64,000 nucleotides of DNA from Heptranchias perlo (lineage: Eukaryota). The stretch lies in the NCBI RefSeq assembly GCF_035084215.1, contig NC_090335.1, forward strand, positions 32,178,001 to 32,242,000, in the 5' to 3' direction. The position numbers and the translations under genes were made by a program. A model generated the notes under the pieces. That model was given only the letters and a program-made list of their open reading frames with translations, searched no databases and had not been told where the DNA came from. The stretch's first letter is position 1; every line of letters starts with the position of its first letter. This document shows positions 1-64,000 of the stretch, in pieces.

Positions 1-46
1 CGAGGAGGATTTGGGTCATCTTTCAGGTGAATGGGATTTAGTGTGA
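1..46 (+). CDS. Possible last codons of an unidentified plus-strand gene (RGGFGSSFR* or EEDLGHLSGEWDLV*)
   Basis: Followed by about 1.5 kb of repeat-poor, UTR-like sequence and clustered AATAAA near 1534-1547. Gene not recognised. Confidence 0.2.
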   Translation, partial: EEDLGHLSGEWDLV

Positions 47-1654
47 CACAAACACATGAGCACCAATGGGAGAATCAATTAAATTAAATATTCTTAATCA
101 AGCTCCTCCTGCAAAGCAGCATCATTGGGAAAATTAATCTCCAATTTTTACTGAAGAAGCGGTGAGGCTAAAGGTGAATTCTTAAATGTACTTACTTTGC
201 ATTCTCCCAAGATCCAACCATCCTAGCAAACAGTCTTATGTGAATCTGAAGCGATGCCAGGGTTCTAGTATGAGGTGCAGGTGGAACAGTGTTTCCGAGC
301 TGCGATGGACTCTTGATACTAAACTTGTTGGGCTGTTACTGACCACCCACTAGAATTTGTGGCTTTTTTGAAAAATAGGCAATACTGAAAAAAATATGTA
401 TTCTAATCTTTTGTGATAGATTTTCAACTGTATTATGGAACATTGCGAAGGTGGAAGAATATGTGGAGTTGCCATTATGACAGCTGTTAAAATAGGGAAA
501 TAATATTACACAGGATTTTGTTTATTATATCTACACACCTTTATAGGTAGCACATGCACTTTGCTTTATAATTGCGAGAAATACAGGAACTATTTTTAGG
601 TTTATACACTGTTTCAAAGTTGTGGTAACTCAGATCCAAGATGGATTCAATCTTTCTTAAATCTAAAATGGCCATTCAGAGACCGTGTCGGCCTATTAGC
701 CACTCAATCTTTCAATCTAGACACGATTTTGGTAGTGCAGTTGATAGCCAAGGTGGAGGTTTTCAGCAGTGTTTTTAGCTATATATACTAAAGTATGAAA
801 CCAGCTAAATGTTCCAGATAATGTTTACTTACCTTTTCATTAGCATTTCATGGGATCTTAATGATACTGTACTCTAATCTCATAAATATTAAGAGAATCT
901 GTGCTTTCATCACATATCAAATTATTATTGTTGCTTCTGCCATGATTGATCAATAGTCTTATAATTCAAAAGGAATTAAAGGTACACAAGAGAAATAGAA
1001 TTTTCTGTGTTCTTGAGGTCTTTGTTGGATTTCTGAATGGCTGTTCAGACAAAAGAACTCTAATTAGCTGGCATTATATACCAAAAAGACGACCTGGAAG
1101 AATTGTTTGTTGGATTGTTTTTAACTGCAAGGAGACTGAAGATTGAAAAGGGTAATTAACTCCTTGCAAGCAGTTTCAAGAGCTTGTGCGTACATATTTT
1201 TGCTTCTACATTTTATTTAAGTGTAAATTAAATTGGATGAATTGTTTTAGCCTATATGAATGCGGTTTAGTATCGTATATTTTCCACCAACTGAGAGTGA
1301 AAACATAGTGGGAATCCTATAAAAATTCCAGTATGCAATTTACTGCAATCAGGGTCATTAGACCCGGGCTATGTTTTCCCTGCAAGGTAAAAGGTGAAAG
1401 GTGTAGATTTCAGGTCATAAGGTTTGCTGACAAAAAAACGGTTGTAAGGCCATTTGAACAAGAGCACTGTAGTTTTAAAACCCTGAATTGCAACAATGAT
1501 ACAGCTCTTGGTTTTAATGCACAGCACAATTGAATAAATAAATAAAAATTAAGTTGTACGAAATAATCGTAACATGGAAATTACTGTTGGCAATAACAGT
1601 AGGTGAAGGCTCAACAGGTTCTTCGAATTCTGCTATCCACTATTTTAACAGAAG

Positions 1655-1775
1655 CAACAGGGCTATGGGGAAAGAACAGGGGAATGGGACTGACTGGATT
1701 GCTCTTACAAAGAGCCGGCATGGGCTCGATGGGCCGAATGGCATCCTTCTGAGCCATAGCCATTCCGTGATTCTA
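1655..1775 (+). mobile_element. CR1 LINE extreme 3' end fragment
   Basis: gggctatggggaaag...gggccgaatggcatccttct matches the 3' tail of the CR1 copy ending near 20140. Confidence 0.75.
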
Positions 1776-1824
1776 AGATTAACTAGTTTACTTTAAATAG
1801 ATTAATGCCGCCACTAAAATCATA

Positions 1825-2006
1825 ATGTGGAGATGCCGGTGATGGACTGGGGTGGACAAATGTAAGGAGTCGCACAACACCAGGTTATAGTCCAACAGCT
1901 TTATTTGAAATCACAAGGTGAGTCCTGATGAAGGAGCAAAGCTCCGAAAGCTTGTGATTTCAAATAAAGCTGTTGGACTATAACCTGGTGTTGTGCGACT
2001 CCTTAC
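1825..2006. mobile_element. Non-coding Penelope pLTR-derived fold-back insertion with hammerhead core
   Basis: Homologous to 61100-61224. Perfect 56-bp inverted repeat 1862-1917/1951-2006; 12-bp TSD actaaaatcata at 1813-1824 and 2005-2016. Confidence 0.9.
1921..1958 (+). ncRNA. Minimal hammerhead ribozyme core, second copy (stem I 5' strand altered)
   Basis: CTGATGA (1925-1931)-a-ggagc/aaa/gctcc-GAAA-gctt-gtga. Confidence 0.65.
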
Positions 2007-2760
2007 TAAAATCATAGACAAAGGAATATTATATGAGTATGTTAAGTGTTTGTCTGCTAATATTGTTAGCAGTAATTTTTGCACGCAGACGATTTCAAGA
2101 GGAAGGTTCATGGTCAAACCTATGATGGAAACAAAACTAATGTTATCAAAATTAGAGCACGTGATCTACTGTGATCATGAACCATACCCAGTTTACCCAG
2201 TGAATTGGAGATACATTCTAATTGCAGGCAGAGGTGCTATTTAACTTGCATGCAACAATCTCCACTTTAAGATTTATGTTAAACTTCCAAACATAGTCAT
2301 CTAAAAATGCTTATTACATTGGTCAGAAGTGAGAAACAAATTCCTGTTTAATTTATGCTGCAGAATCTACAGTGTTTGAATTATTTAGCCCTGCACTACA
2401 TTTGAGAACTTAATTTATAGCAGGGACACTCTTTTGCTTTCTCCACTCTACTGGTAAAACCACCCCAGTGTGAGGGTTATTCCCCAACTCGAAGATTAGA
2501 CAATTGCCAGAACCCACCCCCCTCTACATCCTGTGATGAGTGGCTTTACCAGTACTCACCAGTACAGGGTCTTGTCCATAACCGTCCTAAACGTGGGAGA
2601 TTTAAAAACATAAATGCACAGTGTTTGTGCAAATTGAAATTAACCATTCAAAGTTGTGGGACAGAGGAGGCACTTATCAAGTAAGCGCTAATAAAATTAA
2701 TGCACTACAAACATGACATGAATAGGGCTGTTGCCAGCTTTGTTTTCCACTGCAGCTGTT

Positions 2761-2790
2761 CGGGGCGGGGCGGGGCGGGGCGGGGGGGGG
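2761..2790 (+). repeat. (GGGGC)n / G-run tract
   Basis: cggggcggggcggggcgggcggggggggg in an AT-rich context. Confidence 0.7.
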
Positions 2791-3267
2791 ATGAATGCTG
2801 AAGCCAAGTCTGCAACTTCCTAAAATCCACCAGGATGGTAGTTTCCCTTTCATTTTATTTGTCATTCAATTGAAAAATTAGAGTGTTTATCGAGCTCTCA
2901 TTTGTTAGGCTCATTGGCTCAACTCTGGTAAAAAAAAGTGAATTCTTAGTCTGTATTGGGCTGTGGAAATTTCATATGAACCAAGTAACAAGTGCTTGTA
3001 TCTACATTTCTATGCTTGGAATCTGTTCAGGGGTCAAAGTCAGTTTTGTTTATTAATCTCAGAACTAACTGTAATCCCATGTTCCTACAGTCAAAATTAA
3101 TGCTGTAGATAATTTGAAGATGCACACTAATTTTGTAGTGGCCATTTGTACCACTGATTCTTCCTTTCTCTTTTGGTTTTCACTTTTCTAATATTCTTAA
3201 TTCCAACTACCCTTTTTTGTGTTTATTTAGCAGTCAGTCATTTACTCCCCTCCCCATCACTTAACTT

Positions 3268-3366
3268 ATGTAAGGAATCTTACAACACCAGGTTATAGTC
3301 CAACCTGGTGCTGTAAGATTCCTTACATTTGTACACCCCAGTCCATCACCGGCATCTCCACATCAT
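3268..3366 (+). mobile_element. Short Penelope pLTR-derived fold-back insertion
   Basis: Ends in cccagtccatcaccggcatctccacatca, like the Penelope at 61224. About 27-bp inverted repeat; flanked by direct repeat catcacttaacttat at 3255-3269 and 3364-3378. Confidence 0.88.
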
Positions 3367-4368
3367 CACTTAACTTATTCAGGGGTGATATTGTTAAAAA
3401 GGGCACTTCAGCAGTGATCTACTGTTGCAATTCAACCCTACCACAATCACCTTCTGGCAGGGATCAGGTACTAAAGCAACAGTGAAGAACAGTCACAGTT
3501 TCAGAGAGTGCAAAATAGCACGTCCTGGAAGTTTAATATTCGACAGTACATTTAGTAACTCCACCATGGTTTCTTTTAACCTGCTTCACTTCATCTGATT
3601 TTGCACTGCAATTCTTATTCATAGATTTTTTCTTCTATATTATGATCTGAGATTTAAGTACTTGCATTTATATTTTTGTATTTTGATAATACCTAAAAGG
3701 CACTTTCAATTAATGCTTTACATATGATTTGCTGCATGTCCAAAACATCAGAAGACATACAATTGATACGGAAAATGGTACAGTGGAAGCTCTTAAAAAT
3801 TGTAGGATTTCCAGGCATTTCTAGCCAATCTGGAGGCAAAAGATCACAAAGCACCAAATGGTATCTTTCTATCCTGTTATATTACTTCCATCAGCTTTTT
3901 ATTGTGCCTAGAAAGAAAAAAATATATAGTGAAATTACATCATCAATTTTTTTGGTCTGCCAGGTGTCTGACACATGTGGAAATCCATCACTGTGCTCAT
4001 GAGTCTCCATAACAAGCCACCAAGTAATCTATACCAGAGTATGTGTTATCACAATATGAAGTATGCACAGTTTCCCCACAGGGCCACATCCCTCATATCC
4101 AAATCCAGAATATTCTGGTGCAGGTTGGCAAGAGCCAAGGTTTAAGGACTCGTAAATGCACACAGTTATGGCTAGAGTTCAACCAGCTAAAACCATGCCA
4201 ACTTACCAGCAGCACACTGGTAAGGTAAGACCTCACCCTACCTGTTGAGACAATAGCTTGCAGCGTTATCTGAAGCCAAGTGGAAAGAATTATTGGCCCG
4301 ACTGACAGGTTTACCTCTCCAATTCCCTTTAATGAGCCAGGCTGGCTGGTTAATTAACACTGCTTGGG

Positions 4369-5030
4369 AACATAGGAACAGGAGTAAACCATTCAGCCCC
4401 TCGAACCTGTTCCATCATTCAATGAGATCATGGCTGATCTGTATCCTAACTCCATCCACCCGCCTCGGCTCCATATCCCTTAATACCCTTGGTAGCAAAA
4501 ATCTATCGATCTCAGATTTAAAACTATTAATTGAGCTAGCATCTATTGCTTTTTGTGGGAGAGAGTTCCACACTTCTATTATCCTTTGTGTGAAGATGTT
4601 TCCTAACTTCTCTCCTGAATGGCCTGGCTCTGATTTTAAGGTTATGTCCCCTTGTCCTAAACTCCCCCACCAGCAGAAAAAGTTTCTCTCTATCTACCCT
4701 ATCAATTCCTTTCAAAATCCTAAAATCCTCAATCAAATCACTCCTTAACCTTCTATAATCCAGGGAATACAAGCCTAGTTTATGTAACCTCTCCTCATAA
4801 TCTAACCCTTGGAGCCCTGGTAACATTCTGGTGAATCTGGGCTGCACTCCTTCCTAGGCCAATATATCCTTTCTAAGGTGCAGTGTCCAGGACTGTACAC
4901 AGTACTCCAGATGTGATCTAACCAGGGCTTTGTACAGCTGAAGCAAAACTTCCTCGCCTTTATATTCTAGCTCTCTAGTTATAAAGGCTAACATTCCATT
5001 TGCCCTTTTGATTATTTTTTGTGCCTGAAC
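4369..5030 (-). mobile_element. CR1 LINE 3' fragment (ORF2 C-terminus and 3' UTR)
   Basis: LYKALVRSHLEYCVQSW and YEERLHKLGLYSL peptides; frameshifted. Confidence 0.9.
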
Positions 5031-5274
5031 ATTACAGAACACCCTAGCTCAGCTATTGATTAATCTAGTTTGTCTGAGGTTTTACTCCATTCCAAGTAAC
5101 ATCTTCCAGCAGCTGTCATCCCAAACCTTTTTAGCAGTATATAGTCTTTCCTCCTTCTGGGACCCAAGCATTTTATGTTACAATAAAGTGTGCACTATAG
5201 GTTGTTGGGAAATTACCACAGTCTATAATTAAGGATCGAGCGACTGAACACCTTGAAAATTTTCAGCCGATCAG

Positions 5275-6665
5275 AGAGACCAACCTGATGAATTTTTTTA
5301 AGAGGTGACTAAGTAGTGGACAGGGGAATGTCTATGGATGTTGCTTGTTTGGAATCATAGAAAATTTACAGCACAGGAGGAGGTCATTCGGGCCATCGTG
5401 TCCAGGCCAGCCAAAAATGAGCCACTCAGCCTGATCCCCTTTCCAGCTCTTGGTCCGTAGCCTTGTAGGTCACGGCACTTCAGGTACTTTTTAAATGAGT
5501 TGAGGGTTTCTGCCCCTACCGCCCTTTCAGGCAGTGAGCTCCAGACCCCTACAGCCCTTCCAGAAGGCATTCGATAAAGTCCCTCATAAGATACTGTTAG
5601 CTAAAGTTGAAGCTCATGGAATTGAGGGCAAATTATTGACCTGGTTAGGAAATTGGCTGTGCAGTAGGAGAGAAAGGATATTGGGCAGGTACTCAAATTG
5701 GCGGGATGTGACTAGTGGTGTCCCACAGGGATCAGTGTTGAGGCCTCAACTATTCACTGTGTTTATTAATGACTTAGATGACAGGATGGAGGGCCACATA
5801 TCCAAGTTTACCGATGACAAAGATAGGCAGCATTGTAAGCAGTGTAGATGGAAGCACAAAATTAGAGAGAGAGATTAATAGATTAAGTGAATGGGCAAAA
5901 CTGTGGCAAATGGATTTCAATGTAGGGAAGTGTGAAGTCATCCACTTTGGACCTAAAAAGGATAGATCAGAGTACTTTCTAAATGGTGAAAAGCTTGAAA
6001 CAGTGGAGGTTCAAAGAGACTTAGGGGTCTATGTACATCGATCAGTAAAATGTCATGGACAAGTACAGAAAATAATCAAAAAGGCTAATACAAGGGGGTA
6101 GAAGTTATACTACAGCTATACAAAGCCCTGGTTAGACCACATCTGTGTTCAGTTCTGGGCACCGCACCTTAAGGACATATTGGCTTCGAGGGAGTGCAGC
6201 GTAGATTTACTAGAATGATACCTGGACTCCAAGGATTAAATTATGAGGAAAGATTACACAAACTAGGGTTGAATTCCCTGGAATTTAAAAGATCAAGGCG
6301 TGATTTGATCAAAGTTTTCAAGATATTAAGGGGAACTGATAGGGTGGGTGGAGAGAAACTAATTCCGCTGGTTGGGGAGCCAAGGACTAGGGGACATCAC
6401 CTAAAAATTAGAGCCAGGACTTTCAGTAGTGAAGTTAGGAAACACTTCTACACGCAAAGGGTGGTAGAAGTTTGGAACTCTCTTCTGCAAACGGCAGCTG
6501 ATGCTAGTTCAATCGTTAATTTTAAATCTGAGATGGATATATTTTTGTTAACCAAAGTATTAAGGGATATGGGGCTAAGGCAGATATAGGGAGTTAGGTC
6601 ACAGATCAGCCATGATCTCACTGAACGACGGAACAGGCTCAAGGTGCTAAATGGCCTACTCCGCT
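5275..6665 (+). mobile_element. 5'-truncated CR1 LINE (RT to 3' end), interrupted by an antisense CR1 tail at about 5352-5558
   Basis: [18 protein letters not shown], degenerate FTDD; reading is continuous across the insert. Confidence 0.9.
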
Positions 6666-8097
6666 ATTCAAGAAAGAAGGGAGAGCGAAAACAGGGAATT
6701 ACAGGCTAGTTAGCCTGACATCAGTCATCGGGAAAATGCTGGAATCCATTATTAAGGAAGTGGTAACAGCACTTAGAACATCATAATATGATTAAGCAGA
6801 GTCAATATGGTTTTATGAAAGGGAAATCATGTTTGACAAATTTATTAGCATTTTTTGAGGATGTAACTAGCAGGGTAGATAAAGGGGAACCATTGGATGT
6901 AGTATATTTGGATTTTCAAAAGGCATTCGATAAGGTGCCACATAAAAGGTTGTTACACAAGATAAGGGCTCATGGGGTTAGGGGTAACATATTATCATGG
7001 ATAGAGGATTGGTTAAACGGACAGAAAAGAGAGTAGGGATAAACGGGTCATTTTCAGGTTGGCAGGCTGTAACTTGTGGGGTACCGCAAGGATCGGTGCT
7101 TGGGCCTCAGCTATTTACAAGCTATATTAATGACGAACGAAGGGACCAATTGTAATATATCCAAGTTTGCTAACGATACAAAGCTAGGTGGGAAAGTAAG
7201 CTGTGAGGAGGTCACACAAAGTCTGCAAAGGGATATAGACAGGTTAAGTGAGTGGGCAAGAAGGTGGCAGATGGAGTATAATGTGGGGAAATGTGAGGTT
7301 ATTCACTTTGGAAGGAAGAAAAGAAAAACAGAATATTTTTTAAATGGTGCGAAACTATTAAATGTTGGTGTCCAGAGAGACTTGGGTGTTCTGGTACAAG
7401 AAACACAAAAAGTTAGCATACAAGTACAGAAGGCAATTAGGAAAGCAAATGGCATGTTGGCCTTTATTACAAGGGGGTTGGAGTACAAGAGTAAGGGAGT
7501 CTTACTACAATTGTACAGGGCTTCGGTGAGACCTCACCTGGAGTAAAGCGTACAGTTTTGGTCTCCTTATCTAAGGAAGGATATACTTGCCTTAGAGGCG
7601 GTGCAACAAAGGTTCATTAGATTAATTTCTGGGATGAGACGGTTGTCCTATGAGGAGAGGTTGAGTAGAATGGCCTATACTGTCTGGAGTTCAGAAGAAT
7701 GAAAGGTGAACTCATTGAAACATAAAAGATTCTGAGGGGGCTTGATAGGGTAGATGCTGAGAGGTTGTTTCCCTTGGCTGAAGAGTCTAGAACTAGAGGC
7801 ATAGTTGCAGGATAAGGGGTTGACCATTTAAGACTGAGATGAGGAGGAATTTCTTCACTCAGAGGATTGTGAATCTTTGGAATTCTCTACCCCTGAGGGC
7901 TGTGGATGCTGAGTCGTTGAGTGTATTCAAGGCTGAGATAGATAGATTTTTGGACTCTAGGGGAATCAAGGGATATGGGGATCGGGCAGGAAAGGAGTTC
8001 AGGTTGAAGATCAGCCATGATCTTATTGAATGGCGGAGCAGGTTCAAGGGGCCGTATGGCCTACTCCTGCTCCTATTTCTTATGTTCTTATGTTCCT
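6666..8097 (+). mobile_element. 5'-truncated CR1 LINE, second subfamily
   Basis: [35 protein letters not shown]; tail ending ttcttatgttc repeats. Confidence 0.92.
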
Positions 8098-8859
8098 GTC
8101 TTTCTAAAGCAGATGTACCCACTTAACAAACAACATAAAATGAAACATGGAAATAAAATTTAAAAGTCAGGAATCAAGATACAAAAATATAAAAAGGACC
8201 CCTATGTGGGCATCATTACAAACTTGAGCAGAAGTTAAAAATGTTACCATCCACCTTACTGAATGCAAGATGTAGTTCACTTTGTAAATAGTGAATGCCA
8301 GCATTAACGTAATGAAAGATTCTAAGCGAGATAACTATTCCATCACTCTCCTCCAATCTACAGTTGATTGCTGCTAAAGGTATGTCACATGGCCAATTTT
8401 GTCCACTGTGGCTTGAATCTGGCTCTTCACTGATAACAATTTGCACCATTACCAATCTATTGGTAGTCATCCTGAACAGGCGATTGATTCAGTAAGTTTT
8501 TAAGATGCCATTCATGTGGATTGTGCCTTACATGTACAACTTCTTGTCCCAATCATGTCAATTTTGACTCCATCTTGGGAATTTTGGGACCTTCCCAGAA
8601 GAGGAAACTTGCATACTTTGCCTGTATCTAAGAGACCCTCTGGTATTTTGCTGGTGGGAGGTTAAGCACAGCCCTGTCCAAAAATCTGTGGAACCTGGTC
8701 AGCCTATCCGATCCAGGAGAGATTGTTCATAGGTTTTCTCATACAGTTTTTGCTGATCACATGGGGGCAGTAGAACAAAAGTTCTGCATGAAATGTGAAC
8801 TGGAACCCAGGATTATTTGACCCTCTATTAAATGTTTGTCCATTAACATCAGCAGCAGT

Positions 8860-10207
8860 AATTTCTGGGCTTTAGTCTCGCTCTCTGGTGCGGTATTCTT
8901 GCCTCCCGCCCTGGCTCCTGCGCACTTGTGCCGGCGTCTCATCACTTGCAGATCCCTCCTCAATCCTAGCCTCTAAAATACGCGTGGTGTCAGTCTCTGA
9001 ACTGGTGGCTGCGAGTGTAAGATCGAGTGACAGTGTTTCTTCGCCATCACTGTCTTCTTCCTCTACCCCCTCTGACTGGGAAAGTTCCAGTTCTTGGGTA
9101 TGTGAAATGACAAAGGGACAAGGGTTGAGTTGTGGTGAAGGGAGAGGCGAAAGTAAGAAGTGCGTGCTTACACCATCCGCAGCACCTGAGTCGGAAAAGA
9201 TTGTGGGATGAGGGAGAAGTGGGAAGTGAGAAGGAGGATTAGGTACACAGAGACCCTCATCGTCGATGCCTCCAGTGCTGCCAGTGGCCACGGCCTCATC
9301 GATAGCCCTGCCCATGATGGCCAGCACTGTCTCCTTCATGGGAGTTAAAATGTGTTAGCGCGCTTGTCCTCCTCCAGTTGTTTATTGCTGCCTCCTGTTA
9401 TGCACCACCATCCCAGAGGGAAGTGTGTCAGTGAGTGTCCTTCAAGATGTTTGTAGGCTGTTATGGTTGAATAGCTACTAGTGCGAGTGAGCTGTGAGTT
9501 GTGGATGTGAGGCTTCCAACAGTGCGAAGTGTATGAGGGTGAGATAAAGCTTATGATTTGAATGGTTGAGTACTGATTAAAAGCGATTGTTGGTAGGTGA
9601 GCGATGGGGGTGTAGTGAATTGAGCAGTGGGTGAGGCTAGTGGTGCAGCTGGTAGGATATGCCATTTGAAGATTGAACTCTCTCACCTTGATAACTTGTG
9701 CTAAATCATTGAACGTCGTCCTGCACTGCATCCATATTCTTGGAGCTATGCTCCTAGCATTTACCTCCTCCGCTACTTCCTCCCACTGCCTCTTGAGCAT
9801 ATGTCTGGAGGGCCTCCTGCCCCCTGCACAAATGGGATGCCCCTCCTTTGTTCCACCTCTTGCACCATCAGAGAACTTTGGTGCACACTCTCTCCCAGGC
9901 ATAGCCATTCTTCAAAGTATCACAGCCATTCTCCAGTTCACAAATGACTCTCACCACTTCTTGCAGCCACAATGCACTTCCCCTTTTAGATATGCAGGCT
10001 GCCTTTAAGAAGCTCGAGCTACTCGCTGTACTGGGGCCCCCTGCTGATGTGAGCAGCAAATCATCAGCGCTGGCTGCACGCAGCAATCATTTAGAACAGC
10101 AGGCAGCACGAATGTAACGTGCTGCCTGCATTGCAACGTCTGGGCACAGGTTAATCGCGAACCGCGACCCCCGTGCCTCTTTTCAGGGGTTATCCAATTT
10201 AACCCCC
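8860..10207 (-). mobile_element. PIF/Harbinger fragment: one TIR plus a spliced Myb/SANT-like gene remnant
   Basis: Ends in ccaatttaaccccc, the same TIR as at 28673-28686; QWEEVAEEVNARSIAPRIWMQCRTTFNDL trihelix motif. Confidence 0.85.
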
Positions 10208-10619
10208 GGTATATCCTTCACTTCGTTCTGCTTCACACACACGTGCAGTTTTACAAATCTGTGAGTTTTAGTTTAGTTTTCTATGTCTGGTACATACTTT
10301 AAGCAAAGAGTGTTCTTCGAGTGTATTCAAGTCTAAATGTCCCAAATTTTATTTTCATTTACCATTATAAATGCCTCTTTGCTATTGCAGAGCACTAGAA
10401 CTCACCACTGACTGGTCTAAAAAGAAAATCACTGATTCTGATTGGTATACATGAACAAGATTGCTAAAATACTCAATGAAATGTAGAAGAAATGTTCAGT
10501 ATGGATTTTCACCAACTCTATTGGAGCATATCCAGATTGCGTATAGTTATTTAAAACATCTGAAATCTGCTGTGTTGAAAGGGAAATTGTCAAAAAGTAA
10601 AGCTCATTATCTTAACATA

Positions 10620-10769
10620 GGGATAAAAATTCCAGAGGTTCTCCTGATCTCCAACTGTAATTCTGGCAGCAAATGAGTGGAAACACTGGAGAAATGGTGA
10701 AAACAGCAGTTACAGTGGGAGATCGGGAAAACCCCAGTGGACATTCTACCCCAGTGGACATTTTACCCC
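10620..10769. mobile_element. Short MITE-like element with about 40-bp imperfect TIRs
   Basis: ggttctcctgatctccaactgtaa pairs with ttacagtgggagatcgggaaaacc; 17-bp tandem duplication at the right end; related end fragment near 23900-23937. Confidence 0.55.
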
Positions 10770-11037
10770 AAAGATTGAAGTAAGCAACCTAAAAATCTCA
10801 TAATATTCATTTTAATAATTGTTCCCATGTTTAATTCATTAAATTTACTTATATAACCTGTACTCTGCAACTAAATACAAGATAACTGGGTATGGGGGGA
10901 ACTTAGATGATTGTTAATCCAACAGAAGCATGTTGATAGCTTTATAGGCTACAAGAGTGAAGCTTGAGCAATTTAAAACAACAACAACTAGTCTGGACCA
11001 TTCTCTGATATTTGAGAGGAATTTATTCAACTTTCAT

Positions 11038-11142
11038 TCAGATTTTTTTGTCCGAACAGCGGCTATCTGCGTGGATGCTCACTAAGTGTGCTCCATGTTC
11101 TTGAGAAGTGATCACAGGGAAATAAAAGTCAGCAACGTTAGA
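11038..11142 (-). CDS. Candidate GK terminal exon: V* if spliced directly, SNVADFYF...SDKKI* if preceded by the 35-nt exon
   Basis: Acceptor tttctttttatcctgcag with a branch-like taattaac upstream; minus-strand AATAAA at 11022-11027. Confidence 0.35.
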   Translation of the reverse strand, partial: SNVADFYFPVITSQEHGAHLVSIHADSRCSDKKI

Positions 11143-11524
11143 CTGCAGGATAAAAAGAAATCTGCAGTTAATTACTAGCAAATTCTGTCTCTTTGCATAT
11201 AACCTGGTAAGCACATTTTAAAGGCGACCTTAGACTTTAAATGCGTGAGTTTAAAATTTTGTTTAAACATTGCCCCTCCACCCCCTCTTTAGGCCTTTCT
11301 ATGTTACCCCACATAATTCACGGCTGGGCAGGTAATATCAGGCCTCTGCCAATTCACTCTGTAATCAGCTACTTGGTAGTGCAAGAGCATAGCCCAAAGG
11401 ATCTCACACTTCCAATTTTGCTTCCATTTGATGAAATGCTTGACCTCCACGTGACGCTTCTCCATACTGCATGCTTGGGTTTGCAAAAATCGCTTTGTAA
11501 AAAATTGTAGCTACCACCTCTTAC

Positions 11525-11559
11525 CATTCTAAAAGCTTCAGCACAGTTTGTGCACTTTA
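11525..11559 (-). CDS. Candidate 35-nt GK cassette exon: (V)KCTNCAEAFRM
   Basis: Strong acceptor ttcatgttttttttag and donor ATG|gtaaga; open in the phase left by the 12707 exon. No homology support. Confidence 0.3.
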
Positions 11560-12046
11560 CTAAAAAAAACATGAACAGGAACGATAGAGGTGTCGCTTGG
11601 CCATCAAGCTGGTTCCAATTAAACTTTATTTTCAAGAGTCATGTGCAAAAAGTAGACAATGTCCATCCTGATCTATAGCAACCACATAATTCCTACTTTA
11701 AAAACTTCTCCACCCTCATTCTGTTATGTTGCCAAATAGCTATTCTTTGTATGCCAACAGAATTTGGAGATACAAACAGATCTGATGTTTGAGGATTAAA
11801 ATTTGTGTATTGCTGGGGTGGAAGTGGGGAAAAGTGCAGAAAAAAACCCCACCCAAACACACACAAATGCATGATTGGAAGGGAATTCAACAACATGGTT
11901 TATCAATTCAGTGCATGTAAAACCAAAAAAACAAACAGGACACAAGATTTCTCATATTTTTGGAGATAATTTTATCATTAGATTCAAAACTATATCAGTA
12001 GTCCCAAATCCAAACTGAAATTATCTACAATTCATTAATAATAATT

Positions 12047-12675
12047 ACATAGAATTTACAGCACAGAAACAGGCCATTCAGCCCAACTGATCTATGCCGG
12101 TGTTTATGCTCCATACGAGCCCCCTCCCACCCTTCTTCATCTAAACCTATCTGCATATCCTTCTATTCCTTTCTCCCTCAAGTACTTATCTAGCTTCCCC
12201 TTAAATGCATTTATATTGTTTGCCTCAACTACTTCTTGTGGTTGCAAGTTCCACTCTCTAACAACTCTCTGGGTAAAGAAGTTTCTCCTGAATTCCTTAT
12301 TGGATTTATTAGTGACCATCTTATATTTATGACCCCTAGTTTTGGACTCTCCACAAGTGGAAACATCTTCTCTACGTCTACCATATCAACCCCCTTCAAT
12401 TCTATTCCTCTAGAAACGAACTTCAGTGCTTTGATTACATTTTTTATGGCCTTGTTAACCTGCATTACTACTTTTAATGATGTGAATCTGTGCCCCCAGA
12501 TCCCTTTCCTCCTCTACCCAATTCAGACTCTTATTTTCCAAGGAGTATGTGGACTCCTTATTCCTTCTACCAAATGCATCACCTCACACTTATCTATACT
12601 GAGATTCATTTGCCATTTACATGCCCATTTTGAAAGTTTATTAACGTCTTCTATTCCTCAGTATTAACTATACCC
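12047..12675 (-). mobile_element. Internally deleted CR1 3' fragment
   Basis: FRRNFFTQRVVREWN peptide and CR1 3' tail; ends about 30 bp from a GK donor site. Confidence 0.85.
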
Positions 12676-12706
12676 CCTTTCTGGCATTACAATAATAAAT
12701 TCTTAC

Positions 12707-12787
12707 CAGTGTCATCATTTTCTGTGTTTACCCAGCCCATCGATTTTTGTACAGCTTGCTTCCACCGAGCAAAACGTTTGTTGCTTT
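12707..12787 (-). CDS. GK: Glycerol kinase exon: SNKRFARWKQAVQKSMGWVNTENDDT
   Basis: atcttcag acceptor, G|gtaaga donor, 81 nt; WKxAVxKSMGW motif at the end of the kinase domain. Confidence 0.95.
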
Positions 12788-12999
12788 CTGAAGATTTAAA
12801 AATGATATTCATTAAGTCATCTAAATATTATTTTAAAAAACATTATCGATAGACACCTCCATTAGGGATGCCCCAAATGCAGAGCGCGAAATGATCTTTC
12901 ACTGACCTAGTGGAGTTTTCACCAGCTAGATGGTATCCATCTAATACACATTCAGCAAATTTCCCTCTTGAACTCTGCCAGGTGATCAACAATCACCAC

Positions 13000-14128
13000 C
13001 ATTCCCTCCAGAATGTTCATTCACTTGTGAACAAGATCCTTGCCATCCACAAGCTTATTGTGCATGACTGCATTGACATCACTGACTGAAACTTGGCTCA
13101 CAGATGGCAACAGCTTACCCCTTATTAAACCCTCCCTACCTGGCTATACGTTCCACCACCTGCCTGCCCAAACCGGTGCAGTGGCGGTGCGGCCCTCATC
13201 ACCAAATCACACTTTGGTCTCTCCCCTTACTCCTCTGCTACGTTCTCCTCCTTTGAACATCTTACCTTGTTCCAGCACTCTCCTCTCTCCTTTAATATCC
13301 TCGTTGTCTACCACTACAAACCCCCCAGTCGCATCCTTGAGTTTCTCATTGAGGTATACTCCCTCTTTTCCTGCCTTAGTCTGTGTACTGAGTGACTCTT
13401 CTTCCTCAAGTGATTTCAATCTCCATCTCCGGTCCCCTTGCCCATACTCCTGATTTTACTGCCCCCTTGTGTTCCCCAAACCTCTTCGTCCATATAAACT
13501 TCCTTGCATATATTCACAGCCACCCCTTGATCTTGTAATCTCCAATGGTGTCAATCACACACAAGATCATCTCCGACCACTTCCTTCTATCCTTCACTAT
13601 TCACATCCCCCTACCGCCTTCCAACTCTACCTGTTTCTGCATCTGCCGCTGGAAAAAACTCTCCCCAGGTCACTTACAATTGCACTTTCAAACCGTCAAC
13701 TGCCTAGCCTTCCCCTTCCATTCACCACAATACCTCTGCAGCTATCAATCTGCTCAGTCGCTTCCTCATCTCCATCTTTGTGCCCTCGTTCTCAGCAAAA
13801 AACGTTATTCATTCCCCCAACTCTGTCGTTCCCCCTCGTACGGCCCCATCTTTACTCCCTCTTGTCCAGTGGGTGCAGACTTCAGCGTATCTGGTACACA
13901 AATGGTTTAGTCATCCATCACCTGATCTGAATGGACCATGTGAAGGCAATCGAACCTCACTCTCCTTTGCCAAAACCGCCCACTACTTCAAGATCAACCT
14001 GGAGCGCAGAAATCACCCCAGGCTTCTTTTCTCCACTACCAACTGTCTCTTAACCCACTTTCCCCTGCCCTCTCCACCCAACAAATGTGAGGAGTTCATG
14101 GACTTCTTTGTCACTGAGATTGGGAATA
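13000..14128 (+). mobile_element. Decayed L2-clade LINE, endonuclease/linker region
   Basis: LTETWL, YTFHH, DFNLH, LDLVIS and ISDHFL APE motifs; KTAHY...PRLLFSTTN...CEEFMDFF linker. Confidence 0.75.
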
Positions 14129-14379
14129 TTTATATGAAGCTGACCGTGCAAAATTTGCTGGGCCAGCACCAGGTCAGTCAGGTGGTTGAAAGCCCAACCC
14201 ATTACTTACGCTGTGGAGTGCACCAGGGAATAAAATCCCAGCTGGAGTATCAACCAGCTTTTATTGTATGGACAGCTTTACATCAGAACCTGATCATGTT
14301 TTTACCAGAAGTCCACACATCTGCACCTTCTAGAAGGGGTGTTAGCTGTTTGGTAAACTTAAGAGAGAGCGAGCGAGCT

Positions 14380-15080
14380 AAAGTGTAAGAGAGTGAGAAC
14401 GACAGACACAGCAAAAAGGTGATTCGGAAGAAGTGAAAGAAACAAGACTTTCATTGCCTCTTTGAAACGCATGGAGGAAATCAAGTGATAGTGATTTAAC
14501 CAGTGCACTTAGGGATGGCTGGAAATCATAAACACGGAGCATGTAATGTGAAGGAAGTTGAATGTAAAGCGGAATTAGCAAAACATCAGATAGGATCAAT
14601 GATGAATGGGAGGAGGCCATTGACATGAAGAAGGAACAGAGTGAGACAGAAGATGGGCCAATAGAGAACTCCTGATTTAATGGAAAGAGTCAGACGATGG
14701 CCATCAGATATATCAGATATTGTGATTTGAGAACAAACTAAATAGCCATAAATATAGTTTTTAGTGAGGGCGCATATGATGCAACATTGTTTAGAATTCC
14801 AGAATAATAGATCCTGTCAAAGCTTTGGACGTGTCCAAAGCGATGATAGATAATTGAATAGAATATTCAAGTACAGAGCACTACGAATACTTAAAAAGAT
14901 CAGCAGTGGAATGACCATGCCAGCAATCATTTATCAGGCCAGGTCTTTCAAGGTGATGGATTAAGAGAAGTTTCCATAACTAGGATGGAGCAGAGGTTAG
15001 CAAAGGCAGTGGGTGAACCTCTAACGAAGTGCAGACTTTCAACTGGGAATTTGGTGCAGGGGGGAAGGAGGTGCTAGGTG
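14380..15080 (-). mobile_element. Probable highly decayed L2-like fragment
   Basis: Pyrimidine-rich minus strand with weak resemblance to 13000-14128; no clean motif. Confidence 0.3.
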
Positions 15081-15159
15081 ATTTAAAGCAAAGAACTATA
15101 AACTAATCTATCAACTTGTAAAACTTAAATAAAAAATACATAAAATTACAAAGAAAGAC

Positions 15160-18100
15160 TAAGACGAGCGGAGCATAAAGGGAGCCACACAAGAAATCAG
15201 AAATCAAGAAAAAGTCAAAAAGTGACATCACAAGATAAGGAGGAGCGCTAAGGGTAAGTCAGTAAGTATTTCGTGCATTAGTTAGTGTTGTTAGTGGTTT
15301 GTATTTTTTTTAGTGGTTAGTGTTTTAGTGTTAGATAAATGGTAAATTGCCTTAAAGCTAAACAAACAGTTTAAATAACTGCAGCTAACACGGCAGGACA
15401 GCTGGGGCCTGTCGCATGCAGATCCTGTGCCATGTGGGAACTCCAGAACACTTCATGTGTCCTGGAAAACAACATGTGCGGGAAGTGTCGCCAACTGCTC
15501 GAGCTCGAGCTCAGAGTTTGAGTTTGAGGGATGGCTGGCATCACTACAGTGTGTACGGGAAGCTGAGAGTTTCGTGGATGGCATGATTCAGGAGGTGCCC
15601 TAGTAAAATTGAAGTCAATGGGAATCAGGGGGAAAACTCTCCAGTGGCTGGAGTCATACCTAGCACAAAGAAAGATGGTAGTGGTTGTTGGAGGCCAGTC
15701 ATCTCAGCCCCAGGACATTGCTGCAGGAGTTCCTCAGGGTAGTGTCCTAGGCCCAACCATCTTCAGCTGCTTCATCAATGACCTTCCCTCCATCATAAGG
15801 TCAGAAATGGGGATGTTCGCTGATGATTGCAGTGTTCAGTTACATTCGCATGCATCCAGGCTTGGGTTGATAAGTGGCAAGTAACATTCATGCCAGACAA
15901 GTGCCAGGCAATGACCATCTCCAACAAGAGAGAGTCTAACCACCTCCCCTTGACATTCAACGGCATTACCATCTCCGATTCCCCCACCATCAACATCCTG
16001 GGGGTCACCATTGACCAGAAAGACTGGAACAGCCACATAAATACTGTGGCTACAAGAGCAGGTCAGAGGCTGGGTATTCTGCAGCGAGTCACTCGCCTCC
16101 TGACTCCCCAAAGCCTTTCCACCATCTACAAGGCACAAGTCAGGAGGGTGATGGAATACTCTCCACTTGCCTGGATGAGTGCAGCTCCAACAACACTCAA
16201 GTCACACACCATCCCGACTTGGAAATATATCGTGTTCCTTTATCGTCGCTGGGTCAAAATCCTGGAACTCCCTACCTAACGGCACTGTGAGAGAACCTTC
16301 ACCACACGGACTGCAGCGGTTCAAGAAGGCAGCTCACCACCACCTTCTCGGGCAATTAGGGATGGGCAATAAATGCTGGCCTCGCCAGCGACGCCCATAT
16401 CCCATGAATGAATAAAAAAAAAAAAACGTGGTCACCCCGTAGCTACAGAGCGTTCAGGCGTAGAGGGAGTGGGTGACCACCAGACAGACTAGGAGGAACA
16501 GGCCGACAGGACAGGAGTACCCTGGAAGTATGGCACTCAAAAATCGGTATTCAGTGTTGCATACCAGTGAGGGTGTTGACACCTTGGGGGGAGTGCATTT
16601 GGGAGCAAATCCACGGCATTGTGGGAGACTCAGCTGCACAGGGGGGCAAAAGAAATGCAGTTGTTATGGGGGATTTGATAGTCAGGGGGATAGAAAGGCA
16701 TTTCTGCAACCGCCTATGAGAGTCCTGCATGGTGTGTTGCCTCCCTGGTGCCAAGGTAAAGGACATCACTGAGAGGGTGCAGAACATTTTGAGGCGGGAA
16801 GGGGAACAGCCAGAAGTCGTGGTCCATGTGGGAACCAATGACATAGGAAGGGTCGAGATCCTGCAGTCAGAGCTTCAGCAGCTAGTTAAAAAGCAGGATC
16901 GCAAAAGGTAATAATCTCTGGATTATTCCCAGTGCTATGCGCTAGTGAATATAGGAATAGTAGGATAAGACAGGTTAATGCGTGCCTGGAGCAATGGTGC
17001 AGGGCTTCAGATTCCTGGGGCATTGGGATCAGTTCTGGGGCAGGAGGGATCTGTTCAAGATCTGTTGAGGGTTGCACCTCAACAGAGGTGGGACCAATGT
17101 CCTCGAGGACAGGTTAATTTGTGCTGTGTGGGGAGGGTTTAAACTAATTTGTCAGGGGGATGGGCGTCAGGATGAAACATTAGAGAGAAGAAACAAGGTG
17201 CAGAGAGGACTGGGAGGAACAAGTAGCAATAGAGTAAAGAATAGTTCAGAAATAGGAGGGATCAGACAAGGGGGAAATGTGAGGCAATCTAAGATGAATT
17301 TAGAGTGCATGTGCGCAAACGCACAGTGTGGTGAATAAGTTTGGTGAGCTGCAGGCTCAAGTTGCCACATGGGACTATAAAAAGTGGCAGTAACAGAGAC
17401 CTGGCTCAAAGAAGGGTAGGACTGGGTACTTAATATTCCTGGCTACAAGGAACGATAGGGAAGGAAAGAAAAAGGGGGGGGGGAAATGGGGTGGCAGTAT
17501 TGATCAAATAAACTATTATAGCACAGGAAAGGAATGATGTAGTTGAGGAGTCAAAGATAGAATCTATTTGGTTAGAATTAAGGAACAACAGAGGAGCTGC
17601 ACGCTACTGGGTGTATACTATAGGCCACCAAAAAGTGGGAAAGAGATAGATGAGAAAATTTGCAGGCAAGATACAGAAAGATACAAGAACTATAAAGTAG
17701 TGATTATGGGGGCATTCAATTATCCCGATATAGACTGGGTCAGTAACAGTGTAAAGGGCAAAGAGGGGGAGGAATTCCTGAAATGTGTTCAAGAGAACTT
17801 TCTGGAACAATGTGTTTCCAGCCCAATGAGAAAGGAAACAGTGCTGAATCTAGTTCTGGGAAATGAAGTGGGGCAAGTGGAGCATGTTTCAGTGGGGGAG
17901 CATTTGGGGAACAGTGATCATAATATCATTATGTTTAGAATAGTTATGGAAAAGGACAAGGGACAATCAAATATGAAAATGCTTAATTGGCGGAGGGCAA
18001 ATTTCAGTGAGTTAAAAAGGGATCTTGCCCAGGTAGATTGGAATTAAAAATTGGTAGGCAAAATAGTAACCTTCAAGCGAGGAGTTGGTTCGGGTACAGA

Positions 18101-20142
18101 GTAGACATATCCCGACGAGGAGGAAAGGAAGGGTATCCAAAGCTAGAGCTCCCTGGATGACTAAAGATATAGACATTAAAATGAAACAGAAAAAGGAGGC
18201 TTATGATGAATGTAAGGTTCATAATACAGTAGAGAACCAGGCCGAATACAGAAAGTGCAGAGGAGATCTAAAAAAGGGAATAAGAGGGGCCAAGAGAGAG
18301 TATGAGAATAGATTAGTGGCTAACATAAAAGGGAACCCAAAAGTCTTTTATAAATACATAAATAGTAAAAAGGTAGTCAAAGGAACGATGGGGTCGATTA
18401 GGGACAAAAAAGGAAATCTTGTGGAGGCAGAGGGCATGGCTGAGGTACTAAATGAGTACTTCGGATCCATCTTCACCAGAGAAGACGATGCTGCCACTGT
18501 AGCAGTAAAGAAGGAGGTAGTAATGATATTGGATAGGATAAAGACAGGTAAAGTAGAGAAAAAGATAGGCAGTTCTCAAAGTAGATCCAGATGGGATGCA
18601 TCCTAGGTTACAGAGGGAAGTAAGGGTGGAAATTGCAGAGGCTCTGGCCACAATCTTCCAATCCTCCTTAGATATGGGGACGGTACCGGAGGACTGGAGG
18701 ATTACAAATGTTACACCCCTGTTCAAAAAAGGGGAGAGGGATAAACCTGGCAATTACAGGCCAGTCAGCCTAACGTCAGTGGTGGGGAAACTTTTAAAGA
18801 CAATAATCCGGGACAAAATGAATTGGCACTTGGAAAAGTATGGGCTAATAAATGAAAGTCAGCATGGATTTGTTAAAGGAAAATCATGTTTGACTAATTT
18901 GATTGAATTTTTTGATGAAGTAACAGAGAGGGTTGATGAGGGTAGTGCAGTTGATCTTGTGTATATGGACTTTCAAAAGGCATTTGATAAAGTACCACAT
19001 AATAGACTTGTTAGCAAAATTAAAGCCCATGGGCTTAAAGGGACAGTGGCAGCGTGGATACAAAATTGGCTAGGTGACAGAAAGCAGAGAGTAGTGGTGG
19101 CCGGTTGTTTTTCAGACTGGAGGGAAGTATACAGTGGTGTTCCCCAGGGGTCAGTATTAGGATCACTGCAGTTTTTGATATATCCTGGACTTGGGTATAG
19201 AGGGTATAATTTCAAAGTTTGCAGATGACACGAAACTCAGAAATGTAGTAAACAATGAGGAGGATAGTAACAGACTTCAGGAGGACATAGACAGACTGGC
19301 GAAATGGGTAGAAACGTGGCAGATGAAATTTAACGCAGAGACGTGTGCAGTGATGCATTTTGGTAGGAAGAATGAGGAGAGGCAATATAAACTAAATGGT
19401 ACAATTTTAAAGGGGGTGCAAGAACAGAGAGACCTGGGGGTGCACATACACAAATCTTTGGAGGTGGCAGGACAAGTTGAGAAGGCTGTTAAAAAAGCAT
19501 ATGGGATCCTGGGCTTTATTAATAGAGGCATAGAGTACAAAAGCAAGGAAGTTATGCTGAACATTAATAAAACACTGGCTGGGCCTCAGCTGGAGTATTG
19601 TGTTCAATTCTGAGCACCACACTTTAGGAAGGGTGTTAAAGCCTTAGAGAGGGCACAGAAGAGATTTACTAGAATGGTGCCAGGGATGGGGGGGGGCTTC
19701 AGTTATATGGAGAGACTGGAGAAGCTGGGGTTATTCTCCTTAGAACAGAAAAGATTAAGGGGAAATTTGATAGAGGTGTTCAAAATCTTGAACGGTTTTG
19801 ATAGAGTAAATAGGAAGAAACTGTTTCCAGTGGCAGAAGGGTCGGTAAACAGAGGTCACAGATTTAAGGCAATCGGCAAAAGAGCCAGAGGTGACAGGAG
19901 GAAACATTATTTTTTAAACACAGCGAGTTGTAATGTTCTGGAATGCACTGCTTGAAAGGGTGGTGGAAGCAGATTCAATAGTAACTTTCAAAAGGGAATT
20001 AGATGAATACTTGAAGGGAAAAGATTTACAGGGCTATGGGGAAAGTGCAGGGGAATGGGACTAATTGGATAGCTCTTTTGAAGAGCTGGCACAGGCACAG
20101 TGGGCCGAATGGCCTCCTCCTGTGCTGTACCTACTACGGTAC
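15160..20142 (+). mobile_element. Near full-length CR1 LINE: ORF1 (zinc finger/leucine zipper + SGNH esterase) and ORF2 (APE endonuclease + RT), disabled
   Basis: ORF1 CxxC..CxxC near 15410-15490, GDS motif, CLPGAKVKDI, VVHVGTNDIG. ORF2 [44 protein letters not shown]. Multiple stops and frameshifts. Confidence 0.95.
15598..16427 (+). mobile_element. 5'-truncated poly(A)-tailed CR1-group LINE (family B) inserted into CR1 ORF1
   Basis: [26 protein letters not shown]; A-tail near 16414-16426; host ORF1 resumes at gtggtcacccc. Confidence 0.92.
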
Positions 20143-21569
20143 TAGAAATAATCAATACAAGGGCAATATTGTTTCAATTAGAAGGATAAGGGGGATCAAC
20201 TTTGAGGGGGTAGGATTAATATGAGCAAATTTCTGAAGAGAAAGACAGGTGGAGTGGTAGCAAGAGAGATGGCATAGAACAGGTGAAACTTTGAATGCAT
20301 AAATCGAGACTGGAGGTCTATTGGAGGTCCTGAGAGTGGCAGAAATAAAACCTGATATCAGACAGAAAGACCGAGTGGAGAGAGAGATTCAACTAGTTTT
20401 CTGCACCCTATTGCTCAGTCAAATTGCTTACTGAGACTTGCTGTCTGAGCTCATGTGTGAAGATTGGGCACTTGAATGAGTTACTGAAGGGCTTCTCATG
20501 TCCTAGAACTGTACCCCAAAATGAGTCACTGCCCTCAAGAGGAGCAAAAAAAATTGGGAAGGTGGGGTGGGGAAGGGGAAGGGGGGTAGGAAGAAGGGGA
20601 AAATGTAGTGATGCACCACAAGCTGACAACATTGGACAAATGCACTGGCAACAGTCAGTACCTTTACACAGGAGTCTGAGCTTTATTCATGTATTGTAAG
20701 ATTCAATTACACAATCTGTATTGATGTTAATCTTATGAAAAATCTATAGCATAACTGTGCTGAAACAAAAAAATTCTGCAACATGCAAATTTAGTGTTGC
20801 TATAGAATATTTAAATGCAAAATACATCTGCGTACATTGACACAATATATAATGTTTGACAACAGAATAAATTAAGACAGAAACTGACTGTGGGAACTTA
20901 AAAATAAGTACTATTTACTAACTTATGGAATGTATTAAGTGGAGCCCTACATTGACTGAGAATCAAATCTATGTATAGCCAATCATTGACAGGCTTCTGA
21001 TGTATCAAACCATCCTGTAGAAAATACATCAGCTAAACAGGATTGACTCATTTATCATATACATTGAATTGCAGGTCATTCCTTTTTCTCCAAGTTGTAC
21101 TGGATAGCCATTCCAACCATTGCACCAAATGTTATACGTTATCTCAAAATGAGTGAAGATCATTTCTTAGAACTTAAAATTTTGTAAACTTCTGGATTTT
21201 ATTTGAATACAATGTTAATTTTATCTTACCATGTAGCTAAACATTTACCTAAAAATGACCTATCTTGTAGAGACTTCCTTCTTTTTCAAATGGAAGCAGC
21301 CTGCACATGCCAATAAGACTAAGCCCAGGAAACTAACCATCACAATGTTATAAGTTCTAAAGGTCTTCATCATTGTCAGTTTCTTGCTTATTCCCTTTGG
21401 AATGTGGAGAATGCTGAAATAAGGAATACAGTATGTTGCTTGCTGCATTTTATGGAGTTGTGATGTGATTATAAGAACGCTTTCACTTTTTAAATAAAAA
21501 AAGTATTGCAATATAATTTAATACAATGAACACTTTCTGAAAAGATTTTCAGAACAAACATTTTCTTAC

Positions 21570-21713
21570 CATCAGGTTCTATCTGTGGCTCAAACTTCTC
21601 CCATACTACTGCTGAGAGATTGTCAGGAGACAGACTCCACACTCCAACACCATCTGCAGCACCAGCTGCCATCGCAGCACCTAGAGCAGTTGTTTCTGCC
21701 ATGGCTGGTTTTA
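21570..21713 (-). CDS. GK: Glycerol kinase exon: [47 protein letters not shown](E)
   Basis: ttttctttcag acceptor, G|gtaaga donor, 144 nt; ETTALGAA motif. Confidence 0.97.
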
Positions 21714-22089
21714 CTGAAAGAAAACGAAACACACTAAATGTTGTACTTGCTTGCTGCATGTTTAGATTTTTGAAGTTAAATTATTTGTAAATGTAGGTGC
21801 ATTCACAAAAATTGCTACAATTTCGATCAGTGCGAGGTGGAGCAAATTGCAGGATGTCATTATCTCAAACACTTTTTTGTCCCCTTTATTTTTTCCAAAA
21901 ATCAGAATCTGCAGAAGTCGTTCACTGTGCTTCAGACAGGAATTTGGTGCTGTTGAAGTCTTGGACTCTCTATCACCAAACCCATATGAAGACCAAGAGG
22001 TCTGCTTGGAAGAAGCTAGCAGATCATGTTAGGTTTACCATCTCTTGAAAGGGAGGTAGTATTACCACAATACCCCAAGTCTAATTACC

Positions 22090-22440
22090 AAGTGGTGAAA
22101 TTTGTTCTCACGATGATGAACGGTTTGAACCAAAGTCTGACTGAAACGAGTAACGAGCCAGAATTCATTAATAATCTGACAGTAAAAAAGCATCTTGCAA
22201 ACAGCGACCATAACATGATAGTTTGACATCAAGTTTGAGAAGGAGAACGATCACACACAAACCAAGCATACACAAAGCAAGGTTTTAAACTTAAGTAAGG
22301 CTGACTTCAAAGCAATGAGACGCAAGCTGAATAATTAAACTGGGCTAAGCTGTTAACAGGTAAACCTACAAAAAAAAGTGGGAGGTATTCAAATAAGTAT
22401 TTAGTACAAGATCAATACATACCTCCATGGGCAAGGAAAC
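22090..22440 (+). mobile_element. Decayed CR1 endonuclease fragment
   Basis: HLANSDHNMI motif. Confidence 0.6.
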
Positions 22441-22494
22441 CTCCTGCTGATTACCACCTACCCCCCACTCTCTCAGCTGATGAATCAGTAGTCC

Positions 22495-23000
22495 TGGTGG
22501 CATTACCATTAACATCCTGGGGGTTGCCATTGTCCATAAATTCAACTGGACCAGCCACATGAATGCCGTGGCTACTAGAGCATATCAGAGGCTGGCTATT
22601 CTGCAGTGAGTGGCTCACCTTCTGACTCCCCAAAGCATCGTGGCTGCAGTGTGTACCATCCACAGGATGCACTGCAGCAACTCGCCAAGGCTTCTTCAGC
22701 AGCATCTCCCAAACCTACGACCTCCACCACCAAAAGGACAAGGGCAGCAGTCACATGGGAACACCACCACCTCCAAGTTACACACCACCTCGACTTGGAC
22801 ATATATCACTGTTCCTTCATCATTGCTGGGTCAAAATCCTGGAACTCCGTAGCTAACAGCACTGTGGGAATACCTTCACCACATAGAATGCAGCGGTTCA
22901 AGAAGAAGGCCCACCACCAATGTTTGAAGGGGAACTAGGGATGGGCAATAAAGGCTGGCCTTGCTAGCGACACCCATATCCCCAGAATGAGCAAAGAAAA
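22495..23000 (+). mobile_element. Family B LINE 3' fragment
   Basis: Homologous to 15985-16415 and to the reverse complement of 47580-48100. Confidence 0.88.
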
Positions 23001-23059
23001 ATGCAAGTTGTTATTGTTTGTTGTTGCAGGGCAGAGCCAGTGCAAACACATCAATGTTG

Positions 23060-23330
23060 CCCACCGTGGGCTACAGTGCAGAGACTGACTCCGAGAAAGC
23101 CGAGTTCCACAAAGATCACCTCTGCACTGTCCACACCAAACCGAATCATAAGAAATTCAACATAGCTGGGAAAAAATATGGACCATTACATCCATACATA
23201 ACCAGAACTGTTCTAAACTTTGAGCACAGCCCTACAAGCAATGGAGAAGATAACGTACCCAACAACAATGCAACTGCCTCCCACACTTTATATGCACATC
23301 TGTGGACTCTGAATAATGGAGGAAAGGCTT
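23060..23330 (+). mobile_element. Possible very decayed RTE-type endonuclease fragment
   Basis: YSAETDSEKAEFHKD...FNIAG..YGP...NGE only loosely recalls RTE APE blocks. Confidence 0.2.
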
Positions 23331-24203
23331 GAGAGACCTCATCAGAGGGGCCTGCACTAGCAAAGACTAATCCATTATTATCACTACCAATGGAGTAAAA
23401 AGGACAGAACCCACCCCAGTTCATTTGCAACACTGCATGACTGATGGGCCTGTAGTTGGCAGTAGGCCTTAGCAACATTCAATCACAGAGAGGATGCTGT
23501 TATAGGGTTGGCTGGACCAGTGACACTGAACTCCACACACTCACCAGAATAGACTGTTAGAAACGCCAGAGTATCAGACACAAAAAAGATGTGGAAAGGA
23601 GAACAAACTCTGAGCTATCCTTAGCAAGCTCCCAATGTTAGTAACAGCAACTGAAATGGAGTTCCACTTGCAGCAGTAAATGCTTCCTTCAGAGTTGCCA
23701 TTCCCAAAATGACTCCCAACATGAAACTAAGAACCAGCGCCACACTTCACATTACTTTTGCTGTAAGCTTTAAATGTTGACTGTCATTGAAAGAAAGCCA
23801 ACTGCTTTAATTTAATTTTAGTACCTTTTCAGTTTGTAATAAATTAAATACTGTTGTTGTCAATATAGCGTTTTTCTGGGGTTCTCACTGACCTTCAAGC
23901 AGGAGATCAGGAGAACTCCTGTAGACATTCTACCCCAATATCTTCATCCACAGCCTTCGGGCAAGTTTCAGATTGCATACTTTCATTAAATTAAAATGTC
24001 TAAACTATTAGTATGGAGCTACACTCAATCCTCTGGAAAGCTATGCAATAACAATTCTTTTTGGAATTACTCTTCATATTTTAGAAAGGACAACACTATT
24101 GCTCAATTTTCATGATTCTGGAAGAAAAGTATGAAGTACTTGATGTCAGATTCCTTTTTTGTGGCGGGGGAACAGAAGGGAGGGTGGAATCTTGGATGCT
24201 TAC

Positions 24204-24324
24204 CTACTGGTATAGAAAGAATATCTGCTTGAAGCTGCATCATTATCTTGTTAGTGGTCATTCCTCCATCCACCTGGAGACTGGTCTGATCGATCCCAGA
24301 GTCTTTATTCATGGCCTCAAGAAG
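24204..24324 (-). CDS. GK: Glycerol kinase exon: [40 protein letters not shown](V)
   Basis: cttttag acceptor, G|gtaagc donor, 121 nt; VDGGM ATP-binding motif. Confidence 0.97.
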
Positions 24325-25733
24325 CTAAAAGAAGCATACAATCACTGAACAGTAACAGAAACACATTTAAGTCTGTGTTTTTTTTTTCCCATCCAATATA
24401 GATTAGCTCTTTGATGACGTCGCCCAATAAGAAATTTTATTCAGCATGTAAAAGGTCAAAAAATATTCGAAGAGCGGCTACTCACTTCATTTGTATTACC
24501 TGCAGAACCTAATGTACTATTAATGATGCACATTTTCCCCTACAAAAAAAAAATCTAATATAACTTTCCACTTGCGAATAAAATTGTACGGGTAAATTCC
24601 TTAATCCTGCACTCCCAGCAGGGAGCTTTACTCAGAGAGTGCAGTTCGGAAATAAGGCTACAACAATGTAGTGCTGATTTACCGTCCACGCTCAATTCAA
24701 GCATAGCTCCCACTGGGAGCATGGAATGTCTGCATTTACCCTGTTGTGTATGCAATTCTGACACTGTTTCAAGCCACAGGTTTCACCACAAAAGTCAGTA
24801 AAATCTGAAACTAAAGCTCAGGGACTGAAGCGTGATGTGAGTATGAACTCCCTGCAGTGCTTCAAAAGAAGGCTGCACAGGGTCCTGAGAGAGGAGAACA
24901 TTTCCAGTTATGGAGGGCAAGTTGTGGGGTGATTGGGATTAGAAGGATTCCTGAGTGACTACAATCTCCTGGAAATTCGCTTATTGTCTTGGGAGTTGGA
25001 GAAGAATTTCTCAGTGTTTTTCCTAAATTGACCAAGCTTTTTTCTCTCTGGGTTATTGCTCTGCCAGGAGATTGCGTTTGGCAGAGGGTGGGGGGAAGGG
25101 GAGGGATAGTAATTGGTACATGACTGCACCATGTCTGGATCGGCCAGTTTGATGGATATCATGGTCTTTTTCCAACCTTCTTTTTATATTGTATGTATGT
25201 TCATGTGGACAACTTAATCTTGACTATTTGGGGGTTAAATTGGGCCGTGTAGCGCCGGATTTTTAGGCGCTAAACCTAAGGTTACAAAATGGTGTCCAAG
25301 ATGCGCGCACACACTTCCGATGGGAATTGCACAGGACGCCATCTTGGTAATGGAGTTTGCGTGTGCCTAATGACCGCCGGCAGCATGCAGAGCAGGCAGA
25401 TCATGACGCGAATCAGTGTGCAACAATGATTTGAAGCCACCGCTGCCATTTTAGAACTCCACACTCCAGCCTACCCTGTCTTAACCTCGCACAGCTAAAT
25501 AGAACGTTAAATGGCATGAAGGACCCCTCACCAGCGCTATTTAAAGAGATCATGAAGTACTTACAGGTTAGTTGTAGCATTATTTCTTCTGGCTGCTGGT
25601 GCAATTGTATGTGTTTTTGGAGGTTTCCTCTACTTGGCTAAAGTTTCACTACTCTACAGGGAGTGGTCTGGCTGGTCTTGCAGTCCTTTTTGTGTCATTT
25701 AAAATATTGTGCTGAAAAAAGTTGCTTCCAGAC

Positions 25734-26760
25734 ATGGGGGGACTGATAGGGTTTCCTCTGGGAATTGAACATGACTGGGAGAATGAAGAGAGGCCACGCA
25801 GAGCAGGACAAGCTGCTAGAAGAGGGAGGAGGAGGAGGGCACTTAGCAGGAGGCCATATCCACGGAGGGTCTTCAGGGAGCAATTCTCTTACCTCAACTT
25901 CAGTGAGAACTAGTACATCAGACATGTTTGGTTCACAAAAGAGGTTGTGACTGAAATCTCACAACTGCAGCCTCACAGCAGGGCAAGGTGGCCGTCAAGG
26001 TGTCCGTGGCTTTTAATTTTTATGCCTCTGGCTCCTTTCAGGCTGCTGCTGGAGCAATAAGCAACATCTCGCAGTTTTCAGTGCACTGCTGTATAAGGGA
26101 GGTCACTGAGGCTCTCTATACAGTGAGAAACACGTACATCTCATTCCCTCTTGTCAGAGATAAGCAGGAGGTTTTGCATGGATTGCAGACTTCCCCAGGG
26201 TACAGGGTGCCACTGACTGTACACACATTGCCTTGCGTGCTGCACGTCTGAACTCAGACATATTCATCAACAGAAAGGGATTCCATTCCCTCAGTGTGCA
26301 GCTGGTGTGCAACCATAGGCAGCGCATCCCGCAGGTCAATGCCCGCTATCCTGGCAGCAATCATGATTCTTTCATTGTGCAGCAGTCCTCTGTTCCACCT
26401 ATATTTGAACCAGCACAGCAAGTCAAAGGCTGGCTACTGGGAGACAAGAGTTATCCTCTCATGACATGGCTCATGACTCTGGTCAGGAACCCAGGCACAC
26501 GTACATAGCAGGCCTACGATGAGAACCATGCTGCCACAAGGAAGGACCATCGGCATCCTCAAGCAATGCTTCCACTACCTGGACCACTCTGGAAGAGCCC
26601 TGCAGTACTCAGCTGAATGAGTATCGAGATTTGTGGTTGTATGCTGCACAACCTGGCCATTATGAGGGAATGACCTTTGCCACCACCTATCAGGTGAGAA
26701 GCTGAGGAGCAGGAGCATGAGGAGGAGGAGGAAGTGGAAGAGGGGCTACACCAGGGCTCT
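25734..26760 (+). pseudogene. Harbinger DDE transposase (HARBI1-like), disrupted
   Basis: NFYASGSFQ, DCTHI, NRKGFHSL, YPGSNHDS and WLLGDKSYPL motifs split over frames. Confidence 0.92.
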
Positions 26761-27009
26761 AAGTGTTTGATTATTCATGATACCAATAACCTTAACAACA
26801 CTTCCCCATTCACCAACAGTCCCACCACACTTCTTACCTTTCCTCTCTCACTGACCATCACATCTTCCACTTTCTGACAATACTTATTGGTTCCTCCCTC
26901 AGTTCACAGTGGAAATAAAAACCACCATAAATGCAAAATCAAATCCAAATTTACCAATTCAATCATTAAATAATACATACAAAATGAAAGTAATCATCCC
27001 CTTAGTGCC

Positions 27010-28403
27010 TATCTTCCGTGTGCCTTTACCTTTCCTAGTGCTCCTACAAGATGCTTCCCCAGTGGCTAGAGCATGGGTGGTGGAAGGCTGCTGACCTGCA
27101 ATTGAGGAGAGTGCAGATGCCTTGAAGAGCGACCTTGAGCAGCTCTGGGCCGGAAGAGCCCGGCTTCAGGCTGCACCATTTCAGCCTGGGCTGCAGAAGT
27201 CTGGGCCGGCTGAATGACAGGCAACAGCAAGGGCACTGGCAGAGTGGCAGCAGGAAAGCTGTCAGCCTGAGAGAGGACAGCAGGTTCCTGTTCCATGGGG
27301 CGGCACCTCAGCAATCCTAGGCACCTGTTGAAGAACAGATTGCTGGACTACTGTGACGCCCTGGAAGCTCCTTTCAACAGTAGTACCCAGTGGTACCAGA
27401 GCCACGATGGCAGCAATCTAAGCTTTCAAGGCAGCAGGCAGAACTTCGATGGAAGCTGTTTGTGCTGCAATGGAAGCTGTGAGATCGATCAAACGCCGCA
27501 TCATGGTGGGTTCAGCAGGTGTGCTGATGGAGGTGACCACCTGTTCCATGTTGGAAAGGATAGGCTCCAAGCTCTGTGCAAAGCCCTGTGCCAGGTTGGA
27601 AATTGACATTGTGTGCAGGCTTTCTGCTAGGTTTTCCAGTGCACCAAGCATTAGGTTGTGTACGTCCATCAGCGTTGTTCTGTAGCCTGGGCCATCGAAG
27701 TCATCATCTGACTCCTCTGCAGCAGATCTAGTGTGTGCCCTTGCCCTCCGGCGAGCTGGCACCTGTGGTATCCTTTCCTCCTGCTCTGGCTCCTGAGCAA
27801 TTGTGTCTGTGACTCACCACGTGCAGATCCTTCCTCTATCCTATTTCTTGCTGCTGCCTCCTGTTATGCGCCACCTTCTCCCTCAAGAAAGGAGGGATGT
27901 GTGTCGATGATTGTCCTGCAATATGTTTGGGTGATGTGGCTATCATGGTTGAATAGCTGCCAGTGCGTGTGAGCTGTGAGTTGTGGATGTGAGGCTTGCA
28001 ACAGTGCTAAGTGTGTGAGGGTGCAGTAAAGCATGTAAATTGAAGGGTTGAGTACTAATTGAGAGAGATTTTTGGTAGGTGGGTGATGGAGGTGTAGTGA
28101 ATTGAGTAGTGGATGAGGCTAATGGTGCAGTTGTTAGGATATGCCATTTGAAGATTGAACTCGCTCACCTTGACAACTCCTGTCAGATCATTAAACGTCT
28201 TCCTGCTTTGCATCCATGTCCTTGCAGCTATACTCCTGGCATTGACCTCTGCTGCCACTTCCTTCCACTGCCTCCTGAGCATATGTCTCGAGGGCCTTGG
28301 GCCCCCCTGCGGATACAGGATGTCTCTCCTTCTCTCCACCTCTTGCACCAAGGCCTCCATTATCAGAAAACCTTGGTGAACGCTCTCTCGCATGTTCAGC
28401 CAT
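27010..28403 (-). pseudogene. Harbinger Myb/SANT-like accessory gene, spliced and disrupted
   Basis: MAEHARERSPRFSD..ALVQEVERRRDILYP..QWKEVAAEVNA..TWMQSRKTFNDL followed by a gtgagc donor; downstream low-complexity/helical exon. Confidence 0.85.
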
Positions 28404-29027
28404 TCCTCAAAGTATCACAGCACAGATTCAGTTTTCAAGCGACTCCCACCACTTCTTGAGGTCACAATGCACCTCGCTGTTAAGAGGTGCAGGCTGCTTT
28501 TAAATGGCGCTAGCCACTTGCGATACCGGGCCCTCTGCTGATGCAGCCAATGAACTGCGTAGGTAGCGCTGGCTGTACGTAGCAATCATTTAGAACAGCA
28601 GGCAACACAAACTTAACGTGCTGCCTGGAGCGCAATGAACGGGCGTAGGTTAATCCCCATTTTCGGGGGTATCCAATTTAACCCCCTCTAACTCCAGCCA
28701 GTAGAAGTTACCAATAAGGTGAAATTATACCATCATATCGGTGGTTGTCATGTATGATATGTTGGGTTTAGATTCTATCAGGCTTTTTACACCAAAAACA
28801 ATCTACTGTCTAAATTGCTTTTAAATTGGGTTAAAAAAAAAATCAACATTTTAATTAAATTGTGTAATCTGTCTTCATACCCCCTAAAATATAATACAGA
28901 ATTGTTATTTCAATCTCGTGAAGAAGCCTGTTGATAAGTATACGGACTGCCATTTACACTTAGAGGCAACTGAACATTAAAAGTTCCAATTCTAAAAATC
29001 ACAAATGAATTAAGGCAATTATGTGTA

Positions 29028-29490
29028 CTGAAGATGGCTGCAAATGCTTTAGCCTTGTCTTTTGCACGTGAGTGCAAAAGGCAAGACTGAAGTGTTTGCA
29101 ATCATCTTTAGCCAGAAGTGCCAAGTGGATGATCCTTCTCGGCTTCCTCTGGAGGTCCCCATCATCACAGATGTCAGTCTTCAGCCAATTCGATTCACTC
29201 CACATGACAAAGAATTGGCTGAGGGCACTGGACACAGCAAAGGCTATTGGCGCCGACAACATCCCAGCTGTCGGACTGAAGGCCTGTGCTCCAGAATTAG
29301 CCGCACCCCTAGCCAAACTGTTCAAGTACAGCCACAACACCTGACAATGTGGAAAATTGCCCAGGTATGTCCTGTCCACAAAAGACAGTTCAAATCCACT
29401 TGGCCAATTACTGCCCTATCAGCCTCCTCCCAGTCATCAGCAAAGTGATGCAAGGAGTCGGCAACAGTGTCACCAAACAGCACTTCCAAT
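29028..29490 (+). mobile_element. Family B LINE internal fragment with fold-back 5' end
   Basis: LDTAKAIGADNIPAVGLKACAPELAAPLAKLF is homologous to 48534-49145; 40-bp inverted arms. Confidence 0.88.
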
Positions 29491-29584
29491 AACCGAGCAG
29501 TTTGGTTTCTGCTAGGACAGTTGCTGCAAAGAAATTTAAACTTGCAACCAAAATGCACCCCAACAGAATAAAGCACTGGCTTAC

Positions 29585-29669
29585 CTCACGGGTTTGAAAG
29601 GCAACAGCTTCTAGTGCAGCAAATGCAATATGATTTCTATTTGTATACTGGGTAAGGCCACAGATTATT
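29585..29669 (-). CDS. GK: Glycerol kinase exon: [28 protein letters not shown]
   Basis: ctctgcag acceptor, GAG|gtaagc donor, 85 nt. Confidence 0.97.
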
Positions 29670-30951
29670 CTGCAGAGCAAATAGGTGTAAAAACAAAATT
29701 TTATTAAGTTAAGTGAAGTAAATTTGCACAGATATGATTTACATAGTGCAAAAGATTTCAATATCCTATGTTTTAGAAGAAACAATTGTTCAATAGCTTT
29801 TATTTGGCAACAGATAACATTAGTTATAATGAAGCCTATTTACCACATTACTTCAGATTATAATCAACACATTTTGAAATGTGAACAATTTCTATACACA
29901 GAGTCACTTGCATGCAGCCACTACAAAACTGCAGTTTGGATCTAACAATCTATTCTAGCAACAGAAACAACTGCTTGTATTTCTATAGCGCATTTCATGA
30001 GCAAAAAGACAGCTGAAATAGTGGACTCCGAGCAGGAGGGGAAAAAGGAAAACGGAGACATAAGACCAGACTAGATAACGAAGACATATTGGGGATTAAT
30101 CCACCAACGATTAATGTGAGAGATTTAAATTTTAATATTCCTGCACTTGGACAACATTTAACAAGATTTTTGACAAGGTCATGTAACCTTTGCTAGACAC
30201 TGTTGCTTTAGTATTACTATATATCTGAAGTGTTGGGAATTTGCCTATTCAAAAAAGCCACACAAATATAAGGGAGCACTGTTCACACTATAAAATATAA
30301 TCAATATATATTTTTCTGTTTGGGAGGTGAAAAAAATGCATGGGGGCAACAAACTTTTTACATGCTTCAGAAACACCTTTTAATAAGCAAGTCATTATCT
30401 GCTCATTTTGAAGTGAGTGAAAAATATTTCACACTATTCAACTCAGTGAAACAAGAGGTTAGTTACAGGTTATAGTTAACAGTTCATTATAAAGAGCCAC
30501 ATTCCAACTTGGACCACAGCATATAATTGCCACTCCAGGAAGTAAAAAAAAAATACTGTGCTTGTATTGAGTTTTTAATGATAAAGTGCTATTCAGATTT
30601 AATCTGTGAACGAACATAACACGTAAATCTGATTTAAAAATATAGTTTTAGCCTTAAAAAAAAATAGTGCGAGTACTTACAAAGGATGCAGAAAGAACAA
30701 TGCAAAATGATGTGGCAGTGTCGGGTCAGCAAATACTCCATATATCCTTTTATCAGACAAACACAACTGCTGAGTGCAATCATACGATGGCAGAATAGAT
30801 TCTATGGTTATTGTTCACAGAAACAGACAGTGGTTTCTAGAGATCATGCCTTTGTATTTACAATAATGATAAATACTGCTGCTGTAGTACACTGAAGCCA
30901 ATAATAACCGGTTAAGTTTTGTTGACGAGAGTATAAAAAGTAAAGCTCTTA

Positions 30952-31086
<135 letters not shown>

Positions 31087-31671
31087 TCACATTTACCAAA
31101 ATCGAAAAAAATACAAAACCCTAATCAAAAAGAGCTTGAAGCATTACTGCCTATTGGAAGCTAATAGGAAGGTAGAGCTTGGTGATCCCTCAGGTTCCGA
31201 GCAGTTTAAGAATTTTATTTATTGTATTGCTGGCCACATGAAAAGTACCTCCCCCTCCCCAAAAAGTACTATTAACAAACATCAAGCTGAGGCAAGCAAT
31301 TTGTGCACTATGAATATGACAATCACACATTTTCCTCTGTAGCAGCACAGATTTGACTTGTCCAGTGTGGTGCGATTTTCTGGAGGTTAAACATAACATA
31401 GAACAATATAAATTTACAGCACAGGAGGTGGCCATTCAACTCTTTGGGCTCAATTTTCAATGGGCACGCGGCAAACCCGGATAATAACTTACCTTTCCCC
31501 ACGCGATCGAGAGTTGATTGGTGGCCCTTAACGTGGCTTCTGGGTTTGCCATCCGAAAGCTGAGCAGTGGGCGGACTGCGCACCCACATTACAGGCTGTC
31601 AGCTGGAGCATCTGTATTAAAAGGGCCATTGCTCCAATGGCTTTTGCTAGAGCAAAGACCAAAAAGACACA

Positions 31672-33554
31672 ATGGAGCAGCACAAGGCCAAGGTTGCTCC
31701 AAGACTTAATGATGCCTCACTCCAGGTGCTACTGGCTGGGGTGAGGAGGAGGGGGGAACTGTTTTACCCGGCCAACAGGAGGAAGTGCCCTGCTTCTGCC
31801 ACCAAGACGGCCTGGCTCAAGGTGGCAGTGGAGGTCACGAGCAGGAATAACATATCCCACACCTGGATCCAGTGCAGGAAGCGATTCAATGACCTTACTA
31901 GGTCAGCAAAAGTGAGTACACTTACTGATTCTCCTACATTCCATGGTGCACATCAACAACCCCCCCACGCCCCCACCGCCAATTCATTCTACACTGCCAA
32001 GACTACTCCATCACATATTTCCTCACACCCACTTAAGACTCATCCTCAACTTACCTGCACTTCCTCACCCCACCACTACCACTCACCCCAATCCTCATCC
32101 AATGTCATGGCTGTTTCATACTCACCCTCTGATGCATCTCTTTCACCATCAGCCTCACCCAAAGCAATGCATTCATGGGCTGACCACTTCACCATCACTC
32201 ACGCGTCTGTACTTTCTCCCCTTCTAGGAGAAGGGAGCGCAAAATGCACGCAAAAGGGTGAGGACTGGAGGGGGGCCACAACAAGTAGTGATCCTCACAG
32301 ACATGGAGGAGGAGGCATTGGAGATTAGTCGCACTCTCGAGTGCCTGTCCGGCCGGGATGCTGAGACAGGCACCCACAAATGTCTGGTGACACAACTTTA
32401 ACATTCATCACACACAACATGAATTGATGTTAACAATGCTTGGCATGTTGAACACCTTAGTATGCTCATCGCAACAGGACACATCTGTGATGATGCTTAA
32501 TATTGCCTTCTGTTCTCTTACAGGCCGATCAATGACGGCAGTGGCGGGAGAGGGCGATTCCTCAGAGGAGGTCCCGGCCTCTGAGGACGCACCATCACAT
32601 CTTAGCGAATCATCCACCAGCGCAGTCAGTTAGTTGGGTTGGCACCTGGTGAATCACCACACACAAGTGAGCACGAGCAGACACTGGTGGCAGGGGCAGC
32701 TGAGGAGAATCCGTGTTGGTGGGCGCACTCCTCTCCAGGCTCTGCTCAGCTGGATGCAGATGCTGAACCCCGGGAGCCATCCTTTAAAAGGAGAATGATC
32801 GAGGGACAGCAGCACATTTGTGAGATACTGGAATAGGTGCCACGCACACTCTCCAAAATAGCGCAGAGGATGGAGGGGTCCAACTCCTGCACGAATGGAA
32901 TTGTGGCACAGGTATGTGAGGGAATCTCAGATAGTGGCACAGGGATGTGAGCAACTGTCTGAGATAGTGTCGCAGGTAGCTGCGGAAATGTCTGAGATAG
33001 TGTCACAGGTAAGTGCAGGAATGTCTGTGATGGAGAGGCTAGCCTCTGTTGAGCTTCAAGCACGGTTCACAAATGAGCCCATTCAGGTCCTGACAATGGC
33101 CGTTCGGACTCAGGGTGAACAACATTCTGCCGCCTTAAACAGGCTGACAGATGCTTTGGAAGTGGCCTTCCAAGGCATCACACATGTCCTCCAAACTGTT
33201 GTCCAGCAGGGTGGTAGGAGTGATGTGGGCCTGGCCCAGGAGAGGGATGATGGCAAAAGGGTACATGGAAGAGGGGACACCACTCAAAGCGCTCCCACAT
33301 CTCACCCGTTGCCCTGCTGTGAACCAGTACCCACAATGCTGCCTCCTCTCCAGGTGGCCAAGTCTGCCCCTGCACAGTTGCAGGTGGAGCAGTCTTTGGA
33401 GGGGCCCTCATGGGCTCCGAAAGCCAGTGGGCGTAGGCCCAAAGCATTTAAGCAGGCAGGACATGAACATGAGCAACCTGCCACTACCTCTGCTGCAGCC
33501 ACAGGGGATGTACCACGTAGAAGTAGTAGGAAGAGAACGGCTAAGGATTTGTGA
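31672..33554 (+). pseudogene. Harbinger H2 Myb/SANT-like gene, three exons
   Basis: Exon 1 31672-31911 (AWLKVAVEV..WIQCRKRFNDL, then gtgagt); exon 2 from 32228 after ccccttctag; exon 3 from about 32524 after ctcttacag; ends in basic RRSSRKRTAKDL. Stops and frameshifts present. Confidence 0.88.
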
Positions 33555-33874
33555 TCATGAAGGGTATGCACAAGGGTGTGACAGACTGTCATGTTTTTCA
33601 TTTATATTTGGTTTTTGTTAAAGTCACATTAAATGTTATCATTCTCACCTCTATTGCCATGTCGTGGCCATTCTTGACTGGCTTTTGTGATAGCGCCCTT
33701 TAATGTGCTTCATCATGAACGGTGACACTTGATGCCACCCAGTGGGTCACTTTACAGTGGGTGTATGTGTAGTTGCAGCACTGTATTATACAGGGATTGG
33801 GTGGGGGGTGCTGGTGTTGGCGCTGCTCTTTCCAGGTGGTTTGAGGACTGGACTCTTCTCACTTTCTGATCTTA

Positions 33875-35073
33875 CTAGAACCGTTCACGTATGAGTGACT
33901 CCCTGGCCTCACGAGCAGCCAGGTGAGCCGCTGCTCTGCCCATGGGTTCGTCCTCCTCCTCCTCCTGCTCCTCCTCACTGTGAATGGCAGATATGAATGG
34001 TGGATGAGGGCATGGGGCTTCCTCAACTGGTACCCCTCTCTGTTGCGCCATGTTGTGCAGGACACAACACACTACTATAATGCGACCCACTCTCGCTGGT
34101 GCGTATTGAAGCACTCCCCCTGAACAATCGAGGCACTGAAATCGCACCTTGAGCTGCCCTATCGCATGTTCAATTATAGACCTGGTGGTGATGTGGCTGT
34201 CGTTGTATTGATGCTGTTGCTCGCTGATGGGGTTCCTCAGAGGTGTCATGCGCCATGTGTGCAGGGGGTATCCCTTGTCCCCGAGGAGCCAGCCCTTAGA
34301 GGTGTTTGGTGCGTGGAAGAGGCCTGGGATGTTGGATTCCCTTAGAATCGTGGCAGCTGCCAGAGAATCTGGCGCACACGTGAAGGAATCTTTTGTGGTG
34401 GTCACAAACGAGTTGAGCGTTGATGGAGTGATACCCCTTTCTGTTGATGAACAGTCCTGGCTCGTGTGGAGGCGCTCGTATTGCTATATGGGTGCAATTG
34501 ATCGCACCCTGAACCCATATAGCAATACGAGCGCCTCCACACGTGGGAAGCCAGCCACAGAGCGGAATCCCACTGCCTTCTCTGTCTGGCTGAGGTCGGC
34601 CATGGAGAAGTTGACGTATTGTGAGGCTCTGCGAAACAAGCCATCGGCGACCTGCCTTATGCACTTGTGTGCAGATGACTGAGAGACCCCGGCGATGTCA
34701 CCGGTGTCACCCTGGAATGAACTGGAGGTGAAGAAGTTGAGGCTAGTGGTGACTTTAACTGCGACGGGTAATGAGATGCCGCAAGGCCTAGCCAGGTGCA
34801 GCTTGGCATGAAGGAGGCTGCAGATGTCGGTGACCACCTGGCGACTCACTCAGCCTCCGAGAGGTCCAGGAAGCTGAGCCTCGGTCTGTAGACCCTCTGG
34901 CGAGGGTAGTGACTCCTGCGACGTCGCTCCCTCTGTGCTCTTGTGCAGGTCCCAGTGGTACAGCGCTGTGTTATGGAGCTCCAAGTGGCGGAAGTGCACA
35001 CCATGCCTGGGCGAGGATGGTGATGTTCCTTGTCCTCGGATGTACTGGGGAATGCAGGAATCGTGCCCCCCAT
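33875..35073 (-). pseudogene. Harbinger H2 DDE transposase, disrupted
   Basis: [59 protein letters not shown], acidic tail. Confidence 0.93.
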
Positions 35074-35584
35074 CCTGATGGTGTAAGTTTGAGGAGGTCC
35101 GGAATGTTGGTAAATATGTGTAAATAGAACAATACTGAGTGGAAACCAAGAATTCTCAGTCTAAAGACCAAGATCTCCCAGCCAAAAGTTTGTCTGAGAG
35201 AACTGAGTGCCCTGCTGCAATAACACCTTTTATCAACATCTGTCAAACAGGCATTAAAATGTCCAAATGGCTACTGGCTGAATGGTGTGTTTCACACAGC
35301 ACGGGAAACATGCTGAGGCAGAATGAAAATCTTTCCCCTGCCTCAATCACCTAAAAATTAACCTCTTTAACAACTTTAACTATCTTAATGACTGCTTTAA
35401 ATATCAGCCCGCCAGCTTTAATTGCCGGTGGGACTTCCGGATTCCTGAAGCACGTGAGCACACAGATGCGTCTGTGAGAAACACGGAAGTTGGCGGGTTG
35501 GAGCCAGTTTCCTTTTCTGCTCCAGATTTTCCCGATTTTCGTTGCCCTCCCCCACCCCCGGACTTCAATTTGAAAATTGAAGTG

Positions 35585-36260
35585 TCCGTGCCGCACTTTG
35601 CTAGAATAATCCAAAATTAATCCCATTCCCTGTTTTCTCCCCATAGCCCTATCACCTCCTCTGCTTCAAACATTATCCAATATTCCCTTAAAAGATGCAA
35701 GGTTCCCTGCCTGAATCATTCCCTGTGGCATAACATTCCATTCTCCAACAATCCTCTGTGCAAAAAACCTCTCTCCTCACTCCCTTAGTGACACTTCTAA
35801 ATTAATGACCCTTCTATACTGACTGCCCATCAGAGAAAAGTCTTTTCCCATTTACTCTTACCAAAACCCTTCATAATTTTGTAAATCTCAATCTTCTTCG
35901 CTTCAATGGAACTAGTTCCAGTATGTCAAGTTTTTAAAAAAAAATTCGTTCATGGGATGTGGGCGTCGCTGGCAAGGCCAGCATTTATTGCCCATCCCTA
36001 ATTGCCTTTGAGAAGGTGGTGGTGAGCTGCCTTCTTGAACCGCTGTAGTCCATCTGCTGAAGTCTCTCCTGATAACTATAGTTTCCCATCCTGGCATATC
36101 TAAAGCCATAGAGAGCATAATATAATTTATGATGGGGTACCCAAAACTACACACAGAATCATAACTGTGGTCTAACCAATGTTTTGTACAAATTTGTCAT
36201 TACTCTTGAACTCTATGCCCCTATTTATAAAACCGCAAATGCTGCTGACCTTTTTGTAGA
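35585..36260 (-). mobile_element. Old CR1 3' fragment containing a short family B LINE tail (about 35935-36050)
   Basis: CR1 3' motifs; the insert ttcatgggatgtgggcgtcgctggc matches the family B 3' end. Confidence 0.75.
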
Positions 36261-36411
36261 AAGGTTTATGGTTTATCAAATAAATAATAAAATCATGCAT
36301 ATTTTTAAGTGGTAACTTACATCCAAATATTTATATGTGTGTGTATATATACACACAATGTTTTAAGGGAAGAAATTGGTACTGCTGTTTCTGTTTGTGT
36401 TCTTAATTGGC

Positions 36412-36812
36412 ATCAGCCTTAGCTCAGTGGTAGCATTCTCACCTCAGTCAGAAGACTGTGGGTTCAAGCCCCACTTTACTTGAGTGTAAAATCTATGCTG
36501 AGGGAGTACAACACTGCCAAAGGTGAAATCTTTCAAAGGGGACGTGAAACTGAGACCCTGTCTGCTCTCTCAGGATGGCATAAAAGATCCCATGGCACTA
36601 TTTGAAAAAGAGCAGGGAGTTCTTCCTTTATCCTGGCTAACACTTATCCTTCAACCAACACCACTAAACACAGATTAGCTGGTCAGTTATCTGATGACCT
36701 GTTAAATTGGCTACATCACAACAGTGATTTCGAAGGACTTCAGTGACTGTGAAGTGCTTTGGGACGTCCTGAGGTTGTGAAAGGTGCTATATAAATGCAA
36801 GTTCTTTCTTCA
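36412..36812 (+). mobile_element. tRNA-derived DeuSINE (SacSINE1-like)
   Basis: A box tagctcagtgg, B box ggttcaagccc, Deu-like core taaaagatcccatggcactatttgaa, L2-like tail gctatataaatgcaagttctttctt. Confidence 0.82.
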
Positions 36813-37119
36813 TTGTTATATTTTCAAATATTTTACTGTTTCTGCAGACTCTTCAGCTCAATTGGTTAACACATTTTATGCTATGATTGTGTGTTTGGAA
36901 TCAGTGTGATATCTACCACTTTTCCATGGAGCTAGTTTTGACCGTCATGAGGTGTACCACACAGGTCCTCCAATTTCTTCACAGCATAAGTCACAACTCA
37001 GCTATCAGCAGGGAAACCAAATTATCAAGAGCATTTGTCACATCCCTGCACATCAATACAAGATAGGTCCTTTACTTTCTTTTTTATTTGAAAAGTTTAA
37101 AAATGAAAAACACTAAAAT

Positions 37120-39730
37120 ATACATAGAAATACAAAAAAGCTACAACATGGAAGGTCATTCAGCTCAACCAGTCTGTGTCGGTGTTCACCTCCACCTAAC
37201 AGGACTAGACAGACTAGATGCAGGGAGGATGTTCCCGATGGCTGGGGAGTCCAGAACCAGGGGTCACAGTCTCAGGATATGGGGTATGCCATTTAGAACA
37301 GAGATGAGGAGAAATTTCTTCACTCAGAGGGTGGTGAACCTGTGGAATTCTCTACCACAGAAGGCAGTGGAGGCCAAGTCATTAAATATATTCAAGAAAG
37401 AGATAGATATATTTCTTAATGCTAAAGGGATCAAGGGATATGGGGAAAAAGCAGGAACAGGGTACTGAGTTAGACGATCAGCCATGATCATTTTGAATGG
37501 CGGAGCAGGCCCGAAGGGCCGAATGGCCTACTCTTGCTCCTATTTTCTATGTTTCTATGTTTTCATTCACTTCTACAGACTCACAACTCTCTGTGGAATG
37601 AAATTTCTCTTACTCTATTCGAAATCTATTGCAAATAAACTTGTATCTGTGACTTCTTGTTCAAGACCTCTAAACTACTGGAAATAGTCTACTTTTACTT
37701 ACCCTGTCCTATCCTTTCATAATTATAATTCTACAATATTACTCTGCAATCTGCATTATTCTAATAAAAAAGTCCCAATTTTTAAGACTTTCTTCATACT
37801 TGCATTTCCACATACCAGGCAGCATTCTAGTCATATTGTGTTGTACCCTAAGGCCTCAATATCCTTCCTAAAGCATGGAGCCCAATACTGCACACAATAC
37901 TCTAATTGAGATCTTAAGGTTTTATATAGGCTCATCATTACCTCTTGGGTTTTATATTCCACACCTCGTGATAAAACATAGGATTCCATGAGGCTGTTTT
38001 TTTTTTAAAACCTGAGGTGTTGCCTTCAATGTGCTGTGAACTTGCACCTCAAGTCCCTCTGCTCTTCCACAGCACTGAGCCTATTTCTACTCAGAGTATG
38101 ATAACTGTTGCTATGTTGTTTTACCAAAATGTATCACTTCATACTTGCTAACATTGAATTCCATCTGCCACTACTTATCCCATTCACTCATTTTAACAGC
38201 CCATTGCAGCATCCTTTGATCTTCTAAAGAATTAGCTATGGCTTCTATTTTGATCATTTCAACACCACTCCCTCTAGGCCTATATCTAAATCATTGATAC
38301 ACACAGTGAACAGAAGTGGCCCCAGACTGAACCCTGTGGCACACCACTACCCACTTCCAACCATTCTGAAAAACTGCCCTTAACTCCTACTCTCTTTTTT
38401 TCCTTTTGAAACAATTTTTAATCTAGTTTGCTATCATCCCCTTAATTCTATGATTCTAATTCCATGCCCTTTAGTCTTCTCTCGTAATCCCATGTGCTAT
38501 CTTTCCTAAAGTCCATGTGCACTATATTCTCCCTCATCTACCATATCTATTACCTCCTCAAAGAACTCTATGAAGTTTGGCAAGCACGATTGTCACTTTT
38601 GATATCCATGCTGGCTACTTCTCACTCTTTTCTCTTTGTGGTAATTTCATCCTTAGTGAAAGATTCTACCCTACCACAGATATTAAACTAACAGGCCTGT
38701 AATTACCCAGATTAGCTCTGTCTCCCTTTTTGAAAATGGGCACACATCCACACTCAATAGTGCCCTGAAATATAATTTCCAGGCCGTCAGCTATTTCCTC
38801 CCTCATGATCCTAGAATGTATCCAGTTATGCCCTGGCGCTTTGTCTTCCTTTAATCTAACGGATCTAAAATTTTCCTCATAATTATCGCTTATCTCTCTC
38901 TCTCTCAACGACTTCAGGATTCACCTCATCTCTGATATCAGTCACTTTAGCAAAGACCGATGCAAAGTACTTATTAATAAATACCCTTGCCATTTTGATC
39001 CTCTACAAATTGACAATTCTCTCCTTTCAAATCGCTTTTAACAATTCCTTTTATTGATATATGTGTAAGATATTTTACTGTTCCTTTCGACGTTTTTTGA
39101 AATGTATTCCCTCATACTCTTAGCTTTCTTTATCCCACTCTTAACCTCTTTTCTTATTTTCTCATATTCTTCTTCAGTTTTTCATTATTATTCTTATGGT
39201 CCTTATAGGTCCTCTTTTTCAATTTTAATTGGTTGCTAACCTCTTTATTTATCCATGGCACCGTAAAACTACTAGTCATTTCCTTTTTTTTAAAAAGCGG
39301 AATATAGTTATTCTGTACTATTCCAATTTTTAAAAAAAATTTCACTGTTGCTTCACAGTCCTATATGCCAATTTCTGCTTCTGCCCCACCTCAGCAAGCG
39401 AGCTCCTCATCTTTCTAAAACTGCCCTAATCCCATGTGGTGTTCTAGTTTTTGTACTGACTTTTTCCCTTTCTATCTGTGTCTATTGTGGTCACTACTCC
39501 AAAGGCGCTCACCCACATTTAGCTCATCCACCCAATCTATTTCATTATTTATAATCAGGTGTAGCAACACCCACATCTAATGTAAAAAGCCTTTTTTATC
39601 TTTGCGATCCAACTATATTGATTTTGTCTCCACCCCTTTCTTGTCCACATCAATCCTATCTACAGCATGTATTCTTTCTTTGACCAATCTTGACACTCCG
39701 CCTCCTTTCTCATCTTTCCTATTCTTTCTC
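37120..39730 (-). mobile_element. Old decayed CR1 (endonuclease to 3' end)
   Basis: KAPGHNWIHSRIM and PIFKKGDRANLGNYRPVSL remnants. Confidence 0.8.
37196..37560 (+). mobile_element. Younger CR1 3' fragment nested in the older antisense CR1
   Basis: LTGLDRLDAGRMFP..RRNFFTQRVVNLWN; tttctatg tail repeats. Confidence 0.9.
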
Positions 39731-40429
39731 AATATATTATATCCTATTATGTTCCATTCTTGTCCAATTACCATATAAACAGAATGCCACATAGTCCCAG
39801 TGCAAAACCGCAGGTGTGTAACTCATGACCTGCACCAGACAAAACATATGCAATATATTGTCACCTGCATGTGCAGAGAGGTTTACTTGCTTAAACGTGG
39901 TATCACACCAGAATTTGTGAAGCATCCTGTACATTCTTTTAACTGTGGAACCTAGATTTGAATTCTGCCCAGACTAATGCAATGAATGTTTTCTTTCTCT
40001 GATGATTGAATGAGTCCTACATGAGGATAGGCAATCATAGCTCAGTTCCATGTAAAACAAGGTCCATAGCTTAAAACTACCCATAATGCAGCAAAATTTG
40101 CATTAAACTGGTAACCATACTCAAAGAGGCCAGAAGGTTCACATATATGGGAAATGCAATTCTTGCACAGGTGCAGTATAGAACATTTTTTTAAGGCGGG
40201 GGTTAAGTTACATTGTTGGAGAAAGAGTTTATTCCATATTTATCCCACATGTGACCCAAAAAGTCCTCAATGCAGACACTGGGTGCCCAAAATCCAAAAA
40301 AGTGTTTCAATTACCAGTATTTACATTGCAGAACTCATGAGAACCAAAATAACTTCTTGGATATTTCAAGAACATTGCTTCAAGGTTTTATTCACTGTGT
40401 TTCAATCCTAATACAACTACAATTTGCAC

Positions 40430-41600
40430 TTACATAATTCCTTTCATCTAGTGAAACTTCCCAAGGCACTTCGCAAAATTGAGGAGCAGAGAAAAAAAAC
40501 AAACATCAAGCAGGAGTTAGGAGTTGGGGGGGGGGTGGGGGGGGGAGGTGACTGAAGGCATGGTTTGGGGAGGGTCTTCAATGTAGGGAAATATGTAGCA
40601 AGATGGAAGGGTTTTGGAAGAGAGTTCCAGGGTGCAGGGTCACGAGGATGAAGATTCTGCCACGTTGGAGCATTGGGGGAAATGGACACACAGTAGGTGC
40701 CTGGGCACCGCACCTTAGGATGCGTTGGAGGGAGTGCAGCGTAGATTTACTAGAATGCTACCTGGGCTCCAAGGGTTAAATTACGAGGAGAGATTACACA
40801 AACTAGGGTTGTATTCCCTGGAATTTAGGAGATTAAGGGATAATTTCATCAAAGTTTTCAAGATATCAAGGGGAACTGATAGGGTAGATAGAAACTATTT
40901 CCGCTGGTTGGGGAGACTAGAACTAGGGGAAGTAATTTAAAAATTAGAGCCAGGACTTTCAGGGGTGAAGTCAGGAAACACTTTTACACGCAAAGGGTGC
41001 TAGAAGTTTGGAACTCTCTTCCGCAAACAGCAGTTGATGCTAGCTCAAATGTTAAATTTTTTGTTAAGCAAAGTTATTAAGGGATATGGGGCTAAGGCGG
41101 GGGTATATGGAGTTAGGTCACACATCAGACGTGATCTCATTGAATGGCGGAACAGGCTCGAGGGGCTAAATGGCCTACTCCTGTTCCTATGTTCCTGTGA
41201 GTCATTACGACAGAGGGTGCGAGCTGGGGTGTACATTTGGAGGAGATTACACAAGTAGAGTAGGGTGAGCCCATCGAGGGCTCTGTAAATAAGCACATGG
41301 ATTTTGAAATGAATTTATTGGTAAACAGGTAGTGAATGGAAATCAGTGAGAACAGGGCAATATGTAAGCAAGACTTAGAACAGGATAGAATGTGGATGGT
41401 CTCAGATGAGCTGACGTTCCTGTAGGGTGGAGCTCACAAGACCAGCAAGGGGAGTGTTGGCAAAGTTAAGCCTAGAGGGGATGACGGCATGGTTGAGCGT
41501 TTCAGCAATGGTGTGGATAAAGTAAGCAGAGAGGTGAGTGATGTTATGCAGGTGAAAAAACAGCAGTCTTCGTGATGCGGGATGAAACAAAGAACAAGAC
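40430..41600 (-). mobile_element. Decayed L2 3' fragment
   Basis: FFHLHNI..AETLNHAVIPSRLNFANTPLAGL and LIYRALDGLTLLYLCNLL are L2 ORF2 C-terminal motifs. Confidence 0.72.
40699..41197 (+). mobile_element. CR1 3' fragment nested in L2
   Basis: Same subfamily as 6150-6665 (VQRRFTRMLPGLQGLNYEERLHKLGL). Confidence 0.9.
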
Positions 41601-42869
41601 ACCAAACTTTGAAAACTAGTTTTTCAAGAATCCTATAATGCACAAATATGTCCTCTCGCCATCTTTCCAAAGTACATGAGATTGAGATTGTGTACGCAGG
41701 CTTCAGAACTTCTTCAACTGAGGAGCCTGTACATGGAACACTATCACAGATGTGTAAAACCAGCACATTAAATCATGTAAGCTTGAGTATGCTGCTGCCA
41801 AACTCAAAGGAAGAAGCTATCCAGAGAGGATAGCTGGATCAGACTGGAGACTGCAATCTGGAAATATTTACACTGTCAAGCGTAGTCAAACAATAGGCTT
41901 AATCTCATATAGTTTGGTAATATAAATTAAGCATCAAACACTCTTGCTACACAACTGTGAACAGGTGCTCATTTTGATTGTTTTAATATCTTGCTGCATT
42001 ATTGCTGTCATACAAGTTACTGCTCCTATGAAGTACAAGCAGATGGACAAATCCAAACTATGTATGTGTTTTTTTCAGGTGTGGTTTAGTAACTGTTTTC
42101 TATGATGTCATTTTTAAACAAGAGGTGGATTTTCCTAATTCACAGGCTGATCTCGCAGGGTTTTTTGGGAGGGAGGAACTTGGGGACACTTTCCCTCTGG
42201 CATGCATATAGCATTGTCAAATTTCAAAAATTAAATGTTAATGAGATTACTAGAAAATAACTGACAAAAAAATGAAGCATTGTCGTCTATGATGTTATTG
42301 GTTTTTTTCTTTCTTATCACTGTACATATGGGGTTAAAATCAGATTCAGAAGATAGTCCAGCTTGTTTGCAACAGGTATACAGTAGAGGGGGTGGGGGAT
42401 ACGTCATTCAATTTAAATTCAAGTATCTTGCAAGTTTTTTTGGGCTAGGTAGTTGAGTTTAAGTGACACATCTTCCACTCCAGGTTAAAGTATATCTCAG
42501 CCTGACTTTTTCCCAAAATGCTACAACAAGTTAAGGCATACTCTGGTTTGTAGAGGATGAGAAGCTTGCCTATGGGATTGGTCTAATATGTTGAACTGGG
42601 GAAAAATGTCTGGAGTAAAAACCAAAAAACATAACTGGGAAAGCTAAATCTCAACTCCTTGCTCCATAAAATCTACTGAAATGTAGTACGTTAAAAATTG
42701 TGTAGGTGCTTCACTGGGGCATTTCTCCACCACAATGAATTAGCAAATTTTATCCAATTGTAAAAACGTCATTTAAAAAAAAACTTAACTGATCAAAAAA
42801 AAGAGTAGAATTTACAGACTTTGAGCATTTTTAGTAAAGTTGTTAGAACAGCACAAAGATGAAAAGATT

Positions 42870-44030
42870 TACTAAAATCCATGAGACTTGGCAAGCCTGG
42901 TTAAGAGGAAATCCTATATGGAAAAAAATCAGTGGATTTTGTTTATCTATCAAAATCTTTGCTGAACTCTAAAGTGCCATATAACAGATTGGTCCATAAG
43001 GTTGGAAAGCACAACCAAGGTGGAGTGCTTCTGGATCCAAATTTGGCTGCAATGGAGGAAGCAAAAGGTGGTTGTATATGGAGCTGGACCTGCTTGGAAG
43101 GAGGTAACTAGTTTCAGGGATCAGTGCTGGGACTATTGCCATTTCTAATGTATATAAATGACCTTGAAGTGGGGACAGAAACAAAACTCTCCATGTTTGC
43201 AGATGATATCAAACTGGGAGACTGAAAACTGGAAACAAACCAATCAAATACAGAAGGACCTGGTTAGATTGGGGAACTATAGGTTGAAATGTCACTTAAT
43301 GTGGACAAATGCAACGTCACAAGATTGAGTGATAAGCTGAATGGTATTATTCTGCAGGACAAGGCACAGGAGAGGGAACATGGATATTGGTGGATAGATC
43401 GCTGAATTCATCAGCAGTATATGGCTGCAAACAGGATCGTGGGTCAGACAAACACAGCACAAATCTAAGGAGGAGATTGAGCTTGTATAGATCACTGGTC
43501 CAACCCCACCTGGAATATCGTGTGCAATTCTGGTCAGTGTGTTCTTAGAAAGGCGTTCAGGCATTGGAGAGGGTGCAGCTATTGGTGATTAAAATTGATA
43601 GCTGGGATTAACCAGCTAAATTATGATTAGAGGCCGCAGAAATTGGGAATATATATGCTGGAGAAGAGAAGGCACGGGGTAATCTTCTAGAAATATTCAA
43701 GATCCTAAAAGGGCATATACAAGTTAAATGTCAGCATGTTTAACATAAGTCACAGATTCTACAACCTTAAACTTCAAAGGAGAGTGAAAAGACCATTTAG
43801 ATTTAACTACTTTACCCAGAGGGTGCGAGTGTACAGAATAGACTGCCAAAAGGGGCACTGGGGGTTGACTTTCTTGAATTTGCTGATTTGAGTTGGACGA
43901 GGACCTGGAAAAATATTTGATAGGGGGCATTTGAAGGGTATTATGGAATATGATATTTACTGGACACTGACACCAACCAGATGGACTATAATTATTTATT
44001 TTTTTGCAGTCCTGTACATTCTTATGTTCC
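42870..44030 (+). mobile_element. Old decayed CR1 RT to 3' end
   Basis: QGSVLGL, FADDIKLG and PHLEYRVQFWS remnants. Confidence 0.78.
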
Positions 44031-44230
44031 CCATAAGCAGTCCTCGGGTCTACAATCTGGACTGTTTAAGTTTTTGATAATCAAGCCTAGAGCTTGAGTA
44101 CAATAATACCATTAGTCTGTTCTAGAATGAACCCAGGTCTCAAAGATGCAACAAATGTAATTTATTTCCCTTATACTGTCAATTTACTGTATATTTCCTG
44201 TGTTTATAAATGAAAATAAAGAGTACTTAC

Positions 44231-44309
44231 CAACTTCAGCTGCTGAATTAATGATACGAAGGTTGTCTCGCAGCCAGCGTACCACAGCACCACCTATGGC
44301 AACTGATCC
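44231..44309 (-). CDS. GK: Glycerol kinase exon: [26 protein letters not shown](E)
   Basis: tttctttag acceptor, G|gtaagt donor, 79 nt; WLRDNL motif. Confidence 0.97.
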
Positions 44310-45017
44310 CTAAAGAAACACGAACATAGAGCAATCATCAGCAGAGGAACTGTGTATTTAAGGCATGTAATTTCACTTTTTAAATTTGAGCGAGTGGTCT
44401 CATAATAAATAATGTTACTTGGAGTAATAATTTTGTTCACGTATCAATTATATTGTACACACCAAAAGTAGAAAGTTCCCACTCACCAAATTTGAAGGTG
44501 AGAGTTACTTTCCACCTTTGCCGAGCTGAAAAAGAAAATAACTTGCCACCTTGCAAGGAAGACTATTCTTGTGAAAATTGTTCTTCATTTCTCAACTTTC
44601 ACTCCTTCATTTTCTATCTGGCAATAGACTAACGTCTCCTGCTTATTGAACTTACTCTGCAATGGCTGCAATGACTAATAGTCCACCTATAATATACAGA
44701 TGCCACTGAGTGAAGACTATTACCCGCTGATGTGAACTAGTAGCAAAAAAAAAAGATTTTCTTACATGCAGTTTTTTCAGCAGTCATGTCCTGAGTTCAA
44801 TCCAAGGGCATGATAGCCACCTACCCTTATTACAGCATGTTCCACAGAGTGAAGCATTTTGCACATTATATTGAGGCACACGACATTTGACTTAGCATTG
44901 AATGCAACATGACATTGAATGCAACATTGAAAGTCTGGAAGGCAAGGGCCAGTAGACTAATAAACAATGGTCATGTTACAAGAGCTTTATGGGTGCATGG
45001 AGATGTATATCCATATG

Positions 45018-45688
45018 GTGGCCTAGAAATTGGATCACGCCCAAATTAGGGTACAATCCCGGTGCACACATGCTGCCCGTGCCTAATGAGGCCAGTGGCA
45101 GGACAACACGAAATTGGCAAGATGCAGGCGCCAATTCAGCCCCAGAGGCAACTCACTGGTGCTGGGAAGAACAAAGATCAGCCAGCTAAGGCGGTAAGCT
45201 CAGTCTGGGTGGGGAGAGGGATAGAGGAGGCAAATCTGGAGGGGAGTGAAAGGTGGCCAGCAATGGCCTGCGAATTTGACATGGAACTGGAAGGAGCACT
45301 CCTGCTCATCCCAGCTCCACAATGAGGCAAGAAAGAAAATAACTTATCTTTCGGGAGGCAGCCTCTAGGGGTCCCTTTAAGGGCTGCTGATTTGGCTGCA
45401 AGTGCCCGAGAATACTGACCTCAGCGTGCACAGCGCCTACTGCGGTCAGTTGTCAATGAGTTTTGGAAAGAGGGCCTCAAACAGGCATTAGTCCCATATG
45501 GAAATAGGGGGCCTAACATCTATTTCAGGCGCGGGCCCTGGATGCCTATACAAGACCCGAAACTAATATGGTGGGCAGCGCACTTCAGCCGCAGAATGTA
45601 CGCACGCACGCTGCCCCCCATATTGGATGCTTAGGTGCCAATTTTGCGCCTGTATAATAGGCACAGTGCCAACAAATTTCTAGGCCAC
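45018..45688. mobile_element. Non-autonomous DNA transposon (MITE)
   Basis: Perfect 14-bp TIRs gtggcctagaaatt / aatttctaggccac; flanked by tatg on both sides; GC-richer than the surrounding intron. Confidence 0.85.
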
Positions 45689-46030
45689 TATGTTTGAGGA
45701 GAAAACAATTGAATCAAAAATGATAAAAAGTAATTATATCAAACTCAGTAATATCACTATTGACTCCATATCAACATGAACATTGACATGCCACAAAGTG
45801 CACTAGCGGTCACCATCAACACAACACAAGCCCCAAAATAACTACTACTGCATTTATGACACGAACTAAACTCCTGTGACCATCCATTACTTCATTAGTT
45901 TATTAATACTTTCAGAAGAAATTTGAAAGTGGCACATCAGGTTACATTTACACGAAGCAACATTACTCAAATGTATATGAAAAATGAAGAAGAGTTCTAC
46001 AACTGTAAGCTTAATAAAAACAAAACTTGC

Positions 46031-46111
46031 CTCTAGTGCATAGATTGCGGGTTTGTCCTTGCCCATTTTATACGCTAAAGTTGTCAGAAGCCCATGTTTA
46101 GACATCACAGG
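46031..46111 (-). CDS. GK: Glycerol kinase exon with GC donor: [27 protein letters not shown]
   Basis: tcttcacag acceptor, GAG|gcaagt donor, 81 nt; joins in frame to GSVAI to give YALEGS. Confidence 0.95.
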
Positions 46112-46375
46112 CTGTGAAGAACAAGCATGTTAGTCCAACTGTAAAATAACATTATGCTGCAATTTGAATAAAGAATTGTACATGGCAAGGAAATGTATAG
46201 TTGTGGAAGAGTGAATCATAAACTTAATGCAGCATCAGGTTTTGGCCACTAGATTCATCAGTATATAATGTTCAGTAGTTTAATATTTTCTTCAATCCTG
46301 CTCTCAATTTTATTTAGGAAAAAACATACTTCCCTTCTGCCCAAATCTCAGACATTAAAGCAGAGACAGACTAAC

Positions 46376-46418
46376 CTTCTCGCCTGTGTTACTCAGGAGG
46401 AAACAACCTGTTCCATAT
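46376..46418 (-). CDS. GK: Glycerol kinase exon: YGTGCFLLSNTGEK
   Basis: ttttctttag acceptor, AAG|gttagt donor, 43 nt; TYGTG motif. Confidence 0.96.
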
Positions 46419-46539
46419 CTAAAGAAAAAAGGATATATATATGCAAAATACAATAAATTAGTCTGTAGGAATTAAAAGTGCCAATGAGAAAAAATGTATT
46501 TATATTGTTTGTTATGACCTGTTAATTATTTTTCATTTT

Positions 46540-46748
46540 GATGATGTTGGCACAGAAAGAAACTTTGGCCATAATACCAAGACAACTGTCTGCTCTTCTC
46601 TGGATAGTGCCATGGGATCGTTTATTTCACCTGAATAGCCAATAAGGCCTCAATTTAATGTCTCATCCAAAAGATGGCAATTCTAGCAAGGCATCACTCC
46701 CCAAGCACTGCAATTAAGTGCTGGTCTAGATTGTTTGCTCAAGTGCTA
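46540..46748 (-). mobile_element. DeuSINE core fragment
   Basis: atagtgccatgggatc...gtctcatccaaaagatggca matches 52470-52610. Confidence 0.7.
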
Positions 46749-47580
46749 TATAAAGCAGGGCAATACACTTCACTGAGGAAAATATTTAATGATTTTGTTT
46801 TTAAATTGCCATTTGATTCCAATCTTCAACCAAGATATCAAAAAACACAATATAAACCAGAATTGTACAATATTAACAGAAACACAAAATGTTGGGTTGA
46901 CTAAACAACTAAAATGCTTTGACTGAGCATTAGAAGTAACTCATCGCAGCTAGTGCTGGAGTAAGGTTGAGAAAAAGTGAGAAAAAGAGAAGGACATTTT
47001 GACACTACTGCCTTGAGGAAACCAAGTTACTGCTGACAGGAAAAATACATCTAATTTTGTATTGATGGTAATTGACCTGGAAGATTTTGTGGTCAATAGT
47101 CAGCTGAGAATTAACGAAAGCACAAACAGCAAGCGAAAAAGCTTTAAATAAACTGAAGAAGGTTCCGAAACTTAGGGAGCAGAATGGAGGTGATAAGTTT
47201 GGAAGAGCAAGGGAACCTGGTGCTATGGCCAATAGACAACAGAGATTCCAGAGCCTGACAGCAAAGGCGGCTGGGGAAAGCGTGACTCATGGCCCAAAGC
47301 TCCTGAGAGGGGAGGAAGAGAAACCAATGACATGAAGGCAGGAGCAGGACCTGTGGCTTGGGAGCATTCAGTAACAGTGTGTGTCCTGGGAGCACGCTGT
47401 TGGCATCTTTTTGCTCACGCCGAAAAGACAAAAGGCAACCAGCACGAGAATTAGGTTTCTGTGCACGTGCTTTCTTGAACACTTAAGGTGACGTTTCAGC
47501 TGAGTATGTTCACATCAGGTTGCGTGGGTAAAAGTTGTTGTAATAATTGGAAAGTAGGATTAGTTATTTTGTGTTTTTAA

Positions 47581-49306
47581 ATTTTTTTTTTATTCGTTCA
47601 CAGGATGTGGGCGTCGCTGGCGAGGCCAGCATTTATTGCCCATCCCTAATTGCCCTCGAGAAGGTGGTGGTGAGCCGGCTTCTTGAACCGCTGCAGTCCG
47701 TGTGGTGACGGTACTCCCACAGTGCTGTTAGGGAGTTCCAGGATTTTGACCCAGCGACAATGAAGGAACGGCGGTATATTTCCAAGTCGGGATGGTGTGT
47801 GACTTGGAGGGGAACGTGCAGGTGGTGGTGTTCCCATGTGCATGCTGCTCTTGTCCTTCTAGATGGTAGAGGTCGCGGGTTTGGGAGGTGTTGGAGCTGC
47901 ACTCATCCAAGCAAGTGGAGAGTATTCCATCACACTCCTGACTTGTGCCTTGTAGATGGTGGAAAGACTTTGGGGAGTCAGGAGGTGAGTCACTCGCCGC
48001 AGAATACCCAGCCTCTGACCTGCTCTCGTAGCCACAGTATTTATATGGCTGGTCCAGTTCAGTTTCTGGTCAATGGTGACCCCCAGGATGTTGATGGTGG
48101 GGGATTCGGCGATGGTAATGCCGTTGAATGTCAAGGGGAGGTGGTTAGACTCTCTCTTGTTGGAGATGGTCATTGCCTGGCACTTATCTGGCGCGAATGT
48201 TACTTGCCACTTATGAGCCCAAGCCTGGATGTTGTCCAGGTCTTGCTGCATGCGGGCTCGGACTGCTTCATTATTTGAGGGGTTGCGAATGGAACTGAAC
48301 ACTGTGCAGTCATCAGCAAACATCCCCATTTCTGACCTTATGATGGAGGGAAGGTCATTGATGAAGCAGCTGAAGATGGTTGGGCCTAGGACACTGCCCT
48401 GAGGAACTGCTGCAGCAATGTCCTGGGGCTGAGATGATTGGCCTCCAACAACCAATACCATCTTCATTTGTGCTAGGTATGACTCCAGCCACTGGAGAGT
48501 TTTCCCCCGGATTCCCATTGACTTCAATTTTACTCAGGCTCCTTGGTGCCACACTCGGTCAAATGCTGCCTTGATGTCAAGGGCAGTCACTCTCACCTCA
48601 CCTCTGGAATTCAGCTCTTTTGTCCATGTTTGGACCAAGGCTGTAATGAGGTCTGGAGCCGAGTGGTCCTGGCGGAACCCAAACTGAGCATCGGTGAGCA
48701 GGTTATTGGTGAGTAAGTGCCGCTTGATACCACTGTCGACGACACCTTCCATCACTTTGCTGATGACGGAGAGTAGACTGATGGGGCAGTAACTGACCGG
48801 ATTGGATTTGTCCTGCTTTTTGTGGACAGGACATACCTGGGCAATTTTCCACATTGTCGGGTAGATGCCAGTGTTGTAACTGTACTGGAACAGCTTGGCT
48901 AGAAGCGCAGCTAGTTCTGGAGCACAAGCCTTCAGCACTACAGCTGGGATGTTGTCGGGGCCCATAGCCTTTGCTGTATCCAGTGCACTCAGCCGTTTCT
49001 TGATATCACGTGGAGTGAATCGAATTGGCCGAAGTCTGGCTTCCGTGATGGTGGGGATATCGGGAGGAGGCCGAGATGGATCATCCACTCGGCACTTCTG
49101 GCTGAAGATGGTTGCAAACGCTTCAGCCTTGTCTTTTGCACTCACGTGCTGGACTCCGCCATCATTGAGGATGGGGATGTTTACAGAGCCTCCTCCTCCC
49201 GTTAGTTGTTTAATTGTCCACCACCATTCACGACTGGATGTGGCAGGACTGCAGAGCTTTGATCTGATCCGTTGGTTGTGGAATCGCTTAGCTCTGTCTA
49301 TAGCAT
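47581..49306 (-). mobile_element. Young 5'-truncated family B LINE (RT domain to poly(A))
   Basis: ORFs 48534-49145 and 47859-48527: PISLLSVISKVME, QFGFR, LDIKAAFDRVWH, PQGSVLGP, FADD; T-run at 47582-47591. Confidence 0.95.
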
Positions 49307-49828
49307 GACAGCAGTTTATAAAGTTATATTATATTGTATCTTTGTTATATGATCAATTTTATTTTAGGAGTATATAATCAAGTAGATGAAAAGCTGCCTT
49401 GGCTTTGTCTTAGCATTTAATTTTGCTGGAATGTGACTGGGTAGAATATTCTTAGGTGGAATGTATTTGGAGACAAAACTGAAATTGGGGAATAAGGTTT
49501 TGCATAAAATGACTGGTGGACAATGAAAGTAGAAAATAGCCACATCGCAAAGGAGAAAAACAGAGACCTAAATAGAATTAAACAGCAAGGGAGAGATATT
49601 TAACCAATTAGAATGAAAACTGATCACCGAGGTGACAGATTCAATGCACACTACCGACACGAGAAACATAAAGATTTAAACATCACTATTGTAATTTTAC
49701 CACAATCTATTGAGGGGAATACAAAATTCCCCTTCTATGAAAATCTATTCAAAAACTAAGTTTGAATACCTCCATCACTAACTAACCTGTGGCAAATTGC
49801 AAGTAGTTTCTTAAAAGTTCAAACTTAC

Positions 49829-49896
49829 GTGTTCTTTGACTGTCCAGGAGAAAAACACATTTGTCCAACCAAGGCAGCAGATTGGTCACCTAAACA
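49829..49896 (-). CDS. GK: Glycerol kinase exon: [22 protein letters not shown](T)
   Basis: tatcag acceptor, AC|gtaagt donor, 68 nt; conserved active-site GDQ motif. Confidence 0.97.
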
Positions 49897-50570
49897 CTGA
49901 TAAAGATAGCATATAAATATAAATGCAATTACTTCCTCTGAATGGTATTGCATTGTAAGTAGAAAATATTGTTTGGAGTGTATTATAAAGCAGTTAACAC
50001 AAATTGAGGGGTAAACTATGACAGCAGTTTATAAAGTTATCTCAACAATGAAATTGTGTTGCAACTTTATAATACACTACCTGAGCAACCCATATTTTAT
50101 AACAAAAGAATAAGTGGTGGGGCAAATTTCTCTCCTTAGCTCCCACGACCTGATCAACAGGACATTTTTTTTAAAATTCCCTCACAAAAATTAAACAAAT
50201 CCAGCAATTTGGAGCTCTGACCATATGAATGAAACTATTTGAATTATATACATATTTGCTGGGTACTGCAGTAAGTTGGAACTTTGACTTTAACTTTTGG
50301 GATCCCAGTTACAAATCTCTGCTGGCATTTACCAAGGAATTTTCAACAACAAAGAGAAAACCATATGCAACAAACCTAACCAACTTGTTATCATTATTGG
50401 TAAACACTTTAATTAAATTTGAATGCTCAGACTGAAATATATTCTTTTCGCATTATTCTTTGTAACCATTTAAAATAGTTATACTGAGTAGAAACATTTC
50501 CATATTCCTGGTACCAGTTATAATTCAGTCATGCTGCATGTGACATCTTCAAAAGTTCGAACAATCACAG

Positions 50571-50814
50571 GGGGGGGTGATTTTTAAACTCCAAGAGTGG
50601 GTGAGTTGGGGGCGGGTGGGAGTTGAAAGTAGTTGATTTTTGGCTCGCAACTGCAAAATTTTCGGACTTTGCATTCCCAATAGGAAGCCTGTCCTTTTAT
50701 GCGCCCAAGATAAACCCGGAAATAAAGCAGGGTTCCAGTCGCGACCCAAAAAACAACTATTTTCAACTCCCACCTGCCTTCAACCCACTTGTTCTTGGGG
50801 GTTAAAATCACCCC
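50571..50814. mobile_element. Harbinger-type MITE with about 85-bp imperfect TIRs
   Basis: ggggtgatttt...ggtgggagttgaaa pairs with tttcaactcccacc...aaaatcacccc; CAG TSD at 50568-50570 and 50815-50817. Confidence 0.88.
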
Positions 50815-50920
50815 CAGGATTTCTACCGTCATAATTTTTTGGGATTGCATTGGCAAAAAAAACTCTCTCTGGGGCTTTCAGCAAGAGAAGAATATATATG
50901 CACAAACAAAATATACTTAC

Positions 50921-50956
50921 CCCTGAAATTGGTACAGTAGCTAGTGACCCACATTT
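50921..50956 (-). CDS. GK: Glycerol kinase 36-nt exon: KCGSLATVPISG
   Basis: tttttaatag acceptor, GGG|gtaagt donor; corresponds to mammalian KAGALEGVPISG. Confidence 0.92.
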
Positions 50957-51797
50957 CTATTAAAAATAGAACAGAATGCAAAATATTTATCAGTGGTTGC
51001 TCACATTTTAAAGTGTTTCTGCACTTAAAAAAATAATGCAGGAACTGTATTTAAAATCTATATTCTTGACTATTTTTCTAATGCCTTATAATATATCAGA
51101 CCCCTCATATGATTTTCCTTCCCATCCCTCTCCTCCATGATCATCCAGAAAGAATGTACTTTCCACCATCAGATGCAATAGATGTGGTTCTAGTTGGTTA
51201 ATTCAGTGCCAACATACATTATTGCTTGTCCTGAGTAATGAGATAAGATCAGTTGTGTTTATAACTAACAATGGGTATTCTAAAACTTAGTTAACCAATG
51301 CCAGCAACCACCCCACCTCCAAAATACACACAATTTTTCAAACACACAAATTAACCCAAATGAATGAAAGCCCTGAATTTAACCCCCACGCTCGATGAGA
51401 ATGTACACCAAATCATGGATTTGGATGTTACCAGAATAAGAAAAGCTGCATGAAGACAATGAAATTCATTTTGATTAGCATTAAGTAACGGATATGCACT
51501 GTTATATTGGTTAAACTTAACAGGGTTTGTCTTGACAGTTTAATAGTGATCATAGAATCATAGAAAGTTATGGCACAGAAGGAGGCCATTCGGCCTATCG
51601 TGTCTGTGCTGATACTTATTGTGAGAGAAATTCTGTTGTTATCCAAGGGATATATTCATCTTTTATAGTATACGAGAAATCTGAAAAGTGAATGAACGAT
51701 ATCTTCTCTACCATAAAACTTTTTAAAGCCAATTAGCATACATTCTGTAGTTGAGTTACTAATTGGATTCTTTAAACTGTTATACATTACATTCAGG

Positions 51798-52230
51798 TTT
51801 TTGGAGGGCATTTATCCTGCGAGACTGTCGCATCCTCCCCCCAATATTCGACCCTCCCAGGAGCCTGGCACGATGGCTGATGGGGGACAAGGGATACCTC
51901 CACAGACGTGGCTCATGACAACCCTTTGCAACCCAATCATGCCTGAACTATACATTTATAATCAAGGGCCGGGGACCACCAGGGTCATTACTGAGCACAC
52001 CACAGAGATGCTGAAGCAGAGGTTTAGGTGTCTCGACAGGTCTGGGGCCACCCTTCAATATGCCCTTTAAAGAATTTCCCGTGTTGTCCTGCTGCGCTGC
52101 ATGCTGAACAACCTCACATTAGAGAGAGAGTTCTTCATTTGAAGGAGGCACAGCAACAGTAGCAGTCCTCATCGGATGAGGAAGACTGAGGGAAGGCGAG
52201 GAAGCAGCAGTAGGAGGGCCATCTCAACAC
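51798..52230 (+). pseudogene. Harbinger transposase remnant
   Basis: WLMGDKG, TWLMT and EHTTEMLKQRFRCLDRSGATLQY motifs. Confidence 0.8.
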
Positions 52231-52234
52231 CTTG

Positions 52235-52665
52235 AAAGAAAAGAAAGAACTTGCATTTATATAGGCATTTCACAACCTCAGGACGTCCCAAAGTGCTTTA
52301 CAGCTAATTAAGTACTTTTGAAGTGTAGTGACTGTTGTAATGTAGGAAACGCAGCAGCCAATTTGTGCACAGCAAAGTGGTAACGACCAGATAATCTAAT
52401 TTACAGATGTTGGTTGAGGGATAAATATTGGCCAGGACACTGGGAAGAACTCCCCTGCTCTTCTTCTAAATAGTGCAATGGGATCTTTTACATCCACCTG
52501 AGAGGGCCTCGGTTTAACGTCTCATCCGAAAAACGGCACCTCCGACAGCGCAGCACTCCCTCACTCAGTACTGAAATGTCATCCTAGATTATGTGCTCAA
52601 GTCTCTGAAGTGGGAATTGAACATACAACCTTCTGATTCAGAGGTGAGAGCGCTAGCATTAAATC
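52235..52665 (-). mobile_element. tRNA-derived DeuSINE (SacSINE1-like), near complete
   Basis: Reverse-complement homologue of 36412-36812. Confidence 0.85.
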
Positions 52666-52740
52666 AAGTAGCTTATACCTAAAACTACAATAAGAATACC
52701 TCAGTTGCTAATAATGTACAAGTAATTTGGATTGGCTCAC

Positions 52741-52807
52741 CATTAATCCATAAATTTCTGATGAACTTCTCACATCTGGGAGAATACTCATTGGAACATC
52801 AAAGAAT
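52741..52807 (-). CDS. GK: Glycerol kinase exon: FFDVPMSILPDVRSSSEIYGLM
   Basis: attctag acceptor, ATG|gtgagc donor, 67 nt; phase matches both neighbours. Confidence 0.96.
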
Positions 52808-53557
52808 CTAGAATAGCAAACAAAGTAATTGTATACCAATAAGATTGAAAGAGCCTCATTTGATGATTGAAGCAGCACTCTGCACCCAACAAGAAGATAA
52901 AAATGTCCAAATTTTGACATTTAAAAAGGTAATACAAATGCTCTATGGATATCTCTACTTCCCCTTTACAACATTATGTTCAAAAATCCACGATTGCAGC
53001 AATCACATTAATAAATATCTGTGGATGTCAAAACTTACCAAGGATATCAATTGAAAAATTGTTCCTATAAAACAATAGTCTTTAGGCTGCAGCTATTGAA
53101 CCATTTTAAGTAGATCTGAAGGTGCGCAAAAACCCATACACTTTAAAATACAAAATTAAAAAGTTTTGAAATAACAGCAGACAAATACAATTGTGCGGGG
53201 GAAAAGAGAGGGGGCTAATTTGGCTGCAAGAAGGAAGGAACAGTTAGGATAGTGGCAGTTTTTTGTTCCCCCTCTACCTGCTAGTTGAAGAAACTACCTT
53301 GCAACATAAATGACGACCAGCAGGAAAACAGAGGTGAAATCTGTACAGAAACTTGGATGAATCCAGTGTCCATTTTATATACCAAGAGGTAATGACGTAA
53401 CGCTAGTAGTGCCAAACTGACAATAGCCTTCTGTCAAAATCATTTTTTCACAACTAATTGATCTCCTGTGATGATGCACATGTACATTTTTTTAAAAAAA
53501 GTATATTTATTGTATTACACAGTATGCATATTTAAATATTTCATGCTATTCCATTGT

Positions 53558-53815
53558 TCATTCAATAGGGAATTCAGGAGAAACTTCTTTACTCAAAGAG
53601 TGGTAAGAATGTGGAAAACGCTGCCACAAGGAGCAGTTGAGGCAAATAGCACAGATGCATTTAAGTAGAGGCTAGATAAGCACATGAAGGAGAAAGGAAT
53701 AGAAGGGTATCCTAATAGGGGTAGATGAAGTAGGATGGAGGAGGCTCGTGTGGAGCATAAATGCCGGCATAGACCAGTTGGGCCGAACGGTCTGCTTCTG
53801 TAGTTTCGATGTAAT
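53558..53815 (+). mobile_element. CR1 3' end fragment
   Basis: NREFRRNFFTQRVVRMW plus the 3' tail. Confidence 0.85.
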
Positions 53816-54747
53816 TTGATGTGACTCATCTTTCTTTGCACTGCTCTCTATTAATTAACTTTATAAGAAAAGGGAAGAAAATGCTGAGCCCTCCAAATAT
53901 TTATCCTATTATTATTCATGACCCTGCAACATATTTTTGAAGGTAATTTTTTTTGCAACACAAGAAATGACAACTGAAACTGCTCCATGAAATCACTTAT
54001 CGTTGTGATGCCATTCCTTGTTACAGTCAAGTGACTACCAGGGTCCAATAAGCAACAGTTACCACATAATAACTCAGTCACATTCTTCTCTCAGACCAAT
54101 TACAGCGCTCAAAAATAATCTTCAAGGGATGAAAGAAACACTTGCATATAGAACGTTATCACATCCCTCAGAAAACTCCCAAAGCACCTCACACAATGAA
54201 TTACTTTGAAAAGAAATAAAATAAATTATAAATAAATCAAACACACACACACAAACAAATAAAAAACAAATGAACATTTTAGATTCTTCAATGACATACA
54301 ATAGTTACTGCAAATATTTGAAGCAGAGGAAGATACATGGCTATGGGGGGGCAGTGGAATTAGTTTTGAATTCCTCAAGTAAAGACCCAGCACATACACA
54401 GTGGGCCAAATGGAATCTTTTCATGCTATAAACTTCTATTTATTGGCTACATGAAAATGAACACCCTTAAAATTTGAAATGCTGCTCATAGTTGTCCTCA
54501 CTCAGCTAACAGTGCATAAAAATCTCCATTTCAATTGTTAAATTTAACATACTACCAGAAAAAATAACTATTCAAAGTCAGTCTGAACAAAATATAAGTT
54601 TGCAAATTTGCAGAGCAGCATCTCATAACAAGTTTAAAAGCTAGCCAACATGCACAAAACCAAAATGCCTATTCAGTTCCTCTGTACCCTGATCATGATT
54701 GTAATCACTCAATACAATAATGGAAATATGTCATTAGATGCAACTTA

Positions 54748-54858
<111 letters not shown>

Positions 54859-55793
54859 CTAAAGCAGACAGCACCTTCATTATCAAAGCAACAGATAAAA
54901 TAAACAAAGCTTTACATTTTATTACAAGCCTAATGACACTGAATGAAGGGTCCAACTTTTTGTAATAGTCATTTTCACAGTGAGTACTGTGGTAGGAATC
55001 TTTGTCTATACCTTCTTTCTAAAAAAGACAATTCCAATAGGGACATATTTGTCTGGTGGTTTTAGTACTGTTTCAGATCAGACTTCAAGATTAAAATTTT
55101 GAGTACTTGGAGCAAGGATTGATTTGCAGCATAGATCACTCAATTCAGAATGGCATCGAGGTCAGAATTATTCTCTGAACAGGCCAATGTTTTCATTGTT
55201 TTTATTCATCCTAAACTGCATTACAAATGTCAAAAAACAATTTTTTTTCAGGCAACACAGTGGTATTGCACATTAGAGCCATTCTCATACCAGTTTAGAG
55301 CAACAGTGGAGAGATAGAGTAGGTTGGGTTAAAGGCAAAAATCAGAAAAGAAACATTTTCATAACATTGCAAAAGAAAAGGCAAACAGTAATGGGGTGTA
55401 GATAACAATCTTCCAAAAAAGTAGCATTTTCTGAACTAAATTAATTTCTATAGGATTTCACATTCAGATAAGTATATAAAACATTGTGAGATCAGTTGTA
55501 GCCAAAAAAGCGCACTGCTCTAACTTCAGCATATTAGTTATTTTAAGCCATGCAAAATTGGCATTTTAATGCCATAAGAATCAAAATCTAAAGCCTATAT
55601 TTCTTGCATACAAATCTTAGTTTAAATAAAGGCCATTATTCCAACCACATCTTGCTCCTTTTCTAGTGTTTTTTCACGGCTTATGCACCGAACCAATATA
55701 CAAATATTTCATAAAAAAACAACTGAATAAGAATTGATCAGAACATTTTCCTGAATGGGTTGCTTGAAGTTTCAATAGTATCAGTAGCTTTAC

Positions 55794-55931
55794 CCATATA
55801 AGCCAAGAATCAACTGTTCCAAACATAGCCCGGTTATCCGCCACTGCTTGCTTAACTTGATCCACATTATCCAGAAGCCACCTTAGTTTCACAGCACTGA
55901 AATAGGTGCTGATTGGAAGGCCAGTTTTTGC
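55794..55931 (-). CDS. GK: Glycerol kinase exon: [46 protein letters not shown]
   Basis: tcgttttag acceptor, TGG|gtaaag donor, 138 nt; carries the FGGY kinase signature [13 protein letters not shown]. Confidence 0.97.
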
Positions 55932-56439
55932 CTAAAACGAAAATCAAAATCAAAAGAAACCAAAAAGGTTAGTCATATAAAAGCCCACTCAGTTACAGTT
56001 TTAATACAAGTTTTGTACACATACTGAAAGCTAAGTCTGTGAATAAAAACAGTGCAACATATCTGCAATTGGCATATTTGCGACAAATGAGAAATACAAT
56101 TAATACATGTCTTGGGATCACTTTTAGTTGGAAAGGTACGAATTGCTACCTAGACAGCAACTTCTATATTCAGATTTCCCAAGAATCGCTCTGTGTGGTT
56201 GTGAAAGTACTTTTGCTTGCATCACTATATTCAGGTGTTAATAATCATTATTAGCCAAATGTAAATTTTGTGAATAGTTGCCTAATCTACTGCATGAACA
56301 TATAGAAAATCTTCTCTATAGGTAGAACATGAACAAAACTTTAGGGGACTTAAGCACGGACATTTTGACCTTATAAAAAAAATACTTTTGAAACAAGCAA
56401 ATGCCAAACCTACACTGGAGTCACTGATAAATCCCTCAC

Positions 56440-56519
56440 CTGAAGGACGTTTTTGTCTTTCCCTGGTGCACTGTTGATCAGTTTTTCTACAGTTGGCTGT
56501 GTCCGAAGGTCAAGCCACA
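56440..56519 (-). CDS. GK: Glycerol kinase exon, most 5' exon in window: (V)WLDLRTQPTVEKLINSAPGKDKNVLQ
   Basis: Acceptor tttttctcatcag, donor CAG|gtgagg, 80 nt; WLDLRT matches vertebrate GK. Confidence 0.93.
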
Positions 56520-58530
56520 CTGATGAGAAAAACACATACAAATATGCCGTAAGTGCAACACTAGTATTGCAAAGGACAATTAGGCAATTGATACAACAGT
56601 TTGATAGCCATTAGATCATTGGGGAGCAAATTATTTTGGCAAACATTAACGTTTAAAATCATATGTATTCCCCTGCCTATGAGCCATTTTAAAGCGCAAG
56701 CAGGAATTTGCCCAGTTATTAACAATCCAACGATAACTCAGCTTAATGAATCACTAAAAGAAAAAGGTCTTGAACTGAAACAGAATGTGTATACCTCATT
56801 ACTCCTACTTTCAGAGATTATACAGCACCATCATTTAGTCACAAGTTTAGGTACTTAAGATGTCTGTTACCTCCACCAGCACTCTGAAATAACAAAAGTT
56901 TCAACTATTCTGACAAAAGCTCATACTGATAATCCAGAATTGATGCAAGTTTAAAAATGAAAGTCACCTTTTTTTCCTCTAGCAACATGGCCAGAATACA
57001 CCTAAACACCGAACTTTCTATATTTTTCGACAACAAAAATGTCAAAACATCTACTCAGAAACACAGCATATCTGTAAAAGCAACAATAAAATAAAATAAT
57101 GGAAATATGTTTGAATACTCTGCTTCATGTGTTTCATTTACAAGACATCACTGGACATTAGAATTTCTGAATTATCCAATTAAGGGTAATTTTCTGAGGA
57201 TACACTGCTGGAATGAAACGTCACCCATCCCTACTGCATTTCAGAGAATATTGAGTGAGGTTCTCCAGTGCCATGTGCACTTGGAAAATTTTGTGCTGTT
57301 TTAATGTAAAATGTACACATTCGAAGACCATTAAAAAGTGTCTTAATATCAAGTGGTCATTTCAGAATTGAGAATTGACATACTTTGCAGCCAAGAAAGT
57401 GTTGTGCAATAACGTCTATGTAATGAATTATACTGGCCTAGGCCACAGCAAAGCAGTGTTTTTTTTGCACAATTTGACTGCACTATCTATTCTTATTTTA
57501 AAAAGGTACAACTGTGCAGTGAAGTATTAATGCTCAACACATGGATTTGAATGGTGAGGGTGTGAACCCACCATCTTCACTCACAGAAACAGAATCCCAA
57601 CTTAACTCAATACAATGCTGCAATGTATCAAATTGGACTTGCACAGGATTTCTATGAGTGAAGTTGGTCCTTAATCCCTTATGTACTGCGGTAGAATTCA
57701 AGAAGCCAATACCAAGCTAAATCCTAGACAGAAATGCTTCATTTTTGTCACCGTATCCTCCAAAGGCTCCACTGTACACAGCTCAGTAACGGGAAAAAAC
57801 ATTTACACTGTGGAATTTAATTCACTGAGTAAAATAAGAGTCACTAATTATTTTCCCTTTTACATAGAGTTGTGGTACGCCACCTTGAAGCATCAATGCA
57901 TGATTACACAGATGCAGCATATGCTGATAACATTGATGGAAATGGCTTAAAGGGAGTTAACAAGTTAACAGTATGAGGATAGAATTAACACTCACAGCTG
58001 AAACAGTCTTGGTTCACATTATTAACTGAAGTTAATTCAGTTGCTTCACACAGTCAAGCTAAATACATCCAAGACAGTGTCCTCTAATTAAAACTGGTCT
58101 TCATAATTCTTGCAATTTGATTTGATTTGTTCATGGTTTTGTGTTAAATTTTTGATGTCTCCTTTCAAAGTAAGGAGAAAAAAGAATCACGGTGGGTTTT
58201 GAGCTATCAGTCTATTGCATTTCCTAACTGTAGGAAATAACATTACATCAGCAACCACCAAATCCATGACATTTCATAGAATCATAGAAAATTTACTGCA
58301 CAGAAAGAGGCCATTTGGCCCATCGTGTCGCGCCAGCTGAAAATGAGTTACCCAGCCTAATCCCACTTTCCAGCAGTTGGCCTGTAGCCTTGTAGGTTAT
58401 GGCAGGTCAGGTGCATATCCAGGTACTTTTTAGTTGAGGGTTTCTGCCTCTACCACCTTTTCAGGCAATCAGTTCCAGACCCCTACCACCCTCTGGGTGA
58501 AAATTAGGGGGGAGCTGAGGAAAAAAAATT

Positions 58531-59140
58531 AAGAACAGGAGTAGGCCATTCGACCCCTCGAGCCTGCTCCGCCATTTGATAAGATCATGGCTGATCTGAT
58601 TGTGACCTCAACCCAATTTTCCATCTACCTACTTTAACCTTTGACTCCCTTGTTAATCAGGAATCTATCTAACTCAGCCTTAAAAATATTCAATGACCTT
58701 GCCTCCACCACTTTCTGGAGAAGGGAGTTCCACAGACTCATGACCCTCAGGGAAAAAAATTCTCCTCATCTCCGTCGCAAATGGGAGACCCCTTATTTTT
58801 AAACTGTGTCCCTAGTTCTAGTCTCTCCTACAATGGGGAACATCCTCTCAGCATCTACCCCTTCTAGTCCCCTTAGGATCTTATATGTTTCAATAAGATC
58901 ACATCTCATTCTTCTAAACTCCAGTGTATACAGGCCCAACTTATCCAACCTTTCTTCATAAGATAACCCCTCATCCTAGGAATCAGTCGAGTGAACCTTC
59001 TCTAAATCGCCACTAAAACAATTATGTCCTTTCTTAAATAAGGAAACCAAAACTGCACACAGTATTCTAGATGTGGTCTTACCAATGCCCTGTACAACCA
59101 AAGCAAAACATCTCTACTTTTATATTCCATTCCCCTTGCA
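58531..59140 (-). mobile_element. Nested CR1 3' fragment
   Basis: GMEYKSRDVLLWLYRALVRPHLEYCVQFW through its own 3' tail. Confidence 0.88.
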
Positions 59141-59648
59141 ATCCTTCTACCAATTACTTTAAATCTATGCACCCTGGTTATTGACCTCTCTGCGAAGGGA
59201 AATAGGTCCTCCCTATTCACTCTATCTAGGCCCCTCATAATTTTGTACACCTCAATTAAGTCACCCCTCATCCTTCTCTGTTCCAAAGAAAACAACCCCA
59301 GCCTATCCAATCTTTCCTCATAGCTAAAATTCTCCAGTTCTGGCAACATCCTCATAAATCTCCTCTGTACCCTCTCTAGTGCAATTACATCCTTCCTGTA
59401 ATGTGGTGAACAGAACTGTATGCAGTACTCAAGCTGTGGCATAACTAGTTTTATTATACAATTCTAGCATAACCTCCCTGCTCTTATATTCCAAGCCTCA
59501 GTTAATAAAAGAAAGTATTCCATATGCCTTCTTAACCACCTTATCTACCTGTCCTGCTACCTTCAGGATCTGTAGACAAGCACTCCAAGGTCCTTCACTT
59601 CCTCTACAACTCTACAACCAGTTCTTTACCCAAACACACGGAACAGCC

Positions 59649-60827
59649 ATGGGGACCAAATTCGCACCCCAATACACCAACATTTTCATGCACAAGTTCG
59701 AGCAGGACTTCTTCACTGCACAGGACCTCCAACCAACGCTATACACCAGATACATCGACGACATTTTCTTTCTATGGACCCACGGCGAAGAATCACTAAA
59801 GAGACTACACGATAACATCAACAAGTTCCATCCCACCATCAAGCTCACCATGGACTACTCCTCAGAATCAGTTTCTTTCTTGGACACACGAATCTCCATC
59901 AAAGACGGGCACCTCAGCACCTCACTCTACCACAAGCCCACGGACAACCTCACGATGCTCCACTTTTCCAGCTTCCACCCTAACCACGTCAAAGAGGCCA
60001 TCCCCTATGGACAGGCCCTGCGAATACACAGGGTCTGCTCAGACGAGGAGGAACGCGATGGACACCTACAGACGCTGAAAGACGCCCTAGTAAGAACGGG
60101 ATGTGACGCTCGACTCATCAATCGACAGTTCCGACGGGCCACAGCGAAAAATTGCATAGACCTCCTGAGAAGACTAACACGGGATGCAACCAACAGAGTA
60201 CCCTTCGTCGTCCAGTACTTCCCCGGAGCGGAGAAACTACGCCATGTTCTCCGCAGCCTTCAACATGTCATCAATGACGACGAACACCTCGCTATGGCCA
60301 TCCCCACACCTCCACTACTCGCCTTTAAACAGCCACACAACCTCAAACAGACCATCGTTCGCAGCAAATTACCCAGGTTTCAGGAGAACAGCGTCCATGA
60401 CACCACACAACCCTGCCACGGTAACCTCTGCAAGACATGCCAGATCATCGACACAGATACCACCATCACACGAGAGGACACCACCCACCAGGTGCATGGT
60501 TCATACTCCTGTGACTCGGCCAACGTTGTCTACCTCATACGTTGCAGGAAAGGATGCCCCAGAGCATGGTACATTGGCGAGACCATGCAGACGCTGCGAC
60601 AACGGATGAACCGCGCAACAATCGCCAGACAGGAGGGTTCCCTCCCAGTCGGGGAACACTTCAGCAGTCAAGGACATCCAGCCACCGACCTTCGGGTAAG
60701 CGTACTCCAAGGCAGCCTTCGAGACACACGACAACGCAAAATGGTCGAGCAGAAATTGATGGCCAAGTTCCGCACCCATGAGGACGGCCTCAACCGGGAT
60801 CTTGGGTTCATGTCACGCTACACGTAA
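59649..60827 (+). CDS. Penelope ORF, C-terminal part: RT palm/thumb and GIY-YIG endonuclease (N-terminally truncated)
   Basis: GTAMG, RYIDDIF, VSFLD, LYHKPTD, SFHP, CxxxxCxxC, VVYLIRC..WYIGET; 392 uninterrupted codons. Confidence 0.93.
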   Translation: MGTKFAPQYTNIFMHKFEQDFFTAQDLQPTLYTRYIDDIFFLWTHGEESLKRLHDNINKFHPTIKLTMDYSSESVSFLDTRISIKDGHLSTSLYHKPTDNLTMLHFSSFHPNHVKEAIPYGQALRIHRVCSDEEERDGHLQTLKDALVRTGCDARLINRQFRRATAKNCIDLLRRLTRDATNRVPFVVQYFPGAEKLRHVLRSLQHVINDDEHLAMAIPTPPLLAFKQPHNLKQTIVRSKLPRFQENSVHDTTQPCHGNLCKTCQIIDTDTTITREDTTHQVHGSYSCDSANVVYLIRCRKGCPRAWYIGETMQTLRQRMNRATIARQEGSLPVGEHFSSQGHPATDLRVSVLQGSLRDTRQRKMVEQKLMAKFRTHEDGLNRDLGFMSRYT

Positions 60828-61097
60828 CCCCACCAGCGAACAAAAGTTATCTGTTTTTAATATAACGGGTCATTTTCTGTCGTTCTCTTCCTTCCGGATG
60901 TTTCTATGTTTCTGCCTCTCTCTCTCTCTGTTTTTTTTTTTTGGTTGTTTGTATATTCGGTGGCCCTGTAAGTAAAACTTCTCTGTCTGAACGCTTTGAT
61001 TGCCTTGGCAACGGGCAGTTGGAAAGACTATCTGTAATCACCAGGTATTGTTCTGTGATTTATAAATGCGAAAGGTTCGAGGATTTCATTTCCACAT

Positions 61098-61134
61098 TCA
61101 CCTGAGGAAGGAGGAAGCCTCCGAAAGCTTGTGA
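61098..61134 (+). ncRNA. Minimal type I hammerhead ribozyme motif in the Penelope pLTR
   Basis: tcac-CTGAGGA-a-ggagg/aag/cctcc-GAAA-gc-TT-gtga: conserved core, stem I and stem II, with stem III reduced to the palindrome AGCT. Confidence 0.8.
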
Positions 61135-61569
61135 TTTTCAAATACAATTGTTGGACTATAACTTGGTGTTGTAAAATTGTTTACAATTGTCAACCCCAGT
61201 CCATCACCGACATCTCCACATCACATATAGAACTCTCAGTATCCTCCCATTTATTGGGTATTCCCTTGCCTTGCTTGCCCTCCCCAAATGCATTACCTCA
61301 CACTTCTCCCAGATTGAATTCCATTGCCACTTTTCTGCCCACCTGATCAGTCCATTGATATCTTCCTGCAGTCCACAGCTTTCCTCCTCACTATCAACCA
61401 CACCGCCAATTTTTGTACCATCTGCAAACTTCTTAATCATGCCCCCTACATCTAAGTCCAAATCATTAATATATACCACAAAAAGCAAGGGACCTAGTAC
61501 TGAGCCCTGTGGAACCCCATTGGAAACAGCCTTCCAGTCAGAAAAGCATGCGTCGGCCATTACCCTTTA

Positions 61570-62114
61570 GAGTCATAGAATCATAGAAAGGTTACAGCAC
61601 GGAAGGAGGCCATTCGGCCCATCGAGTCCGCGCCAGCTCTATGCAAGAGCAATCCAGCTAGTCCCACTCCCCTGCCCTTTCCCCGTAGCCCTGCAAATAT
61701 TTTCCTTTCAAATACTTATCCAGTTCCCTAATGAAGGCCATGATTGAATCTGCCTCCACCGCCCCCTCAGGCAGTGCATTCCACATCCTAACCACTGGCT
61801 ATGTAAAAAAGTTTTTCCTCATGTCACCTTTGGTTCTTTTGCCAATCATCTTAAATCTATGTCCTCTGGTCCTTGGCCCTTCCGCCAATGGGAACAGTTT
61901 CTCTCTATCTACTCTGTCTGGACCCTTCATGATCTTGAATACTTCTATCAAATCTCCTCGCAACCTTCTCTGTTCCAAGGAGAACAACCCCAGTTTCTCC
62001 AGTCTATCCATGTAACTAAAGTCCCTCATCCCTGGAATCATTCTAGTAAATCTCTTCTGCACTCTCTCTAAGGTCTTCACATCTTTCCTGAAGTGCGGTG
62101 CCCAGAACTGGACC
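61570..62114 (-). mobile_element. Nested young CR1 3' fragment
   Basis: VQFWAPHFRKDVKTLERVQKRFTRMIPG through an (ttctatga)n tail. Confidence 0.9.
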
Positions 62115-62468
62115 AATTGAGCCAATTTTGGATCCAACTTGCCACTTTCCTTTGGATCCCATGGGGTTGTACTTTTTTGACCAGTCTGCCACGTGAGACC
62201 TTGTCAAAAGCCTCGCTAATATCCATGTAGACTACATCAAATGCACCTCCCTCATTGAATTTTTTGAGGTGGTAACAAGGAGGGTCAATTAAGTTAGTCA
62301 GACACAACCTTTCTTTAACATATCCGTCCTTGATTACTCCATGCCTTTCTAAGTGACAGTTTATCCTGTCCTTCAGAATTGATTCCAATAATTTGCCCAC
62401 CATCGAGATTAGATTGACTGGCCTGTAAACACTCGGTCTTATCCCTCACTCCTTTTTAAACAATGTTA

Positions 62469-62668
62469 GAACATAAGAAAATAAGAAACAGGAGCAGGAG
62501 TAGGCCATCCGGCCCCTCGAGCCTGCTCTGCCATTCAACAAGATCATGGCTTATCTTTTACCTCAACACCATTTTCCTGCACCATCCCCATATCCCTTGT
62601 GCCTTTAATATCTAGAAATCTATTGATCTCTGTTTTGAATGTACTCAATGAATGAGCCTCCACAGCCC
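62469..62668 (-). mobile_element. CR1 3' tail fragment
   Basis: aacataagaaa...ggagtaggccatccggcccctcgagcctgc. Confidence 0.8.
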
Positions 62669-63678
62669 AGAAGTTGTGTCACCAGATGTTTGTCGGGTGC
62701 CAGTCTCGGCATCCCCGACGGACAGGCACTCGAGGGTGCGGCCGATCTGCAGGGCCTCCTGCTCCGCGTCTGTGAGGACCACTATTTGATGCGGCCTTCC
62801 CTTCAGTCCTCGCCCTATCGTGTGCATTCTGAGCTCTCTTCTCCTAGAAGGGGAGAAAGTACAGAAGTGTGAGTGGGTGAGGGTGAAGTGACCAACCAAT
62901 GAATGCATTGCTTTGGGTGAGGCTGACCGTGAAAGAGATGCATCAGAGGGTGAGTGTGAGACAGAGTCATCACATCGGATGAGGATTGGGGTGAGTGGTA
63001 GTGGTGGGGTGACTAATAGGGACGTGAGGAAGTGCTGGTAAGTTGAGGGTGAGCTTAAGTGGGTGTGAGGAGTGATGTGATGGAGTAGTCTTGGCAGTGC
63101 AAAATGAGTTGTGGCAGGGAGTTGGGGGGGGGAGGGCGGTGATATGGAACACGGAATGCAGGAGAATCAATAAGTGTACTCACTTTTGCTGACCTAGTTA
63201 GGTCATTGAAAAGCTTCCTGCACTGGACCCAGGTGCAGGAGATGTTGCTGCTGCTGGTGACCTCCTCTGCCACCTCGAGTCAAGCCTTCTTGGTGGCAGG
63301 TGCAAGGTACTTCCTTCCATCCATGGGGTAAAAGACTTCCCTCCTCCTCCTCACCTCATCCAGTAGCTGCTGCATCATTGAACCTTGGAGCAGCCTTGCC
63401 CCTGTGTTGCTCCATATTGTGTGTTTTTTGGTGTTTGCTCCAGCAAAAGCCATTGAAGCAATGGCCCTTTAAATATAGCCGCTCCAGCTGACAGCCTGTC
63501 ATGCGGATGTGCAGTCCGCCCACTGTGCAGCTTTCGGATGGCAAACCCGGAAGCCACGTAAAGGGCCACCAATTAACTTGCGATCACGTGGGAAACAGTA
63601 GGATTTTATTAGTTGGGTTCCCCGCGCGCCCACTGACCCCTCCACTGCCATCCCGCCACCCATACAAAATCAAGCCCC
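62669..63678 (-). mobile_element. Harbinger H2 fragment: one end plus Myb exons 1-2
   Basis: Reverse-complement homologue of 31446-32400 (MEQHRGKAAPRFND; WVQCRKLFNDLTRSAK); terminus aaaatcaagcccc. Confidence 0.9.
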
Positions 63679-64000
63679 ATTTGTGAAAAAGTTACAGTGA
63701 GTATGTGATCTGGCCTAAACTGTGCACTTTACCAAGTGCCATCTTGACATGACAAAGTCAGTTCTCGTTAATGGTAGGTTTAATTTTAATATAAATTGCG
63801 TCTTGTTAAGCTGGACACAAAACAGCCCAAAAATTCCAATAGCAAAGTCAGAACCAAGGTGGAACAGGACTTCCACCAGTTTTCAGGTATTGGTGTTGAA
63901 CCTGCCATAAATTGTTGGGTCATCTAATTTAAACAGGCAGAGGTGTGCAGGCTATGTAAATACAGTCTCCAACAGTTCAGATACACTAAGGCCTGGAGTG

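What the first reader, a model, noticed from the sequence alone, without database searches (positions are those of the whole stretch)
61098..61134. Minimal hammerhead ribozyme in the terminal repeat of a Penelope element
Seen: CUGAGGA and GAAA core boxes, a 5-bp stem II, a UCAC/GUGA stem I, and stem III collapsed to the palindrome AGCU before a CUU cleavage triplet, about 270 nt downstream of the Penelope stop codon. The copy at 1925-1953 has stem II ggagc/gctcc instead of ggagg/cctcc, a compensatory base-pair change that suggests selection on RNA structure. Established: Penelope-like elements carry minimal type I hammerheads thought to cleave as dimers. Inference: this family processes its RNA by self-cleavage after position 61130. 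The motif is antisense to GK pre-mRNA, so it should not cut the host transcript.
Basis: partly seen in the sequence, partly recalled or inferred. Interest (0 to 1): 0.7.

Follow-up and report, generated by a model that had tools for sequence, protein, structure and literature searches.

The report
Penelope hammerhead at transcript start
This is a real copy of a known tiny self-cutting RNA motif at the end of a very abundant jumping gene, but the ends of its genomic copies pile up just before the motif rather than at the predicted cut, so the element's RNA likely starts there and is likely copied into DNA mostly uncut.

Summary
The motif is there as described (61098-61134; predicted cut after 61130), 271 nt after the stop of a 5'-truncated Penelope-like element, in an intron of a minus-strand glycerol kinase gene. 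It fits the published minimal hammerheads of Penelope-like elements. A core pattern has 82,670 exact matches in this genome (control 2). Intact 3081-bp tandem units with a 902-aa ORF exist; the cut lies 92 nt before the ATG. In two subfamilies the commonest end lies 29-31 nt after a TATA box. Best reading: the ribozyme heads a TATA-driven RNA that is mostly copied uncut; cutting is likely slow and limited to tandem transcripts. This lone antisense copy is likely inert. The scan noted the same pattern before, in this and other genomes.

The parts
61098..61134 (+). Minimal type I hammerhead motif (stem I 61098-61101/61131-61134; core 61102-61108; extra A 61109; stem II 61110-61122; GAAA 61123-61126; AGCU 61126-61129; predicted cut after U 61130)
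   Evidence: sequence; family variation
61061..61067 (+). TATA-like box TATAAAT, candidate promoter of the terminal repeat
   Evidence: TATAWA within 70 nt before the core in 42 of 56 long reference copies; commonest copy ends 29-31 nt downstream in two subfamilies. Function inferred
61086..61092 (+). Initiator-like TCATTTC; candidate start at A61088
   Evidence: the initiator consensus YYANWYY is recalled; no sharp peak was seen for this copy's own subfamily (9 ends)
59616..61223 (+). 5'-truncated Penelope-like element, inserted in a CR1-like LINE remnant (CR1 label recalled from its translation)
   Evidence: homology to other copies begins at 59616 and ends near 61223; about 93% identical to intact units
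59616..60827 (+). ORF remnant: RT C-terminal half, CX4CXXC linker, GIY-YIG-type endonuclease motifs; lacks two residues including one conserved His of the intact protein
   Evidence: (RVT_1 E 1.6e-6); endonuclease motifs by eye, no Pfam hit
61131..61223 (+). Rest of the terminal repeat: equals the 5' UTR up to the ATG of the next tandem unit; copies end near 61186 or 61223 (37-nt optional tail)
1813..2016 (.). Head-to-head stub of a sister subfamily between 12-bp direct repeats (1813-1824, 2005-2016); core and stem II at 1925-1953 but no stem I; 56-bp perfect arms 1862-1917/1951-2006
3256..3378 (.). Third, shorter head-to-head stub without the ribozyme, between 14-bp direct repeats (3256-3269, 3365-3378)
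55794..55931 (-). Glycerol kinase exon (host gene; another at about 54709-54867; upstream exons lie beyond the window end)
   Evidence: best PDB match glycerol kinase, E 2.5e-21

Best explanation
The motif is the minimal hammerhead of a young, very abundant Penelope-like retrotransposon; it likely sits at the very start of a TATA-driven transcript that is likely reverse-transcribed mostly uncut, with cutting predicted to be slow and confined to tandem transcripts where two motifs can pair. Shown: anatomy, copy number, 3081-bp tandem units, 92 nt from cut to ATG, copy 5' ends 1-20 nt before the core, no junction peak at the cut. Inferred: Pol II starts about 30 nt after the TATA box (10-17 nt before the core); the enzyme primes near +84 or +121 of the first repeat and runs off the RNA start, giving 100-140-bp stubs, or primes in the second repeat, giving long copies like this one; AGCU of two motifs pairs to form stem III, probably with help from the element's protein. 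Selection acts on source elements, not on inserted copies. This single, antisense, partnerless copy is likely inert.
For: Ends: 72 of 191 de-duplicated copy ends at -20..-1 from C3, 8 at -40..-21, 1 at -60..-41, 4 at +27..+31 and none at +28..+30; 23 of 35 ends joined directly to flank are at -20..-1. The peak moves with the TATA box: TATA at -46, 11 of 30 ends at -17..-15; TATA at -40, 6 of 13 at -10. Junction counts +27..+31: 47, 54, 91, 108, 122. Structure kept: core unchanged in all 15 haplotypes seen twice or more; N7 varies (77 G, 40 C, 1 U of 118); stem I paired in 115-118 of 118 per pair, mostly by wobble changes; 22 cells changed on both sides against 8.3+-2.1. CpG at C11.1-G12 decays in 11 of 118 against 5 of 82 at a tail CpG. 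In the anole element unprocessed RNA was the main substrate, ribozyme mutants inserted normally, cleavage needed the protein, and no RNA reads ended at the cut (PMC11167929). Low in vitro activity of dimers (PMC4209133).
Against: No RNA start or end was observed: all runs laid were contigs of uncertain RNA origin. The pile is 20 nt wide, many ends are fold-back junctions steered by microhomology, and 19 of 85 ends lie less than 27 nt from the TATA box (5 from one deleted reference). Position 0 itself is not piled (30 matches, about 480 after correction, against about 290 at the cut). Direct-to-flank junctions are commoner at +29 than +30 (18 of 50 against 6 of 41, Fisher p 0.03), and 3 of 11 such junctions in the +31 set are cut-site junctions of register-shifted subfamilies, so a small cut signal is possible. 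All 5 sampled repeats followed by an ORF extend upstream of the proposed start, which needs longer-than-unit or circular templates.
Confidence: 0.6

Rival explanations
1. Cut-and-circularise: two motifs 3081 nt apart excise a unit-length RNA that is ligated into a circle, and rolling reverse transcription of the circle makes the long and tandem copies. Stubs come from a separate pool of uncut RNA.
For: Exact 3081-bp period with a motif per unit and 100%-identical tandems; all 5 ORF-bearing repeats carry sequence upstream of the proposed start, as does every long copy (69 of 191 ends lie beyond -60); ligation restores the cut site, so the junction test cannot see it. Proposed in PMC4209133. Compatible with the best explanation.
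Against: No direct sign of circles; read-through from existing tandems explains the same copies; the double-hammerhead fold (-18.9 kcal/mol) is no better than two monomers (-19.8) and much worse than an inactive swapped dimer (-29.3 for a slightly longer piece).
Confidence: 0.3
2. One reading: efficient self-cleavage after 61130 defines the 5' end of the RNA that is copied.
For: Intact conserved core; about 33 direct junctions at +29, one followed by the ORF start (L240) and one joined to a tail (L248).
Against: These amount to roughly 100 of about 60,000 matching copies after correction (my estimate), similar to +31 (about 33-45); 0 of 191 sampled ends at +28..+30.
Confidence: 0.08
3. The ends pile up because reverse transcriptase stalls or switches template at the hammerhead fold, not because the RNA starts there; the motif may be a protein-binding or translation element that no longer cuts.
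For: Many ends at -5..-2 coincide with stem I; most ends in the pile are joined to inverted element sequence; U17 and the 1-bp stem III predict poor cutting (NUH ranking recalled).
Against: The sharp peaks track the TATA box, not the core; catalytic positions are kept while N7 and loop II vary.
Confidence: 0.15

Closest known systems
Minimal hammerheads (min-HHR) in pLTRs of metazoan Penelope-like elements (Cervera and De la Pena 2014, PMC4209133; parts 1-2 of 4 read)
   Same: Type I topology, 4-5-bp helix I, unpaired base between A9 and 10.1, G10.1-C11.1, palindromic 15.2-16.2, no loop 3, many solo copies and opposite-strand pairs, several sequence families.
   Different: Stem II is 4-5 bp (7-8 bp in their Schistosoma families); 82,670 exact matches here against about 4,000 in coelacanth and 9,000 in Xenopus by their descriptor (methods differ); the parts read do not map copy ends.
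Poseidon element PAc of Anolis carolinensis (Frangieh et al. 2024, PMC11167929; parts 1-2 of 4 read)
   Same: Tandem pLTR-ORF layout, two 3' end sites defining a tail, hammerhead in the pLTR, uncut RNA as template.
   Different: There the cut is 26 nt inside the ORF and priming is 111-118 nt into it; here the cut is 92 nt before the ATG and the tail ends at the ATG. This element has the Cys linker that Penelope/Poseidon lack.
Neptune (or Nematis) clade EN+ Penelope-like elements (Craig et al. 2021, PMC8557442; passages read)
   Same: Single ORF with RT then GIY-YIG endonuclease, CX2-5CxxC linker, CCHH residues, partial tandems, inverted 5' copy, 30-40-bp tail.
   Different: Clade not tested by phylogeny; no (TA)n target bias was tested.
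Non-LTR retrozymes (PMC7229834, passages; bioRxiv 10.64898/2026.07.22.740005, part 1 of 5 and passages)
   Same: Type I hammerhead in short repeats related to PLE pLTRs.
   Different: The short copies sampled here are single or head-to-head stubs with target duplications, not head-to-tail arrays, and the motif is minimal, not canonical.

Membership tests
PLE minimal type I hammerhead | Core CUGANGA ... GAAA ... UH | tested here: met
   each core position kept in at least 111 of 118 copies
PLE minimal type I hammerhead | Helix I 4-5 bp, helix II closed by G10.1-C11.1, one unpaired base after A9 | tested here: met
PLE minimal type I hammerhead | Palindromic collapsed helix III (15.2-16.2) | tested here: met
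   G and C in 118 of 118
PLE minimal type I hammerhead | Located in the terminal repeat of a PLE, one per tandem unit | tested here: met
   L141, L145, L138, L142
PLE minimal type I hammerhead | Covariation in the stems | tested here: inconclusive
   cell-based measures 0/500, pair-based 101/500 and 27/500; related sequences; 45 of 50 haplotype rows plus 2 window copies
PLE minimal type I hammerhead | Self-cleavage as a dimer | not testable with these tools
   no assay; no clear genomic footprint
Rfam hammerhead families | Match to a curated hammerhead model | tested here: not met
   none at E<=5
EN+ Penelope-like element | Single ORF with RT and C-terminal GIY-YIG endonuclease | tested here: met
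   902-aa P0001, RVT_1 E 2.5e-10; VYLIRCRKGCPRAWYIG and downstream R, H, E, N residues by eye; Pfam gave no endonuclease hit
EN+ Penelope-like element | Partial tandems, inverted 5' copies, optional 30-40-bp tail, target duplications | tested here: met
Neptune clade | CX2-5CxxC linker between RT and endonuclease | tested here: met
   CHGNLCKTC in P0001 and in the window ORF; shared with Nematis
Neptune clade | RT phylogeny | not tested
   no named reference proteins fetched
Non-LTR retrozyme | Head-to-tail short repeats each with a hammerhead | tested here: inconclusive
   none among sampled copies; one contig joint 61223 to 61098 in run X2; no genome-wide search

The most novel reading that the evidence does not exclude
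The hammerhead is a switch at the cap of the element's mRNA: uncut capped RNA is translated and yields the tens of thousands of stubs, while protein-assisted pairing of two motifs 3081 nt apart removes the 40-45-nt capped leader and frees a unit RNA that circularises and alone regenerates promoter-bearing tandem copies. The genome's 80,000-plus copies then record both routes and map the start site by subfamily.
Probability: 0.25. Interest if true: 0.65.

Novelty: new member of a known kind. Interest (0 to 1): 0.33.

Why it matters
What hammerheads do in Penelope-like elements is stated to be unclear (PMC8557442). This family is young, has intact units and a very large copy number, so the question is testable: its copy ends argue that cut linear RNA is not the usual template, agree with the one in vitro study, and give exact predicted start, cut and priming sites. 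The motif class itself is known since 2014 and this copy has no likely effect on the host gene.

Tried and rejected
Rfam: no hammerhead model matched; the MIR396 hit at 1882-1985 is the stub's long hairpin, far below the family cut-off. Single-strand folding is not better than shuffles. PDB search with P0001: 0 hits. Bacterial promoter scan: irrelevant consensus. A first end map lacked references for one subfamily and miscalled 10 long copies as short; corrected, which also dropped 9 of 200 anchors as local duplicates. A spliced leader as the cause of the pile was rejected: no constant exon precedes the short copies. An added G at junctions (cap trace) was seen at only a minority of the -17/-16 ends by eye. 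Cut-site footprint: hand count of the first 100 of 1,023 matches gave 8-9 at +29 against 4-6 at neighbours, but exact counts show no peak; estimated direct-to-flank junctions are 9, 19, 33, 16, 45 for +27..+31 from 30 of 47, 20 of 54, 50 of 91, 41 of 108 and 30 of 122 examined. Public runs: all contigs, RNA origin guessed, so no start, end or strand; in other organisms' runs the stretch upstream of 61089-61095 has little or no cover, which is not counted as evidence. The subfamily identity figures (upstream 0.62, motif 0.86, downstream 0.81) are biased because subfamilies were defined by upstream divergence. The 3' end count had a one-base register slip for one reference (10 ends at +74 are artefacts). 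Lunse et al. 2017 was not held; known only through a review's passage.

Full report
Observation. The sequence at 61098-61134 is UCAC-CUGAGGA-A-GGAGG-AAG-CCUCC-GAAA-GC-UU-GUGA, a type I hammerhead layout with a 4-bp stem I, an extra A after A9, a 5-bp stem II and stem III reduced to the palindrome AGCU; the predicted cut follows U61130. A relaxed descriptor finds only this site and 1925 in the window, both on +. The fold alone is not significant (z -1.10) and no Rfam hammerhead matches. The family is what makes it real: a pattern fixing the core and leaving N7 and 11 stem II bases free has 82,670 exact matches in the 3.25-Gb genome, against 2 for the reversed control. Positions below count from C3 = 61102 = 0, so the cut product starts at +29.

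The element. The motif lies 271 nt after the stop of an ORF remnant with an RT domain. Homology to other copies runs from 59616 to about 61223, so this copy is 5'-truncated; the 40 best matches to its end are 98-100% identical. Intact units occur in tandem with a 3081-bp period and one motif per unit; they encode a 902-aa protein with RT, a CX4CXXC linker and GIY-YIG-type motifs seen by eye (no Pfam hit). By the description in PMC8557442 (passages) the linker points to Neptune or Nematis; no tree was built. The terminal repeat is the 5' UTR of the next unit: the cut lies 92 nt before the ATG with no upstream ATG. Copies end near +84 (61 of 186) or +121 to +124 (74 of 186), the optional tail known from these elements. 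I did not identify the organism; earlier scan notes call it a shark.

The second copy. The 1925 copy belongs to a sister subfamily and is a head-to-head stub between 12-bp direct repeats with perfect 56-bp arms. It has no stem I and its cut site is paired in the hairpin, so it cannot be a working partner; it is also 59 kb away.

Selection on structure. I sampled 200 copies by two 23-mers lying downstream of the cut (first 100 places each, of 55,139 and 48,461), 191 after removing local duplicates. In the 118 that span -8 to +39, each core position is kept in at least 111, N7 varies, and all 15 haplotypes seen twice or more keep the core. Stem I changes are mostly wobble-compatible (24 G-U, 41 U-G) with a few double changes; stem II pair 5 is G-C 51, A-U 31, G-U 17, A-C 17, G-G 1, C-G 1. 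On 47 distinct rows, 22 cells change on both sides against 8.3+-2.1 in shuffles, but the pair-based measures are not exceptional (101/500, 27/500). Inserted copies decay: the CpG at C11.1-G12 is mutated in 11 of 118, a tail CpG in 5 of 82. Contigs from two other organisms' runs cover the motif from stem I onward, with indels at 61113-61119 in and beside loop II.

Is the copied RNA cut? If it were, 5' ends should sit at +29. Instead 72 of 191 ends lie at -20..-1, 8 at -40..-21, 1 at -60..-41, 22 at 0..19, 4 at +27..+31 (one at 27, three at 31), and 69 lie beyond -60. Counting head-to-head pairs once, 54 of 157 insertions end at -20..-1. Among ends joined directly to flank, 23 of 35 do. Genome-wide patterns that demand four non-element bases before a given position give 47, 54, 91, 108 and 122 matches for +27 to +31. 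Sorting samples of these into direct and element-derived junctions gives estimates of 9, 19, 33, 16 and 45. +29 exceeds +30 (18 of 50 against 6 of 41, p 0.03), and 3 of 11 direct junctions in the +31 set are really cut-site junctions of shifted subfamilies, so a small excess is possible, but it is at most about 0.2% of copies by my estimate. Position 0 is no richer than the cut by more than about twofold, so the pile lies upstream of the core.

What sets the pile? The peak follows the TATA box by 29-31 nt, the usual spacing for Pol II (recalled). A TATA and initiator in a Penelope pLTR were also noted in rotifers (PMC3846280, passages), and the Drosophila element has its promoter in the pLTR (PMC2377424, passages). 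The window copy has TATAAAT at 61061 and TCATTTC at 61086, but its own subfamily showed no sharp peak in 9 ends. No RNA data could test this.

Mechanism. Most likely the RNA starts 10-17 nt before the core, stays uncut, and is primed near +84 or +121; priming in the first repeat gives stubs that end at the RNA start, priming in the second gives long copies. This matches the anole element, where uncut RNA was the main substrate and cleavage needed the protein (PMC11167929). Cutting, if it occurs, needs two motifs; the double hammerhead is not favoured by energy and published dimers cut poorly (PMC4209133). All 5 sampled ORF-bearing repeats reach upstream of the proposed start, so new active copies need longer-than-unit templates: read-through of tandems or a ligated circle, which this test cannot distinguish.

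Known versus new. Minimal hammerheads in PLE terminal repeats of fishes, amphibians and reptiles are published (PMC4209133); a 2026 preprint sampled one cartilaginous fish for related retrozymes. Five paper searches listed none that maps copy ends against the cut or treats a shark genome with Penelope and ribozyme; supplements were not seen. The scan itself has noted this family and the upstream pile many times (419 notes by words; 241 in this genome); those notes are not independent support, and I had seen the pile before reading them. Verdict: real, a new member of a known kind, moderate-to-low interest; its value is as a testable case for what these ribozymes do.

Noticed in passing
L348, L352, L357, L372 and the list: Copies of the GTGGA subfamilies carry C or A instead of U at position 17 (CUC, CUA triplets); about 20 of the 100 listed begin with C or A before GTGG. 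Possibly sublineages with a better cleavage triplet.
   Followed up: partly
L240 (about 1500, minus strand) and L248: One copy starts exactly at the predicted cut and continues into the ORF start; another joins a tail end directly to the cut position. Candidates for copies of cut RNA.
   Followed up: partly
L221/L222, L252, L254, L286, L311: Head-to-head stubs whose centre of symmetry lies within 1-2 nt of the predicted cut; not counted against other centres.
   Followed up: no
run X2 on window 61098-61223: A contig joint from 61223 back to 61098, as expected of a head-to-tail ribozyme-plus-tail unit (retrozyme-like) or a rearranged copy.
   Followed up: no
window 33875-34849 (-) and 31651-33554 (+): DDE_Tnp_4 transposase remnant (E 1.2e-19) facing a Myb/SANT-like ORF (E 0.0012): Harbinger-like DNA transposon (label recalled); similar Myb-like fragments at 9345-9911 and near 62645-63166.
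   Followed up: partly
window 4257-7546, 13031-14388, 17547-19613, 47859-49328, 61204-62445: Many decayed LINE-type RT and endonuclease fragments (CR1/L2-like by eye).
   Followed up: no
L138, L141, L142, L144 (G000:C1 1.5-4.5 Mb): Intact tandem units sit beside minisatellite arrays; L141 holds 5130 bp of 100%-identical tandem overlap, implying very recent activity or duplication.
   Followed up: partly
window 10633-10737 and 40254-40342: Weak hairpin matches to miRNA models far below cut-off; not examined.
   Followed up: no
L102-L104, L184-L185, L187-L188 (G000:C1 3.93-4.01 Mb): Stubs duplicated together with a flanking tandem repeat.
   Followed up: no
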